Part shown: positions 1-64,000 of the stretch, in pieces
Position numbering within the stretch: position 1 is the first letter of the stretch
Layout of the letters: every line of letters starts with the position of its first letter
Assembly: GCA_050084515.1 (NCBI GenBank)
Contig: CM114271.1
Location: 248,001 to 312,000, forward strand
Direction of reading: 5' to 3'
Length of the DNA stretch: 64,000 nucleotides
DNA from: Blasia pusilla
Lineage: Eukaryota
Position numbers and translations under genes: made by a program
Notes under the pieces: model-generated
Seen by the model: the letters and a program-made list of their open reading frames with translations, nothing else
Database searches by the model: none
Told to the model about the DNA's origin: nothing

Positions 1-3000
1 CATCATATAGAAGCCAATATATACTAACTAACTTGGAATATTATGAAATGAACTATATTACTTAGTATTTACATAAGATCATTTGAAAATTCAGCACTAG
101 TGATAATCATTTCTTACAATATTTTTTACACAAAAATATTTATTTAAATTATTAATAATAGTTTAGGTATATTTTTAAATTTGATTGATTCATAGTGTTA
201 ATTAACTTTTTTCTGATAGAGTCAAACCAAACTAAGCTTGAAGGAGAGAATAAAAGAAAAAAAATTTATTCTTATTAACCAAGATTTATATGGTTGATGT
301 AAAATAAAATTTGAAAGTTCAAAATTATTTTGAAAATGAAAAACTAAGTTTTCTTGAATATTCCCAATACATAAATATTAATCATTTAAGTTAGTGAATT
401 CAATATACTTGAGATCAAGTAGGAGATATTTTGAGGCTTAAATTCCCAAATTTAATATTCTTCCTATAGAAAAAAATTTGCTTTTGATTATTTTTCTCAA
501 AATCATAACATGTGAATATTCCAAGATGGAGAATATGTAGACAAAAAACTACTCAAACCTTGATCTACTCCATAACTTAAATTGAAAAAGTTTTCGAATC
601 AACGAAAATCATAAGAATAAAATTGGATCAAAAGGCTAACAAGATAATAAGTATGAAGATGAGCTTGTTAAACCTACAAATCCATATTTATTAATTGTGA
701 ATTCATTTTGTTTATAGCAAACTATCAATGTGCCTTTTAAGGATAATGCCTACATAAATTATCATTCTTATGCTTATAAAACATAGTTATCTTGTTTTGT
801 TTCAAATAGTTCTGTGGATAGATAATGAATATTATTTCTATGCAAATTTTTTGTTTCTTTTAATCAAATGAAATCTCTTATAAGATAATAATGGATCAAT
901 TCTAATTTGCAACTCAATGGATAAGAAAAATAATATAAAAATATGATTACATGAAGGATTTTAAGTTAGACATTATGTATATGATAGATATGGTTCCCAC
1001 CAAGGAGCCAACGTTGACTAATAAAAATAAGCTATGCAAGAGGAGAGAAGATAGTTGGATCAATAAAAACAAGGAAGTTAGAAAATTTCCTTCAAATGGA
1101 AAGTGCTTTATAGTAAAATTTTCCTTTTAAGAATACGCGATTAATGACTAGGAAACATGAAGCCTAATTTCCAAGAGATGCAAATTCTTATTCTTTTCTG
1201 AAATTTCCTTAAAAAAGTGATATATTGTCATGTCAAGATCAAGATGAATTTCTAAATCAAGACTACTGATTAATAAAATAGTTTCAATTATTGAACCACT
1301 AGGTTATTTGGTAAAAGTGGAAGATACACGATATGGATGCAAAGATCTTAGTGCCACGAAAATAAAATTTCTATAAGTTGTGGATATAGGGATCTAAGGA
1401 TGTAGAGCCTTCATCTTAGCTATGGTAGCTACAGGTAGAATTGGTTCAAACTATCATCAACAATATGGTATAAGTTGATAAACATGTCTATTGTTTATTG
1501 AGACTAAGCACGATGAGCTATAAATATTGCATGTAAAGTTGGTTGGTGAGTAATAACGTTTTGACCCATCACAATATTACCACTAGGATATAAGGATCCA
1601 AAGCATGGACTTAAGGGTATCAATTTTATTTATATTGTATTGTATAGATTGAAAAAAATATGAAGAGTATGATATGAGATGATAAATATCATAATAATTA
1701 AATTAGGGATTTAAAATGTGTGTGTTTTTAGTAGAATTTCTAAGTAAGTCACATCCTTATACATTCTTAAATCTTATGTAAGTTCAATCTCTTACAACAG
1801 TCAATCTAACAATAGAATTTTGTAAGATAATTCAAATATGCTAAAAATCAAAAAATATGAACACACTGTTCTAGAATATCTTTTGCTTCTTCAAATGTGT
1901 TTGGCATAAGTCCATATTTTTATAACGTTATAAAAGTGTAGCCAAAATGGTTCAACTCCCACCAACATGCTTCATACGAAGAGTTAATTTTACTAACCAT
2001 AAATTGGTTCACAATCTTAATTGCCCTTTGTTTGGATCCATTAGTCTTCCTCAACAAAGAGGAGAATGTTATTGATCTCATCAAGGTGTCATTGTGGCCC
2101 TTTGAAGCTAAGTTGAGCAAAGAACTATGTTGAGATATTATTAGATTGCATACAACATTGTACCTAGCAAAACCTCATACATATTGTATCATGAGGATGT
2201 TAAATTTTGTCACTTAAGTTCCAAATTGACAACATCAATCCAAGTGTAAACAAAAGAAGAGTGAGCCTAATCCTTCAACTTTTTGGATCCACCAAGTCAT
2301 CTCCTCTTTGTTCAACTTCACTCTTCATGAGAATTCTTGATGGAGCCTTTTAGATGGAATCTAAGTAATGTTTGCGATTGACCCCAAGTGGCACTGATTT
2401 GTTGATGTGTTGATACTAAAATGGTTACATATCGCTTAACGACCTTGAAAATCAAAGGCTGCAATGAGGAAAAACATCTTACACGTAGACTTGGATAAAA
2501 TTGGGGGCTAGCTTAGATGTGGATATTCTTAAATGCGGTGAATGGGGAGGAGTATAATTTAAATTATGGAATAGAGGGATCAATTAAATGGGAGTGAATT
2601 ACGGGTGGTCTTTTGAGACCTACAAAACAAGACTTAAAGTTGAGTTCTCAATAGCATGAGGAGATCTAGATCCTGAGTATATGGAAAAGATTGAGTGCTA
2701 TTTTGGAGCAAGATATTGGGAACCTTGAATATGGAATGGTTTACGCTTTCAAGTATGTTCTGGAAAATACAAGTCCAATTCTACAGTTGAGAACTTTAAT
2801 CGTATAAGCTCATAAATTTTTATTTGCCATCACTGTGATGTGAAAAATCTCATATGTTTATGAGTTGGAGCCCACCTCCACAAACTCCCTTGTGAATCCT
2901 TCAAGCTGGAGGTATCTTTGGGTCGACTTGCATAAGTGATTCCTCCCTTCAGGCCTCCTTACTTTGCCAACCGCTAGATCAACAACAAATTTGCGAACAT

Positions 3001-6000
3001 TCCATCGTTGTTAGAGGTTTCATCATCCATGGGAAAAGGGACATGACTAATTCAGATATGGTAAGCTTGAGCTCCTCAAAAGAATGTAGACCTTAAGACT
3101 CGTGTTTCCTTACATCCACCTTCAGTGCGCATACTTATATTTTCCAGATTCCTTAGTTCCCCTTCGATTGGTCCAGGCAAAATTAGAGCGGCCTTGCAAG
3201 AAATTTGACATTGTCACAACTCTATCTCATTTTGAATCTTGGAAATTAATTAGGAAATTTTGAGTATAAGAGATCGGAGCAAGTTTGCGTGTGCAGGAAA
3301 GGATAAATGAAAGCTTTACTAATTCATAACTCAGAAGTGACAACAAATGAGGGTTCTTTGCACTACTTCTTACATGACATAAATAAGCAGAGTTAGTAGT
3401 GAAGTTGGGGTGAACTCGTATATAGAAATGAACTCGTACATAGCCTTCCACTCAAATTTTTTATACCTACAACTTAAGACGGTCGTCTTGAAATGGCTCT
3501 TGCAGAAGGAGTTCCCATGTCCGTGTTTAATAAAGAACACACATATGCAAAATAATTACAATTCCCTGAAAATAAATGTTTTGAACTAAACTAACAATGT
3601 TGCTTACTACACGATTTTGTTTATTAAAGATGATCCACTTTAAACAACAACACAACACACAAGAATTTGATCCAAAGGAGATATGTAAAAGAAATTGTTC
3701 GTAAGTGCGAAGTGCTCCCAAAGGTTGACGTTGCATACACGTCCAAACCTAAACGACGTCGCTTGCTAAAGAATAATAAGATGGAAATTTCCATAAATCG
3801 AATTTTCCTCAATTCAGAGACTGAAGGTAATCACGAATAACAACTGAAAATCCATCTTTTATGGTTGGCCCAGCCAACTTTTCCCTCTTTCTGAAAGCCT
3901 TCCGCTCAAAGGCGAATTATTTACCCCGTCAACACAATCCTAATGAGCTCCAAAGATGATTCTTCTCATTCTGCTTCATACAGATTGAGCTCAACCAGCA
4001 GTGTAAGAAGAAGAATGAATCTGATGGCGTTGAACCACTCTATGCTATTTGATGGTAAGAAATTACAATCTGCTGCTAATTGACAGCCACTTCAGCAGTC
4101 CTTTCCTATAACTTAAGTTCTCAAATGCATATTCTGGCATCTGACCATTGGCAGCTCAGCTATTCAGCTGACATCCCAGTACTGACTTACCAGCCTAATT
4201 GAATATCTGTTCACCAGCTGCCCATGGACAAGAAAACGGCATTGAGGACAGAATAGCCCAGTTGTTAAGGTCCGCTGATCCTGCAAGGGACGCCTCTAGA
4301 ATCTATCCAGTAGCAGCCACTCCAAGCACACTGGCCACCGTCGCTGCTGTTTTCGAGACACCCATTACGTTGCCTGCATACCGGGGCACTATGTCCATGT
4401 TAGGTGACTGACTGTAAAGCCCACCCTGGCAAACCCACAAGCTCCAAGTCTGATGGATGAGAAGATGACAGCTCCTGTAATAGATTGCATCATAGAGATG
4501 AGCATGAGTAACAGCAGCTGGATCAAGCCTGTGGAAGAGAAAGATAGCAGCTAAAAGATTGAAAACTTCAGGAAGTACGTAGGGAGGAGATGAAAGAATA
4601 AAGTTCCAAGCTTCGTGTCTTCCCTCTTCTCCGCAGTTTCTTCATTGTTTTCCTTGGTAGAACAATAACAAACACCACCTTTTCACTCATGCTATTCCAT
4701 TAGGACGGTTTGATTTTTTCTTCCTCACTCCTATATTACTGCGTGAGGTCTCCCAGTTCTTTACTACTGCATTCACAGTTCTGGTGTTCCCAACTTAGCC
4801 AACTTCAGTGTAGATTAATGCTCTTTCTGAACTTGAGCTTGAGGCACGTTCCAAAAGAAAGATTCCCCTGGTTATTATTTTTTAGATCTAATGCAAGAGA
4901 TAGAATCAGTAGAAGATAGACTATTGTTGTTACTTCCTGGTTGCTGGTATTTGCAAGAGTTCTAAGATACAGAGATCAACTCATGAAGGAAAGGGTAAAA
5001 GGGACCAAGAGAAGATTGTGAACTTGACTGAAAACCTGAGTCCCTTACCAACTACAGAAGTTGGGCGGGATATTGCAAGTGTGCACGATGAAAAGAATCC
5101 AACCAAGAGGAAGGATTAGCAGTCTATATACCTGACCAGATTCGGAGCAGGAACTTCCAAGAGATGTCATGGAGAAGAGAAAGGGACATCAATCAGGGGT
5201 AGACCGATGTCTTGAAGTGAACCAGATTAAGCAGAGGAAAGGAAAGGAGACTCTGGACTATCTGAATTTGGGGTCATGCAAGGAGGTAAGGAGCGAAATA
5301 GATGGAGTTGGCAGAAGTACCCAGAAGAGGGGAGATGTTAGGCACCATTTCTGGAAGCTACGAAGGAACTTCTATCTGTTGATGGAACTGCAGGGGAACA
5401 TGAAATTATCAGTACAGAGACTGGAAAGGTTTTTTGTGAAGCCTTTGAACATTTTCATTGTATCGAAGGGGATGGCACTGACAGCCCTCACGCGTTTCAA
5501 CTTAGGTCTGATTAGGCCAAGATTACCTCAGTAAAACAAGGACAAGATCACCAAGTCCAGAAGGTGACCAAGTAGCTGCAAAGATGATACTTCTACTTTG
5601 TGGACATTTGGGAGGAACAGGAGAAGAATGTTGTACAAATCAGGCCTTTTTTTCTGCAAAACCTTTTCAAAAAAGTCCAGCCCTAGCTGGTGAGGAAGTA
5701 AACCAGACAGACCAGGATCCTGTCACAATGTGTCCTGTTGAAGGACCATGTGTGGTTAATGAAGGTTAATCTGGCTTATGAACCAGCCTTCAAATGGCAT
5801 ACTCCCTGTACAAAGGACTACTTTACGAAGACAAAGAAGGAACATCAAGAGCACAAAGAGCAACAACCTGAGCTCAAACTGCTGAGCTGGTTTTGCCCGA
5901 GGTGTGCGTCCCACTCAGTAAACTAGATTAAATGCCCACATAGCTGCGGCACTGGTAAGAAACGTCTATCGAGGATTGTAGTCTGGTAAGGCAGATAGTA

Positions 6001-6059
6001 AAGCAAAGAGCTTCCTGGCTGATACCTGGAAACTCTGGATGATACTCTGCAACACTCTG

Positions 6060-6720
6060 GATGGTCAGCACTCACGCTCTATGTGAAAAGTAACTGATAG
6101 AATTACTATAGTAACTTAATGTTTTACCACAGTAAATAGTAGTTCCCTGTTACTATAGATTTACCTCAGTAATTCTGAGAATTACTGTGGGCGGCAGGCC
6201 CTAACCCTAAAACCCTAAAACCTAGAAACTCATTCTCTTGGCTGTATATAACCCTTTGAGGGTGACCTGCGAAATTCTTCTCTCATACACCTTTCTGAAC
6301 ACAACTCTCTGAGCTGAGGAGTTGATTGAGAAGCACTGAGTGTGCTTTGCTTACCTGAGTGGATTGTGCTTCTGACCTTAGTAGTTCAGTGTGCTGAGCA
6401 CTGAGTGTGCTGCTGCTTATAGACTGAGAGGTCTGCTGACCTGAGGGGTTCAGTGAATCTTGTGATACAAGGTGTCTAGTAGTACTAACCTGAGTGGTTG
6501 CTATTGAGATGTCTACTGCTGCTAACCTGAGTGGTTGCTATTGCACTAAGTGTGCTTGACAATGCTAGGTAGTCTGGTGATACAGGTTGTCTAGTGCTTT
6601 CCTCTACAATCTAACCTGAGTGGTTGCTATTGCCCTAAGTGTGCTTGTAATAGCTAGGTTGTAGAGAAACTCTGATATTCTAAAACTCTATGTGAGTCTC
6701 CTATTGATATTACTGTCATT
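6060..6720 (+). mobile_element. Possible LTR-like sequence of an unrelated family
   Basis: Telo-box-like ccctaaaaccctaaa (~6200-6220), TATATAA at ~6246 and three copies of ctaacctgagtggttgctattg (~6485, ~6522, ~6611). No partner or TSD found. Confidence 0.4.
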
Positions 6721-9460
6721 TCTTCACTTCTTTGTCCCTCTGCACCTGTCCCAGTCTATATATCAGTTGAACGAGGCAAGGGATCTATGGTTGCAAGGCA
6801 ACGACAGGCACTGCCTAATGGGCACACTCTCCACTGTTCCCAATTTTCTTGAGTATTTCATCCCACAGAGATGGCTAGTGGAAGGCATTGTGAATCTCTC
6901 CAACAAAAGCGAGCATGAAGACCCTCACAATTACAAGAGGATCAAATTCTTGAGCATGGTTGGAAACTGGTGGTGCCAAATCCTTGACACTAGGAGTTCA
7001 TTTGAATCTGGAGGAGAATCCTGTTATCAATGAAGGTCAGACATTTTGTGCAAAATTAAGGTCACTCTAGTTCCGATTTCTGTAAAAAGGACATCCCATT
7101 TCAGTTGCCTGCTGAGGTGAAGCAGGACTATACCTCACCATGATCAACACCACCGTTGGAAATCCTTGTCTTGAAATCAGTGAAAAGAACAGCTCCCACA
7201 GTGCTGGCTGCTGCTCTTGAGTGGCCTGGTTGAAATGCATGACCAATGTCAATAATAGAGTTCAAGATTTGGACATGCTTTGAATTCGTCTAATATCTCA
7301 CAATATACTTTAATGAAATGCATGATGTAGTTCTCATCCGAATCTTACAACTATGAACATTTGCTTACCAGAATCAATAAAATGTGTCTACATTTTCATT
7401 GTCCCAACTCATGCTAGTTCTTGAAAAGAGTTTCTCTCTTCTATCTCCTCACCTTTCTCCCTTTCCCAAATGCTGACCTCAAAGGGGAGAGGCTTCTGTT
7501 ACTTTCATTCAGAATTGAGTACAAAATTTCTGCACCCGTTCTCACTGGACGAAAGTGCAGCGATTTTCGAACCATATTTGTAACCGACATGTCCCATCAA
7601 ATGTTTGCGAGGAAATTTCCAAAGCTACTCAATATCCATCAATGGGGATTCTAAGCAAGCTGCGCTTTATACGGAAGTCCTTGCACTACACTTGAGAAGA
7701 CACAAAACGAAAAGAAATTGTCGACAGTCATGCATAAACATCTCCAGCCAAGTTCAAACAGTCATATCCACCCTGCACTTTACCCACACTAACAGGTTTC
7801 GTCCCGATTCATTGCTAAGACGATCCTTCCAAACATGCCCTGCTGCCTGTTTATCCATTGACTTCCAGCAAGAAAAGACTTAAAGTTCGTGCGAGTGTAC
7901 ATGCATTTGTGTATTCTTCAGCTAGCAGCTTTGCAATGAAGCTGGTTTAAGAAATACGCACATACATACAGACAAAAGCTGAAACAAAATCGGGGGCACA
8001 TTTGTGACAATGTGACGCACATCCCCATTCAGCAAGGTACATTCAGTGGTTCCAAATTCTACATTCTAAAGGGCCTCTTTAAGCCTGTTTCTTGATTTTA
8101 TCGCTGCATTCACATTAAGACATGCTTCCCAAAACAAGTAAAGAACGAAATCCTGTACCATCGGGAAATTTTGGAGCTATGTTACAGGATTATGATCGCC
8201 GGAGAGCTCGTGTGTCAACGGAGAAAAAACCAATGAATGAAATTCAGGGTTAGGTTTACATTAAGAGAGAAAGAGAGACTGAATTCATGAAATTATTACT
8301 GTCCACGGGGATCCGAAAGGTCCATGGAACTTTGATTTGCGAAATATGCAACAATTTTGATCAAACAGGGATCAACAAGGAGGACCAATCAGGTCCTCAA
8401 AGAACAGGGCCATGGGACTTAGCTTTGCAAAGAGTTAACAGCAGTTTGAAAAGAAAAGATATAGAATTTTAGAATTAGATTTCTAGTTCACGGGAAGCCT
8501 TCTGGCCTATGGGATCCTTGCCATTTATGTAACACCTTCATCCAAAGAGAGAGAGAGAGAGAGAAAAAGACGCTTGGTTCCGCTTTGGCTTCGATCTGCC
8601 AACTACTACGAAACTAAAAGCGACAATCCGGTGTAGCAACGATCTCCACGATCTAATCCAATTCTAGTGTTTAGACAGGCAACGAACTTCGTATGATGAA
8701 GAGTTTATTTCTAAGTCCACAGGACTCCACTCATCGCCTCACATCTGCAATATCTACTCACGCTGTACGTCCAGCATTCGATCACTGCTCGGCCCTCTGG
8801 TAAGCCGACGCTGCAAGTTCTTAAATCATCACTCCCCGGTGCAAATCTCAGGTCTCCCGTTCTTCTATCTCTACCTCAAGATCACTCACTCCATCCTTGC
8901 CTCCTTCCCTACCTGTCATTGTAAGGTAATGCCATTTTGAGACGAGTTGAATGTCCCATGGGCCCTCTATAGGCTCTCCCCGTGGACCAAAAACCGAGAT
9001 CAAAATCAAATGGATCCCTTGAGACACGCAGCAGACAAATCATTCCTCGCCATTACACTACTCTCTACAATTGCTTCTCTCTACTCTCTATGTCTAACAT
9101 TCAATGAATCAATCGCTGACTCAATTTGTTCTCTCTACCCCCTATGCCTAACGATCGATCAATCAATCGCTGACTCACTTTTTTTTTCCTCCTCCTCGCT
9201 GCTCCGGCCGGCGGCCACTCCTGTGATGCCGCTTGTGGCCCTGCTTCTGCGATCAGAGCTTCACGGCGGCACGAAATTGACGCCCAGAGTGTGGAGAGTT
9301 TGCCTGTCACACTCAAAACACGGAAAGAGGTCGGAATCTTGAAGTATTGAGAATCGGGACACGGAGGAAGAGATTGAAGAGAATTTGCGGCTCTACATGA
9401 AGAGCGGAGGAGGATGCAGTTGACCGTTGACAGTTGACAGGAAGGAGCGCGTGTCGTCTA

Positions 9461-9828
9461 CAATGGACGGCTGCGATGGTAACGCTGCCACATGTCAGAG
9501 AGGCAGGAACGGATCCACGAGATGGAGCTCTATCTTACCCGCAAATGTTGCCGGGGGTTTAAACAGTCGCAGTAGTAGCGCCAGGAAGAAACGCAACATT
9601 CTCTCGTTTCCAATCGACGGCTGTGAGGGCAACCCTGCCACATGTCAGACAGGCACGAGCGGTCCCCGAGATGGAGCTTTATCCTCCCAGCTAATGTTTC
9701 CGGGGTTTAAACGGGCGCAGTAATCAATCCACCACGCGGGCAGCTGCGGGCATAAGACGGAACTGACAAAACATCCAATGAGGAGATGCTTCACTGGAAT
9801 TTGGATGTTTTGTCACTTTCGTCTTATG
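9461..9828. repeat. Diverged direct duplication (~115 bp) plus 28-bp inverted repeat
   Basis: 9461-9577 resembles 9611-9724. Arms 9751-9778 and 9801-9828 pair at 26 of 28 positions. Confidence 0.85.
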
Positions 9829-9944
9829 TGAAGCGTCCACGTGGCGCTAGTCTAAAACAAGACAGGTAGGACAATGGACATGACCGGCTCAAAAGCTAAA
9901 ATATTATATGGTGTATCCACTTTATTATAAAATAAACTTTGGAA

Positions 9945-10224
9945 GAAGACAAAGAAAGGTGATAACATCTCTTTAGGAATAAAATGCATAATGGAATACA
10001 AAAAGAAATTGGCAACGAGCCAACGCAAACACTAACTCAACGAGCTACACGATTGATAGCTTGAAACAAATTTGACAAAAACACAGGCGGTTGGTCAGAC
10101 GTGAATGGACGACCAGGCCAGCCCCCACCACCTCCGCACGACGTATCAATGCCAAGGCTTGTGCATGTTGTAACGCCACTGACATGTATTGCCGAAAATA
10201 AGTAGTAACTGTAGAGAGAGAAGG
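9945..10224 (-). mobile_element. 3' end of the CRE/RLE-like element (ORF C-terminus plus tail)
   Basis: YFRQYMSVALQHAQALALIRRA resembles the helix ending RLE-type ORFs. The DNA recurs at 47598-47768. Confidence 0.6.
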
Positions 10225-12104
10225 TGTCGTACGCATACACATCGCTACACAACATACATCGCTGTCACCGAACACACACACAGACACGCACGATCCCATG
10301 CTAACTCATGGCATCCAAACAACGAGACAAGAAGTACCAAAATATCTCTAATAAAATAATATCCAATCTCTCTCACAACACCATAGTTCTCACATGTCTC
10401 TCTCAATGTCAAACCAAACCCACTCTCCTAATGAGAGGCTTGGGTTACACACACAAGGCAAACAAGACCATAACTCCGCCGCCTCATGCCAATAGGTTCA
10501 ACAAAGAGAATGAGCTCTCAAGCTCTCTCTCCTTGACGTATACCCCTCCCCTCTCCCCAGCTCTCTCCATGGTAACCTATGCTCCCAAGTCACCTCCTTG
10601 GCTCTTGACCCGACTTAAGAGGTCAAGGGCCACTTACCAAAAATAGAAAGTCGATCATATACTCAAAATGGTACTTATCTAAAATAGTGAGTTCCTCAAT
10701 ATGACTCCAAATGAGCCGAAACGAAGGGGAGACCTCCTCTCTCAGGTTTTCCGGGGCCTCAACAGGTCATCCTCGACCTACTAAGCATGTCCTCCACTAC
10801 TCAGGAAGGCGCTCTACTAGATCTCACCGATGTATCCTAAAAGACGTGACAGTTTTCGTACGGATACACATCGCTACACAACATACATCGTTGTCACCGA
10901 ACATACACACAAACACCCACAATCCCATGCTAACTCATGGCATCCAAACAATGAGACAAGAAGTACCAAAATATCTCCAATCGCCCCCTTAGTTGGTGGT
11001 TAGGTCCCTCTAACTCTAGATAGCCATCTATCCCTACCTACCATGACATACATCTCTCGGACGCTGAGAGCAAGAAGGCCGGGTGCTCATGTGGCCCCAT
11101 CGTCAGTCGCCTTCTTGTCAACCATATCACAGACATAAGTCGGAATGTAGAACTAGCTACTCTATGTACATCTGGGACACATCCATCGTCCTGGAGGAAC
11201 CCTAATGAGAGGTGGCGTCAAACATGCCATATGTCATCCTCTCAAACACCCATCACAGACTAGCATAGTGGTTGCACCACGGGTGGGACACAACATACAC
11301 CGCAAGCCTGCAGGAACTATTGCTAAGCTTGGATTAACTATACCATCAATATTCGGAAGATGATATGGCGCACAATTACGCACATGGTCCTTCCAAACCA
11401 TACCATCGCGTCCCTCCAATAAAAGCACACAAGATGGTAAAACCTCACGCACTCTCAAGATGGTGCGCCCTGCAGTCACATCCAATGTCATGGGTGCCGT
11501 CTGCTGTAAGTAGACATAGTCTCCTTGATGAAACCTCCGGATATTAGGTCGATAACCACCTCCCAGAATAGTCGCATACCTCAACGTATCCTGATGTTGC
11601 GCAATCACCAAGTTCTCAAACGTCATAGGCATCACTCTTCGAAAAAACTCAGCCCTCTCAGAACATGCTCACATCCATACATCAAGGTCATCAAGGTTCA
11701 ACACCTCACCAGTATCTCAACAAATGGCTGGAGGTAAATCTGGCTCTCCGCCATAAAGCAACAAGTACGGTGAGAAAGACGCTAAGGATGCCTGCTTGCT
11801 AAATCTGTATCCCATCGCCAACCACGGCAACTGAAGGTCCCAATCTCCTAGGTGACCTCTCTGCAAGCCATACTTGTGTAGTCCTCTCTTCACTATGTGC
11901 ACAATCCGCTCCGCTAGTCCATCCGCCTCAGGATGATCTCGCGAAGTAGTGCGGTGGTCGATTAGTGCTTGATCACACAAGGCCTAAAACTCCCCGCGGA
12001 ACTCTGTACCCTGGTCTGTCAACACCTCAACTGGAGTGTCGTAATGACTCAACACTCGATCTAGGAAGGCATACACTACTCCCTCACTCGCTTTGTCAAG
12101 AAAT
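10225..12104 (-). mobile_element. E1: 3' fragment of the same family (S-L-S, PHD, integrase C-half)
   Basis: S 10225-10352, L 10353-10851, spacer GT, S 10854-10981. ORFs 11234-11635 and 11717-11980 match E3 INT/PHD. Truncated at ~12104. Confidence 0.93.
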
Positions 12105-14330
12105 GAAAAACTGGGCACTAAAGTGAGGACAAAATTCCAAGCATAGGGATCGACTAACCAAGCGGTATAAAACCTCTCCAATAGCCAAAGGGCGGACACC
12201 TGAAGGAGGCTTATCCATACCCAACAAACGACAAGCCCCTAAGACCCTAGAGAAAGAGAATGGGAGAGGACCTGCCGCAATATGTGCACACACCTTATAG
12301 AGAGAGACAAAGCCACTTGCTGAATCTGCCGGGATAAAGCAATCGCGGAGATGCTCAAAAACCATCCTTGATAGCCCGCTTGCTGATAAGCGAGGAGTAT
12401 GAAGAAAAGCCCTTGTGAAAACCTCCAAGTCAAACTCCAAGTCAAGGTCCGTTGTATAGTCTTCCACAAAAGGTGGAGCATTGCCACTTGAAGGAGGATG
12501 AAGAGCTTCTTAGAGAGCCATTGTTTCCGCACTTGGAACCGTTGGAGAGAGAGGACCTTATTCTCGAGCTGCACGTGAAAACTCACCAACTTGCCCCAAG
12601 AGTGGACTTCATCGAAGGTGTTTTTTTTATTGAAGGCCTTCCATGATTGGCATGTTGAGTGGGATGAGCCGCAGCTAAGGCCTTGCTCCCAATCCCAATC
12701 CCCAGACATAAACCGTCGAATACGTGTGGAGGTTTCATGATGACCGTCCCTCCACCCTTTGGAGGGAGGACTAAAACCCATTGTGGGAAGAATAATAGGA
12801 GATACCAAGCATTAATATCTGTGGGATCATGCGCTAACCCTTCTAATAGGAAAAGCAAAGCTTGTTGGATGTTGGGGCAAAGAGCAATATGAATGCGAGT
12901 GTAGTTTCTAGGACGATGAAGACCTGGATGGAAAAAGCGAAGGAAATCAATTTGGCTTAATCACGTCCAAACACTTATTGTGGGGAGTGTAGTAGCAGGT
13001 GGTATTGTGTTAGGGATTGATGACCCATGCATGGATCGATAGTATCGGTGATGTCTTTTGTTCCCATTAGGAGCAAACTCCTTACCACAAGGTATGCAAC
13101 AAACCTTTGGTACAAATGAAGAAGTAGAAGGGTTATATGGAGAGGAGGTGGGGGGTGCAAGAGTTGGTAATGGACGACGATGAGGGGGTAAGTAGGTTGG
13201 GGAAGGAGGAGGAGGAAGAGGGGAGATAAGGGTAGAATAGATGGGAGTTGGAAGCAAGGGCACAGATGAGATATGTGGGGATGGCAAAGTAGTAAGATTC
13301 GATAATAATGGATCAAGGTTAGGCTCAATAGGACAAGACAAAGAGGGGAGAAGTGGATAATCTTAAAGAAATGTAGCAAGTGTAATGGGTGTATTAGTAT
13401 CTGGAGGAAAATGGAAAGATCTACTATAAGGACGTGAACGAGGGGGAGATGTTACGGCTAAAGGAGGGCGTGTAAAACCAGAGAAGCGAGAAGATGGAGA
13501 ATCCAACTCCTTCTCTGATGCCATAGAACAAAGGTAGACAAGTCATCAAAGACAAGGAAAGACATATGAAACGTGGTTTGGAGAAATCATGAGGATAACC
13601 AGCAAAACAAATGTAGTGGAATCGGTCCAAATTTAGATGGAGAGAATAAAATTAGGCAATATCGAATTTATGATTGAAAATTACTATAAAAATATATAAA
13701 GCAATTGAAAAGGAAAAGTGATCTATATGGTATCGAAAGAGGTGGCTCAAGAATATGAATTACTAATGCCCTTAAGGAAATAGCAAAAGTATGTAGGGGC
13801 GAAACACTAAGGTAAAGAGTTGAAAGAGCAAGGAAGAGGTTCGGGAGGAAGTGACCTAAAACAAACCTGTACACAAAAATAGGCGCCTACTGAGAAGGAA
13901 GAAAAATAGAAAACCTTCTTAATATGAAAAGAACGAGCTGGTCGAGATGATCTAAACAAGACCAAACACATCCAAAACCGACACTCCATGAGAAAGCTAT
14001 GAAAGAAATTGGAAACACCAAAAAAGAGGATGTGAGGAGAAAGTGAGCCAGCCACGAATGACTGCTATGACGGAATGAGTGCGTAATGTTGGGCCCAGCC
14101 CGTATCAAAAGATCGAGAAAAGCAAGAGGAATCCCTTAAACCGATGGTAATCGGGTGTCGCTCTATAAGGAGAGCAATATGTGTGAAATTGCGATTCGGA
14201 ATCTATAAGCACATTAAGGAGAGAAGGAGATCCAAAGATCCCAAGAATTTTGGAAAACTCAATCTTAAGTGGAAAAAAGAAGACCCCAAAGTTCAAGCTT
14301 GAGAAGATGAACATGTTGGGTCATAGATAG
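12105..14330 (-). mobile_element. Non-LTR retrotransposon, CRE/RLE-like, 5' part (zinc finger plus RT N-terminus), decayed
   Basis: ORF 12096-12467 (SASGLSRMVFEHL...RLLGMDKPPSGVRPLAIGEVLYRLVSR) resembles RLE-clade RT subdomains 0-2. C2H2-like CIPCGKEFAPNGNKRHH lies in 12961-13341. The upstream boundary is approximate. Confidence 0.75.
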
Positions 14331-14347
14331 TAGTGATCACTCTCTAA

Positions 14348-14621
14348 AACGGGCACACGTAATTAAGTTTATCATGGGGGAAGTTGGATTAGAAAGGGAC
14401 TCGTCTAGGCTATACATAAGACATGTTCAAATAAAAATTATTTCAAATAAAAACTTAATTAACGGGCACACGTAATTAAGTTTATCATGGGGGAAGTTGG
14501 ATTACCATAACTTAATTGTGACATGAAGGACATATATAGGGGAGAAATTAAAGGAGTAGAAGCAAGTAAACAATTTTTATTTGAACATGTCTTATGTATA
14601 GCCTAGACGAGTCCCTTTCTA
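14348..14621. repeat. Interlocked 44-bp direct repeat and perfect 50-bp inverted repeat
   Basis: 14348-14391 equals 14461-14504. 14390-14439 is the exact reverse complement of 14572-14621. Confidence 0.92.
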
Positions 14622-17019
14622 CATTAAAACCTTTACTGTTCTCTGCCTAGAAAAATGTGATGCGATTTCTCAATTCCTCCATGTTGAAAAGATTCTGTCC
14701 AATTTTACCAGCCTTATCTAGTTCCAGGATTGAAATGTGATCATACGACTAAACATACGGGTATATGTAATTTTTGTATTGAGCTGATGTGTGGATTGAA
14801 TGCATGTCAGGAAATTTTGTTTTAGAAGTTAGGAAATGCTTGACCACACAGAAAGAGGATGGAAATGTATTTGGTCTCATCTAATCCCAAGTAGGTATGT
14901 AGTGGATCTGCACAAAAATTTTCATGTGAAGAGTAGTAGATATGACTTATAGTTACGTAGTTTGTAATGAACACTTGCGGAAGAAGGCAGGTAGGTTATG
15001 CCCACCAAAGATCATGTGTTCATATTTGAAATAAGATGAGGAAATCAGAGCAGATGTGGCAATAAAAGGACCTCTATCCTCGAAACTTTGAAAGTAGACC
15101 AATGATGGCCCTACAATGTGGCAATCAATGATCGGCCTAGCTTAGCCATTATCGATATTTGTTTACATACAATCACTGAAGTTGGAGCACAAGGCGGAAA
15201 AATCAATGTGCCTAGATGCCTAATTCTATATAAAAGCAATGTTGTGACTGTAGAGCAGTAATGTTATAGCCAATGCCAAGCAATAAGAGAAAGAAGATCA
15301 GAGAGAACGGTAAACAGAGGAGGTGAGTGTCCTCAAAATTTAGATGATGTAATAAGAGTTTTTTAGTAAATATCAAATATATGACAGTGACACAACGAAG
15401 TGTTTAGTCAATAGAGATATAAGATAACACTCAAGATTGTCGGCGTAATCATAGTGAAATATGTTCATACAAAATAGTAATAAGCAGAAAATAAACAACC
15501 GATGCTTACTGCAAGGATGCCGGTAGTGGTGCTCTCCGAACCGTATGAGCACGTCACCGTACGTGCAAACAAACATATTAAGCAAACAGAGTTGGGTTTT
15601 AAGCAACAGGAACAAGAAGAACACAAATCATGTAGTAGGGGGAAAACTACTTAGGAGATGTGAGATTGACTATTAGCATTTCAATTTCTTAGTAGACAAT
15701 AGGGACTCCAGAGTGAGGATAAAGGCAGTGAGTCTGCTGTCTGTGGGGTACATCTCATGGCAATAATTGCACATAAGATGGCCCTCATGGCTGATCTCAT
15801 TGATCCTATCTTGTAAAATGAGAATGGTGTCGACATTTGGACCCTGATCTTCGTTGATATATTGTAGCACTAGATGTAGTGACTTCTTTCTCGTCTCACT
15901 CTTTGAAATTCTCTACTCCATCATCTCCATGTTCTTGATAGTTGCAATAAATAATGAGAGTGGAAAAGTAGATGAGCAGGCCTCATTCCTCGGGGGAGGT
16001 GAGACTTCAGCATGAGTTACATAAAACAACTTCTTTGGTTGGGAGACACAAGTCCCAAGAAGGCCCTTGGTCAGTGAGCGGTAGTCACTTGTAGTTGAGC
16101 ACAACTGCTTACCTTCTTGCAAAATAGAGACGACAATGCATTATGGCAACAAATAACACATATCAGCTAAGAAAACATGTAAGGAATATATGATATCATA
16201 GAGCTTTAGTAAATATTATATAGTAGTAATGGATGAAAAAATTACATAGTATGACATGATGTGAAAGGAAGTGGAAGACAAGAATACTATAACAGACTTT
16301 AAATATACTCAGACAAAAGTGATAAATGCAAAGTTAGTGTAGAAAATCACTCATGAGAAGCTGTTGGCTAGCAATAACACCAAAATATGAAGGCAAGTAT
16401 AGGGAGATGGAGCCCAAGAAGGTGTACGCCATGCCTCAAAGATATTATTATATGAGTTGAAGTAGTGTTTTATGGCCTACCATAGAGTGTGGTAAGCAGC
16501 CCTAATAGAGAACATAAAGATAAAATTGTAGGCCTAGGTAAAATCGATGTTCCTGCCCACAAACAAGCTGGATGTACTCCATTATGAAAATTTATTATCA
16601 AATGATGGATAAGTTAACATATATTGGCCGCTAAGAGTATGTAGTTTAGGCTTGGCCGCCATGGTCAGATCCTACAAACACATTAGGCAAGAATGAGATA
16701 GTTAAAAAATGAATCGACAAGATTAAACAGAGATAAGTGAAAATGTCCAAAAATGTAGTCGCATACCTGATCTACAACATTAGGCACATTTCCTCTTGTT
16801 AGGTGACTCTGGCAGCAATGGTCATTCATATGAACCGCTGATGTTGTGTAAGTTCACTGAAGAGGTTCAACTTGTTGTGATCCCAAATTAATCAATTACT
16901 CTCATTTCTAACTAACCTATATTCTCCTACAACCACCCTATTCCAACCTCTCAAACCGTCAATCACCCAAACCATAAAAAGTTTTATTTAATACCTCACT
17001 AAAATCACAACGCTCGCCC

Positions 17020-17830
17020 ACAATCCCTAGCCCGTATGGCCCGCAAGGAGCCGGTGCGCGGCCTTGCACCCTAGCTTGCATGTAGGTTCCAAGGCCCGCA
17101 AGCAGCCTGTACTGTAGGCCATCCATAGGCTCCCAAGCCTGCGAGCAGGCTTAGCGGCCCGCATGCGAGCCCGTGCCCTAGCTTGCACTACGGGCCTTGG
17201 AGTCCACGCCCAAGATTGGCGCGCGCTCCAGCGCTAGCAACTAGCCCGTGCTTGCGGGCTCGACGGCCCGCATACGAGTTTGGGCCGTAGCCCGCATGCA
17301 AGCTCCCATGCCTGCAAGCAAGCCATACCCTACCCCGCAACAAGCTCGCGCGAGGGCTCGGCGGCCCGCGACATAGCCTGCAAGCGGGCTCCAGGGCCCG
17401 TGCGTGGGCTCGGCGGCCCATGACCTAGCCTGCAACCGAGCTCCAAGGCCCGCAACGAGCCGTGCGCGGCCTCGGAGGACCGCATGCAAGCCCGTGCCCT
17501 AGCTCGTATGCGGGCTCCCAGGTCTGCATGCAGGCCGGGCTTCAAGGCCTGCACCCTAGCCCATATGTGGGCTGCTTGGTTCGCAAGAAACCTGTGTCTG
17601 TAGCCCGTAGGTGGGCTCCAAGGCCCGTAACCACCCTGCAAATTAGCCCGCGCACAGGCTCGGCAGCCCGCAAGCAGCCCGGACGAGGGCTTGAGGGCTC
17701 GCACCCTAGCCCGCACGTCGCATTCATTTGCAGCCCGTATCGCGACTTAGGCCCGCACTCTGGCCCGCACCCTTCATCGGAGCTCGCATCGGTGGCCCGC
17801 AAGTGGAGCCCGCACGGTCGATCTCGGCGC
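17020..17830. repeat. GC-rich degenerate tandem repeat array
   Basis: Recurrent ccctagcccgca, gggctccaaggcccgcaag and gggctcggcggcccg units in AT-richer flanks. Confidence 0.85.
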
Positions 17831-20800
17831 CACAAAAACCCGAGCTCGCGCCCGGTGTTCCATGTCTGGACATGTCCGTTTCCTTGCAACCTTCGTAGTT
17901 CATGATTGCCTCCGATTAATTTCACTCACTCTTTCTTATTTCTCACCTCTCATCATAATGGGACCAGTGGGTTTCCTCTCATATCCACACGTGTAATCCT
18001 TTCCTTCAACGTGTTGGCTTCTGTCACTTGTGATATCTATGTCCAACCATACTTTCCAAAATCCCATGTATCTAATAAAAGACTCCATATAGCCATTTCT
18101 TATCTAAGTCCTACTTGCCATATGTGGCTCCAAGTCTGCTTAGTCATTCTTAGTAACCTTGCTTTCTTTCATTCTTAGATCCTCACTATTTCTTCACCTC
18201 TATGTTTATCCTCGACTTCCAAGTGCAAGTGCATCATTAGTATCCATTCCTTGCAACATTCTGATTTACGAAAAACCTTTTAGGAAGCACTATCAGCAAA
18301 CCACCTCTCATGTCTCTGAGCTCCTTAATCTCCTAGATTGTCATGGCCGGTTGTTGAATTCTGAAGTCTTAGTAATGAGGATGGGAGCCTTGCATCAAGA
18401 GCCCTAAATCTTTCCATCTATGGAGAAGAGTGATCCTAATCCCCTTGTCTGATCCATAAATCTCGCTTACACATCTAGATTAGTAAAAACTTTGAGACCC
18501 TTTACTCCCTGATCTTGCTTACACATTGAGTGCTTCTAGCATGTCTGAAACAAGCTTCACATCTGCAACTTTGTATCTTGGTCTAAAAAAATGAGGTTGG
18601 TTTTTGACCTAATGTAGTCCAACCAAATCTCTCTTCTAAAAATTTCTCGCGTTTGAAGTAGAAGAGAAAAGTCTTGAAGAGAGGTTAAGGATTTGGTCTT
18701 TTCTTTTGAAGAGAGACTCTACACTCTTCCTCTCCTCTCTTACTCTCTCATGCCAAAAGACCAACCCCCGAAATCTAACAGATTGTCATGCGCATACACA
18801 TTGTTACACAACATACATCGTTGTCGCCAAACATACACACAAACACGCACGATCCCATGCTAACTCATGGTATCCAAACAATGAGACAAGAAGTACCAAA
18901 ATATCTCCAATAAATGAAGTAGATCCAATCTCTCTCAACCATAGCTCTCAAATAAGTGCACTCTCACACATCTCTCTCAACGTCAAACCAAACCCACTCT
19001 CCTAATGAGAGGCTTGGGTAACACTCACAAGACAAGTAAGACCATAGCTCCGCCACCTCATACCAAGAGGTTCAACAAAGAGAGAATGAGCTCTCAAGCT
19101 CTCCCTCTTTGAGGTATACCCCCTTCCCTCTCCCAAGCTCTCTCCTCAGTAACCTATGCTCGTAGGTCACCTCCTTGGCTCTTGACCTACTATAGCGGGT
19201 CAAGAGCCACTTTCCAAAGTGGAAAGTCAACTCTACCAACCATGGAAACTTACCCAAAATATGGCTCCAAATGAGTCGAAACGAAGGGGAAACTTGCTCT
19301 CTCAGGTTTCTCAGTGACCTCAGCAGGTTATTTCAACCTCTAGAGCATGTCCTCCTCTACTCGCGAAGGCGCTCTACCAGATCTCTTTGATCTATCCTAA
19401 AAAGTCTGACAACTGTCGTACGCATACACATCGCTATACAACATACATTGTTGTCGCAAACATACACACAAACACGCATATCCCATGCTAACTTATGGTA
19501 TCCAAACAACGAGACAAGAAGTACCAAAATATCTCCAATGCCCCCCTAGCTGGTGGTTAGGTCCCTCTAACTCCACATAGCCATCTTTTCCTACCTACCA
19601 TGACATAGATCTCTCGGACGCTAAGAGCAAAAAGGTTGGGTGCACATGTAGCCCCATCGTTAGTTGCCTTCTTGTCATCCATGTCATAGACACAAGTCAG
19701 AATCTAGAACAATCTACTCTATGAACATCTCGGATACATCCATCATCCTTGAGGAATCTTAGTGAGAGATGGTGTCAACCATGCCATATGCCATACTCTC
19801 AAACACCCATCACAGACTAGCATAGTGGCTTCACCATGGGCGCAACCACACAACATACATTGCAAGCCTGCAAGAACTACTGCTAAGCTCGGATATTATA
19901 CTATCAATATTAGGAAGGTGATATGGCGCACAGTTATGCCCATGGTCCTTCCAAACCATACCATCGCCTCCCTCCTATAAGAGAACACCAAATGGCAAAC
20001 TCTCACGCACTCTCAAGATGGTGCGTCTTGAAGTCATATCCAACGTTGTGGATGCCGTTTGCTACAAGTAGACATAGTCTCTCTGATAAAACCTTCAAAT
20101 AGTAGGTCGATAACGACCTCCTCAAAAGTCGCATACCTCAATGTATCCCGATGATACGCAATTGCCAAGTTCTCAAACGTCATGGGCATCACTCTTTGAA
20201 ATAACTCAGCCCTCTGAGAACATGCTCACATCCATACATCAGGGTCATCAAGGTTCAACACCTCACCAATATCTCGACAAATAGCCAGAGGTAAATCAGG
20301 CTCTCAACCATAAAGTAGCAAGTACTGTGCAAAAAACGCGAAGGATGCCTACCTGCTGAATCTGAATCCTATCGCCGACCACAAAAACTGAAGGTCCCAA
20401 TCTTTTCTCCTAAACCCTCTCAACAAGCCATACTTGCGTAATCCTCTCTTCACCGTTTGCACAACCCTCTTTGCTAGTCCATCCGCCTCACGATGATCTC
20501 TCGAAGTGGTTCGGTGGTCGATCAACGCGTGATCACACAGGGCCAGAAACTCTCACGAAACTCTGTACCCTGGTTTGTCAACACCTCACTTTGTGCACTG
20601 TTATCACTTAACACTTGATCTAGGAAGGCATACGCTACTCCCTCACTCCCTTTGTCAAGAAATACAACCAACTCTATCCACTTCGAGAATTTCTCGACCA
20701 TCACCAACACATGACGACTATCACGCTCCATCAAAGGCAAAGATCGTGAAAAATCCAAACTCCATCTATAACCTAAACGCATGATCGGAAGTGGATGCAA

Positions 20801-20984
20801 CTATGGAGTCAGAACATTGAACGATGCTTGGACTCGATCACACACCATGCAAATGGCAACAAACTATTGAACATCAGTCTGCATGCCTCACCACCAGTAT
20901 TGTATCTGGAGCAAGTTGTACGTCTGCTTCACTCCAAAATGACCCAACTCCTCATGGGCATGACGCACCAAACGTGCTCTCTGA

Positions 20985-21112
20985 TATCGTGCGCATACAC
21001 ATCACTACACAACATACATCGCTGTCACCGAACACACACACAAACACGCATGATCCCATGCTAACTCATGGCATCCAAACAACGAGACAAGAAGTACCAA
21101 AATATCTCCAAT
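20985..21112. repeat. E3 short repeat S, terminal copy (128 bp)
   Basis: Near-identical to 21626-21753 (tgtcgtgcgcatacac...aaatatctccaat). Confidence 0.95.
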
Positions 21113-21623
21113 AAAGTAAGATCAATCTCTCTCTCCACCATCTCACAACATAGCTCTCAAAGGTGTGCACTCTCTCTCATGTCAAACCAAACCCACTCTC
21201 CTAATGAGAGGCTTGATAACACTCACAAAGCGAGGTACCATAGCTCCGCCGCCTCATGCCAAGAGGTTCAACAAAGAGAGAATGAGCTCTAAAGCTCTCT
21301 CTCCTTGAGATATATCCCTCCCCTCTCCCAAGCTCTCTCCATGGTAACCTATTCTCCCAAGTCACCTCCTTGGCTCTTGACCTGATGTAGGAGGTCAAGG
21401 GCCACTTACCAAAAATAGTAAGTCGATCATATACTCAAAATGGTACTTACCTAAAATAGTAAGTTCCTCAATATGGCTCCAAATGAGCCGAAACGAAGGG
21501 GAAACCTGCTATCTCAAGTTTCCAAGGGCCTCAGGAGGTCACCCTCGACCTACTGGGCGTGTCCTCCACTACTCATGAAGGCGCTCTATTAGATCTCACC
21601 GATCTATCCTAAAAGACGTGACA
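21113..21623. repeat. E3 long repeat L, 3' copy (~511 bp)
   Basis: Near-identical to 30807-31317 (aaagtaagatc...aaagacgtgaca), with only scattered differences by eye. Confidence 0.95.
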
Positions 21624-21625
21624 GT

Positions 21626-21753
21626 TGTCGTGCGCATACACATCGCTACACAACAAACATCGCTGTCACCGAACACACACACAAACACGCATGATCCCAT
21701 GCTAACTCATGGCATCCAAACAACGAGACAAGAAGTACCAAAATATCTCCAAT
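21626..21753. repeat. E3 short repeat S, internal copy next to the PPT-like tract
   Basis: Separated from L by a 2-bp spacer (gtgaca-gt-tgtcgt). Followed on + by cgcccccct, which is sense AGGGGGGCG and PPT-like. Confidence 0.93.
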
Positions 21754-21933
21754 CGCCCCCCTAGCTGGTGGTTAGGTCCCTCTAACTCCAGATAGCCATC
21801 TATCCCTACCTACCATGACATACATCTCTCGGACGCTAAGAGCAAGAAGGCCGGGTGCTCATGTGGCCCCATCGTTAGTCGCCTCCTTGTCATCCATATC
21901 ACAGACACAAGTCGGAATGTAGAACTACCTTCT

Positions 21934-22380
21934 CTATGTACATCTTGGACACATCCATCGTCCCTGAGGAACCCTAGTGAGAGGTGGCGTCAAACATGCC
22001 ATATGCCATCCTCTCGAACACCCATCACAGACTAGCATCGTGGCCGCACCACGGGCAGATTCACACAACATACAACGCAAGCCTGCAGGAACTACTGCTA
22101 AGCTCGGATCTACTGTACCATCAATGTTAGGAAGGTGACATGGCGCACAATTACGCACATGGTCCTTCCATACCATACCATCGCGTCCTTCCAGCAAGAG
22201 AACACCCGATGGCAAAATGTCACGCACTCTCAGGATAGTGTGCCCTGTAGTCACATCCAACGTCGTCGGTGCCGTCTGCTGCAAGTAGACATAATCTCCC
22301 TGATGAAACCTCCGGATAGTTGGTGGATAACCACCACCCCGAATAGTCTCATACCTCAACGTATCCCGATCGTTGTGCAA
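21934..22380 (-). pseudogene. E3 integrase C-terminal region with PHD finger
   Basis: CMLC...LVCDGCSRGWHMACLTPPL...WMCPRC is a C4HC3 PHD consensus. It is also seen, decayed, in E1 (~11170-11300) and E2 (~19725-19865). Confidence 0.92.
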
Positions 22381-22399
22381 TCGCCAAGTTCTCGAACGC

Positions 22400-23930
22400 C
22401 ATGGGCATCACTCTCGAAATAACTCAGCCCTCACGAGAACATGCTCGCACCCATACATCCGGGTCATCAAGGTTCAAAGACCTCACCAAAGATCTCGACG
22501 AATGGCCGCAGGTAAATCGGCTCGCCATAAAGTAGCAAGTACGGTGAAAAAGACGCTAAGGATGCATGCCTGCTGAATCTGTATCCCATCGCCAACCATG
22601 GCAACTGGAGGTCCCAATCTCTTAGGTGACCTCTCTGCAAGCCATACTTTCGTAAACCCCTCTTCACCGTCTGCACAACTCTCTCCGCTAATCCATCCGC
22701 CTCAGGATGATCTCGCGAAGTCGTGTAGTGGTCGATCAGGGCCTGATCACACAAGGCCTGGAACTCACCGCGAAACTCAGTACCCTGGTCTGTCAACACC
22801 TCAGCTGGTGCGCCATAATGACTCAGCACTCTGTCAAGGAAGGCATAAGCTACTCCCTCACTCGCTTTGTCAGGCAATGCAACCAACTCGATCCACTTCG
22901 AGAAGTGCTCGACCATCACCAACACATAACGACTGTGACGCTCCGTCAAGGGAAAAGGTCCTGCAAAATCCAAACTCCATCTATACCCTAAGCCCATGAT
23001 GGGTAAGGGATGCAATTGTGGAGTCGGAGCATTGAACGATGCTCGGACCCGATCACACACCATGCACCTGGCAACAAATTGCTGAACGTCAGTCTGCATG
23101 CCTCGCCACCAATACTGAATCTGGAGCAAGCTATACGTCCGCTTCACCCCAAAGTGACCCAACTCCTCGTGGGCATGCTGCACTAGTCGTGCTCTCTGCG
23201 CAGGATGCGGCACTACGCGTACTCTGCCATCCTCCCAAACCCTCAAAACATGTGTCCCCTCCCAACGGAACCATCTGGCCTGCTGTAGGATCCGATCCCG
23301 CTCTCTAGCATCCATGGTGCTTGCAACGCTGCCAGTACGAAGGTACTCCAAGACTACTCCATCATCATGAATATCTCGGCCACTTGTCGTGTCCTCAATG
23401 GCCTCGGGATCCAAGGACTCTCCACTAGACCTCGCCATCGAAGTCTCCACACTCTGGCTCTCCATAGCCAACATGCCTAAATAGGCTGACGCGTGCCATC
23501 CTGGCACCGACTCCTCATCACTCTCTCCATGCCATCGAGCTCTAGTCGCATCTTGCTGACTCGGGCATGGGTTACGACTCAACCCATCTGCATCCTGGTT
23601 GAGCGTCCCAGGTCTATGTACCACCTGAAAATCATACTCCTGCAACAACAGAGCCCATCTCGCAAGCTTCCCTCTAAGCTTGTCGGACTCGATCAACCAC
23701 TTCAGTGGTTGATGATCAGTGATGATGGTAAAGGGGTTGCCGAATAAGTAACACCTGAAATCGCGCGACCACACACATGACCAAGCACTCACCCTCATAC
23801 GAGCTGAACTTTGCCTCTGCCACGTTGTTCGAGCGGCTAGCGTAAGCCACCACGAACTCTCTACCCTCATCATCATGCTGGGTGAGCACCGCTCCAAGCC
23901 CCAACATGCTCCAATCTGTGTGCAATAGGA
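22400..23930 (-). pseudogene. E3 RNase H plus DDE integrase
   Basis: RNase H: LHTDWS...VVAYASR...TDHQPL...ADGLSR. Integrase: HHCC finger (HEELGHFG...CMVC) and core WSLDFAGP, VLTDQGTEF, HPEADGLAER. One frameshift. Confidence 0.95.
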
Positions 23931-25005
23931 AAGGACGCCCCCTGATCGGTCTCCTCAAGATGAGTGCGGACGTCAACCTCTCCTTGAGCAACTGAAATGC
24001 TCGCTCCTGCTCATCCCCCCAATGCCACTCGTGATCCATTTTGGTCAGCAAGGTCAGCGGCTTCGCAATCGAACTGAATCCCTTGACGTATCGCCGATAG
24101 AAGTTCGCCAATCCCATGAATGCACGAACACGGCTCACATCTCTAGGGCGTGGAATGCGTGTGATAGCCTCTACCTTTGTCTGCTGAACACCAAGGCCCC
24201 CTGGATATATCGTATGACCCAAGTACTCAATCTGGTTGTAGAAGAACTTACACTTGCCTAGATGTAGCTTCAGCCCATGTAATTGCAATCGTCGAAACAC
24301 CTCCTCTAGGTGTTGCTCATGCTCCTCAACCGTGGCGCTGAAGACTACGATGTCATCAATATAACACCTAGCAAAATCCAGAACAGCCAAGATCCTATCC
24401 ATGACCCTCTGAAACTCAACCGGGGCGTTCTTTAACCCAAATGGTAAGAACCGCCATTCGTACAAACAATCCTTCCCGTGAGGATCGATGCCCCAAAATG
24501 ACGTCTTCTACCTGTCCTCCAATCTGATAGGGAGCTGATGGTATGCGGCTCGTAAATCCAATGAACTCAAGACCTTTACGTGACCAATCGCATCAAAGAT
24601 CTCCTCAGGGGTGGGCATGGCATACCTATCGGACTTCGTCTGCCGATTGATAGGTCGGTAATCCCCACACATCCGCCTATCCGTCTAGTTGCAATGCACA
24701 TCCTTCTTGGCGGGCATGACACTGGCAGATGCATACTCCCCATGCGACATCTCCACTAGTCCTGCTCCGACCAAGTCCTGGCTCCTACTTTGAATCAGAG
24801 CCCTCTCCATATCACTGTGCCTGTAGGGTCGTCGAAAGATCGGCATATCACTCGACAACTCAATGCGGATCCCCGGTCCCTTCAGTGTACCCAAATCCTC
24901 CATGCTAAACGCAAAGCAGCTCCTATAACTCCCGAGGAACTGATGTATTCGGCGCCGCTCTCCTCCTGTCAACTTAGGGCCCATCTCTGGCTCCCAAGTC
25001 TCCAT
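23900..25005 (-). pseudogene. E3 reverse transcriptase (Ty3/gypsy type)
   Basis: PIFRRPYRHS, YEWRFLPFGLKNAP, RCYIDDIVVFS, KCKFFYNQIEYLGH; broken by stops. Confidence 0.95.
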
Positions 25006-25344
25006 CGTGACTACGGTAGGACTCTTCGGCGCGGGTATCGGTGGTTGCTATGGTGCAACCCCGTCTCGAACAACAACACTCGGCCGCTCTCCTGCAGCCA
25101 ACTGCAAACTCTAATCTCCTCCACGTGCAGTTCGAAACCACGCTCGATGTTGTGGCTATCATCTCCTGCAAAATATCCCAAGAAGTCCAAGGGTGTCTCT
25201 CCCGATCTCCCCTGGTGCGTAGATCTCCTCGGGTGTAGCCCCCAACCACTGCCTCCACCATCTCGGTAGGCATGGGGCTCACCAACGCAACCGTTGTGAT
25301 CTGTCACGATCTCATACGATGTTGCTCAGCCACTCCCAAGCTGA

Positions 25345-26285
25345 GGATCCATATCAAGCACTTCAGGTCCATCGCCTGACCCAAGACATGGCGTCATGAT
25401 GCCTCTGACACTGATGGTATTGCCATCACTCCTGTGGGAAATCCTATCGCTCGCTCTCTCTCGTCGACGTTGGGCTCCACCAACCGCTGAACCAGGTCAT
25501 CCCAAACCAAGCCAGGACCGGCCTCCTTGTATGCATAGGAAGCGGGAAAACTCACAAACGTGGGCAAGGCTGCCCGCGGCCTGCCTACCCTGTTGACCAC
25601 AGTTAGCGGTCGATCATCGTGCCTCACTTCCTGTGATCGACGACCTGGATCCAGAATGGAATCCACTAACAAAGGGGAGGGGCGCTCCACTCTCGTATAC
25701 GCCCTCCATAACATCGCATGGGGCACCAAGTTGGTCCACCATAGACGCGGGCGATGGTCTCTAGAACCTACACTCGCCGCATCCAAGAACACTGCCGGGC
25801 CGATCCAGGCACGCACCTGATGAGCACTAGTCACCACCCGTGACCTGGAGTCTCCTAAGATCGGCACATTCTCCAGAATGTAGGCTGGAGAACGAGGCGG
25901 TGCTCTTGCAATCGCCGTAAGACCCTCAACATCTCCCAAAACAACCTGGACCGAGTGTCACCAACCCCATTTGCCTCGTCCAAAGACTCGATTGGCCCTA
26001 ACATGGCCAACCGACAATGACCAAATCAATGGTCCCTACCGCTCTAAGTCTTGCGCCCCAACAACAAAATATCCTCGGTAGGGAACTCTGGTACTTCAGA
26101 TCGCTGGACGCTTGCACAATAAGTCGGGAAAACGAGGCGTAATTGCGCCACATATCGAGTGCGACGCGCCCGCAACATCATCACTCTCCAAATACATGTC
26201 GGGCCAGACTCGCACTCGCCTGCAAAAGCAAAGACTAACCCGTGCTAATCCCTCCAAAGAGATCTAACACTCGAATACCCTCCTC
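25345..26285 (-). pseudogene. E3 C5 cytosine DNA methyltransferase domain (DNMT3-like), disrupted
   Basis: Manual translation gives: motif I GIRVLDLFGGISTG (~26281-26240), II YLESDDVA (~26195), III EDILLL (~26075), IV IDLVIVGWPC*GQS (~26030-25990; PCQ with CAG>TAG), VI YILENVP (~25883-25863), VIII LDAASVGSRDHRPRLWWTNL, IX ERERAIGFPTG and X *RHVLGQAMDL (~25395-25362). The motifs are in canonical order. Confidence 0.92.
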
Positions 26286-26699
26286 CGGGACACACCACAC
26301 AATGGGTGTGGTATCCAAGGTGTCATCGTAGCACTCCTCGCTACCTCGGGTTCGTCGCGGACCCGCCACGCTCTGGTGCAAACGCCGCTCCACGCGGGTC
26401 CGATGACGACGTGCTCATCGCTAATCGTTGAAGCTCCTTAGTCGAGCCCCACTGCGGCACCTCTCCTCCACGGAATGATGCAACTACCATAACACTCCTC
26501 TCCATAGAAATTTCAGGAACGGGAGTATCCTCTGCATGGACATGTCCCTCAATGAAATCACTAGGCCAAGTGATGTCACTGCTAAATGCTGCTAAGGTCG
26601 CCATCTCTCCTGGCCATTGCTCGATCACTGCATCTCTGGATCGAACGGGTAATGAGCTAAGGCGCCCATCACCTGACTGCCATCCTGGTCTGGAGGACG

Positions 26700-27156
26700 C
26701 TGACTCCTCCCAGTAATCCAGGGAAAACCCCATCGGGTATAACACTGCTCCACCAACCAAGACGTCACAGGACTCTGCATCAGTCACTATCGCCTTGGCG
26801 TGCACCACGGACTCATCTGTAGGATATCCCGGGCGAATCCTCACCACGACCTCCTATCAGGTGATATACTGTGTGGTACTCGCTCCACCCAAGGATGTCT
26901 GTAACCGAAATGGACAACGCTCCACATCGGCTCTCGTCAAGCCTAATCCTCTGAATGACGCTTTCCCCAACATCAAGGGTTGCGCTCCTGAATCCAACAA
27001 GACGCGTTGCGGACTAAAAGCTCTACCTCCAGGACTCACCAACTGGAAGACCTCTCCTCGGTTATCTAGCAACACAACACCAAGAGAAGCCATGGCACGC
27101 TCTATCGCGGGTGTAGCGGGCATCTCCGCCATCCTAGCGACCATGCACTTTGCCAT
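26700..27156 (-). pseudogene. E3 aspartic protease
   Basis: RVLLDSGAQPLMLG (DSG catalytic motif) and downstream CDVLVGGAVL. Confidence 0.85.
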
Positions 27157-27421
27157 GAATCGGCGTGGACGGCCCGAGCATCCGCTCCAAGGGCAGGTCC
27201 ATCACCTCCTCTGCAATCACCTCTGAACATGATGCAGGAACTCCAACTCCGCGCTCACATAGTGAAGCGGCCAGCCGAAAAGCCTCGGCGGGCGTACCCC
27301 CCAACGTCACAACATCGGAAGCAGAAAATAAAGGAGTGCGGTACACAACGGTGGCCGCCCCCAACAACGTGCTTGACACATGCCCCTCATGAGCATCAAC
27401 AATAGGAGTCTTCGCACTCGC

Positions 27422-29000
27422 TTATCCCATCGCCCTCCGTGCCTGCACACTAACAACATTACCAACTCTCCAAGAACTTTGTTGAGGACCCATCGTCCTC
27501 ATTGCTTCCGACAACGTGAAAGACTGAGGAAGCCTAGTCTGTCTTTTGGCTTCCCCTCGCTGTGGATCCAACTCTGCGGCTGCTCCACGCGTCACAACTG
27601 CGGCGGCCTCCATCTGTGAAACCCTGCACATCCATCCAGGATCCTCCTGATCTTTGGCTGCTCCATATGATGTCGATGCCACGGATCCGACATCGGGTAA
27701 CCTCAATGCCATAGCGGCAATCTGCTCCTGTAGCTGCTGTATCTGAGCAGCCATCCCAGCCTCACGTCCGCCATCTCCCTCGGCGCATCTAGGTGGTGGT
27801 ACTCTACCTCCTCCACGGGCAACTCCAGCTCCTCGTCCCCCAACGGGACCACATGGTGCACGATCCCTAGGTGCACCCGGACCGGCTACTCGCTCTGGTG
27901 CCCTCTCTAGCCCTCGGTCCGAAAGTAACTCAGGATGTAAACTGAAACACCTGGCGCGTGTATGACCATACCTCTGACAATAGTCACACTGATAACCTCC
28001 TGGTGCAGCACCATCTCCTCCTCCATGCTGAGGCACACGTCCATGACCCTGACGAGTGCAATCGCGCTGATGATGGGCTCCACCACATGACCAACAAGTA
28101 ATAGTAGGCGGCTGCTGCAAAGCCGCATATGAAGGCGCAGGTCTCTGTGGCACGGCCTCCCGATATCCTCCCTGAGCTCGTGGTGCCACAGTCGACCTAT
28201 CTCAGAGTCCACGTTGCTGCATAGGTGGTGTAGACAATCGTGACTGCTCTCGCCCAAAACCCATGGTGGCTACGCTCTCCTCCGCCATGTTGCGCTCAAT
28301 GTTCTCGGCGTTCCTAAAAACATCTCTCAACGTAGGGGAGGTGTTCATAAGAAGCACCCCCTCCCGCACCCGTGTCCGCAGGGTCCGGTCTAGCATCGCG
28401 TACCATGACTGGATAGCCTGAGCCTCTGTCACCCCCTGAGTGACGCTGATCAACCGGCGCAAGTGAGTGTAAGCCTCACGCAAACTCTCACCCGGGCGCC
28501 TCTGGAAGTCGTGGATGCTCCGCAACTTCTCCATCCGTACCCCCTGGTAGCTCGCCCTCAACTCAACAAAGAACTCAACCACAGGGTTGAACCAAGGACG
28601 AACCCGACTAGACGGTGCAACTGCTCCCGTGTGAGTGACTCCTCCTAAAATATCACTAGTGGAAGAGTCAATAGCCTCTCCTAACTCCTCCTCCTCATCT
28701 GGGAACGGCTCTGTCCATGACACATAATGTGGGTCATAGTAGAGCCTCCACACCTCAATCTCACATGCATATCTCTGAGAGAACTCATGGTAATCGTCCA
28801 TGGGCCCCCTCTAAATCTTTGGAACATACCGTTCCATCTTTGTAAATGGGTTAAACTCTCTAGAGTTCTGGCCCATTGGGAGTCTCACCAACTTCTAAAC
28901 TCGCTATAAAATCGCAACTCAATCGTGCCCCTCTCGCACTGAAAACCTATGTCGGTCCTCTACCCCGTCGTCCATCTCAAATGACGCCCAACTGGTAGGA
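27422..29000 (-). pseudogene. E3 gag (capsid-like region plus two CCHC zinc knuckles), disrupted
   Basis: ORF pieces 28202-28801 (FQRRPGESLREAYTHLRRL, gag-like) and 27422-28189 (CWSCGGAHHQRDC, CDYCQRYGHTRARC). The true start is not defined. Confidence 0.85.
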
Positions 29001-30092
29001 CCACTCACAATGTGTGGCAATGTGCTCACAAACTCCTCTACACCCTCCCCCTCGTCTGACGATGACACAGAAGGAGGTCGAGGTGGTCCCTCACGTGGAG
29101 ACCCTCGGAACCTCGCGCCACTCCGCGTAAAACCTCTAGAGCTACTCTCGGGTTCACCACCTCGCCTCTCAAAGTCCCGAACGGACCCCGTGATGATCCT
29201 CCTGCCCCTCTCACCTGATCACTCTGAACCTCGTGAGGAATCCCTCAATCACTCATCCCAAACATGCGGCACTCGATCTACACTCTCTCTCCCCGAGACG
29301 TGTAACGTGCGGCAACACGCAGCGTGGTGCGGCAAATCGACCAGGCTATCATCTCATCAAAAACCTACCCTCAACTCCGGACATCCCACACAGGTCTATG
29401 TCCCCTAGACCACATACATAAATAATGCTCTCAGCATCCACACACCCAATATCCCCAAATAAATCCCAGAATCCCTCACACGTGCACGGTAAAGGACCAG
29501 AATGGGTAACCTGAACACATGTCGATGTCGCTCCTCAGCAACTGCAAATCTCGACCCCAACTCGATCGTGGAGACAACTCCTCCAATCAGCAAGTCATAC
29601 TCCTCCCGTACTGATGCTGCTCAAAACTCCTCAATAGAAAGTTCGGTCCCAGCGGAACGGTGCGGCGTTGCAGGCGGCACGGAACGGCTACGAACGAGCA
29701 CGGCCCTCGATGGTGGGATGCGGCACTCGGCGGCATACCATCCTCAATCAATAATAATCCCACACTCTGCTCCACAATGATGGTGCGGCTCGCGATCGAG
29801 CGGTGCGGTGCGACCCACGAGCGCACGGGCGTGGCAATCGGCGGCTAGCGTTGCGACTCACGGGGTCACGCCACGATACTCGATCGTCGTCGGCGGCTAC
29901 CAATCACAACATAGCAGCATGAAATCAAAACTCAAACACCATAACCGAGGTCATCCGCCATCGGTTGATGAAGAAACTGCGATGACGGTGGCGGCCAAAA
30001 CAAAGTACGTGGTGGCGACGCAAGTCAAGGAATCAACGAACGTCGTGGAAGACCCTCCACTCCGTAATGGCGGCGATGGCACCCAAAGGGTG

Positions 30093-30240
30093 GACAATGG
30101 ATGGTGGACCGTTGATAGTGACGGTTGACCGCTGATGGTGATGGCCGACTAATGACGGTGATGGTTGACCGTTGATTGTGATGGTTGACCATTGACGGTG
30201 ACGATTGACCGTCGACCGTTGACGGTGACTATGATGGTGG
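30093..30240. repeat. Degenerate minisatellite in the E3 5' leader
   Basis: Repeated tgacggtgatggttgaccgt-like units; absent from the E2 leader. Confidence 0.8.
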
Positions 30241-30790
30241 CGGCTGATTTAGGGTTTGCACAATTTAACCCTAAAAATCGCCTAGCAATGGCAGCTTTAC
30301 AAGATTGACCATAACTTTTTACTCGCAACTCTAAATTCTGCATTGTTTGTTGCACATCGTGCACAGCTTCACAATCTACGCCAGCATCAAAAAATATTTA
30401 GAATCAAACATTTCAGTAAAACCTGACGGGGACTGTCGTAAAGCCCAATGTCTCTTTCTCCTACACCAAATTCGGCAGCGCTCCCGCGCTGATTTCTCCC
30501 AACGAAAATGTAACATCTATAAAAATACAAATCAGAAAGCTACATGGTGCTCCCGAGAGCACCAGCATGGGGCAACCCACCCCCATACTCAATCCCTATG
30601 AGAAATTGGGCAGCGCTTCCGCGCGCCACTCTTCCACACGAAAAATCGGCAAATGCAACGAATAATGAAAGCAGCCCTTGCTCCGGTGAGCACTCCCATG
30701 AGCCGCTGAACGGGGAACACGGTCCCCAACCTGCAAAAACAACGAGTGACCAGCGAGCTCCCCCATGAAGCCCTCTCACTCTCTCATTCT

Positions 30791-30806
30791 CTCATTCTCT
30801 CTTTGT
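30791..30806 (-). promoter_or_regulatory. Putative self-priming primer-binding site of E3
   Basis: Sense ACAAAGAGAGAATGAG directly abuts the 5' L repeat and is the reverse complement of a 16-mer inside L (perfect at 21271-21286; one AG shorter at 30967-30980). No tRNA-type TGG PBS is present. Confidence 0.65.
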
Positions 30807-31317
30807 AAAGTAAGATCCAATCTCTCTCTCCACCATCTCACAACATAGCTCTCAAAGGTGTGCACTCTCTCTCATGTCAAACCAAACCCACTCTCCTAAT
30901 GAGAGGCTTGGGTTACACTCACAAAGCGAGGTACCATAGCTCCGCCGCCTCATGCCAAGAGGTTCAACAAAGAGAATGAGCACTCAAGCTCTCTTTCCTT
31001 GAGGTATACCCCTCCCCTCTCCCAAGCTCTCTCCATGGTAACCTATTCTCCCAAGTCACCTCCTTGGCTCTTGACCTGATGTAGGAGGTCAAGGGCCACT
31101 TACCAAAAATAGTAAGTCGATCATATACTCAAAATGGTACTTACCTAAAATAGTAAGTTCCTCAATATGGCTCCAAATGAGCCGAAACGAAGGGGAAACC
31201 TGCTATCTCAAGTTTCCAAGGGCCTCAGGAGGTCACCCTCGACCTACTGGGCGTGTCCTCCACTACTCATGAAGGCGCTCTATTAGATCTCACTGATCTA
31301 TCCTAAAAGACGTGACA
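30807..31317. repeat. E3 long repeat L, 5' terminal copy
   Basis: Direct repeat of 21113-21623. No S copy at this end. Confidence 0.95.
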
Positions 31318-34300
31318 CTGAGAAAGATGAGGCACTACATGCATTCTACCATCCCTCCAAACTCGCAACACATGTATCCCCTCCCACTGGAACGATGTGG
31401 CTCGATGTAGGACTGATCCCGCTCTCTAGCACCCACTATGTTGGCAACGCTACCAATACACAAGTACTCCAAGACTACTCCATCATCGTGAATGTCTCGG
31501 CCACCGGTCGTCTACTCATCCGCCTCTGGATCTTAGGACTCTCCATCAGACCTTGCAACCGACCTCTGAACAACTTGGCTCTCTATATCCGACAAGCCCG
31601 AATAGGCTAATGCGTGTCATCATGGCACCAACTCCTCATCACCATGCCAACTCTTGCCATGCCAACGAGCTCCAGTCACATCTTGCACACTCGAGCATGG
31701 GTTACGGCTCAAACCATCTGCATCGTGGTTGAGCGTCCCAAGTATATGCACCACTTGGAAGTCATACTCTTGCAACCAAAGAGCCCATCCTGCAAGGTTT
31801 CTTGTAAGCTTGTCCGACTCCATCAACCACTTAAGTGGCTGATGATCAGTAATGATGGTAAAGGGGTAGCGGAAAAAATCACATCTAAAATGTGCGACAG
31901 CCCACACAACATCCAAGCACTCATCCTCATACGAGCTATACTTCGCCTCAGCATCGTTATTCGAGCGACTAGCGTAAGCCACCACGAACTCTCTACCATC
32001 ATCGTCATGTTGGGTGAGCACGGCTCCAAGCCCCAACATGCTCCAATCTCTATGCAATTGGAAAGGACACCCCGTGATCAATCTCCTCAATATGGGTGCG
32101 GACGTCAATCTATCCTTGAGCAGCTAAAATGCTCTCTCCTGCTCATCCCCCCAATGCCACTCCTGATCCACCTTGGTCAGCAAGGTTAGCGGCTTCACAA
32201 TCGAACTGAAACCCTTAACGTACCGTTGATTGAAGTTCGCAAATCACATGAATGCATGAACTCGACTCACATTTGTAGGGTGTGGAATGCGTGAAGTAGC
32301 CTCTACCTTCATCTGTTGCACACCAAGGCCCCTTGGGTATATCCTATGATCCAAGTACTCAATCTGGTCGTAGAAGAACTTGCACTTGCGAGGATGTAGC
32401 TTTAGCCCATGTAATTGCAATCCTCGAAATACCTCCTCTAGATGTCACTCATGCTCCTCAACAGTGGCACTTAAGACTACGATGTCATCAATATACACCT
32501 ACCAAAACACCACGTGTACTCTTGCCTGCAAAACAGCCGCTAACCCAGTGCTAATCTCTCCAAAGAGATCCAACACCAAAATACCCTCCTCTGGGATGCG
32601 CCATACAATGGGTGTGGTATCTAAGGGCGTCATCATAGCACTCTCGGCTACCTCGGGTTCCTCCACGCGGTCTCCACATGCTCAGTGGCTAAGGGTCAAA
32701 GCTCCTCAATCGAGCCCCAAAGCGGCACCTCTCCTCCACGGACTGATGCGGCGACCATCATACTACTCTCCATAGAAATGTCAAGAACGGGAGTATCATT
32801 TGCATGGATATGTCCCTCGATCAAATCACTAGGCCAAGTGATGGCGCTGCTAAATGCTACTAAGGTGGCCATCTCTCTTAGTCGGCGCTCGATCATCGCA
32901 CCTGTCAATCGAATGGGTAATGAGCTAAGGCGCCCATCACCTGATTGCCATCCTGGTCAATATGACGCTGACTCATGCCTGTATTCCAAGGAAAACCCCA
33001 TAAGGTACAACACTCCTCCACCAACCAAGCCGTCGTAGGACTCTGCATCATGACTCATCTGTAGGGTGTTGGGGGTGAATCCTCACCACAACCTCCTGTC
33101 GGATGATAAAGTGTGTGGTACTCACTCCATCCAAGGATGTCTGTATCCAGAATGGACAACGCTCCACATCGGCTCTTGTCAAGCCAATTCCTGTGAATGT
33201 TGCTTTCCCCAACATCAACGGTTGTGCTCCTGAATCCAACAAGATGCATTATAGACTAAAAGCTCTACCTCCTTGACTCACCGATTGGAAGACCTCTCCC
33301 CAGTTATCCAAAAAAATAACACTAGGAGAAGTCATGGCACGCTCTATCGTGGGTCTAGCGGGCATTTCCGCCATCCTAGCAACCGTAACCTGCCATGAAT
33401 CTAACGTGGCCAGCCTGAGCATAAGCTCCAAGGGTAGGTCCATCACCTATGAACGTGATGTAGGAACTCCAACTCCACGCTCACACAGGGTAGCGGCCAA
33501 CCAGAAACCCTCAGCGGGCGTACCTCTCAACGTAATAACATCAAAATCAGAAAATAAAGGAGCACGGTACACAACATCCTTTATTGTGGCCGCCCCCAAC
33601 AACGTGCTCAACACATGCTCTGCTGAGCATTAGCAATAAAAGTCATTGCACTCGCTTCTCCCATTGCCCTCCGTGCCTACACACCAACAACATCACCAAC
33701 TCTCTGGGAACTTGATCATGACCCATCGACGGGGTCCTCATCGCCACGGACAACGTCTAGCCTGGTCTATTTCCTCACTTCCCCTCGTTGTGGATCCAAC
33801 TCTGCGGCTGCTCCACACGTAAAAACTGGGGTAGCCTCCATCTCGGCAACCCTGCACATCCAACATGGATCCTTGATATCTCTGGCAACTCCATAAGATG
33901 TCGATGCCACCGATCCAACATCGGATAACCTCAATGCCATAGCGGCAATATGTTGTTGTAGCTACTATATCTGAATAGCCATCCCAGCTTCACGCCTGGC
34001 GTCTCCCTCAACACGTCTATGTAGTGGGACTCTACCTCCCAACAGGACCACCTGATGGACGATCTATAGGCCCACCCCGAACAGCTTCTCGCTTTGGTGC
34101 CCTATTTGGCCCTCAATCCAGAAGAAACTCAGGGTGCAAGCTGAAACATCGGGCACGCGTATGACCATACCTCTGATAATAGTCACATTCATAACCTCAT
34201 GGTGAAGCACCATCTCCTCCTCCATATAGAGGCACGCATCCATGACCCTATTGAGTGCAATCGTGCTGATGATGAGCTCCACCACATGACCAACAAGTAA

Positions 34301-37300
34301 TCATAGGCGGCTGGTGCTGAGCCGCATATGAAGGCGCAGGTCTCTTGTTTTCTTCCCTGAGCTCGTGCTGTCACAGACCTATCTCCAAATCATCGTTGCT
34401 ACACTGGTGGTGCAGTCAATCGTGACTGCTCTTGCCCAGAACCCATGGTGGCTACGATCTCCTTCGCCATGTTGCGCTCAATGCTCTCAGCAGTCCTAAA
34501 AACATCTCTCAAAGTACTGGAGGTATTCATAAGAAGCACCCCCTCCCTCACCTGTGTGCGCAACGTCCAATCCAGCCTTGCCTACCATGATTGGATAGCC
34601 TGAGCCTTTGTCACCCCGTGAGTGACGTTAATCAACCGGAGCAAGTGGGCGAAGGCATCACGTAAACTCTCACCCGGGCGCCTCTGGTAGTTGTGGATGC
34701 TTCGCAACTTCTTCCTCCATATCCCTTGGTAGCTCGCCCTCAACTCAAAGAAGAACTCAACCATGGGGTTGAACCTGGGACCAACTTGACTGGATGATGC
34801 AACTGCTCTAGTGGGAGTCAGCCCTCCTAAAACATGATTGGTGGAGGAACCTTCTCCTGACTCCTCCTCATTTGGAAATGGCTCAGTACATGACACATAG
34901 TGTGGGTCATAGTAGAGTCTCCAGGCCTCAATCTCATGGGCATATCTCTGCGAGAACTCATGATAATTGTCCATGGGTAGCCCGTCTAAATGCTGGAATA
35001 TTTCAGTCCATGATGTAAACGGGTTGAGCTCTCTAGAATTCTTAGACGGCTGTGAGTCACACCAACTCCTAAACTCCAAAATTAAGTCATGTAACTCTAT
35101 AGTGCCTATAGCATCCACAAACCTATATGGTCCTCTGCCCCGGTTGTCCATCTCTAAACCAACAGGTAGGACCACTCAATGTGTGTAGTGGATCACTAGC
35201 ACACTCCTCTACACTCTCCCCCTTGTCTGAAGATGACACAAAAGGAGATAGTCACAGAGGTGGTCTCTCACGTGGAGACTCTCGAAACCTCGCACCACTC
35301 CAGGTCAACCCCCTAGAGCTATTCTCGGGTCCACCACCTCCCCTCTTGAAGTCCTGAAAGGGCGCCGTGATGACCCTCGTGCCCCACTCACACGATCACT
35401 CTCAACCTCACGAGTAATCACTCAACCATTCAACTAGACAGGCGACACTCAATCCACACTCTCTCACTAAGACGTGTGTTGTGCCCCAACAAGCGGCGTA
35501 GTGCAGAAAATAGTACTATCCTATCATCTCATCGACATGACATACCCTGAACTCATGACATCCCACACAGGTCTATGTCCCCTAGCCCATACATCAATGA
35601 TGCTCTCAGCATCAGCACGGAACCCAATATCCCAAATAACTGTCCAATACCCAGAAATCCCTAACACCTACAGGGCAAAAGACCAGAATGGATAATCTGA
35701 CAACAAGTGTCGATGTCGCGCCTCAGCAACTCAAAAACCTTGACCCCAACTTGGTCATCAAGACAACTCCTCCAACCAGCAAGTCGTACTCCTCTAGTAC
35801 TGACGATGCTCAAATCTCCTCGATGTGCGCTGAGGGTCCAGCGGTACAGTGCTAAAAATAGCACGTCACTCGGTAATAGGGTGCGGCACTCAGCGGCATA
35901 TCCTCCTAAAGAGCAATACACGCTCTGTTCTCCAGTGCGGTGCGGCCACAAGCGGTAAGGCGTGGCAATCGACGGGGCGTTGCGGCTAGGGGCATCATGG
36001 CACGGTACTCGATCGTCCTTGGGCGGCTATAAATCACGGCATAACAAAGCGGATAGAACACTACGACCCCATCAATCCAAAATGCAAACGGTTTGCCGCG
36101 AACACAAGCACCCGCGGCGGTGTGGGATAGAGATTCAAACGCACAACTCTACTGGCGGCACTAATGCAGGGTCAGACGGAGCAGCACACGGCTGCACAGC
36201 GGCCCAATTTTTTATCGACACTAAGAGGTCCAAAATCAGGGTAGCGGCCCTAAAGCGCCGACGGACCACATAGCATACAACGGAGGTACCAAATGCACAG
36301 TCGGTTGGCGCATCTCTGGGACAGTCGACTAGGACGTGGTAGGACAGACGTTGTCCCCCGAAAAAATTATTTATTCATTTAACTAGAATAACCCTCCGGG
36401 AAAATTGGATCTCCAATATCTTTCTTTACTAGATAGCCCCCTTCTTGATAAGTATGCAAATTAAATGCCTTATCACAAATCCCTCCTAAGATTAAGGGTC
36501 AATACTCCCCAAAAGTGGGATCTACTCACTCCAACTCCAAATAGCTGAATTCACTTGTCCTATCCATCAAGTGAACTGATTTTTTTTTACCTCTCAAGAA
36601 AGAATTTCTACCCAAAAATTTTGAAATTTCACTCACACCTTGGAACGATGACTATGGCAGTCCAACAAAAATAATCATAACTTCGTTTTTCAATCTCCAA
36701 ATTATGCACCATTTCTTCACCAGCGTACACCACTTCCCGATCTATGACCTCATCAAATTAGTTTCTCCATTTGATTTTCCACCAAAACCTGAGGGGGACT
36801 GTCATGCAGCCCAACGTCTCTTTCTCCTACGCAAAATTTGGCAACGCTTTCGTGTTGATTTCTCCCAAAAAAATGCAAAACTTATGAAAAAACAAATCTG
36901 AAAGCTACACGCTACTCCCGTGAGCACCGGACTGCCCCCATACTCAATCCCTATCTAAAATTGGGCAGTGATTCCGCGCGTCACTCTTCCATAGTAAAAA
37001 TCAGTAAAGGAAACATCAAAAGTAAGCAACTCTTGCCCCGGTGAGCACTCCCATAAACCGCTGAATGGGGAATACGATCCCTGACCTCCAAAACCAGGGA
37101 GCGACCAGGGAGCTCCCCCATGAAGTTGTCTCACTCACTCATTCTCTCTTTGTAAATCAAGTAGATCGAATCTCTCTCAACACCATAGCTCTCAAATGTA
37201 TGCACTCTCACATGTCTCTCTCAATGTCAAACCAAACCCACTCTCCTAATGAGAGGCTTGGGTAACAACTCACAAGGAAAGCAAGACCATAGCTCCACCG

Positions 37301-37333
37301 CCCCATGCTACGAGGTTCAGCAAAGAGAGAATG

Positions 37334-37525
<192 letters not shown>

Positions 37526-38329
37526 GGTATACCCCCTTCCCTCTCCCAAGCTCTCTCCTCGATAACCTATGCTCGGAGGTCATCTCCTTGGCTCATGACC
37601 GGCTGGAGCGGGTCAAGGGCCACTTCCCAAAGGAAATTCAAGTCTACCAAATATTGAAACTTACCCAAAATAGTAAGTTTCTCGATATGGCTCCAAATGA
37701 GCCGAAACGAAGGGGAAACCCGCTCTCTCAGGTTTCCTAGGACTTCAGCAGGTCATCCTTGACCTCCTAAGCCTATCCTCCTCTAATCGCAAGGGCGCTC
37801 TACCAGATCTCTTTGATCTATCCTAAAAAGTCGTGATAGGATAGACTGGATCCCAGAAAGAGGGGTGAAAAAAAAGGAAGATGTCACTTGAAACACTAAG
37901 AGCAACCTGGACAGATTAGGGGCACTTTATTTGGGACTCCCAACCTCATTCCCAACACTTCATCTCGAAATGGCTCCATTGAGGTACCCATGAAAAAATT
38001 GAGAGGAAACCCACAGTTTCAATTCTGATCAGAGGTGACAGAAAACTAATAGCTAACAGATGACAACTTTAACCAAATATTGTATAACAACCATTCATAA
38101 ATATACATCTAAGACGAGTAGTCGAGAGGTTCTGATCAAAGATTACCAAAAAAAAAAAAGAATTGCAAAATGACGAAATCCGACAAGTTGCAAAACAGTG
38201 TGTAAGGCAAAAGGTATGAGAAACTTATCATTGGGGGCCATATGAATTAATGTTAGGAAACACAAATCCATTCAGACCTGCAACCCATCGAAATGAGACA
38301 GATTGCAAAAGAGTTATGGAAGAGAGGAA

Positions 38330-39600
38330 AAGTTTACAGAGAAATCCATCATCATCTGTCTACTATCATCATCTTCTACTGTCACTCCAATGCTATTCAA
38401 GTGATCAACAATATGTCCGATACTCAAGATATAATCATTGTTGCTCTGCGATCGTTTCCTCACCTTGTTCAATTTTTTTTTCAATTGAAACTTTTTGGCC
38501 TTTGAAAATGTCTGGAATAGCTTTTCCAATGCATCCCATACCTCCTTTGGAATATCAACATCTTGAATGTGACCTATCATGGGCAAACTGATCGTTATTG
38601 AAATGTAGTGGATTACTTGCCTTGCGCGTTTGTTCCAAGCACGAACATTCAAGTCTGTTGAGTCACCTTCTGTCTATGCCTCATTACCTGTGACAAACTC
38701 CCAGAGTTCTTGACCCATGAGAAATTTTTTCATGCGAAACTTGCAGACATTGTAATTCTGCTTATCTACCTTCTCGCCTGAGATTGCTGCTCAGGAATAC
38801 TCCATAACGAACGATTTCACTCACAAAAATATAATTTCAGGCTTTCTACTCCTCCAATTGAGGCAAAGACCACTCCTACACAAAGATCGACTTGAAATTT
38901 TCCAAAATTGATCAACTCTATGAAAGAACTAGTCGAAATTGGCATGTAGAGAGCAAACTGCACAACTTTTCTTCACTAATTGCACTTTCCTACACTGAAA
39001 TTGCTACTGCTTGAGCTCAGAATGTCAAAATCGAGCGATTTTGGGTGCGTTGGGAAGTTCTCCACAAGGTCAACGATTTGAGAGCTCAGACGGCTAAATC
39101 AAAAATGCCGGGAAAGCCTTCAAAAATGCCTCCAAATTTTTATCACTGTCAAAGCTCCACTTGAAATCTGCGCCCACTGAGCTCTGAATAAAACTTCCTT
39201 CTCCCAAACTGAAATTGTGCTTTCTCTTGCCTCTCTTCTCTCCTCAAACACCAAGAATTTCAAGTGATGTTCTCCTATCGCTCTGATACCATGTGGAAAA
39301 TTTCTAAACAAGCATAATTGATGGAAAATGGATCTCACACACACACACCACCATGGAGAACGAAATTTGCAATGAGAGAATGAGTGGAGGCTGGTCCCCT
39401 TCTCAATTATATAGGATATGTACAAGAAACCCTAATCTTAACCTTAATCTCGAGTTAGACTAATTGTGATTAACTAACCCTAGTTAAGATAATTGCGCTT
39501 AACGGACTAACCAAGATTAAGCTTCCCTACTTTGTGTGAGTATCAAATATAGCAGTTCAAGTGTCTCATGAGCTTGACTGTTACTCAATCTTCAATAAAA
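38330..39600 (-). mobile_element. Truncated Ty1/copia element (5' LTR, PBS, gag)
   Basis: tRNA-iMet PBS TGGTATCAGAGC at 39291-39280 abuts an LTR ending in CA at 39292. Gag pieces are EKVDKQNYNVCKFRMKKFLMGQELWEFV and KEVWDALEKLF...VDHLNSIGVTVEDDD. The outer LTR boundary is approximate. Confidence 0.88.
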
Positions 39601-40649
39601 ACATTGCAAGTCCTTTATTACATCCGAGGGAAACTTTGAAATTTATATTTTATTAATGAAACCATAAACTCTAGCCTATGATTTCTTCAGCCTCGTCATC
39701 TTTAAATTTACTCATAACTTTCCTGGGTTCTTGTAAAAAAGGAATGTCTTGGGATACAAATGGCTCCGATTGTATATGGGGATTGAGAATGTAGGGGAAT
39801 TCGATAGCCTTGCCCATCCCATCCCCCCGCCCTACCTTAGGTACACCATATCAGTCCCATATATCATGATTTGAGTCCCAACGGCAATAAATCTTGTATG
39901 CCCTACAAGGTGACACCCATTCAGTATCAATATGTGCTCCGCTTGAAACCACTAAATCCCAACTCCAAAACGCTTCAATCAATTAAACCCGATAAATCCA
40001 TTGAACTCACTTGTCATCATCGGAGGACTCTTCCAAAATTACTGCCGACCTTGCCCTCCCGATTTTTGAAATTATAGGAAGTGTCAACGATGGTGTCACT
40101 ACCAATGGATCTGCAACTGGAGCACTTGGCTTTGGAGGGGAGTTGTAGACTCCCACCGGCCTCTTGTAATCCGCCTTTGCCTCCTTGCAAAGGTCAAAAA
40201 GTTCCTTCCTGCCCTCAAGGTAGAGGCCGGGTGCTCGAGGCCGGGTGACTTGGTCTTGGATTTGGTAGGCTTATTAGGGGCAAGTATCAGAGGCACCTGG
40301 TAGAGTGGCAGGAAGATTCTCTTCTTTTGGAGTTGGGATTTAGCAGTCATGTTGGCAAGTCACCCGGCCATGAGCATCTGCATCAAGGCACGTGACTTCT
40401 CCCTTCCTCCAAGAAAGGGGGTCCCTTCCAGCATGAAAATTCCCGGGGAGGGAATTGTAAAGGCTATTTAATGTGAACCCATCGGAGCATGAATCAACTG
40501 GATCACGGATCTGAAACACTTGAAAATTGTGTTCCGGTCTCACAAAGCACTAGAACAAGACAGGTGCAAAACATTGTCATCTTTAAAGTGGAACAAGCAT
40601 GCAATCTGTCCCAAACTGACGGGTTGCTCATGAGCCTACACGAGGATCT

Positions 40650-43600
40650 AAAGTATTGAAGATTTTTTCATGTCCCACCGCATCCAAGATATCCTTAGGA
40701 GTAGGCATGGCACCCCGATCGAAATTCGTGTGTCAATTGATAGGCCGGTAATTTCCATACATCCATCTATCCGTCCAATTGCCAAACATCTCCTTCTTTG
40801 CCAACATGACTGCGGTAGATGCATACTCCCATGAGATAACTTCACATGTCTTGCCTCCCACAAGTCTCAACTCCTATTCTAAATCAAGGCTCACTCTATG
40901 TTAGAATACTTATAGGATCGATGAAAGATTGGCATATCACTAGCCAAATTTATCCCGAGAATCTTTGAGCTACCCAAGTCTCTCATACATAAGGAAAAAA
41001 AACCCACATGCCATCTCACAAACCTATATATCCCCCATCTCTCTCCTCCTATCAACTCAAAAACTATCAGAGGCTTACAAGTCTACATCGTGACCTCACT
41101 TGAAGAAGACGCAACCTCCAACTTTCCTTGCTATCTAGCAACCCTAGCCACGTCCGCTACAACCACCCTAGTGTCATACGCCTACTCTCCTTGAACGTAA
41201 ATCTTAAGTGATTCGGAAGCGTGCGTTCAGTAAGGCACACTCTCAACGTTGATCTACATCAAAAAATAGCTCACGTTAATCGGGTCAGGGTCAATCACCG
41301 CTCTAACTCACCGAGTTCACGACTCGGCCTCTCATCAACCTCAACCTTCCTAGTTTCTCGCTTTACAACACATGCAAGTCTCTCAACACTTGGCACAAAC
41401 TTTATGGTCAATTTAGGAACATCAAAGGACGTTTGCACGACTCGCAGTCCCAACTCTCCAATGGACCTCCAATGAGTCCCTAACAGAGACTCACTCAAAT
41501 GAGTTGCAGGTTGGAATCCAAGTGTGTCTTTTGAAATCCACTCCCTTACATGAGGTTTGGGTTTCAAGTCCCAACGCCAAACTACCATTCCATCCCATGC
41601 CCTTGAGCTGCCCTTTGGTGCCCAAAGTGGGGTTTGGGTCCCAAGAATCCTTGAAGACACTCCCCCTTAATAGTACTTCTAAGGATCTCTTCCCTCACCC
41701 TAACTTAGGGGAAAAGACAGTCAAACCCCTCATTCTGGCCCTCAACCCAACTCATTGCATAGTCATTTTCGGCGAATATCTCAACCTTTGCTTCAACGTA
41801 TGCTGAGATGTTTGTGTTGTTATTGTCTTTGCATAAGATTTCCAACGACATCTCACTTGTCCCAAATGCATCTTGGGACTAAACTTTATGGTCAAAAACA
41901 CATTCAAAACCCCAAACGATAGTCGTTTTCCAAATTTGGTTCTCACCTCATTGGCAACCAACCTTACTAGACTCATCTCATCTCAAGTCTTGGCTCATGT
42001 TTAGTCCAGGTTTCCAGGTCGCAACCATAAATGCATGAAGAGCACAAACTCTATTTGCGCATTTCGTCTCTTAGACTTTTCCAAGAGACCTCTCCAAAGC
42101 GCAACCATCCCGGCTTGAGCCCGCTAAAAATCTAATGTTACGCTTGGCGTTTGTTTGGTTATGAGGGTTGCGACACCTAGTGTGACCTCCCACATTATTC
42201 TCCACACTTGTGTGCCACTTGGCCATTTTGGTACTCTCTACTCGAATAACGTCCCAAGAAGTCCATAGGTGCCTATCTCTACTCGCTCGCCCCTAGCCAA
42301 TGCCTCTACAGACCCTGTAAACAATGCCCTAACTTATGGATGTAACGGCATGGATGACATTCTCATCTTTCTCTACTCAACCATACCTAGATTGACTATC
42401 CATGTGAGACAGTAGAGATCCGTCACTTGCCCTCACACCTGTCGGTGTATTGCCTCAGTCACTTTTGGAAATATCATATGTAGTACCCGTCAGAAACCCC
42501 ATGGCGCGCTTGCCCTCATCAACAATAGGATCCTCTTACGTTCAGGTCTTCTCATCCCACATTATGCCAGGTCCTCCTTCACAAAAGGCATGGCATGCAA
42601 GGAAGCTCACCAATGTAGGTAAGGCCGCCATCAATTTCCCTACCCAATTAAATACCGGCCATGGTGATCTATCATCCCTTGTCACCACTTGATATTGATG
42701 CCCTAGACCCAATATTGCATCCACTGTCATCATATTGTCACGTGTTCCACCACCTTGTCCTACGAACTCCACGGGTAGCTGACTCATCTATCCATCGTCT
42801 AATCGCCACCCTGGTTGATAAGCAACAATCTCTTGCCAAAAATCAAGGATGAATCCTAAGGGATATAACCTAGTACGATTTAGCCGGTGTCGTAATCATA
42901 GGTGTATGCACCATAGCACCATTCGTCGCAAACTCTGGCTAGACTCTGACAACTCTCTCTTGCTAAGTCATACACTAGGTAGGTGATAAGCCTCTAATAG
43001 AGGTCTATATTTGAAAAGGACAAGGCTCAATGTTGCCTTTCTGTAAACCCAACGCCAATTATGCCCAACATTAGGGGTTGCGCTCCCGAATCGAGTAGGA
43101 CTTGTTGTGGGTGATACACCGCACCTGTCTAACTAATCAAGTAAAACACTTCAACTCAATTATCTAACAACACCACACATGGTGTCAACATGGCTCGCTC
43201 TATTTCTGGCCTAGTTGGCAAATCTACCAAATTTTTGGTCCCAATGTGCCATGTCTTGAGTGGAAGACATCCATAGCACCTACTTTTAGGGCAATTCTAC
43301 CACCTCCTCAAGCGCCTCTGAATTAAAGGCAATCGCTCCTTGCGCAAAAAAAGTGCCACCTCAAGTGCATGCGCTCCATCTACACTTGCAGTTGGTAGAC
43401 CTATACCACCGCAACCAAAAACTCCTTGACATCCCCAAAGACGACCGCCCTCATGCCCTCAACCTACCTCGAAAAATCTATGTCTAGTGACACCATAGCA
43501 ATGGCACTAGTCATATTGTAACTCTGGTCGGGCCATACAAGGTGGCTCCTAAGCAATGAAGGGCGCCCTTCGCTCTCTACCATGTAATGGGCAATCCCTT

Positions 43601-46479
43601 TGCCTATGGGATCCACCACACATCCAACAAGTCATCACTTGTCCCTCTTGGACAACCTATGTCGGTACATGCCATTGCTTCATCAGCTCATGATACCCGC
43701 CCTTCTCTCTTGGCACACTGGCCCACTCCCATAGTACTCATGCATGTTGGGGCACTTGTGGGGCTATTGCGACTCGCGGACATGTCAACTCTCAAGAAAA
43801 TTATGTGGTCACCACTTGCTACGTATTCATGTATGGCTCAATCTACTAAGACAACTCGAGGACCACCTTCAATGTGGGCTTCACCGTGTGAAGCAACATG
43901 TCATCTCGACCTCTTCTCTGTAGTTCCGAGTCCAGAACCCCGTACTAATACTGAACGGATTGTGTGTTAGTCACTCCATATACGGATCTACGCATGCGCG
44001 TGAACGCATCTCTTAAACTCTTACCCGATCTCCGCTCAAAATCTTGTAGGCTCTTTTGTTCTTCAGTTCGTACGCCCTAATAGCTCCTCCCGAACTGTCG
44101 GAAGAACTCCACCGTCGAATTGAAAGTGGGTGGTGCTCTAGCACTAGAGGTTTTTGACATCTCACTAGGTACCCTTACAACCATCCTCTCCATCTTGTCC
44201 CCAAGCTGATAGTGTAGGCCTCTCCGCCCTGACTATTCCATAATACGCCTCGCCGCCACTAGTGGAAACATACCTGGAGCCCTTTACATCCTCCAAGCAT
44301 CGATCTATACCAAGTACAAAGCTCAAAACTCCATGTAGTCATCCATCAGAGAACCCTCTAAATGTTGGAACAAGCCCTTCCACGCCATCAAGGGGTTGAA
44401 CTGCATAGGAGTCTATAGCTCTCGAAAGTTGCACCATGTGTCTAACTCTAAGTTGATGGTGCCTACCGCACCCGAGAAACAACACATGTCTTGATGGCCT
44501 ATATCATCTATCTCCCTCCACATGATATTTTCTTTGACTACAACCTCATCACCAAAGCCCTTGTCTAGTGATGACGATCCAACCATGGATGGTATTCCAG
44601 GTAGCTCCTCACTCAAAACCCCATACTATCTCACTCCACTTCATGTCACACCACTATAACTACTCAAAAAACCCCATTCTTGCCAACCCAGAAAGAACAT
44701 CGTGATGAAAACCCTGTCTCATCCACTCAGCCTCACCCAGAGTCTCCCACACTCCTCACTAGCGTACCTCCGCTAATACTATTCCCGTGATGTACCTAGC
44801 CTCATACACAACCTCAACATTTGAGCTCACCTAAGCCTCCCGAACTAGCTCACCTAAGCTACTAAAAATCTCTCTCGACTCATACAAGCCACCCTACTTT
44901 GCAACTACCGTATATCCATAAGCATGCTACACATGCAAGGCCTCTGAACTCGTCATTATCGTTACACCTTTCTAGCCTTAGTTGTTCCTCAAAACCCAAC
45001 ATCCTCAATGACACGAGAACTAAAAGGGACTCGAATGGGTAACCTCAACACGGCCGTCATCAATCTACTCCACGGTCAACACTGACTCCTCCATCTGGTG
45101 TGGCAACCTCCGCGGCACGAAAATTTTCTCGAGCAGCACGTCGACCCTCCCTTCAGTGGATGCGGACTACTCGTCGCCATCTACGTGTGTGTCTCTATCA
45201 CAAACTCTCAATGCCGATTACCCATCTTGCTCGTAGTCAGCAAAGAACAAACACTCTCAATGGACTATAAATATCATCGAAAAATCATGACCGGAAAATC
45301 CTAACTCTGAAAATATAGCATAGGCACGTTCAACCACATAGGAACTTGTCCCGAATAAGATGGAAACCCCTAACCACATAATCTCACCTAACTATGCAAT
45401 CTAGCTCAACCATGTCTGGCTCCCAATCTGGTCAACCAGGCACCACTATTATGAGTTATCTTTGCTCCCACTTGGTTACCACGTTGGCCTCTCGGCTGTT
45501 GGTCCCCACTCTGCCTGAGCTCCCACGACTACCCTTTCGTGGCTGCAAGGCACTCTATGCGCCACTCCCTACCTTCTTGGTTGTATGCTACCCTCGATAC
45601 ACATCCCCATTAGGCTCACGGATTAACCCTTGCATGAGCTTCACTTCCTACATGCATCCCTATGGGCGCTCCAACTCTTTACCTGCAAGACTTTAGACGT
45701 TGCCAAAATTGTACGCCCTCATCTTTAGAGCCCCTTTCAGAACAACTGCAAGATCTAAATGATCTTGTAATCTATTCTTTTCCTCGGAATTCTTGCTACT
45801 CTTGATGATACGCTTACCCATCATACTCCGCGCTACACTCTGTCATTGCCCCACGTTATCCCACACCAACAAAATTTGAGAAAAAAACAAACAGCGCTTT
45901 GGTGCACGACCTCTTGAATGGGGAAAAATCACTACACACATGCCAACCACCGTCTCCAAGGACTTCCCACTGGGGCAACTCGCTTGCCGACTTGCATATC
46001 AACTCGCTACCCTCGGACATCTTCCTCATGGAAAATCAGAGGAAAAACGGTTCACTTGGCCTAAAACTCCACTCTTGAATCTACATCGGCACCATCAAAC
46101 CACATCCACTGGCCGCAATGAAGGAATCCGAACACTAGCACCCTAGTTCCTACATACACAAGAAAAAGATGTGATATTAACGCCCAACATGGGAAAGATG
46201 GCTTGGGAAAGCCATCTTTCCCCTTGTTATAACCTTGGTTATAAGAGAGGGAGAGAGAATATCTTACCCTCTCTCATAACCAAAAATAGCCTCAAAACTG
46301 TAACCTACAAGCAGAGATTACCATATGATCGTGACTCGATCAACGAGTCACGAGACCAGAAATAGCGAAAAAGGGGAATCATCATAAAGGCTCGCAACAC
46401 AACGGACTATAGTCGTCCTTTGCGTTGCCCTCTATATCGTCGACTCAATAGAACTCTACCTATAAGCTAAGATTTGACA
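40650..46479 (-). mobile_element. E4: divergent, heavily decayed relative (gag-PR-DNMT-RT N-terminus), 3' truncated
   Basis: 42542-42787 (DAILGLGHQYQVVTRDDRSP...AALPTLVSF...GGPGIMWD) matches the E3 DNMT region, followed by DEGKRAMGFLTG (motif IX). Protease VLLDSGAQPLMLG at ~43070-43100, gag-like DNA at ~44000-44450 and RT-start homology at 40650-40870 (vs 24600-24750). Probable terminus TGACA at 46479. Confidence 0.75.
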
Positions 46480-47597
46480 AAGAAGAAATACAACTACAAT
46501 AATCAACCTTCTAGAAGCCTCTATGCTCTCAAAAATATATTATTGACCATGGGATACAAAACCACATTTAAATAAGATAAGATTGTCTATTGGCTCAGTA
46601 CTTTTGAATTCAAGAAACTTCAAAAAAGGGCATAATGGCTTCTGATAGAGGAAAAGCGTTTAATTAAATCAAAAAGTCAATGGCTACTCATAGGACATAA
46701 TGACTTATAATAACTTTGGTGGAATGGTTTCAAGAGAAGTTGGAGTGCTTTCCCTATTTCTTGTGCTCACACCACATCCAACAAAATAAATTGGAATGGA
46801 GAAAATTAAGGTACCCCAAAATGGGAATTGGATAAAAACCATGGATCCAATCACTTTGGATAGCAAGGGAAGAGTGGTATGGACCTGAAAGATTCCAACT
46901 TCCTTATTAGCTTCCATGGTCCATATTTCCCAACATCGAAACCCCATGCTTCATGACTTCTAATGTACATGTAAAAAAGTAGATATTTCAGACTTGCCAT
47001 ATGCAATGCAAAGAATTTGGAGTAAATGATCACTCCGAAAGCCCAATATGCACTGTAGGAACATGGTTACAAACGTAGGTTGGATAGTTTTAGGAAATGA
47101 GAATGGTTTCCAATATCTCATTGGGATGGTATTGTGTGAGAATGATTTCAGCCACAATCTAGAGTGGTATTTGGCTCAAGCTACTAGAGTACATTCAATA
47201 AAAAGATGAATTCCCTTGACACGCGATGGGAATGGTTTCAACATCAAGATACATCCCTAGCCCACAAACGTATAATGAAACCATGCAAAAGAGTAATTTC
47301 CAAGAAATCCAAAAACATTGCTTAAAAGTAATATGTGGGGGGGAGTGATGATCATATTTTTAGGGATGCTCACTTGTAAACTTCTTGGAGTTTGCAATGC
47401 TATCTTGAAGACAAAGAAACTCTAAACATATGCCATATGACCATCTATGGCAAGTGATGATCTCTAGTAATGATGAGAGAAAAATCAAGAAGGCAAGGTA
47501 GTAAGGGGAGCTTAAGATGAGAGTCCAAGGTAAAAGCAAGTGTGACAATTAAAATATAATATCCACTTGACTGTTAAAAAAGAAAACCTCAAAAAGA

Positions 47598-47768
47598 GGA
47601 ACAAAGAAAGGTAATAACTTCTCCAAAAAGGAGTCCAAATAATGCATAATGGAATGCAAAAAGAAAATGGAAACTACTCAACACAAATACCAATTCAACG
47701 AAACTACACGTTTCATAACTTGAAACAAATCTGACAAGAACACTAGTGGTTGGTCAGACATGAACGGA
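47598..47768 (-). repeat. Dispersed copy of 9945-10109 (probable 5'-truncated LINE tail)
   Basis: Shared colinear blocks aaagaaaggt, aatgcataatggaat, ctacacg, tgaaacaaat and ggttggtcagac. Confidence 0.75.
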
Positions 47769-50700
47769 TCAAAATTGACTAGCAAGAGTAAGGGAGGGAA
47801 AGATAAGAGAGAAAGGGGATAAAACAAAATTCCAATATCAAGATAAAACAAGTTTCTGCGACCTGCAAACGCTCATACAAGTGGAGACATATGACAAAAA
47901 TCTGCCTACCCACCCATCTAAATCTATGACTACACCACAACAATAGGAAGGAAGCAAGGTGCGAAAAGGGAGGAGAAAAAGGCATGTGTCTTTCTAACCT
48001 GGAAGCTTACATTTGGGTCCTAGAAAAAGCACCCCCTACTCCAAAAATCTTGCCACCTTTTCTCGATTTCATAAACCCAAAGAAATGAAAATTTGAAGGC
48101 TTTCACTTCAAACAATGAAAATTCAACAAGAATGCTTACTTAAATTCCAGAGGGTAGTGATAATAGATGGTGGAAAAATCCAAAAAAAACTCCTAACTCC
48201 AAAGACACATAGTGAGGACAGTGTAGGTCACACATCTTATGTACCACACTTGAATTAGCTCCTCACACTCCAATCTGGGCTTGCAATGCTCCTTTAAGTG
48301 GAAGATGGATTTTTAGTTGGATCCTGAAGACAGAATGAAGAGAAAAAGGATGTTTGCGCGCAATCTGTAGTGCAGATATGGGGAAATGCATGAAAGCATT
48401 CCATCTTACATAGACGCCAATTCGTATAGGGGAAGTCAAATCTTGAATATGATCTTCCACACATATCCGCCCCGCGCGACCGGATCCGAACTCTAGAGAA
48501 TCCGCACACAAGAAACTCGCGAGAATGGACGAGAATTGGGTACATCTCCCAACTTCGTATTATATGGGGTATATCTGGTTTGGGGGGGAAAGAAGTTGCG
48601 GTTAAGACTGGTTCCCAATTGTTGGGAATTCGTGGACCCAGAGTACTAAAAGCTCCTGTTTCTTAGAATATCGTCCTCCAAGTTTGCGTGGTAGCTAGGA
48701 GAAACGAATGTGGAGAACCACTCTGGAAGTCTGGAAGCTTCTATCGATCTAAGATGGTCGTTTTATGCACAGCAGAATGTCATAACAGAAGCCGTGAGGC
48801 TTCCACAGTGGTCCTCCAGATCCAGTCGTGGACACGGAGGCCACACCCAAGCGGGTTAAACAATACATAGCCCTCGTCTAGTTTCATTGAAGTGATTGGG
48901 CTTTGAACAAGGGCATATTTGTATAGTTTCAAACTGGACTCTGACTATTTTACAATTCAACAAACTATTTTACAACAAGCTGGTTTGCCTCAATGTCGCC
49001 GACAAAAACCCAGTAAGACAAGACATTACAGGCAACGCATGAAGTTATTAGTTGCAGAACCACTCTGGAAGCCTCACGGCTTCTGCTATGACATAGCACA
49101 AATATGATTCAGGGAAGACCCTCTCATGCGAACTGGACACATCTCCCATTTGGAAAACTGTTACTCTGCAACATTCCATTCACACACTAATATAAAGGCT
49201 CTTGGTACCAAACGAGAATGTTATAACTACTCAGACACGCATCAAATACTCGCTCATCATGATGGGTGTCTAAAATACGAGCTTGAGCCTATCTATGCTC
49301 TCCAGGTCTACCACATTCTTAAGGTGAATCAGATCAACAGAAATTCTTCGGGTGCAACTCTCCATCAGACCAACATTAAAATGCCCACATCCACAAACGA
49401 TCACTGATAAGACCCAAGAGGCATCTGATGCACATCACTTTGATCTCAAGAAATTGGGGAAGCACACAATTAGCTCAAGAAGCTCCCATAATCATTTCCT
49501 CAAAATAATACACAATACACATCCTTGAAGATGTGGGAGACGAGATTCAGAACCAGCCTTATAGGGAAATACCTGGCTACTGTGACAGACTCTGTCATAC
49601 CAGAGTAGCACTACTTTCCCACACGAGGAATACTGATTCATGGAAAGATCCCCTGTGACATCGCATCCTTCAAAAGACAGACCACTCACCCTTATAGAAG
49701 AACCGCTGCACTTGCCGGGGTCAGTTGAATCTTTGTAAGTCCAAAGCACAAGCTTCTAGTCTTTCAATAAGACACACATGGTCCAACAACCTTCTACAAT
49801 AGAATCACTGAAAACTGCTGTTGGACCACTGCAGGTTCGAGTAAGAGATACACTACACTACTACTAAACAGAAAAAGAATCCATGACGAGGACTAGCAAC
49901 TGCCATAGTTGTTGATCAAGAGAGAAGACAACCATCACATTGCAACCTATGCCAGAACCCTCAGCTTATGCTGCATAGGCCATGTGCTCCAAAAGTCTCT
50001 TTCAATCAAGAGAAATATGAGCATGCTGGAAAACCTTCTGCCTCCTGGCCCATCTGGTCATGATATGGTATTTTTGAGAGCTCCGGACTCTACCTCCTAC
50101 GAGTAGAGAATCAACGGCAGGAGTACCACCAACTCCCATTGTGTTAGAGATACACTTTTCGAGCAACTGTCCAGCAAGCTCAGCAGCAGACATGATCAGG
50201 GATCAATCCACAAGAGGCACCTTCTCGGACTGTCTAAGAACATAGCTCGCACAAGTATTACAGACCTTAGCAATACCTGGAATGTAATAAGCCCACCAGT
50301 GCATCTCCAATTTGACGGGAATGGCATGTAAATTCCAATGATATTGGAGACGGTTGTGAAGGAACAAAACCCTAACTCCACAGCAAAGATGTTGGCCAGA
50401 TTCTCTGAATGGAACAGTAGTTTGTGCTCTGTGAGATATGGCTTACAAAGGCTTCTTCAGCACTAACACATGACTGAAATAAACCTCCTGGTCGGACACT
50501 TGCAAATCGCCACCTTCACCAGCTCACCGTTCACCATATTTTGCTGAAGGACCAGGCGAAGCACATCCTTTGTACATAATAAGGTTCCTGCATAGGACAT
50601 AAATGATCTTGTAGGCACTCATGCAAGTGATTCCTTGGCCAGCCCTAGTCGCCCACAATCGTGGAATCAGCTGCCACACACTGCTCTTGCGGACGAATGC

Positions 50701-50893
50701 TTCAATTGCCCAAAACTTAGTAACTCCTTGCTAAACAGATTTCCATCCATTCTTGGCTAACACAACCCTCGCTTTGAGATTGTGTTGAGCCAGTACATAT
50801 GCAACTGTAGGATCCAAGACCAGAGATAGCAAAGCTTTAAAACTCTCCAGGATTCTTCACCAGAATCATGCAACCACCAGTGTACCAAACGAA

Positions 50894-53800
50894 TTAGCCA
50901 TTGTAATGGCGCCGCTGATGCTGTGTTGTCTGCTGCTGTTGCTGTTGCGGCTGCTGAGTCAATGGCTGAGTATACTGGGTAAAGGGCTGTGAGTACAGCG
51001 GTCCCATGATTCCCTGGACAAGTATTAACGAAAAAGTAAGCCTTTAATCAGATCCCAAAAACTCAGTGATCCCTTCATGGAATTCCTTTTGAACTACCAA
51101 TTGTGCAACAGCGACAGCACGGATAAGTCAGATCAAATATGTTGGATGGGAAGAATTCCTCCAAACATGATATCTACAAGGTGTACTTTTTTTAAACTGA
51201 TTCCTGCAACCAGAAACGGCTTTTGCATAAGCCTACAATGAGGGTTTGCTGATGTGCTCGACAGGACAAACCTGTGATTGAAGGGGACCACCTAATCCAT
51301 AGTGGCCCTGTGTGGAGGGACCATCCTGTGTGCGATCACTGAACCCAACTTGTGTGAAGAGTCCTTGCGAACCATGAGGAATGAAATCCTGCCATAACAC
51401 CACAACATGCATATTACAAACAGAACAAAATCTTAAAATATCACTGGGCAGAGGCCAATGTAATTGTAGATCTTGAAACATAGAAGTAGAATATTCATCT
51501 ATTGCAGTGAGAATGGCTGAACCTGAGAAATGAAGTCACCGCCCGCAGTACCGTGCTGATAACCACCCTGCGAATTTTGATTCATAAAATCCCCAGAATA
51601 TGTTCCTTGACTGCCCTGGGTAACATATTCAACTCCATAACCTCCTTGAGATGCCTGCAGAGAGAAATCGATTCACCGGAATAGTCATACTTCCAAAATT
51701 AGATCCCAAGCCGAGAATATAGTAACCACTCGTATTCAAAGATGCTCCTGACAGCCTTCCTGATCAGTTGAAGCATTGAACAGCATTCACTGCGAAGTAA
51801 GACATTCTTTGACTTGAGAATAAGATATAGGATCACCTGGGTAGAAAATTCAGGTCCAGTGTAAGCAACATGGGAACCCTGTGACTTAAAATCATCTCCC
51901 AGAAAGTCCTGAAGAGATTGGATAGAGACGCAAATTATTAGAGTAAAATTCTGAAGAATGGAAGTACATGCAAGGGAGGGGCAATCTACCAATTGACCAT
52001 CCCCTAAGCAATTCCAAATTAGCACACTTGCACGACACATTTGGAACCATTACAGAAAACTTGAATCCAGTTATCGCAATATATCATACCTGTGACATGC
52101 CAAGTGAGAAGCCATCCCGAAGGCTTTGACTGAGGCCTTGTGATTGAGTCTGCCATTCCCAGGTTAAGTAATACGTCACTTGCAAGACACAGGGACCAAA
52201 AACATACAGTTTTCTGGACAAACAAGAATGCTTGCACACAAATTCTATTCAACTAGCTCTGTTATGTCCTCAAACAATATACATAATCTACAAAGAAAAT
52301 ATGAGAGAAACTCAAAAGGCGTCGCCCACTCACTTGGGTCATTAGACCTTGCTGCAAAAGATTTCCACCTACAGATGGCTGCGTAGCCGGGTTTTCAATT
52401 CCAGCAAAAGAGAATCCTGCTCCAATGGTTCCATGAGATTGTGAAGACTGATGGTGGGATAAGTGTCCTCCGATGGGACCCCCAGCACTTCCACGACCAA
52501 CCCCAAACCCCCTACTGCCAGCCTGTGGACCCTGGGGTACACCACCAATTGGACCATGGACACCTCCACGAGATGGGATAGCATATGGTTGTGTATGAGG
52601 AGCTCCCGGAAAGCCTGGAAGTGGAATTCGTGAAGGATTCAAATTCCCATGATGCGGAAGGCCTGACTTGTGAATGCCATTGGACATCCCTCCAAAATTC
52701 ATGTAACTGTTACCTGGAAAACACCAGAAACGCACTTATCTTCATTGGTTTCAACTAGTCTACACAGGAAACTTGACCAGAAGAAATAAAAAATAAGAAT
52801 CAGAATATCTCTTGCTCTTGAAAACAACCTAGGAATTTTGGTACTTGCTCACAAACTCTGCAAGACACCTACCATTTCGTCCATCTGCAACCCGACCACG
52901 GCCAGTCCGCCGATCATGAAAACCCGTCCCAGAAGCTGCACTAGGCATCGCTACAGGGACAAACCCATCTCCAGGACCGTTTGCAGGGCCCCCACCCGGG
53001 TACACACGCCGGTCATTATAGATCTGATCAACCAAGCAGTAGCAGTACTAAGACTTCCAAGTGCCAAAAGAAGTAGGAACCATTAGGAGTGGACACAGAA
53101 TCAATGGTCTCATTGTGTGCAAAATCAAGGCCTCAAGTTAGAAATATGTTACTAACAACACCTACAAAGAAATCATCTCTTGAAACATATCTTACACTCC
53201 GAACCACACTTGTCATGCCTCTTCAGTTCTTAAACAACATACCTCGGAACAAGACTACAACCTCCAAAACTTAATAAACAATCAATTTGAGCACAAATAC
53301 CTTCTTGGGTTTCTGGAACTGCACCATACTCTGCTTGAGATTGTTCAGAGCACCTTCTACGAGGCACTCATGCTCCTACATTGAGTAAAAACCATGATTC
53401 TAAGAATCTGTTAGCAACCCTCATAAAAAAATCCAACAAGAATAACAGCAATCAAGAAAATGAACTTTAACTCATTATAACAACACCGATGATCTGCAAC
53501 CAATGACACATCCGACATAAGTAAAGACTGCCTACAGAAATATCAGCTCCCTGTCAACCAGAATGGCCCCTAACACCCTCACTAAGGAGCTCTAAATACA
53601 CATGTGATTGCAAAACCATCAGTATAAGGGTTTAGAAAAGACCTTGTAATGGGTTAAAAGGCTGTTCCATAAAGGTTGCTTGCTGAGCACTTTAGGATTC
53701 CCTAGAATAACTATACCATATCGAGCTCTTGTAAGAGCAACATTTAATCTCCGAGGGTCATTCAAGAATCCAATACCCTGTTAAAATGACAAGAGACCGA

Positions 53801-56800
53801 AATGAGACTTACTACCAAACAACCAGATTCGCAATTTTCACGAAGGTGAATTCCAATTACAGGCAACACCCATAACTCATACCTGATGTTCATTGCTCCT
53901 CACACATGAAAGGATGATGAAATCTTTCTCTCGGCCCTGAAATGAATCGACACTTGCCACCTGGATATTGGGACATAAAATAGCATTATCAGAACAGCAA
54001 TTATAATTAGATCACCCATCTTGAGTTAAAGTAAAAACAAATCAGTCAAAAACAAACCATGAGAAATGACCAGAATTTACGATAAAAAAATTGTGCACAT
54101 TATTTGTGAACAAATGAATTACTCCACTAACACAGATAATATCCTGCATACCTCAATCTCTTTGTATAATTGCTGTCGCAAGGATCCATTCCTTGCCATG
54201 TGGTTTACAATATAAGCCCGTTGGCCTTCATAAGGGGTGATCACACCAATCTGATCAGAGGTGCAATAATTAGCTCACACGGATATATTTATATCTCAGT
54301 AGAGTGCAAAGCTTCAGTAAAACAGTATCATTGAGGACGGAAACTAACATACCTGACTTGGATTGACTCCACTCTTCAAAAAGGTGGTAACAATCTTTTC
54401 AACATTGGCAGACTCAGTCCGATTCAGGTAGGAAGTACCGCTAGCACTTATTTCTTCTTGTCCCATCTGTTCAGCCATTTATTAGTCACATCAGATCTAA
54501 AAAGCTCAAAAAGCTCATCAACTCTAACTCTACAAATACTCAAAACGAAGGATTACCTGAACATAGAAGAACATAGGCCTATTGGGTACAGGCCATGGAA
54601 AATCAATTCCTTGTGATAACCTCTGGTTCATGGTCACACCATTCTGCAAAGTTCCCTCGTAGAAATTGTTCGAAGGAAACTCTGATAGGCATGGATGCAT
54701 GCGATATTGCACCTGTACATGCCAAAATTACTTATTAGGCTCTCAATATTAGGTATTTTCTAACCATCAACCAGAGAACACAAGATAGCATCATCTCATT
54801 GGGAATTTACAACAAACTTAAAATCTCCGTCACTCGAAGCACAGCCCAATACCAAAGCAGGTCAAAGACACGTAACAGGGCCACCCTCACAACTTACGTT
54901 TACACCCAGTATGACTCTAATGAACTTGGCTCATCTATAACAGATAAGAAAAAGAGTTTGGGTGGCAGTCAATATTATCCAGGGCAAAGGGGAATCCCAT
55001 CCTTCCTACAAACTAAGAATTGGCATAAATGAAGACAGCAAATTTTGCAAGGGAATAAACTTCATGCAAATAACCAAATTCGTGTCAAAACAAACCTCAA
55101 CCTCATCTTCACAGACAAATCTGCAATATCTCTGCAAACAATGTGCTCAGAAAGTCCAGTGAAACAGTGAAAGTACCTGCAACCGAATGGGCTTAACCCC
55201 AAGCAGAACAAGACGTTCAAACAGAGACTGGGAAAGACCAGCACGGGCAGCCTTCTTGCACATAATAACGGGACCTAGCTGGCAATGGTCTCCAACCAAT
55301 ACTACCTGCAACCCACATAAGGAAATATGTCTGTAAAATTGGCCATCATCCTACAAACAGTAATAGCATGAACATTGAATTACAAGCTTAAGCAAAAAGA
55401 TTGATATGATGCAAAGAGTCTCGCAAGTCCAGATGAACCATTTGAATTACATTTACAAGAACTGGAGGATACCAACGCCTCCATGTCGCCTTCACCTCTA
55501 GAGGTAAGAGACAGTTTAATAGTTCTAAAACGAGGCCTTAGGCTAACGCGATCCATACCTGCTTACAACCCAGAACCAGAGGAATAGAACATTCTGGTTC
55601 TGTTGCTTGAGTGGACTCATCTATCAGCACCTGCGTAAAGGCAAGACAGAGTATTTGACTGATGAAACACCTGCAAACCTTAACAGTTTTTGAGCTCTCG
55701 GTTGACATAGCACAGCTTGTGATTCTACAGTCCTGGAAAGCCATTTACTACTGACAGGAGCAGCCTACCCAGTACCTGGGAGTAACTTGTTGAGAGTGAA
55801 TTTAATGCTTTACCTCACGGAACCTGAAATTAGATAGCCGAGGATCACCAGCACCAACACAAGTACAGCAGATAACATCAGCACTCTGAGTGATTTCCCT
55901 TTCAGTTGCTCGTTTCAATGCCTTATATTTCTTCTCATCCGCACTTGAAAGCTCACCTGTTCAGATGGACACTTAGTTCAGTCAAACTTCAACAGTAAAG
56001 TATTAGGTTATTTACATCACAAGGAGGTTACTTTCTATTACCCATGACTAGAAATTTGTTAACCTCCTGCGACCCCTCAATCCCTGAAACTAGGTCACCA
56101 TGCCCAGTCTCCAATTTTCAAAGAATTCAATGAGAATTGAAGTCAAATCCATTGCAGTACCTTGCTCATCTTTCAAGAGTTGGAGTTTGTGTAGTTCACT
56201 TTTGTCAGAAGTATCCAAATGCCTCACCTGTGACAATATCAGAAGGAAAGGACTCAGATCATTGAGCCAAATACCCTAAAAACTGCCTCACAAAAAGTGC
56301 ACTTGACCTGGTAATTTAACTCCACACATCGAGTCAAAAAAACTGTCACTGCATTAAGCTTTACTGTGAGCTCCATCTTTCCTTTTCGTGTGGTAACTCT
56401 GACTCAGAAAAAGTGAATTCAAATTTTGCACAAGGCCTGAACTGCACACCAATAAGAAGCACATTTCCTGTTTTTTCTCCGCAAATATGAAAATTACGGT
56501 TCCCAAATGACTTAATCATACTATGGACCACGAAATACAAAACAGGATCTAAAGTACCTGATAATGCAAAGTGAGATGCTCGACAGGAGAGCTTACGGCC
56601 TCCCTTGATTTGGCACACAATCTCACTACCTGGATACCATGACATCTATAAATTATTAAATGCACAGTCCAAAATAAAAGTCACTGATCATCCCTACAGC
56701 ACTGATAGTTATTATTGCAGCAATCTCCTGCACCAAATCAAGCTAATCAAATAACAAAACCGAGGTATAACAGTACAAAATCTTCATTGCAACCGTTGGA

Positions 56801-59800
56801 GGGATACCTTCAAGCCAGTCGCACTTATCTTCTCCGCCAATTGATCTACTGCCACATTACTCGGAGCACATACCAGGACCTACCAACAGAGGACAGTCAG
56901 TCCCTAAACCTCAATCAAGAACTTCACAAGCAAAGCAAACAGACAACCACGAAAATATGACAATGAAGGTGAAGCATGCAGGTAGTGAGATAACCATTTA
57001 CACAAGTATTTGCTTTCAATTAGGTGAAGTCGAAGGTTTATCTATGGGGAAAAACTGGTCGGATTGATCCAAGGATATATGAACCACAATACCGAATTAT
57101 TCCACCATGGTAAGCCTTGGGTTCTTCAGAGAAGGTCAAGGAAAACATCTGTGTTCTATGAACCAACATTCCACACCCACGCATGACGGCCTTTAACTGA
57201 CAAAATTCATTGCGCTTGTACCTGACCCTGACCCTGCTTTGCAAGATGGTACACAATTGCTGCAGAGGTTACAGTCTTCCCTGTCCCTGGGGGACCCTGA
57301 ATCAGGCTCACTGGCTTTTGCAGCACGCTTTTCACTGCATATACCTGGTAGCACACCACAAAAGCTATAAGGGGGCCAAAGCAAGACAACAAGAAGTGAG
57401 AAGGTTCAACTAAGGGTCATTCTTTGGAACATGACTGCTAGACTATCCTCGGGCACTCAAAAGCCAGCCAGTGGTCCGCACCACATAATCCATATGGCAA
57501 CAACGTGAGGTACCTGCGATGCATTCAGTTCAGGTAATCCAGGTGCTCCAAATCTTCGAGGAAGTGTATTGCGGACAGTCTGAAGTTCCACCTCATGTCC
57601 CAGAAGTCTATGGTAAATGTAACTGCGACAGTAAGATTGCCATGTCAAACCATGGATACAGAAGTAAGAACGCAACACTTCACCATTTACAAGTCCTACA
57701 CCATCCCATGTCAACTATAAATCAGAATTCTAAATAACAAAAAACATATCCCGCTTCTGACCCAGTATGATCTACACAAAATCTCAGTTATCATAACCAG
57801 TGAAAAAAAGGTTCCTGTGACTTTATCAAAGACATATCTCCCAACATCAAGGAATCAAATAATCTGGAAATCAAAATAAAAATTCTTCATTAATCAGCAT
57901 GGTTATGAACCTTAGAGCTACAAGCCCTGATTCTGGAAAAGTGACAAATAAGAGAGAGATCCTTACCCACTGACACTGGTTTCATCAACAGCAAATGTCT
58001 TCATTGCAGCCTGCATCCTATCAAAGCTTGTACTTTTCCAGACAAAGTCCACACTAAAGTTGTGATTCACATCAATAGGAACACCCTAGAAACAACAAGT
58101 AAGACTCCATAAGAATGAATGAACTCGTCCATGGCCCACAGTGACCCGAGCAAGGACTCAAAGAAAAGTATGATAACACTAACTTCCTTGTAAATATGAG
58201 AGGAACAGTAGCATTACGAAGGAAATCTTGCAGATACAGTTGGACGTCTCTCCCTATCTCTTTCACATGTACAATTACAACAGGCACTACTTGAATACAG
58301 TCTTTCACATATGCAAGATAGATCATGCGTACGACTGAAGCTGGATATATCCAATCATTTGATACTCACCTGGCTAGCACGAAGCTCGAGGGCAACCTCT
58401 TCTTGTGCAGTTAGCTTTATCTGCATAAGATCCACAATTTGATCATTGGCACAAAAGCAAACCATGAGGGACAGCCATTCTGAAAAGAAAACCTGAAACT
58501 TGTGAGCAACAGCGAATGCATTCAGTGTCCATTCAACTCCATTTTTTTCCAAAAAGACAAATCCAACCAAATCTTGAAGTCCTCAAGGCTTATACCACAT
58601 GGCCAACGGACTGCCAAGCAGAATGTGTAGAGTCCCCCAGGTAGCGCAATCGCAGTTCATCACCTGGGACAAGACGAAGTTCATTGTCCTCCTGCACAGA
58701 TTATAAATAGAAGAAATCCCTTTCAATTTACGTCAACGAAGATGGGGAAGAACAACCATACCTACAAGCATGTCCCTTAGAGAACAACAAATATAGAAGA
58801 GAAGATACACTACTCACAATCATTCATCTACACATACTTTGCTACCAAATGAGGGTCTATGAACCCAGGAAACTCAGCTTTATAAACAGGTCTGCTAAAT
58901 ATAGACCAAGAATTCAACAACAAACAAACTCACTTCATCTCAGGATAATTGAAGGCAAATATGTTTTGGAGGATGAGTTATTTTATGCAATGATCCCTTC
59001 ACTTGTCAAAGTGACCAATCTTCTTTCTCAGGGAGACATAAACCAAGGATAACTTCAACTAATCATATTTGTGGGCATTATTCCTGGTGAAAATAATAGC
59101 TCTGAGCTAACTGGTGAAGCATGATATCAGCAGGTGAGCGTACCGTAAGAAGTTCGGGCATATACCAATCATTCTTGCCAAAAGTGGAATAGACTCTACT
59201 TGTGATACGTGTGGGCATAGATATGAAACGGCAATCATGCAACAACTTTTGAAATCTCCTTTACCCATTCTGATGCTAATCGGGACTTTCAGCTCTGACG
59301 GTACTAAGGACAGGCTAACCCATTTCGAAAGCAAATTTAAAGCAGAAGAACTATACACTGCATTCATGAAGATTAAGATTACATTAAACATGCACAGACT
59401 CCATCACTATCCACTGGGAAACAAATGAATCAAAACAAATTGGTAAAAGAACTTGAAGGAAGAGAGGGCAGCTGGACCTTGGGAAACACAAAATATGCCA
59501 CACGCTTCTTGTTGAGCCCAACATCCCACCGCACTGTAATGTTATCTTTGCTTTGAGATTCTTTCATCATCTGGGCACAAAGACAAAGACACACATTAAA
59601 CACTCTTCACTATACAAGTCTGACAGATTCTTGACTAACCTTTCTCCATACCAAAAGCAGAAACTATAATTTCTCCTGGTAGATGAGAGGTGTTTTGAGT
59701 CCTTGAAGTAGATAAATCTAGAACACTTGCATAAGCTCTACATGGTATCACACAGGACAGATGAAGACATCTGATTCAGAATAGTTCCATGAAAATCCGT

Positions 59801-62282
59801 GAAATGAGGACTTCTCCAAGCAAGTAAATTGTGCTCTCAAGCACCTCCACTACAACAAGCCTTCATTTCAGAGTGACAAAACACATCCAAAAAAATCAAA
59901 CAGTTATATATTGCAAACCCTAGAATTGAGGCTCACTAACCTTGTCATAATCAGCCTCCAATGTTACAAGGGGTGCAAATACATTTTGGTACTGCAAGCA
60001 ACCACTCCAATAACAGTTAGAAAATTTACCAACATCATGGGTGATGATAAGTGCACCGTGAACATCAAAATCCTCCATAATCCAAGTTCTGGCCAGCCTC
60101 CCCTGTGAGCTCCATATTTTACTAGTCAATAGGTGGAAACTCTCAGCAACAGGCGTATGACTTGACCAACCTGATACGCATCTTCATACTTTAAAAGAAC
60201 CGGTGTTGGTTCATCGTCTACACCAGGCTTCTCCAAGTCCTCCAATGTGGCCTCTGGACTGCTCTTCCAAAGTTCCTCAACTTTATTAATTTGTTGAGCA
60301 CTTATTTGACGGGCTCTGAGCTGTTCTTGCTCTGAAGGAACCTGCCAGGACAGATCCAGATCAGTTTTTCATAAGATCAAGTTGGGTATAATATCTCACT
60401 CTAATGTCCATGGAAAAACTTTATTGAACCCTAACGAATCCTATTACATTCAGCAATTGTTCACTGATGTCAACCTCTTTCTAGCAGTGGCAAACATATT
60501 ACTCAGCGCTTCACGACATCACAATATCACTACTGATTTAAGCCAGGCTCGAAATGTAAGGCTATACTCCACTAGAATAGCCCCACCTAGTCCCCATTCA
60601 ATAGCATACTCGAAAGAAATTAAAATCCAGTCTTCCAAGGCAAAAAATTGTAAAGATGACATCCTGTTAAAGCTAGACCAGCAAATCATCGCATATGGCA
60701 TATTCTCAACACTGAAAGTTGCATCTGCTCTGCCTCAATTGGTGCCACGGTACTTACTTTGACTAGCCATTCTAAGAAGCATCGATCGTCAATCAGGGGT
60801 AGCCATGAACTTAAGTCCCAATTCATGTCCTTCAGTCCATTTACACTCAAGCACGGTTCTCGGCATAACAGCACCACAACACTTTCAGACTTGGCAGGGA
60901 TAAACCCCAACAAGAACACATTTCGACAGCCACAATTATAACACTCTAATATCGTTTCTCCCAGAGGGCTATCTTTGTGAAGGCACACCTCCTTATGCTT
61001 AGCACGAACCTGCAAGATACATAGGAACATTTACTTCACAGCCCACACGAACTAACTAACCCGACTCCACATGAAATTTGCAAATAACTAACCTTAGCAA
61101 GGTCCTATTACTAGAGCCCATGCGGAGCATATAGAGGAAATGCATTCGAATATAGTCATGCCGTGCAAGAAGCCATTAAATCCACACGGAGCCGTCCTAA
61201 GGTCTAAAGTCAATTGTAAACCCAATCTAGAATGCTCGTCCGAAAATATTCCTGTGAAAGTTTTGCCTCAGAAACAAGAATACTCGGAAGCTGATACCTA
61301 GCATTCCTAATTTACATCCAAGACTTAAACCTCAAGTAGTTCACCCGTTCAAAATTTTAGTACCTACGAGAAATAATTGGGGATAAACCTAAGCTTCGCA
61401 TCACATGCAAGGACAGGTCACAGTATTTTGGTCACTAGAATCAGCTCACTTAACTCAGCCCAATGGCCCGCTTGAAGGTAAGCTGGACCAAGAACGGCCG
61501 ATCTATGTCGAACCAGGCGCAAAAACTTGGGCAAGACTATCCGGACGTGCAAAGTGGGTAAACTCCGGCAGGCGTGAAGGAAGAAATGTAGTATTTTCTA
61601 CGGGTAATGGTGAGGCTCGGGGCGCTATCAGAGGAACCAGACAGAAACTGCAACAAAATGGACAAACTCAAAACCTAAAACCCTAAATGCAAAAGAAGAA
61701 CATAACCATAGGAGATGCACCAAAGTGTCAAACCATCCGAAAAGCTCTTGCAAACACAATAGGTTAGCCACGGGCCGATGGACGTACCAAATGGTTCACA
61801 ATATGGGAGCCTGATGTATTTCCACGTGAATTACAAAACCATTTCCTGCACGAGGGAACGTTGCACCGGACTATGCACGCTGGATTATGAATCCCACAAT
61901 ATTTACAGGCATGCTCCGGAAGATCCCTCTTAGAAAAGTCATGAATATCGTCGTCGCCTGGATCATCAAAACTCAACTCGCATATCCCCGACGTTAAGCC
62001 TCCAACTGTAGTCTGGCTACTCGGCTTCGATTCCACCACCACATCCCCTACCGCCTTTATTACCTCGCTTTGCCCTACTACCAAGTCCGAGTTCTCCCCC
62101 GCTACCGGGAGTACCGAGCCATCCGCCCACACAGAGGCCCTCGCTGGTTGGCTCAGCTCTGTGAACTCGGGATAATCGAAATCATCGCCCTGTGTGTTAA
62201 ACTCTAGAAAAGTGTACGCATCATCGTGCGCCTGCGTTGCTGCATCATACAAATTGTGCGCTGCTGCTGCCTGCGTCGCCAT
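50894..62282 (-). CDS. UPF1: Regulator of nonsense transcripts 1 (UPF1), SF1 RNA helicase of NMD; 29 coding exons, ~1267 aa
   Basis: The N-terminus MATQ...[15 protein letters not shown], the CH zinc domain ([17 protein letters not shown]...[12 protein letters not shown]), Walker [13 protein letters not shown] ([11 protein letters not shown]), [27 protein letters not shown] and an SQ-rich tail are all present. Exons read manually, all GT-AG and phase-consistent: 62282-61788, 61009-60758, 60341-60171, 59991-59941, 59570-59478, 58691-58596, 58420-58370, 58085-57967, 57622-57514, 57344-57222, 56879-56808, 56629-56558, 56227-56161, 55956-55814, 55630-55559, 55305-55177, 54712-54557, 54466-54353, 54250-54152, 53960-53883, 53777-53643, 53375-53301, 53023-52873, 52713-52334, 52149-52090, 51908-51837, 51654-51523, 51388-51272, 51013-50894 (TAA). 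Sum is 3804 nt. Confidence 0.97.
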
Positions 62283-64000
62283 CTCCCCGTCCCTGTCTTT
62301 CCTCGCCTTCGCATCCGTTCTTGTCACCTCTCCTTCAAATCTATGGCTATGGCTTCGAGAGCTTCCCACTCAGTCCCCCTACCACCCCCCTCCCTTCCCC
62401 GCAACCACGAAGGCTTTCCGCTGCTTTCCCTCCTCCTCTCTTCCTCCTCCTGTCTTGCCTTCCTCCGGCCTAACCTCGGGTCGTAACCTCAACTTGCTTC
62501 TCGCCCCACCGCTCACTCGTCTACTCATCATCCACCGCCTCTGGTCAGCGACCTACGGACACTTCAAATAAGACTAGTCCTTCGTTCGCCATTAAAGCCT
62601 AGCTCGGATCGTAATCGCGGATTGGGCCGGCCGCTTTGTCATTCGTTTGTTCTCTCTCTCACGTTTGCTTACCGACGGCGGCCTCAAACAAACAAAACGT
62701 GGAAGGTTTCTTTCGGGTAACAGGTCTATGCCAAATACTCCGACAAAACACGCTGGAGTCATACGAACAAATCTACCAATCTATTTCTTTGTGTTCCGTC
62801 CCGCTCTCACACGTGTCTGTTCAAAATATACATTGTGACCTTGAGTGTCACATTTCGGTGATAAAAATCGATCGGTTATTCGCAGAGGGAGCACAGCATA
62901 CAAATACATGTATACTATTAAAAAATCACATTGAAGCTTCTTTACTATTGGATGGAGATCCTCTTGGGAAGTGGATTTGTTAGATTTATTGTCATATTTT
63001 ATTGCATGTGTTTGTATATGCATGAAATTAACACTATAATTAAAAAAGTATGGAGTTAGAGAAACCCTCTTCAAATTGTTGACATATGTCCTTTCAGAAC
63101 TCCTCCCTTGTCGACATATGTCCGATTTAAGAGAAACAAACTAAATTCACATGGCAAGGATTTAATAGATGTCTAGAGTGTCTTTCCCCTCACCCCACTA
63201 GAGCGATCGTAGAGGTAAAAGATGCTAAGAAATCTTCACCTTCACATATGGCGGGCATTATGCATGTCTTGTGATTCCTTAGTTGTGTCGACATGCATGT
63301 ATACCTGTCATATTTATCTATTTATTTATATAAATAACGGAAGCAATCCACACCTTAGCTAACATGTATGTGAGCATTTTTTCATCCACAAATGTATTCA
63401 AATAATTTTGTGAGGTGTCTCAAGAAGGGCTAGGCAATTGCAAGAACTTACCTAGGTTAAGATCACTATCACTTTATACATATGCATAGCACGAGCATTC
63501 TTACTAGTATCCAAAAAAATTGTTTCTACTTCGTCATAGTTTGTTGGGTCATAAGGCAAGGATGGAAACCAAGAATGGCAAGGGAAAAATCCAACACCAT
63601 GCACAAGAGAAGAAATTTCCAAAGTGGAGAATGGAAATCATTTTTTGAGAGGCCATTTTCACACTAATGTTTTTTATTACTATTTTTGGTGTTTTTTGGC
63701 CCTTTTGTTGGTAAGACTTACTAGACAACCTTTCTCATTAATATTTCCTATCAAAAATAGATGAGAGGTGTTTGGACACATTATTTCAATTCTAAATATT
63801 ATTAAGCACGTGAACATTTCCATTTTGATATTTTATGTGCTTTCATCCAATGAAAATATAACATGTGTGTAGCCTTTTGATACATTTCTCTATTTGAGAG
63901 TGTAACATGCGAGAAGCATACGAAAATAACAACAAAGATATTAGTCAACATGCTATGAAAATTCTACAAAAAAATTTATCCATATGTTTAAGTACACCTT

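Follow-up and report, generated by a model that had tools for sequence, protein, structure and literature searches.

Three retroelement copies (E1, E2 and E3) lie in the window, the 64,000-nucleotide stretch of Blasia pusilla contig CM114271.1 analysed here. They are of Ty3/gypsy type, encoding protease (PR), possibly a DNMT, reverse transcriptase (RT), RNase H, a DDE integrase and a PHD finger, and end in unequal direct repeats, a single long repeat (L) on the 5' side and a short repeat, the long one and the short one again (S-L-S) on the 3' side. On balance, we favour the reading that each copy in the genome is a cDNA of otherwise canonical form that has been circularly permuted, integrase having cut at an internal palindrome and the tips of the cDNA having been joined to each other.

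Anatomy of the window elements and their relatives

All features of the three elements are on the minus strand. Window self-BLAST and direct reading resolve E3 (20985-31317), in sense orientation, as L (511 nt)–internal part–S (128 nt)–2 nt–L (511 nt)–S (128 nt), confirming to the base the first-pass annotation of a TSD-bounded element that starts with one L and ends with S-L-S. The terminal S (S_term, 20985..21112) forms the sense 3' end and finishes in …ACGATA, its CA mutated to TA. The 3' L (21113..21623, sense start TGTCACG) is separated from the internal S (S_int, 21626..21753) by a spacer (21624..21625; GT on the plus strand, AC in sense) at the centre of a palindromic S|L joint, GACA-AC-TGTC. 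The internal part (21754-30806) lies between S_int and the 5' L (30807..31317), which stands alone. S_term and S_int agree at 125/128 positions and the two L copies at 501/511. The element is nested within E2 and flanked by the direct repeat CTGA (20981..20984 and 31318..31321). A paralogous empty site occurs uninterrupted within E3 itself (about 23190-23200) and holds the tetranucleotide once, as CTGC, so that the boundaries and the duplication are real.

The same S-L-S end was recovered in all three copies by window self-BLAST, as originally described. In E2 (18784-37838) it spans 18784..19539 (S_term 18784-18911, L 18912-19411, spacer 19412-19413, GT in sense, and S_int 19414-19539), and in E1 10225..10981 (S_term 10225-10352, L 10353-10851, spacer 10852-10853 and S_int 10854-10981), the E1 body being cut off near 12133. 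E2 and E3 were both said to have a lone 5' L with 4-bp TSDs; the lone L stands for both (37153..37838 in E2, interrupted by a (CT)n array), and the TSD exactly for E3 but only nearly for E2, whose flanks, AGAT and GGAT, match at 3/4 positions. In E3 the copies of S are about 98% identical to each other, as are those of L; the E2 values are about 91% for S and 88% for L. The S and L pairs therefore diverge in step, which indicates that both were identical at insertion. That repeats can be mis-assembled is all that speaks for an artefact of assembly or for a nested solo LTR at the 3' end. We give such origins, against which the first-pass annotation also argued, practically no credence, because the three window copies are 83-88% alike and the structure occurs in contigs of many independent metagenome assemblies.

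The degenerate pol of E3 (21937..27102), delimited by Pfam and by tblastn with the polyprotein of a relative (L015), comprises a protease region, a DNMT-like region, RT, RNase H, integrase (H2C2 and rve) and a C-terminal PHD finger, with Pfam matches to RVT_1, RT_RNaseH(_2), Integrase_H2C2 and rve. L015 has this set plus gag-asp_proteas, and carries PF00145, also found in many homologues, between PR and RT. The corresponding E3 region is degenerate, with 28-40% tblastn similarity to its L015 counterpart and no Pfam match. Upstream of pol, 27103..30790 is presumably gag and leader; a Pfam search recognised no family in it. The integrase residues D688, D748 and E783 (A1) are invariant in an alignment of 10 relatives, and Ty3 Gag-Pol is the best PDB match and closest solved relative (E = 4e-97), all of which bears out the original designation as a DDE-integrase retroelement. 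The tyrosine recombinase search proposed at that stage gave no Pfam hit at E ≤ 0.01 among 19 E3 ORFs and none in 7 L015 ORFs. Relatives of E3 belong to the green lineage, and proteins of Klebsormidium nitens share 49-55% identity with the RH-IN ORF of the window. Pol is degenerate in all 29 relatives measured, the longest open frame covering 13-43% of the pol match.

The L–body–S–L–S layout was found in 19 unique, independent relatives on public metagenome contigs, which may stem from a small number of hosts; repeats cannot be aligned between families, and the layout recurs far more often than chance would allow. Contigs related to streptophyte algae commonly carry members of the clade, 352 relatives having been confirmed in one scan. 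A further 12 relatives end after a single S (L-body-S) and 2 have a 5'-truncated terminal S. Perfect 4-bp TSDs flank 8 of the 11 unique full relatives having both ends, the one truncated-S_term element (1/1) and the L-body-S forms checked (4/4), so that the proposed A1…B1-A2-B2 repeat order with 4-bp TSDs is supported in the window and beyond it. The L-body-S forms may have arisen later by S×S recombination, in which case they are silent on integration. No relative has the form L–S–L–body–S, and all 21 unique 5' L copies lack an adjacent S.

Termini of the elements read TGTCA(C/T)G…CACGACA, i.e. TG…CA. With the PR-RT-RNaseH-IN order and a DDE integrase, TSDs of 4 bp (within the 4-6 bp range), and a putative PBS by the 5' repeat and PPT by the 3' repeat, the elements show the hallmarks of Ty3/gypsy except one: two equal LTRs at the integrated ends are lacking in E1-E3 and the 19 unique relatives. 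Taken alone, L…L has the appearance of an LTR pair, which is how standard tools would annotate it; the outer S would then be a secondary addition by local duplication, gene conversion or insertion beside a pre-existing S. We regard this as highly improbable: S_term lies inside the TSD in E3 and in 8 of 11 full relatives, and these TSD positions already refute it; the E3 empty site holds no S; the layout spans families with non-alignable repeats; and CA is absent from the 3' end of L and present at that of S. By inference, LTR finders that expect equal repeats and adjacent TSDs would miss such elements or set the 3' boundary one S early. Surveys based on LTR finders list no PHD-bearing lineage, and the term ‘PHD’ occurs 0 times in Neumann 2019 (PMC6317226).

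Priming signals and repeat joints

A PPT-like G-run (AGCTAGGGGGGCG in sense, 21754..21766 in E3) lies directly 5' of S_int, and a G-run adjoins S_int in this way in window elements and relatives alike. At the other end of the internal part, a PBS-like segment (CAAAGAGAGAATGAG in sense, 30791..30805) adjoins the 5' L. The 15 nt after the 5' L are complementary to a segment of the 3' L (21272..21286), which under Tf1-like self-priming would be the start of R, that is, the RNA 5' end. A self-priming PBS is known from Tf1, and the PBS-like segment of the window resembles it. Exact complementarity between the 10-17 nt after the 5' L and a site in L at a conserved distance was found in 13 of the 21 elements tested. 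This site lies 125-183 nt from the L end, a position conserved in three families with unrelated site sequences, and the pairing thus amounts to covariation. At most 6/300 shuffles reach the observed length, and none of 300 does so for the 15-nt exact complement of E2. The other eight elements are weaker, four having a match of only 7-8 nt that many shuffles reach and four having none. In one relative (L042), the predicted leader fold pairs the two segments in a 21-bp stem, with 3 bp more past a one-base bulge (z = -4.15). Predicted self-priming has been mentioned for a plant clade (Neumann 2019, PMC6317226). The positions of these signals suggest that S and L together act as a normal LTR in reverse transcription; the initial description of split repeats ‘instead of LTRs’ was therefore right about the unequal integrated ends and probably overstated for the replicating form.

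The L|S_term joint consists of the last base before the PBS and the first base after the PPT, exactly so in about 8 of 12 assessable elements as judged by eye, and it corresponds to both ends of a cDNA of canonical form, S-L–body–S-L. Elsewhere the joint varies: it contains 17-19 nt of filler (L005), has lost 2 nt (L029), connects an intact L end to the last 28 nt of S (L046), keeps only 5 nt of S (L074) or, in a single insertion (L057/L077), follows a 3' L that carries about 50 extra nt of leader. The inexact joints look like end-joining scars. Three features, the PPT-like G-run, the Tf1-type self-complement and the identity of the joint with the cDNA tips, speak for ordinary reverse transcription. 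At the internal S|L joint the sequence is palindromic, GACA-RY-TGTC, with a CA-NN-TG core. Its NN is purine-pyrimidine in 30 of 31 elements (25/26 by script and 5 further by eye), and the two half-sites are therefore symmetric.

Stranded RNA-seq revealed sense transcripts of the E1-E3 family, with hardly any in the flanks. Most reads show 90-95% identity (in X22, 1904 of 2561, with only 22 at 99% or more) and hence come from related copies, not E3. The layout could also result from end regeneration of the PAT/DIRS kind with an integrase swapped in, in which a transcript would start within the 5' L and extend into S_term, the outer portions of L and S that it lacks would be copied from the S|L joint, and a linear L…S product would integrate via its tips. 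This would renew both repeat pairs in every cycle and account for an internal joint that reads as two abutted ends, in a layout, A1…B1-A2-B2, that is that of PAT, Toc, Kangaroo, Ngaro and Viper (PMC4157794). We consider it unlikely, since the G-run before S_int and the self-priming PBS after the 5' L occupy the canonical positions for an S+L LTR, and since an S_term without its 5' part beside an intact L end (L046, L074), like the extra leader on the 3' L of L057/L077, fits tip joining and not templated copying. A weaker point against it is a five- to ten-fold drop in RNA depth from 21254-21630 to the adjacent 20877-21253, seen with reads from related copies in 377-nt bins, which are too coarse to place start or poly(A) sites.

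A proposed integration cycle

Under the permutation reading, the cycle, which we infer from integrated copies, would begin with an RNA that starts in the 5' L and is polyadenylated in the 3' L. Minus-strand synthesis would be self-primed right after the 5' L, as in Tf1, and plus-strand synthesis would start from the G-run just before S_int; because of these two start points the resulting cDNA would be S-L–body–S-L, with a replicative LTR of S, 2 nt and L. Integrase would then bypass the cDNA tips and cut both strands at GACA-RY-TGTC in the 5' LTR copy, releasing two CA-3'OH ends with 2-nt 5' overhangs that would be inserted with a 4-bp stagger. The original tips, namely base 1 of S and the U5 terminus of L, would be connected to each other and persist as the L|S_term joint. 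The connection may be made by end joining in the host, whether it precedes or follows integration, or by reverse transcriptase running from tip to tip. Cutting of a palindromic LTR-LTR junction by retroviral integrases is in print (PMC1905944, PMC1180852). A free double-stranded 2-LTR circle would have two identical palindromes, and L-S-L-body-S would be expected about half the time; it was seen in 0/21, so that the permutation reading needs an unexplained bias for the 5' site.

More tentatively, with slightly less than an even chance in our estimation, the whole clade may integrate obligatorily via this internal palindromic att site rather than via cDNA tips, each copy being a permuted cDNA with a fossil ‘2-LTR circle’ junction. 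If so, split direct repeats would have arisen here by a route independent of tyrosine-recombinase elements, and the clade could be a living model of DIRS-type architecture arising from an LTR element. In the permutation reading, the copies would record, base for base, the start positions of plus- and minus-strand DNA and the integrase site, and the family therefore offers a natural test of internal palindromes as working sites for a retroviral-type integrase.

Comparison with known systems

The window elements belong to the clade of KnitGypsy-Dnmt3, and their layout had been noted once in a green alga and not explained: the Fig. 4c legend for this Klebsormidium nitens element gives the repeat structure of DIRS elements with Gypsy domains (de Mendoza et al. 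2018, PMC5890265). The layout receives one sentence in that paper, whose section 9 gives no TSDs, termini, priming sites or mechanism. Both have Gypsy domains and the repeat order A-coding-B-A-B. KnitGypsy-Dnmt3 has a DNMT in pol; the window copies, which come from another organism, have a degenerate DNMT-like region there. An element that may be comparable is Gypsy-7a_cRei of Chlamydomonas, described in a legend as a Gypsy element with a PHD finger and ‘LTR subparts’, the last 8 bp of its right LTR being missing from the left one (PMC9940879, Fig. 6A). Troyka, suggested as a precedent in the first-pass annotation, is likewise an LTR-type retroelement that has an integrase and unusual ends, but proved unsuitable: as presented in PMC12440569, Troyka elements are confined to animals, have 3-bp TSDs and CG…CG termini and are curated as an ordinary LTR pair plus internal part, whereas E3 has a 4-bp TSD, TG…CA ends and green-lineage relatives.

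With respect to integration, the proposed cut resembles the action of HIV-1 and foamy-virus integrases on the internal CA…TG palindrome of 2-LTR circles, which releases two usable ends (PMC1905944, PMC1180852). In retroviruses the substrate is a dead-end product and its cleavage a side reaction, whereas here the cut would be the obligatory route, with the palindrome inside each LTR. Ty3 and Tf1/Sushi-type elements share the PR-RT-RH-IN order, TG…CA ends and short TSDs with the window elements and have a PPT, as the latter putatively do, but have two equal LTRs and integrate via cDNA tips. PAT, Toc, Ngaro and Viper elements are not known to make a TSD. They share with the window elements the split direct repeats A1…B1-A2-B2 and an internal joint of abutted ends (PMC4157794), but use a tyrosine recombinase and have no DDE integrase, whereas the window elements combine this layout with a DDE integrase, TG…CA ends and 4-bp TSDs. 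The family could also show how split direct repeats, hitherto linked with tyrosine recombinases, originate.

Repeat layout in the window and in its relatives

Self-BLAST of the window and direct reading of the sequence delimited three related Ty3/gypsy-type elements, E1, E2 and E3, all with their coding sense on the minus strand. Read in sense, E3 (20985-31317) comprises a 511-nt L repeat (31317-30807), the internal part, an inner copy of a 128-nt S repeat (S_int, 21753-21626), a 2-nt spacer, the 3' L (21623-21113) and an outermost S copy (S_term, 21112-20985). Identity is 125/128 bases between the two S copies and 501/511 between the two L copies; the element starts with TGTCACG and ends with …CACGATA, and the internal S ends with …CACGACA. 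CTGA is found on either side of E3, and the target tetranucleotide is present only once in an uninterrupted paralogous stretch of the E3 body, indicating that the E3 boundaries are those of a real insertion. The first-pass annotation was therefore right in describing E3 as an L-internal-S-L-S element bounded by a target-site duplication (TSD). E2 (18784-37838, minus-strand sense) hosts E3 in the same orientation and has a lone 5' L. Its 3' end is S-L-S, as is that of the truncated E1 (10225 to about 12133, minus-strand sense), so that the shared S-L-S end proposed for all three elements is borne out by both approaches. The lone 5' L claimed for E2 also stands, but the 4-bp TSD claimed with it holds only approximately, since the flanks (AGAT and GGAT) match at three of four positions. 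Repeat pairs are approximately 98% alike for both S and L in E3, and approximately 91% (S) and 88% (L) alike in E2; the two pairs thus diverge alike within each element, indicating that both are renewed at each transposition. The 190-nt length difference between the two L copies of E2 is due to a perfect (CT)93 microsatellite (37336-37522) within its 5' L.

A scan of public metagenome contigs returned 445 candidate stretches, 352 of which were confirmed, and the best 80 of these were kept as loci, searched using the L and S repeats from three families as probes, and merged where they shared flanks. Among these best 80 of 352 relatives, 19 unique elements have the order pol-S-L-S, with one additional S-L-S in reverse orientation (L025), two have pol-S-L followed by a 5'-truncated S (L046 and L074), and 12 have pol-S followed by unrelated DNA; a few loci are interrupted by contig ends or other events. 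All 21 unique 5' L copies stand alone, with S adjoining none of them, so the permutation L-S-L-body-S was not seen. The more distant loci L001, L006 and L051 read G-run, S, GACA-NN-TGTC and L up to the contig end. An initial test combining the G-run with probes detected a second S in 24 of 53 loci; direct reading of the 29 misses found single-S ends, truncated ends, other families, or loci without a clean G-run. Perfect 4-bp TSDs flank 8 of the 11 full elements with both ends present (L005, L015, L018, L022, L029, L042, L054 and L071), the others being L017 (three of four bases matching) and L040 and L057 (no match). Perfect TSDs were also found for L046, with its truncated S_term, and for all four single-S elements checked (L010, L011, L016 and L069). 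The fraction of the pol match covered by the longest ORF has a similar range in full forms (0.13-0.43) and in L-body-S forms (0.15-0.34), a degree of pol decay that fits L-body-S forms as primary products and as recombinants equally. In family-A loci such as L012 (13043-13673), imperfect tandem units (CGTCACGACA CTACA…) make up the 3' part of S, and S_int and S_term of the same element can differ by one unit (L012, L040).

Priming signals, repeat joints and a candidate integration route

A G-run (e.g. GGTCTGGGGGGGG, or AGCTAGGGGGGCG in the window) stops exactly at the start of S_int, in the place occupied by the polypurine tract (PPT) before the 3' LTR of LTR elements. By eye, no tRNA-type primer binding site (PBS; TGG…) was seen after the 5' L in the three families. 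In 13 of 21 elements, the 10-17 nt that directly follow the 5' L form an exact complement to a segment within L, whose distance from the end of L is conserved (~125-130 nt in one family, ~170-183 nt in the two others). For these 13 elements, no more than 6 of 300 shuffles reached the observed length; of the remaining eight, four have a complement of 7-8 nt only and four have none. The paired sequences, family by family TCTAGAAAAACT, ACTCAAAGAACTATGTT and CAAAGAGAGAATGAG, are unlike between families, which amounts to covariation, and in the L042 leader fold the 5' end is paired with the complementary site (z = -4.15). Self-priming in Tf1 uses the same arrangement.

From the positions of the putative PPT and PBS, the joint between the 3' L and S_term places the last base before the PBS against the first base after the PPT, and would represent the two joined tips of a canonical cDNA of the form S-L–body–S-L. 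This joint is exact, by eye, in about 8 of 12 assessable elements, E2 and E3 included. Inexact joints include 17-19 nt of filler (L005), a loss of 2 nt (L029), an intact L end joined to the final 28 nt of S (L046) and retention of just 5 nt of S (L074), and they look like end-joining scars. L057 and L077 represent a single insertion recovered from two genomes that have diverged, with flanks that are 92% alike; its 3' L extends ~50 nt into the leader beyond the usual L end, with TTC or CTC before S_term (L057 13196-13565; L077 13165-13499). Such an extension is as expected if minus-strand DNA began further downstream in one event, and it resembles the genomic record of a mis-primed minus strand.

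The internal, palindromic joint between S and L reads CACGACA-NN-TGTCATG, in which NN is purine-pyrimidine in 25 of 26 cases by script and in 5 further cases by eye, the sole exception being AA. By geometry, a cut after each CA would produce a pair of recessed CA-3'OH ends carrying 2-nt 5' overhangs, the shape that processed retroviral ends take. In length and content, the integrated copy (L, body, S, L, S) and the cDNA predicted here (S, L, body, S, L) are equal, and the copy can be read as that cDNA opened at the palindrome of the 5' LTR with its tips joined. On this sequence comparison, we think that S+NN+L would be the replicative LTR and that integrase would act at its internal palindrome. 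The first-pass description of split repeats "instead of LTRs" consequently holds for the repeats and overstates the loss of LTR function. Joining of the tips could occur in three ways: both palindrome-derived ends would be integrated and the host would then join the two free tips; a 2-LTR circle would form first; or the plus strand would continue past the U5 tip to the opposite one. A plain double-stranded 2-LTR circle formed before integration predicts L-S-L-body-S in about half of cases, and is weakened by the finding of none among 21. The first and third routes would either require or produce a preference for the 5' site, and the third would yield single-S products too; alternatively, single-S forms may be later S×S recombinants.

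Coding content and transcription

E3 encodes reverse transcriptase (RT), RNase H, Integrase_H2C2, rve and a C-terminal PHD finger, and is alignable from the protease region through to the end with L015, a better preserved relative having protease, C5-DNMT, RT, RNase H, integrase and PHD in one frame interrupted by four in-frame stops. The C5 cytosine-DNA-methyltransferase domain (PF00145, E = 2e-9; L015 8732-11275) lies between the protease and RT of the polyprotein and is also present in many database homologues. The integrase D, D and E residues are invariant across 10 aligned homologues and no tyrosine-recombinase family matched any of 19 E3 ORFs or 7 L015 ORFs. The earlier proposal of a DDE-integrase element with split direct repeats and TSDs holds in substance. 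Among solved structures, Ty3 Gag-Pol is the closest relative (E = 4e-97). Homologues belong to the green lineage, with a Coleochaete transcriptome match at 66% and Klebsormidium, Closterium and volvocine algal homologues at 45-55%. The window is a nest of retroelements, whose ORFs are the only ones of at least 220 aa found in it. Outside E1-E3, short minus-strand pol-like fragments (40634-40834 and 42479-42742) are 41-43% identical to the L015 polyprotein. Positions 1-2000 are very AT-rich (GC 0.26 vs 0.38-0.55 in the rest of the window).

Three stranded RNA-seq runs, bearing the species label of the best-matching DNA run, were mapped to the E3 region in 377-nt bins, with L and S copies multi-mapping. 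Reads on the element have almost only the first mate on the plus strand, and the family transcripts are therefore sense, provided that library preparation was of the common type. Coverage reaches ~60-160 across the 3' third and ~5-25 across the 5' body, falling to ~0-1 in both flanks. In X22, a similarity to E3 of 99% or more is reached by just 22 of 2561 reads, so E3 itself is probably silent, and most reads derive from relatives with a different S. In each run 35-71 reads leave E3 exactly at the boundary of PPT and S_int (21753), and the reverse complement of their unmatched part begins like S of the L027/L042 family, indicating that the transcribed subfamily has a different S that is L027/L042-like at its start. 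S seems to be a module that subfamilies can exchange, with its last ~25 nt staying alike. A few reads (4 in X23, 3 in X24) join 22789 to 29511, skipping 6.7 kb of body, and may represent an internally deleted non-autonomous derivative or spliced RNA. Between RNA reads and E3 (20500-31800), C>T (254-286 per run) and G>A (205-218) differences exceed every other change two- to ten-fold; either deamination of methylated copies or an ordinary bias towards transitions may be responsible.

Comparison with known elements

Troyka elements, suggested earlier as a precedent, are described as animal elements with ordinary LTRs, 3-bp TSDs and CG…CG termini (PMC12440569), and were rejected. Chlamyvir was likewise rejected as a match, being placed in the chromodomain rather than the PHD clade. 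The A1-B1-A2-B2 layout has been described for PAT, Toc, Kangaroo, Ngaro and Viper (PMC4157794), and TOC1 is termed a 'non-autonomous DIRS retrotransposon' in PMC9940879. The same source reports 'LTR subparts' for the PHD-bearing Gypsy-7a_cRei of Chlamydomonas, the left LTR of which is without the last 8 bp of the right; this observation may be related. HIV-1 and foamy virus integrases are reported to cleave palindromic LTR-LTR junctions (PMC1905944, PMC1180852). A search of main article texts returned a single case of integrase combined with split direct repeats, namely one sentence in the Fig. 4c legend of de Mendoza et al. 2018 (PMC5890265), which assigns KnitGypsy-Dnmt3 of Klebsormidium nitens a DIRS-type repeat structure and Gypsy-type domains, and found the name KnitGypsy only in that paper, section 9 of which treats the element without TSDs, termini or mechanism. 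The novelty first attributed to the layout was overstated in view of this legend. The window elements are added members of a barely described kind already known from Klebsormidium, and what is new here is an anatomy that makes a mechanism testable.

Follow-up and report, generated by a model that had tools for sequence, protein, structure and literature searches.

The window, by which we mean the whole 64,000-nt stretch of DNA that was analysed, is a eukaryotic repeat nest in which self-comparison identified three copies of a single family, all on the minus strand. One of these (copy B) is a Ty3/gypsy retrotransposon that lies nested within an older member of that family (copy AC), and the third (copy A1) is reduced to its 3' end. 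With long repeats denoted as L and short repeats as S, the features that define the ends and repeats of copy B are the following.

20985-31317, minus strand: copy B, the whole element, a 10.3-kb Ty3/gypsy retrotransposon
31318-31321: 5' copy of the 4-bp target site duplication (TSD), flanking the start of L1
30807-31317, minus strand: L1, the 5' long repeat; first part of the element, beginning with TGTCAC and not preceded by an S
21626-21753, minus strand: S1, the internal short repeat, 128 nt; the LTR that reverse transcription defines is predicted to begin here; ends in ACGACA
21624-21625: spacer of 2 bp between S1 and L2
21618-21631: internal att, reading ACGACA-AC-TGTCAC in sense, in which the CA that ends S1 faces the TG that starts L2 head to head
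21113-21623, minus strand: L2, the 3' long repeat, 511 nt; starts with TGTCAC and ends in ...CTTACTTT, joined directly to S2
20985-21112, minus strand: S2, the terminal short repeat, with which the element closes (in sense, ...GCGCACGATA)
20981-20984: 3' copy of the 4-bp TSD, CTGA on the plus strand and TCAG in sense

Read in sense, copy B comprises a TCAG flank, L1, a primer binding site (PBS), an internal region of ~9 kb, a polypurine tract (PPT), S1, the AC spacer, L2, S2, and a second TCAG flank. The repeats are therefore laid out as L-internal-S-2bp-L-S between ends of the TG..CA type, with the final CA of S2 mutated to TA in this copy. S1, the spacer, and L2 together span 641 nt. The plus strand at the internal att (21618-21631) reads GTGACA-gt-TGTCGT, and the L|S join falls at 21112/21113 (in sense, ...CTTACTTT|ATTGGAG...). 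L1 and L2 are identical at 501 of 514 aligned columns and S1 and S2 at 125 of 128. Copy B is a clean insertion, such that the sequence of its host is uninterrupted except for the duplicated TCAG. The remaining parts of the family in the window are as follows.

18784-20984, minus strand: 3' part of host copy AC, with S2, L2, att, S1, and the last part of the internal region, interrupted by copy B
19407-19419: att of copy AC, with the spacer GT in sense
31318-37838, minus strand: 5' part of host copy AC, with the internal region, a PBS at 37138-37153, and L1 as far as 37838
10225-12105, minus strand: copy A1, of which the 3' end alone is left, with S2, L2, att, S1, the PPT, and ~1.1 kb of internal region
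10846-10859: att of copy A1

The flanks of copy AC (ATCC/ATCT) match as a TSD at three of four positions. An earlier note on this DNA had described the repeat junctions, and a re-reading of the sequence found all of its coordinates and strings, including those for the att sites of copies AC and A1, to be correct.

The ORFs of copy B are broken. Three ORF fragments carry recognizable Pfam domains.

23719-24507, minus strand: reverse transcriptase and RNase H (RVT_1, 6.2e-23; RT_RNaseH_2, 7.1e-23)
22470-23954, minus strand: end of RNase H, integrase H2C2 zinc domain, and rve DDE core
21937-22407, minus strand: PHD finger (PF00628, E = 7.7e-12), a C-terminal extension of the integrase

The order of Pfam domains in copy B is RVT_1, RT_RNaseH, Integrase_H2C2, and rve, followed by the PHD finger in the last ORF fragment. 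This is the reverse transcriptase-RNase H-integrase order of a Ty3/gypsy (Metaviridae) pol, complete with an rve core and HHCC residues. Upstream of the reverse transcriptase, only weak signals for gag (E = 0.038) and protease (E = 0.17) were obtained. No tyrosine recombinase of the Phage_integrase type was detected in the 12 + 37 ORF fragments of copy B at E values of up to 1. The DD35E triad, the HHCC residues, and the cysteines of the PHD finger are invariant in 18 of 18 aligned relatives. The best protein matches of copy B are from liverworts (Riccia, Calypogeia, and Marchantia), with further matches from Klebsormidium and Closterium, and the PHD domain is present in many of the relatives.

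The boundaries of an LTR are set by where the two strands of cDNA begin, and the sequences that bear on this in copy B are listed here.

21754-21766, minus strand: PPT, AGCTAGGGGGGCG, adjoining the start of S1
30791-30806, minus strand: PBS, ACAAAGAGAGAATGAG, immediately adjoining the 3' end of L1
21272-21286, minus strand: partner of the PBS inside L2, CTCATTCTCTCTTTG, complementary to the PBS; predicted 5' end of the RNA and self-primer
21309-21316: TATA-like motif, GATATATC, ~29 nt upstream of the PBS partner in L2

The PPT adjoins S1 in all three copies in the window, and a G-run likewise adjoins S1 in related loci. The sequence that follows L1 does not begin with TGG as judged by eye, and a tRNA-type PBS was rejected on this basis. 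Instead, the PBS is complementary to a segment that lies ~175 nt before the end of L (in copy B, ACAAAGAGAGAATGAG versus CTCATTCTCTCTTTGT), and the pairing between PBS and L closes the predicted RNA fold of the region from L1 to the PBS in copy B. The PBS and its partner in L co-vary across three clades, with paired sequences of CAAAGAGAGAATGAG in copies B and AC, CTCAAAGAACTATGTT in L002, and TCTAGAAAAACT in L022, L023, L033, and L059 (L numbers with three digits denote metagenome loci, described below). Complementarity extends over 10-16 nt in seven of nine complete copies; it is 8 nt in L037 and none was found in L049. A TATA-like motif is present 26-31 nt upstream of the PBS partner, as TATAAA in the clade of L022 and in a weak form in L002. 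These observations suggest that reverse transcription in the lineage of copy B is probably primed by the RNA's own 5' end.

Since the PPT adjoins S and the PBS adjoins L, the end of L would correspond to the end of U5 and the start of S to the start of U3, such that the LTR would be S-NN-L, where NN is the 2-bp spacer. That reverse transcription defines the LTR of this lineage in this way is well supported by the sequence features described above. The earlier note had proposed that the unit running from PPT to PBS is this LTR, and the position of the PPT beside S1 and of a co-varying PBS beside L1 is in agreement with that proposal.

To place the layout of copy B in a broader context, 80 metagenome loci were retrieved by means of an alignment of 18 integrase-PHD proteins, and S and L pieces were mapped onto these loci. 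In 25 distinct loci, S-NN-L-S follows straight after the integrase-PHD gene (L013 and L022 are one locus and were counted once), whereas in 22 other loci S alone follows the gene, which corresponds to the 3' end of an L-internal-S type. Three loci were ambiguous (L062, L064, and L067), and the others had either no usable 3' end or no match to the S and L references. Self-comparison of the distant, GC-rich relatives (L021, L024, L029, L032, L038-L043, L057, L063, L068, L075, and L080) yielded no interpretable terminal repeats. A scan for the CA-NN-TG palindrome as a pattern was unspecific, with a background of ~1 per kb. Complete copies of the L-internal-S-L-S type comprise seven loci (L002, L022, L023, L033, L037, L049, and L059) in addition to copies B and AC, and complete L-internal-S copies were identified at six loci (L001, L019, L031, L045, L052, and L069). 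Most copies are old, with L divergences of 8-23%. The recurrence of identical junctions in 25 loci and in the window copies indicates that the layout is far beyond what chance would produce.

Two terminal LTRs of identical sequence, as are expected of a Ty3/gypsy element, are not found in this lineage; rather, the 5' end comprises L only and the 3' end comprises S-NN-L-S. S did not precede L at any of 16 5' ends (14 loci and two window copies), none of 50 3' ends (47 loci and three window copies) stopped at S-L, and no copy of canonical S-L...S-L form was identified among the loci and window copies surveyed. The first two of these observations suggest that the ends defined by reverse transcription are never used as integration ends.

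The spacer of the att is 2 bp in 28 of 28 copies (three in the window and 25 loci), in agreement with the 2-bp spacer described in the earlier note. The letters of the spacer nevertheless drift (AC, GT, GC, AT, or AA), and some of the CA/TG pairs are mutated to TA. A fixed spacer length combined with drifting letters is the pattern that would be expected of a functional site with a neutral spacer.

Perfect 4-bp TSDs flank 10 of 15 complete copies, and two more have TSDs that match at three of four positions, in keeping with the short (4-5 bp) duplications of Ty3/gypsy elements. Among L-internal-S-L-S copies, perfect TSDs are present in five of nine (B, TCAG; L002, AAGG; L033, ATGT; L037, ATAA; L059, TTTA), with three-of-four matches in AC and L022. 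Among complete L-internal-S copies they are present in five of six (L001, TACA; L019, TACA; L045, GTAT; L052, CACA; L069, ATGG). A TSD is absent or unclear in L023, L049, and L031. The 4-bp duplications show that these insertions were made by a retroviral-type integrase. Together with the TG/CA ends, they also support the reading in the earlier note, in which the integrated form amounts to a full circular permutation of the cDNA.

The earlier note had further described the L|S join as an exact junction of the ends defined by the PBS and PPT. This holds for seven of nine complete copies but not for the other two, given that the join of L023 has the same length with substitutions and that of L037 is 2 nt short. 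Among partial copies, the join is ~1-2 nt short in L011, L016, and L020 when judged by the usual end of L in the respective clade, and in L014 and L027 it contains 15-17 extra nt that may represent variant L ends. In copy B, repeat pairs differ by 1.8% in u3, 3.4% in r-u5, and 2.3% in S. Among the seven complete metagenome copies, too, the u3, r-u5, and S differences are mostly comparable with one another, the exceptions being L023 and L059. This similarity indicates that S2 arose in the cycle that also gave rise to S1 rather than by way of a read-through RNA, and that the repeat pieces are all products of a single replication cycle.

Three RNA runs from one study cover the element almost exclusively in sense orientation. 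All three runs reach a read depth of 57-170 over 21061-24670. Coverage drops to ~3-26 in the bins between 28642 and 30807, just 3' of L1, and amounts to 5-8 in the bin 20700-21060, which spans most of S2 and the flank. Most of the RNA reads are 90-95% identical to copy B, which suggests that they derive from transcripts of relatives and not from copy B itself. Reads that depart from the reference at 21753 indicate that the expressed relatives carry another S, similar to that of the L002 family. Because the family is transcribed, models of its replication are testable in a liverwort. No RNA start, end, or poly(A) site could be reliably called in the three runs, the sole candidates for RNA ends being those at 21154 (X23; 6 molecules) and at 20934 (8 molecules). 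In one set of DNA contigs, joints of 21105-21118 to 30802-30816 and of 21751 to 30807 were considered as evidence of circles and rejected as cross-placements between the L1 and L2 or the S1 and S2 copies. Neither a circle nor a linear cDNA was observed in these data.

That the inserted copy is a circular permutation of a cDNA bounded by S-NN-L, with the internal att as the point of permutation, is a reading that the junctions support well. All copies of S and L are retained but in rotated order, and such an arrangement would need both a joining of L to S and an opening at the internal S-NN-L. The process could be envisaged as follows. Plus-strand synthesis would begin at the G-rich PPT adjoining S, and minus-strand synthesis would be primed, in a Tf1-like manner, by the RNA's own 5' end paired to the PBS adjoining L. 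Both ends of the resulting linear S-L-internal-S-L cDNA would then be joined as L|S, in the form of a 2-LTR circle or an end-joined equivalent. Integrase would nick each strand of one internal att just after its CA, leaving two CA-3'OH ends with 2-nt 5' overhangs, as in the processed DNA on which a retroviral-type integrase usually acts. In doing so, the enzyme would use the TG that opens L and the CA that closes S and not the ends defined by reverse transcription. Insertion would yield L-internal-S-NN-L-S with a 4-bp TSD and with the L|S join kept intact.

On balance, we consider it somewhat more likely than not that an end-joined cDNA, either a 2-LTR circle or its equivalent, is opened by integrase at the internal att. 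The circle mechanism as such is plausible. The anatomy of the copies, their TSDs, the fixed spacer, the positions of the PBS and PPT, the like age of the paired L and S repeats, and sense transcription are shown by the data, whereas we infer self-priming, end joining, the circle, and cleavage of the att by integrase. The earlier note had anticipated two further products of this process. One of them, L-internal-S, was found, with perfect TSDs in five of its six complete examples. The other, L-S-L-internal-S, was not encountered at any of the 16 5' ends. A symmetric circle with two equivalent att sites leads to the expectation of L-S-L-internal-S as well, and its absence among these 5' ends counts against the model in its simplest form. 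It is possible that a directional step is involved, such as the right-hand LTR not yet being double-stranded when the att is chosen. It is also possible that L-S-L collapses rapidly by recombination between the longer L repeats, in which case the L-internal-S copies (~40-47%) might include the missing class. L-internal-S copies could themselves be recombinants between S1 and S2 rather than primary products.

An alternative that dispenses with the circle is that integrase cuts one att on the linear S-L-internal-S-L cDNA and inserts the molecule in a concerted manner, after which the host, in repairing the broken chromosome, joins the leftover cDNA ends, namely the L end and the S start. The product, the TSD, and the L|S join would be identical to those of the circle model. 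Moreover, the small losses at the join (2 nt in L037 and 1-2 nt in L011, L016, and L020) fit end joining, and L-internal-S would follow directly when both atts of one linear molecule are used. However, integrase would have to act 128-510 bp from a DNA end, and this route is as symmetric as the circle model and leaves the absence of L-S-L-internal-S unexplained. We regard it as unlikely.

A second alternative is that a linear L-internal-S-L-S cDNA already arises during reverse transcription. The RNA would extend into S2, the ends would be restored by copying the internal S1-NN-L2 junction, as proposed for DIRS, PAT-like, and Ngaro elements, and integrase would do no more than trim and insert the product. 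The layout is identical to split direct repeats of the form A1..B1A2B2, a directional process of this kind would account for the absence of L-S-L-internal-S, and the RNA depth over S2 and its flank is non-zero (5-8 in the bin 20700-21060). Yet S1 and S2 are as similar to each other as L1 and L2 are, and u3 as r-u5, in copy B and most other copies, whereas separate inheritance of S2 and of the r-u5 portion of L1 would cause them to diverge. In addition, the PPT adjoins S and not L while the PBS adjoins L, and the TSD-flanked L-internal-S copies would need a second process. Taken together, these points make the read-through route rather improbable.

Finally, although the window is itself a repeat nest and plants commonly harbour tandem and recombinant LTR forms, the notion that the layout is secondary, being either an artefact of assembly or the outcome of rearrangements that ordinary LTR elements underwent once inserted (by unequal crossing-over or nested insertion), was rejected as having a negligible chance of being correct, since base-exact junctions recur in three window copies and 25 loci from several assemblies and clades, TSDs are found at the permuted ends, and ordinary S-L...S-L copies are lacking among those surveyed.

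If integration does proceed through an end-joined cDNA that is opened at the att, the implications extend beyond this family. The textbook substrate of the integrase of LTR retrotransposons and retroviruses is linear cDNA with LTR ends, and 2-LTR circles are regarded as dead ends. In every one of the >40 copies examined here, the ends of the insertion differ from the ends of reverse transcription, and the L-internal-S-L-S form, which we term the competent form, additionally retains the join of the latter. Should the L|S join precede integration, end-joined cDNA would be a productive intermediate for a DDE integrase. As a more tentative proposal, which we put forward as a possibility that falls somewhat short of an even chance, an old streptophyte Ty3/gypsy lineage may integrate obligatorily via end-joined cDNA that its DDE integrase opens, with a directional choice between atts, at a dedicated palindromic att with a 2-bp spacer inside the LTR. 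A practical consequence is that LTR finders that expect identical terminal repeats would misannotate the lineage and would miss the repeat-less L-internal-S copies entirely. A search of the literature did not recover gypsy elements with split or permuted LTRs, with the qualification that an earlier description in Repbase, of REM1, or in the original account of TOC1 is possible.

Several known systems share individual features with the lineage described here. With respect to priming, the PBS beside the 5' repeat is complementary to the part of the repeat in which the RNA is predicted to begin, as in Tf1/sushi elements (the Tcn1 clade of non-seed plants). The latter, however, have ordinary LTRs and an integrase with a C-terminal chromodomain, whereas the LTR is permuted and the integrase carries a PHD finger in the liverwort-type lineage. 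Self-priming is on record for Tf1/sushi elements, and in plants it has been predicted for the Tcn1 and TAR lineages (PMC6317226). Neither "PHD" nor "Marchantia" occurs in that article.

With respect to cleavage, the junction of a retroviral 2-LTR circle has 4 bp between CA and TG. The integrase of foamy virus and, in vitro, that of HIV-1 are reported to cleave the palindromic junction of 2-LTR circles (PMC1180852, PMC1905944, PMC4372172). The likeness is that an internal CA..TG palindrome of circular DNA is cut, which regenerates ends that are competent for integration. The retroviral palindrome is the LTR-LTR join itself, whereas the att of the present lineage lies inside the LTR defined by reverse transcription and the LTR-LTR join stays intact. 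Furthermore, the retroviral route is a minor or rescue-type route, whereas every copy seen of the liverwort-type lineage is permuted.

Among DNA transposons, a DDE enzyme acts on abutted element ends with a short spacer of fixed length in IS3, IS30, and IS256. These elements transpose without reverse transcription, and their spacer derives from the donor flanks. If the more tentative proposal of obligatory integration via end-joined cDNA is true, the lineage of copy B would provide, among retroelements, a counterpart to the circle-junction transposition of IS elements. The earlier note had likened the process to that of the IS3 family. A closer analogue, which that note did not mention, is found in Ngaro, PAT-like, and VIPER elements with their split direct repeats (A1..B1A2B2).

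TOC1 from Chlamydomonas is grouped with these split-direct-repeat elements. Split direct repeats of the form A1-internal-B1-A2-B2 are drawn for PAT-like, Ngaro, and VIPER elements in PMC7192593, and PMC9940879 refers to TOC1 as a non-autonomous DIRS element. For split-repeat elements, an intermediate that is circular or has its ends restored has been put forward (PMC7192593, PMC9940879). A1-internal-B1-A2-B2 is equivalent to L-internal-S-L-S, and both contain an internal copy of the joined element ends. The enzymes differ, in that PAT-like, Ngaro, and VIPER elements encode a tyrosine recombinase, whereas the present lineage has a DDE integrase with an invariant DD35E triad and no such recombinase. 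To our knowledge, split-repeat elements with a tyrosine recombinase make no target duplication, whereas the liverwort-type gypsy lineage has TG..CA ends and 4-bp TSDs. Collectively, these comparisons link gypsy elements with split-repeat tyrosine-recombinase elements, two groups that are thought to be mechanistically distinct, and if the proposal of obligatory integration via end-joined cDNA is true, split direct repeats would mark a mode of cDNA processing rather than the use of a tyrosine recombinase.

Among the 80 related metagenome loci fetched via integrase-PHD proteins, the form L-internal-S (L, long repeat; S, short repeat) was complete in six (L001, L019, L031, L045, L052, and L069), and 16 more loci comprised its 3' end only. 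A terminal repeat is absent altogether from these copies, and perfect 4-bp TSDs were identified in five of the six complete ones. Because they are without a 3' copy of L, and with it R and the poly(A) signal, L-internal-S copies should be replication-incompetent. They would also escape LTR-finding software.

The minus strand of locus L070 (6060-6515) carries a solo L-S unit that is bounded by TG..CA and has an exact L|S join (L directly abutting S). Its flanks, AAGT and AAAT, match at three of four positions. This unit represents either the product of recombination between L1 and L2 or an L-S fragment that was inserted directly.

Placement of the RNA reads, three raw runs of one study, revealed 40-82 reads in each run whose match to the internal region of B, the minus-strand Ty3/gypsy copy, extends as far as the PPT. 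At window position 21753 their loose ends then enter a different S (sense GTTGTGGTACAC...) that resembles the family of L002, one of the complete L-internal-S-L-S copies. The reads therefore derive from expressed relatives that have the coding region in common with B and carry another S module. Two stretches within the RT-RNase H region were skipped by reads in all three runs:

23808-24880, in B (minus strand): 1071 nt, skipped by 7-13 reads
24093-24125, in B (minus strand): 31 nt, skipped by 7-14 reads

Both probably reflect deletion variants among expressed copies, and not splicing.

Approximately 1.8 kb of B (24377-26214), including the N-terminal part of RT, is without counterpart in AC (32507-32521), the older copy of the same family that B splits, and AC has therefore undergone an internal deletion. 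Two further features were observed in the window:

37336-37522, in AC (minus strand): perfect, AG-rich short-period repeat (self-match at a 6-bp offset), expanded within the 5' L immediately upstream of the primer-partner sequence (the site complementary to the PBS)
40679-40941: weak match (74%) to B 24589-24852, just upstream of the RT ORF of B

The latter match suggests that another, more distant gypsy-type element lies further along the window.

Internal sequence is repeated at 99.5-100% identity at the contig ends of L024 (1-123 and 9049-9171) and L063 (1932-2135 and 9398-9601), suggesting that these GC-rich relatives, probably of algal origin, were repeat-collapsed or assembled as circles. 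Self-comparison of these loci yielded no legible repeat layout. In the distant GC-rich loci L029 (7082), L032 (10187), and L075 (3617), the integrase gene is followed, 1.5-2.2 kb downstream, by CGACA-GC-TGTC(A/G); since patterns of this type have a background of ~1 per kb, these att-like sites are a hint only. Their form is the same as that of att, the internal CA-NN-TG site, in bryophyte-type copies, hinting that att may be older than the clades analysed.

Follow-up and report, generated by a model that had tools for sequence, protein, structure and literature searches.

Minus-strand DNA synthesis of the fission yeast LTR retrotransposon Tf1 depends on an 11-nt primer and an RNase H cut. The site directly after the 5' LTR of Tf1 pairs with the start of its own transcript and there is no tRNA-type site; in the elements described here, the corresponding site likewise pairs with a motif of the element's own repeat that is the predicted transcript start, and it never starts with TGG. 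These elements differ from Tf1 in that the duplex comprises 15 to 20 bp rather than 11 bp and the repeats are split in the order A-int-B-A-B instead of forming two equal LTRs. They also differ from the Tf1/sushi group in carrying a PHD finger and no chromodomain and in having a pol with a DNMT. In the available part of a survey of LTR retrotransposon priming (PMC6317226, citing Lin & Levin 1997, Butler 2001, and Atwood-Moore 2006), self-priming is listed as demonstrated in Tf1 only and as predicted for the Tf1/sushi group; for plants, the same part of the survey lists predictions, based on LTR/PBS complementarity, for Tcn1 (moss and clubmoss chromoviruses) and TAR (Ty1/copia), so that a prediction of self-priming in non-seed plants is shared with the present elements. 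That portion of the survey text makes no mention of Marchantia or PHD. According to the accessible part of its description (PMC2864245), one of the Tcn1 elements, SM-Tcn1, has ordinary LTRs of 440 bp (TG...CA), its target duplication measures 5 bp, and its PPT directly precedes the 3' LTR. In contrast, the elements considered here have a 4-bp target duplication and a separate unit, B, between the PPT and repeat A; SM-Tcn1 therefore does not belong to their clade.

The repeat order is the second unusual feature of these elements, and TOC1 of Chlamydomonas has been described with a similar “unusual arrangement” of repeats. Split direct repeats in the same order, A1-int-B1-A2-B2, characterize the tyrosine-recombinase retrotransposons DIRS, Ngaro, and PAT (PMC5890265, Fig. 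1 legend), whereas the present elements encode a DDE integrase (H2C2 and rve) and no tyrosine recombinase; their target duplications are of 4 bp, their ends read TG...CA, and they contain a PPT and a predicted self-priming site. A Gypsy-type pol combined with a C5-DNMT was described in KnitGypsy-Dnmt3 of Klebsormidium nitens (de Mendoza et al. 2018, PMC5890265), the repeat structure of which was reported to be “the same as that of a DIRS retrotransposon” (PMC5890265, section 9 and Fig. 4 legend). Klebsormidium proteins with the rve and PHD domains are among the integrase homologs of the elements described here. However, PMC5890265 gives no priming site (the phrase “primer binding” occurs 0 times), termini, target duplications, or mechanism and treats the element as a Klebsormidium acquisition, whereas the present clade occurs in many metagenome contigs and in a genome for which the nearest named homologs are liverwort proteins. 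The name KnitGypsy was found in a single paper. A search of the literature on split direct repeats in retrotransposons returned no integrase-encoding LTR elements with such repeats among the matches listed, as judged by titles and the beginnings of abstracts, and a search that combined retrotransposon, PHD finger, integrase, and Marchantia found no paper.

The window (the whole stretch of DNA analyzed here, 64,000 nucleotides) contains nested retrotransposons on the minus strand, and “sense” denotes that strand for all elements and features described below. Element E1 (positions 20985 to 31317, delimited by self-BLAST, reading of the junctions, and Pfam) is inserted in the integrase gene of element E2 and has the layout A1-PBS-gag-PR-DNMT remnant-RT-RH-IN-PHD-PPT-B1-A2-B2. 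It is flanked by 4-bp target site duplications TCAG (5' copy at 31318 to 31321, 3' copy at 20981 to 20984), and the site in its own uninterrupted sequence that is equivalent to its insertion point reads ...GCAG AGAGCACG. The sequence of E2, which is older than E1, stops at 20983 and resumes at 31326, and these two positions are joined in reads of uninterrupted relatives (8, 6, and 3 first-mate-plus reads in the three RNA runs). The remainder of E2 occupies positions 19541 to 20983 and 31326 to 37838, with the B1-A2-B2 array that forms its 3' end, identified by self-BLAST and reading of the termini, adjoining at 18786 to 19540. A third copy, E3, is represented by its 3' part only (10227 to 12105), which comprises the integrase C-terminus, PHD, PPT, and B1-A2-B2. 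For a diverged copy, E4, no 5' end was found upon reading the sequence from 44300 to 47600, and no E4 repeat pair was found in the window. Every copy in the window is disrupted by stops and frameshifts.

E1 and E2 represent degenerate copies of an LTR retrotransposon of the Ty3/gypsy type, the domain order of which is gag-PR-DNMT-RT-RH-IN-PHD. In the E1 frames between 21.9 and 28.8 kb, Pfam recognizes RVT_1, RT_RNaseH_2, Integrase_H2C2, rve, and a C-terminal PHD finger (PF00628), the last of which occupies the place that the chromodomain, absent here, has at the integrase C-terminus of Tf1/sushi elements. The gag-like protein of E1 has no Pfam gag hit; its CCHC-type cysteine/histidine motifs were read by eye. 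The near-intact relative L021 encodes gag-PR-DNA_methylase, including an Asp protease, in one frame and RT-RH-IN-PHD in the next. Its first open reading frame matches PF00145 (E value of 1.8e-13; 51 bits versus a cut-off of 22), which places a DNMT in the polyprotein, as in KnitGypsy-Dnmt3. The DNMT remnant of the window (25394 to 25957 in E1) has no Pfam hit of its own and is 49% identical to the L021 DNMT region over 164 amino acids (E value of 2e-50). The set of PR, RT, RNase H, and integrase with H2C2 and rve is that of Ty3/gypsy elements, and the closest solved chains are the Ty3 Gag-Pol (7q5b; E value of 4e-98) and the Ty3 RT (4ol8). The ends are a different matter: where two equal LTRs would be expected, the 5' copy next to the PBS and the 3' copy next to the PPT, the 5' end consists of A only, the 3' end consists of B-A-B, and the PPT abuts B. 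Two L021 open reading frames spanning positions 976 to 8226 produced rve and no Phage_integrase hit at E values up to 0.1, and an integrase search of viral contigs gave no match.

As judged against the Fig. 4c legend of PMC5890265, these elements combine Gypsy domains with the DIRS-like repeat order, and by its sequence features the clade matches KnitGypsy-Dnmt3 of Klebsormidium nitens. It spans a charophyte, a genome that is likely that of a liverwort (as suggested by the nearest named homologs), and many metagenome contigs. The nearest named homologs of the integrase are liverwort proteins (from Riccia, Calypogeia, and Marchantia), followed by those of Klebsormidium and Closterium.

The PBS of E1, ACAAAGAGAGAATGAG (30791 to 30806), lies directly after the last base of A1 (30807). 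Its complement within A1 is the motif CTCATTCTCTTTGT (30967 to 30980), the predicted transcript start, which begins 174 nt before the end of the repeat. This 14-nt copy has lost a CT and now matches the PBS over 10 and 9 overlapping nucleotides, or over 12 bp in a shifted register. The intact 16-nt motif, CTCATTCTCTCTTTGT, is found in A2 (21271 to 21286) and pairs with the PBS at 16 of 16 positions. The original prediction had matched the 16 nt just inside the 5' repeat to a segment of that same repeat; the pairing is real, but the 5' partner is 2 nt short and the perfect partner resides in the 3' copy. The pairing that had been proposed for E2 was recovered in full: its PBS (37138 to 37153) and motif (37320 to 37335) are complementary at 15 of 15 positions (37138 to 37152 versus 37321 to 37335), and a T-to-C change of the last base of the motif breaks the 16th pair. 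All five copies of A in the window retain the motif, two of them with the same 2-nt deletion. The TATA-like box noted earlier upstream of the motif is also present, as TATAC in A1 (31004 to 31008) and TATATC in A2 (21314 to 21309), and starts 28 nt upstream of the motif in both; in E2, a (GA)n run (37336 to 37522) that precedes the motif now sits between it and the TATA box. Chance matching was estimated with dinucleotide-preserving shuffles of repeat A (2,000 per element), in which the longest match averaged ∼6.3 nt and never exceeded 12 nt. None of the 2,000 shuffles reached the length observed for the 3' copy of E1 (16 nt), and none reached that of E2 (15 nt), so these duplexes are not due to chance; the damaged 10-nt match of the E1 5' copy was equaled by 16 of 2,000.

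Relatives were collected by aligning 40 integrase homologs and searching metagenome contigs with that alignment. The search matched 598 stretches and confirmed 489 of them as relatives; the comparison used the best 80 (loci L001 to L080, with integrases 43 to 77% identical); L001 and L002, as well as L005 and L006, are apparently the same insertions sampled twice. Fifteen 5' junctions were available, 13 of them in these loci, located by leader homology, in addition to those of E1 and E2. Ten of the 15 have, inside A, an exact complement (10 to 17 nt) to the sequence that immediately follows A. No complement of at least 10 nt was seen at the other five (L005, L006, L007, L022, and L058): a 14-nt deletion removed the motif of L007, the PBS of L022 is lost, the PBS of L005 is diverged, L006 has the same diverged site, and L058 keeps part of the motif. 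An inverted-repeat scan added a 16-nt pair of a fourth type in L021; the scan found 14 pairs of at least 13 nt, of which five (L001, L002, L021, L055, and L076) are motif/PBS pairs.

The sites fall into four unrelated sequence types: alpha (E1 and E2), beta (L001, L028, and L072), gamma (L051, L055, L070, and L076), and delta (L021). Each is complementary to a motif in its own repeat, 115 to 182 nt upstream of the site, and the covariation of the two sites across relatives, suggested at the outset as a check, is thus present. Allowing G-U pairs, duplexes of 12 to 20 bp form in all 11 registers scored; L072 keeps 20 bp with one G-U pair and one mismatch. When one representative of each of the four sequence types is compared, two to four different kinds of pair occur at 13 of the first 15 positions of the duplex. 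Shuffling reached the observed length in 0 of 2,000 cases for each of L001 (17 nt), L055 (15 nt), and L076 (15 nt) and in 5 to 18 of 2,000 for the 10- to 11-nt cases. The position of the pair is constant as well: the TATA box precedes the motif start by 26 to 32 nt in all four types, and A, measured to the last base common to A1 and A2, ends 0 to 3 nt from the duplex in all of them. A strict scan for TATA[AT]A plus a complement detected only the four gamma elements at the expected place, along with 11 background pairs of 10 to 12 nt in 715 kb (both strands); the alpha and beta types were missed because their TATA boxes differ. In eight of eight RNAs folded over the interval between the motif and a point shortly beyond the PBS (a set that left out L028 and L021), the minimum-energy structure pairs at least nucleotides 1 to 9 with the PBS, mostly with pairing probabilities of 0.8 to 1.0.

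These observations argue that the family probably primes minus-strand DNA synthesis with its own RNA in a Tf1-like manner, a reading to which we assign a probability of approximately 0.78. Transcription would start ∼28 nt after the TATA box inside A, at CTCATTCTCTCTTTGT, and the first 15 to 17 nt of the transcript would fold back over R-U5 onto the complementary site abutting the end of A. Cleavage behind the 5' segment thus paired would then free a 3'-OH, and extension would proceed through U5 and R. Minus-strand DNA begins at the point marked by the end of a long terminal repeat. The end of A lies 0 to 3 nt from the duplex and therefore sits where a duplex-primed minus strand would begin. 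Self-priming, as put forward in the original prediction, is thus supported by the covariation and by the recurrent position next to the repeat end.

RNA evidence comes from three runs carrying the same species label, compared along with one contig run; depth was recorded in 357-nt bins, and most reads are 90 to 95% alike and come from relatives. Stranded reads map to the sense strand of the elements. With this resolution and with reads mostly from relatives, no sharp 5' end is seen, and neither a start nor an end of molecules is listed at 30980 or 21286 in any of the three runs. In A2, the depth falls past the motif, from 77, 146, and 96 in the three runs at 21309 to 48, 39, and 44 at 21229 and to 20, 9, and 9 at 21148. 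The RNA 3' ends therefore lie 57 to 138 nt downstream of the motif, so that an R region remains available for the first strand transfer.

A conserved pairing could serve another end. The motif/PBS duplex may be an RNA stem that closes R-U5 and functions in packaging, dimerization, translation control, or strand transfer, with DNA synthesis started from some other primer. Covariation and folding prove that the pairing is conserved, not that it primes, and the RNA reads leave the 5' end of the transcript unfixed, both of which suit such a stem. Against this explanation, the end of repeat A and the duplex coincide to within 0 to 3 nt in all four types. Moreover, no alternative primer site is visible next to A, where the sequences lack TGG and have nothing in common among the four types. 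We therefore consider this explanation unlikely.

Alternatively, a cellular RNA could be the primer, either a tRNA-internal fragment, as in copia-type half-tRNA priming, or a small RNA, with the match to the LTR being secondary. Half-tRNA priming sites are indeed known in plant Ty1/copia lineages, as stated in the available part of PMC6317226. The window, which has no tRNA genes, and the 80 loci, for which (as for the window) ARAGORN made 0 predictions, offer no host tRNA to set against the sites. However, a common primer would hold its site constant, and here four clades have four sites, each matched by its own LTR. The TGG start is absent from all four site types, and a primer for the alpha site would have to contain 15 pyrimidines in 16 nt, which, in our judgment, is unlike any stretch of a tRNA. 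We consider priming by a cellular RNA quite improbable. As for a chance match of CT-rich and GA-rich tracts, the null explanation named in the original prediction, the alpha sequences are of low complexity and the 10 exact nucleotides kept by the damaged 5' copy of E1 are within reach of shuffling, but the 15- to 17-nt matches of five elements are not, the beta, gamma, and delta types do not consist of CT/GA tracts, and the position relative to the TATA box and the repeat end recurs in all types, so that this explanation is refuted for practical purposes.

Self-priming would account for one boundary of repeat A; the overall repeat layout departs from the usual LTR pattern. The original prediction had taken the 5' repeat, A1 (30807 to 31317, 511 nt, starting with TGTCACG), to be a whole LTR. 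The two copies of A are real, but a 128-nt unit, B, stands between the PPT and the 3' copy of A and again after that copy. In E1, the PPT, AGGGGGGCG (21754 to 21762), is directly followed by B1 (21626 to 21753, 128 nt, ending in ...CGACA and belonging to repeat family D5), the 2-nt spacer AC (21624 and 21625, in the junction CGACA-AC-TGTCACG), A2 (21113 to 21623, identified by self-BLAST), and B2 (20985 to 21112, 128 nt), which forms the 3' terminus of the element. E2 and E3 share this 3' array, B1-A2-B2; the end of B2 reads ...CGATA in E1, ...CGACA in E3, and ...TGACA in E2. Reads of expressed relatives diverge exactly at 21753 (40, 82, and 52 reads in the three runs). In E1, A1 and A2 are 97.7% identical (501 of 513 aligned columns), as are B1 and B2 (125 of 128 positions, 97.7%), and in six full-length loci the B pairs are 88 to 96% and the A pairs 85 to 92% identical. 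The A pair and the B pair are thus similarly diverged and were therefore made in the same copying event.

The arrangement is general among the relatives. When a library of A and B units was mapped onto all loci, 27 loci (28 arrays) proved to have B-A-B downstream of the integrase, and 18 had a lone B with unrelated flanking sequence beyond it; the count left out three loci at contig ends (L071, L072, and L079) and four irregular ones (L009, L027, L054, and L063). Flank identity reduces these to 21 distinct B-A-B insertions (with E1, E2, and E3 extra) and 17 distinct A-int-B insertions. Self-BLAST detected pairs of B in 25 of the 45 loci with at least 1,600 nt after the integrase. No B-like match precedes any 5' A, and the order A-B-A-PBS occurs at 0 of the 13 5' ends with a readable flank.

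The integrated ends are TGTCAYG, at the start of A, and CRYGACA, at the end of B. They are flanked by exact 4-bp target duplications in E1 (TCAG), L001 (AAGG), L028 (AATC), and the A-int-B copy L007 (TACA); three of the four positions match in L051, L076, and E2, and none of the four match in L055. Inside the array, B1 meets A2 in a CA-NN-TG junction, and the spacer is exactly 2 nt wherever both ends are readable (28 arrays); B1 is largely missing at this junction in L064. The G-run before B1 is the same in all 28 arrays. At the A2/B2 junction, the base that precedes the PBS is joined to the base that follows the PPT, with 1 to 2 nt of heterogeneity among related copies, a 19-nt insertion in L014, and an 8-nt deletion in L075 and L076. 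With plus-strand priming at the G-rich PPT, the DNA copy would start at B, and the unit copied would therefore be B+A. The PPT and the PBS enclose a B+A unit, the integration ends enclose an A+B unit, and the two are circular permutations of each other.

How the integrated form could arise from a self-primed copy can be sketched as follows. A standard cycle, with RNA running from the motif in A1 to the poly(A) site in A2, would produce (B+A)-PBS-internal-PPT-(B+A). The two natural cDNA ends, i.e., the U5 end and the B start, could be joined as in a two-LTR circle junction, and the integrase could then open the B/A junction, CA-NN-TG, beside the PBS, yielding A-int-B-A-B. We propose this origin of A-int-B-A-B, an end-joined cDNA reopened at the CA-NN-TG next to the PBS, tentatively, as one that is possible rather than probable. 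The model leaves unexplained why the PBS-proximal junction should be the one used, as reflected in the lack of A-B-A-PBS at the 13 readable 5' ends. The 17 insertions with A-int-B only may be either primary products or the outcome of a later B1/B2 deletion. Four other sources of A-int-B-A-B were considered: an additional plus-strand primer located at the B/A junction, read-through RNA that includes B2, priming from the motif in its 3' copy, and concatemers. They were set aside by reasoning only: these routes, which involve reverse transcription alone, yield A-int-B-A, A-int-B, or inverted copies, and none of them places a direct B after A2.

Self-priming is an already known mechanism that probably operates here in a further Ty3/gypsy clade with its own DNMT and PHD finger and an unusual repeat layout. 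The compensatory change across four sequence types is the strongest support for it that is obtainable without experiments. The odd repeat order, noted once before, for the Klebsormidium element, is exact and holds throughout the lineage: the repeats are bounded precisely at the PPT and the priming site, and the integration ends lie at an internal palindrome. This turns a remark in a figure legend into a testable question, that of a DDE integrase acting on a permuted substrate. It also has consequences for annotation. Software designed around two equal LTRs will mistake A for the LTR, and in such an annotation the 3' end will be off by one B unit, the target duplication will be missed, and no PPT will be found next to the LTR. 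In its widest and rather doubtful form, the proposal is that there is a streptophyte clade of DDE-integrase elements with self-primed B+A LTRs in which the integrase would act only at the buried CA-NN-TG, so that end-joining would be obligatory and reopening would give A-int-B-A-B. If this is true, what is a dead-end form in retroviruses would serve here as the productive intermediate, and DIRS-like split repeats would have arisen independently of tyrosine recombinases.

Insertions that consist of the 511-nt repeat A, the internal region, the PPT and the 128-nt unit B, and that lack the subsequent second A-B, are represented by 17 distinct cases among the best 80 of the 489 confirmed relatives on metagenome contigs (loci L004, L007, L015, L016, L022, L030, L034-L036, L039, L044-L046, L048, L053, L058, L060, and L068). 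In these insertions, CRYGACA forms the end of B, beyond which the flanking sequence is unrelated; the copy in L007 is accompanied by an exact 4-bp duplication, TACA. Such copies are either primary integration products or the results of B1/B2 deletions. Two of them carry specific damage to the proposed self-priming pair, the motif at the predicted transcript start inside A and its complementary site right after A: in L007 (positions ~3684-4007) a 14-nt deletion has removed the motif alone, and in L022 (~3600-3690) the site after A is missing.

Two further metagenome contigs show arrangements of their own. The L021 contig (9,317 nt) has similar ends (1-60 and 9200-9317) and the order internal-PPT-B-A-PBS-leader. 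It looks like an assembly in which the repeats have been collapsed into a circle-like path and is therefore uninformative on the integrated form. The L054 locus contains, at 5778-5974 and approximately 900 nt past a B-A array, a 19-nt inverted pair with a spacing of 178 nt, which may belong to a further, nested element as its priming pair.

In E2, the older copy whose integrase gene harbors the nested Ty3/gypsy-type element E1, the 5' repeat includes a (CT)n run on the plus strand, i.e., (GA)n in the sense orientation (window positions 37336-37522, ~187 nt), that separates the TATA box from the motif and fills exactly the interval between them. Because such a run would shift the promoter off the predicted start, it looks like a microsatellite expansion that postdates the insertion.

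Mapping of three raw RNA runs of the same species label on the whole E1 element revealed two joints. One of them (21312/21807; 4, 6, and 9 reads in the three runs) omits 494 nt: it leaves the element 54 nt upstream of the PPT, resumes immediately ahead of the motif in A2, and lacks GT..AG ends. The other (30942/30773; 5, 2, and 5 reads) leads 170 nt backwards, from just after the PBS to R, with 9 extra letters. Either variant copies or a switch of template across the 5' stem may account for them. At position 21753, 40, 82, and 52 reads, respectively, agree through the PPT and then run into a different B, starting with GTTGTGGTACAC, which is the B type of loci L001 and L028; the expressed copies in this organism are therefore mainly those of the L001/L028 subfamily.

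Near-perfect hairpins are clustered on the minus strand at 46180-46350, where the window's GC skew changes; one of them has a stem of 12 bp, GGGAAAGATGGC...GCCATCTTTCCC, and another a stem of 14 bp around GTTATGAGAGAGGG. A fourth, diverged relative, E4 (~40800-44350, minus strand), comprises gag, protease, a region resembling the DNMT, and the beginning of RT, all 35 to 55% identical to E1 in amino acid sequence; neither the RT-IN part of E4 nor either of its ends was located within the window.

E1 itself carries, between protease and RT, a C5 cytosine methyltransferase (DNMT) remnant (25394-25957, minus strand) that shares 49% identity over 164 aa with the L021 product (ORF 976-5082), which matches PF00145. 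For the window's genome, the nearest named homologues are liverwort proteins. Judging from the sequence resemblance between the E1 remnant and the PF00145-matching L021 ORF, DNMT-carrying Gypsy elements evidently also exist beyond Klebsormidium, in this genome and on metagenome contigs.
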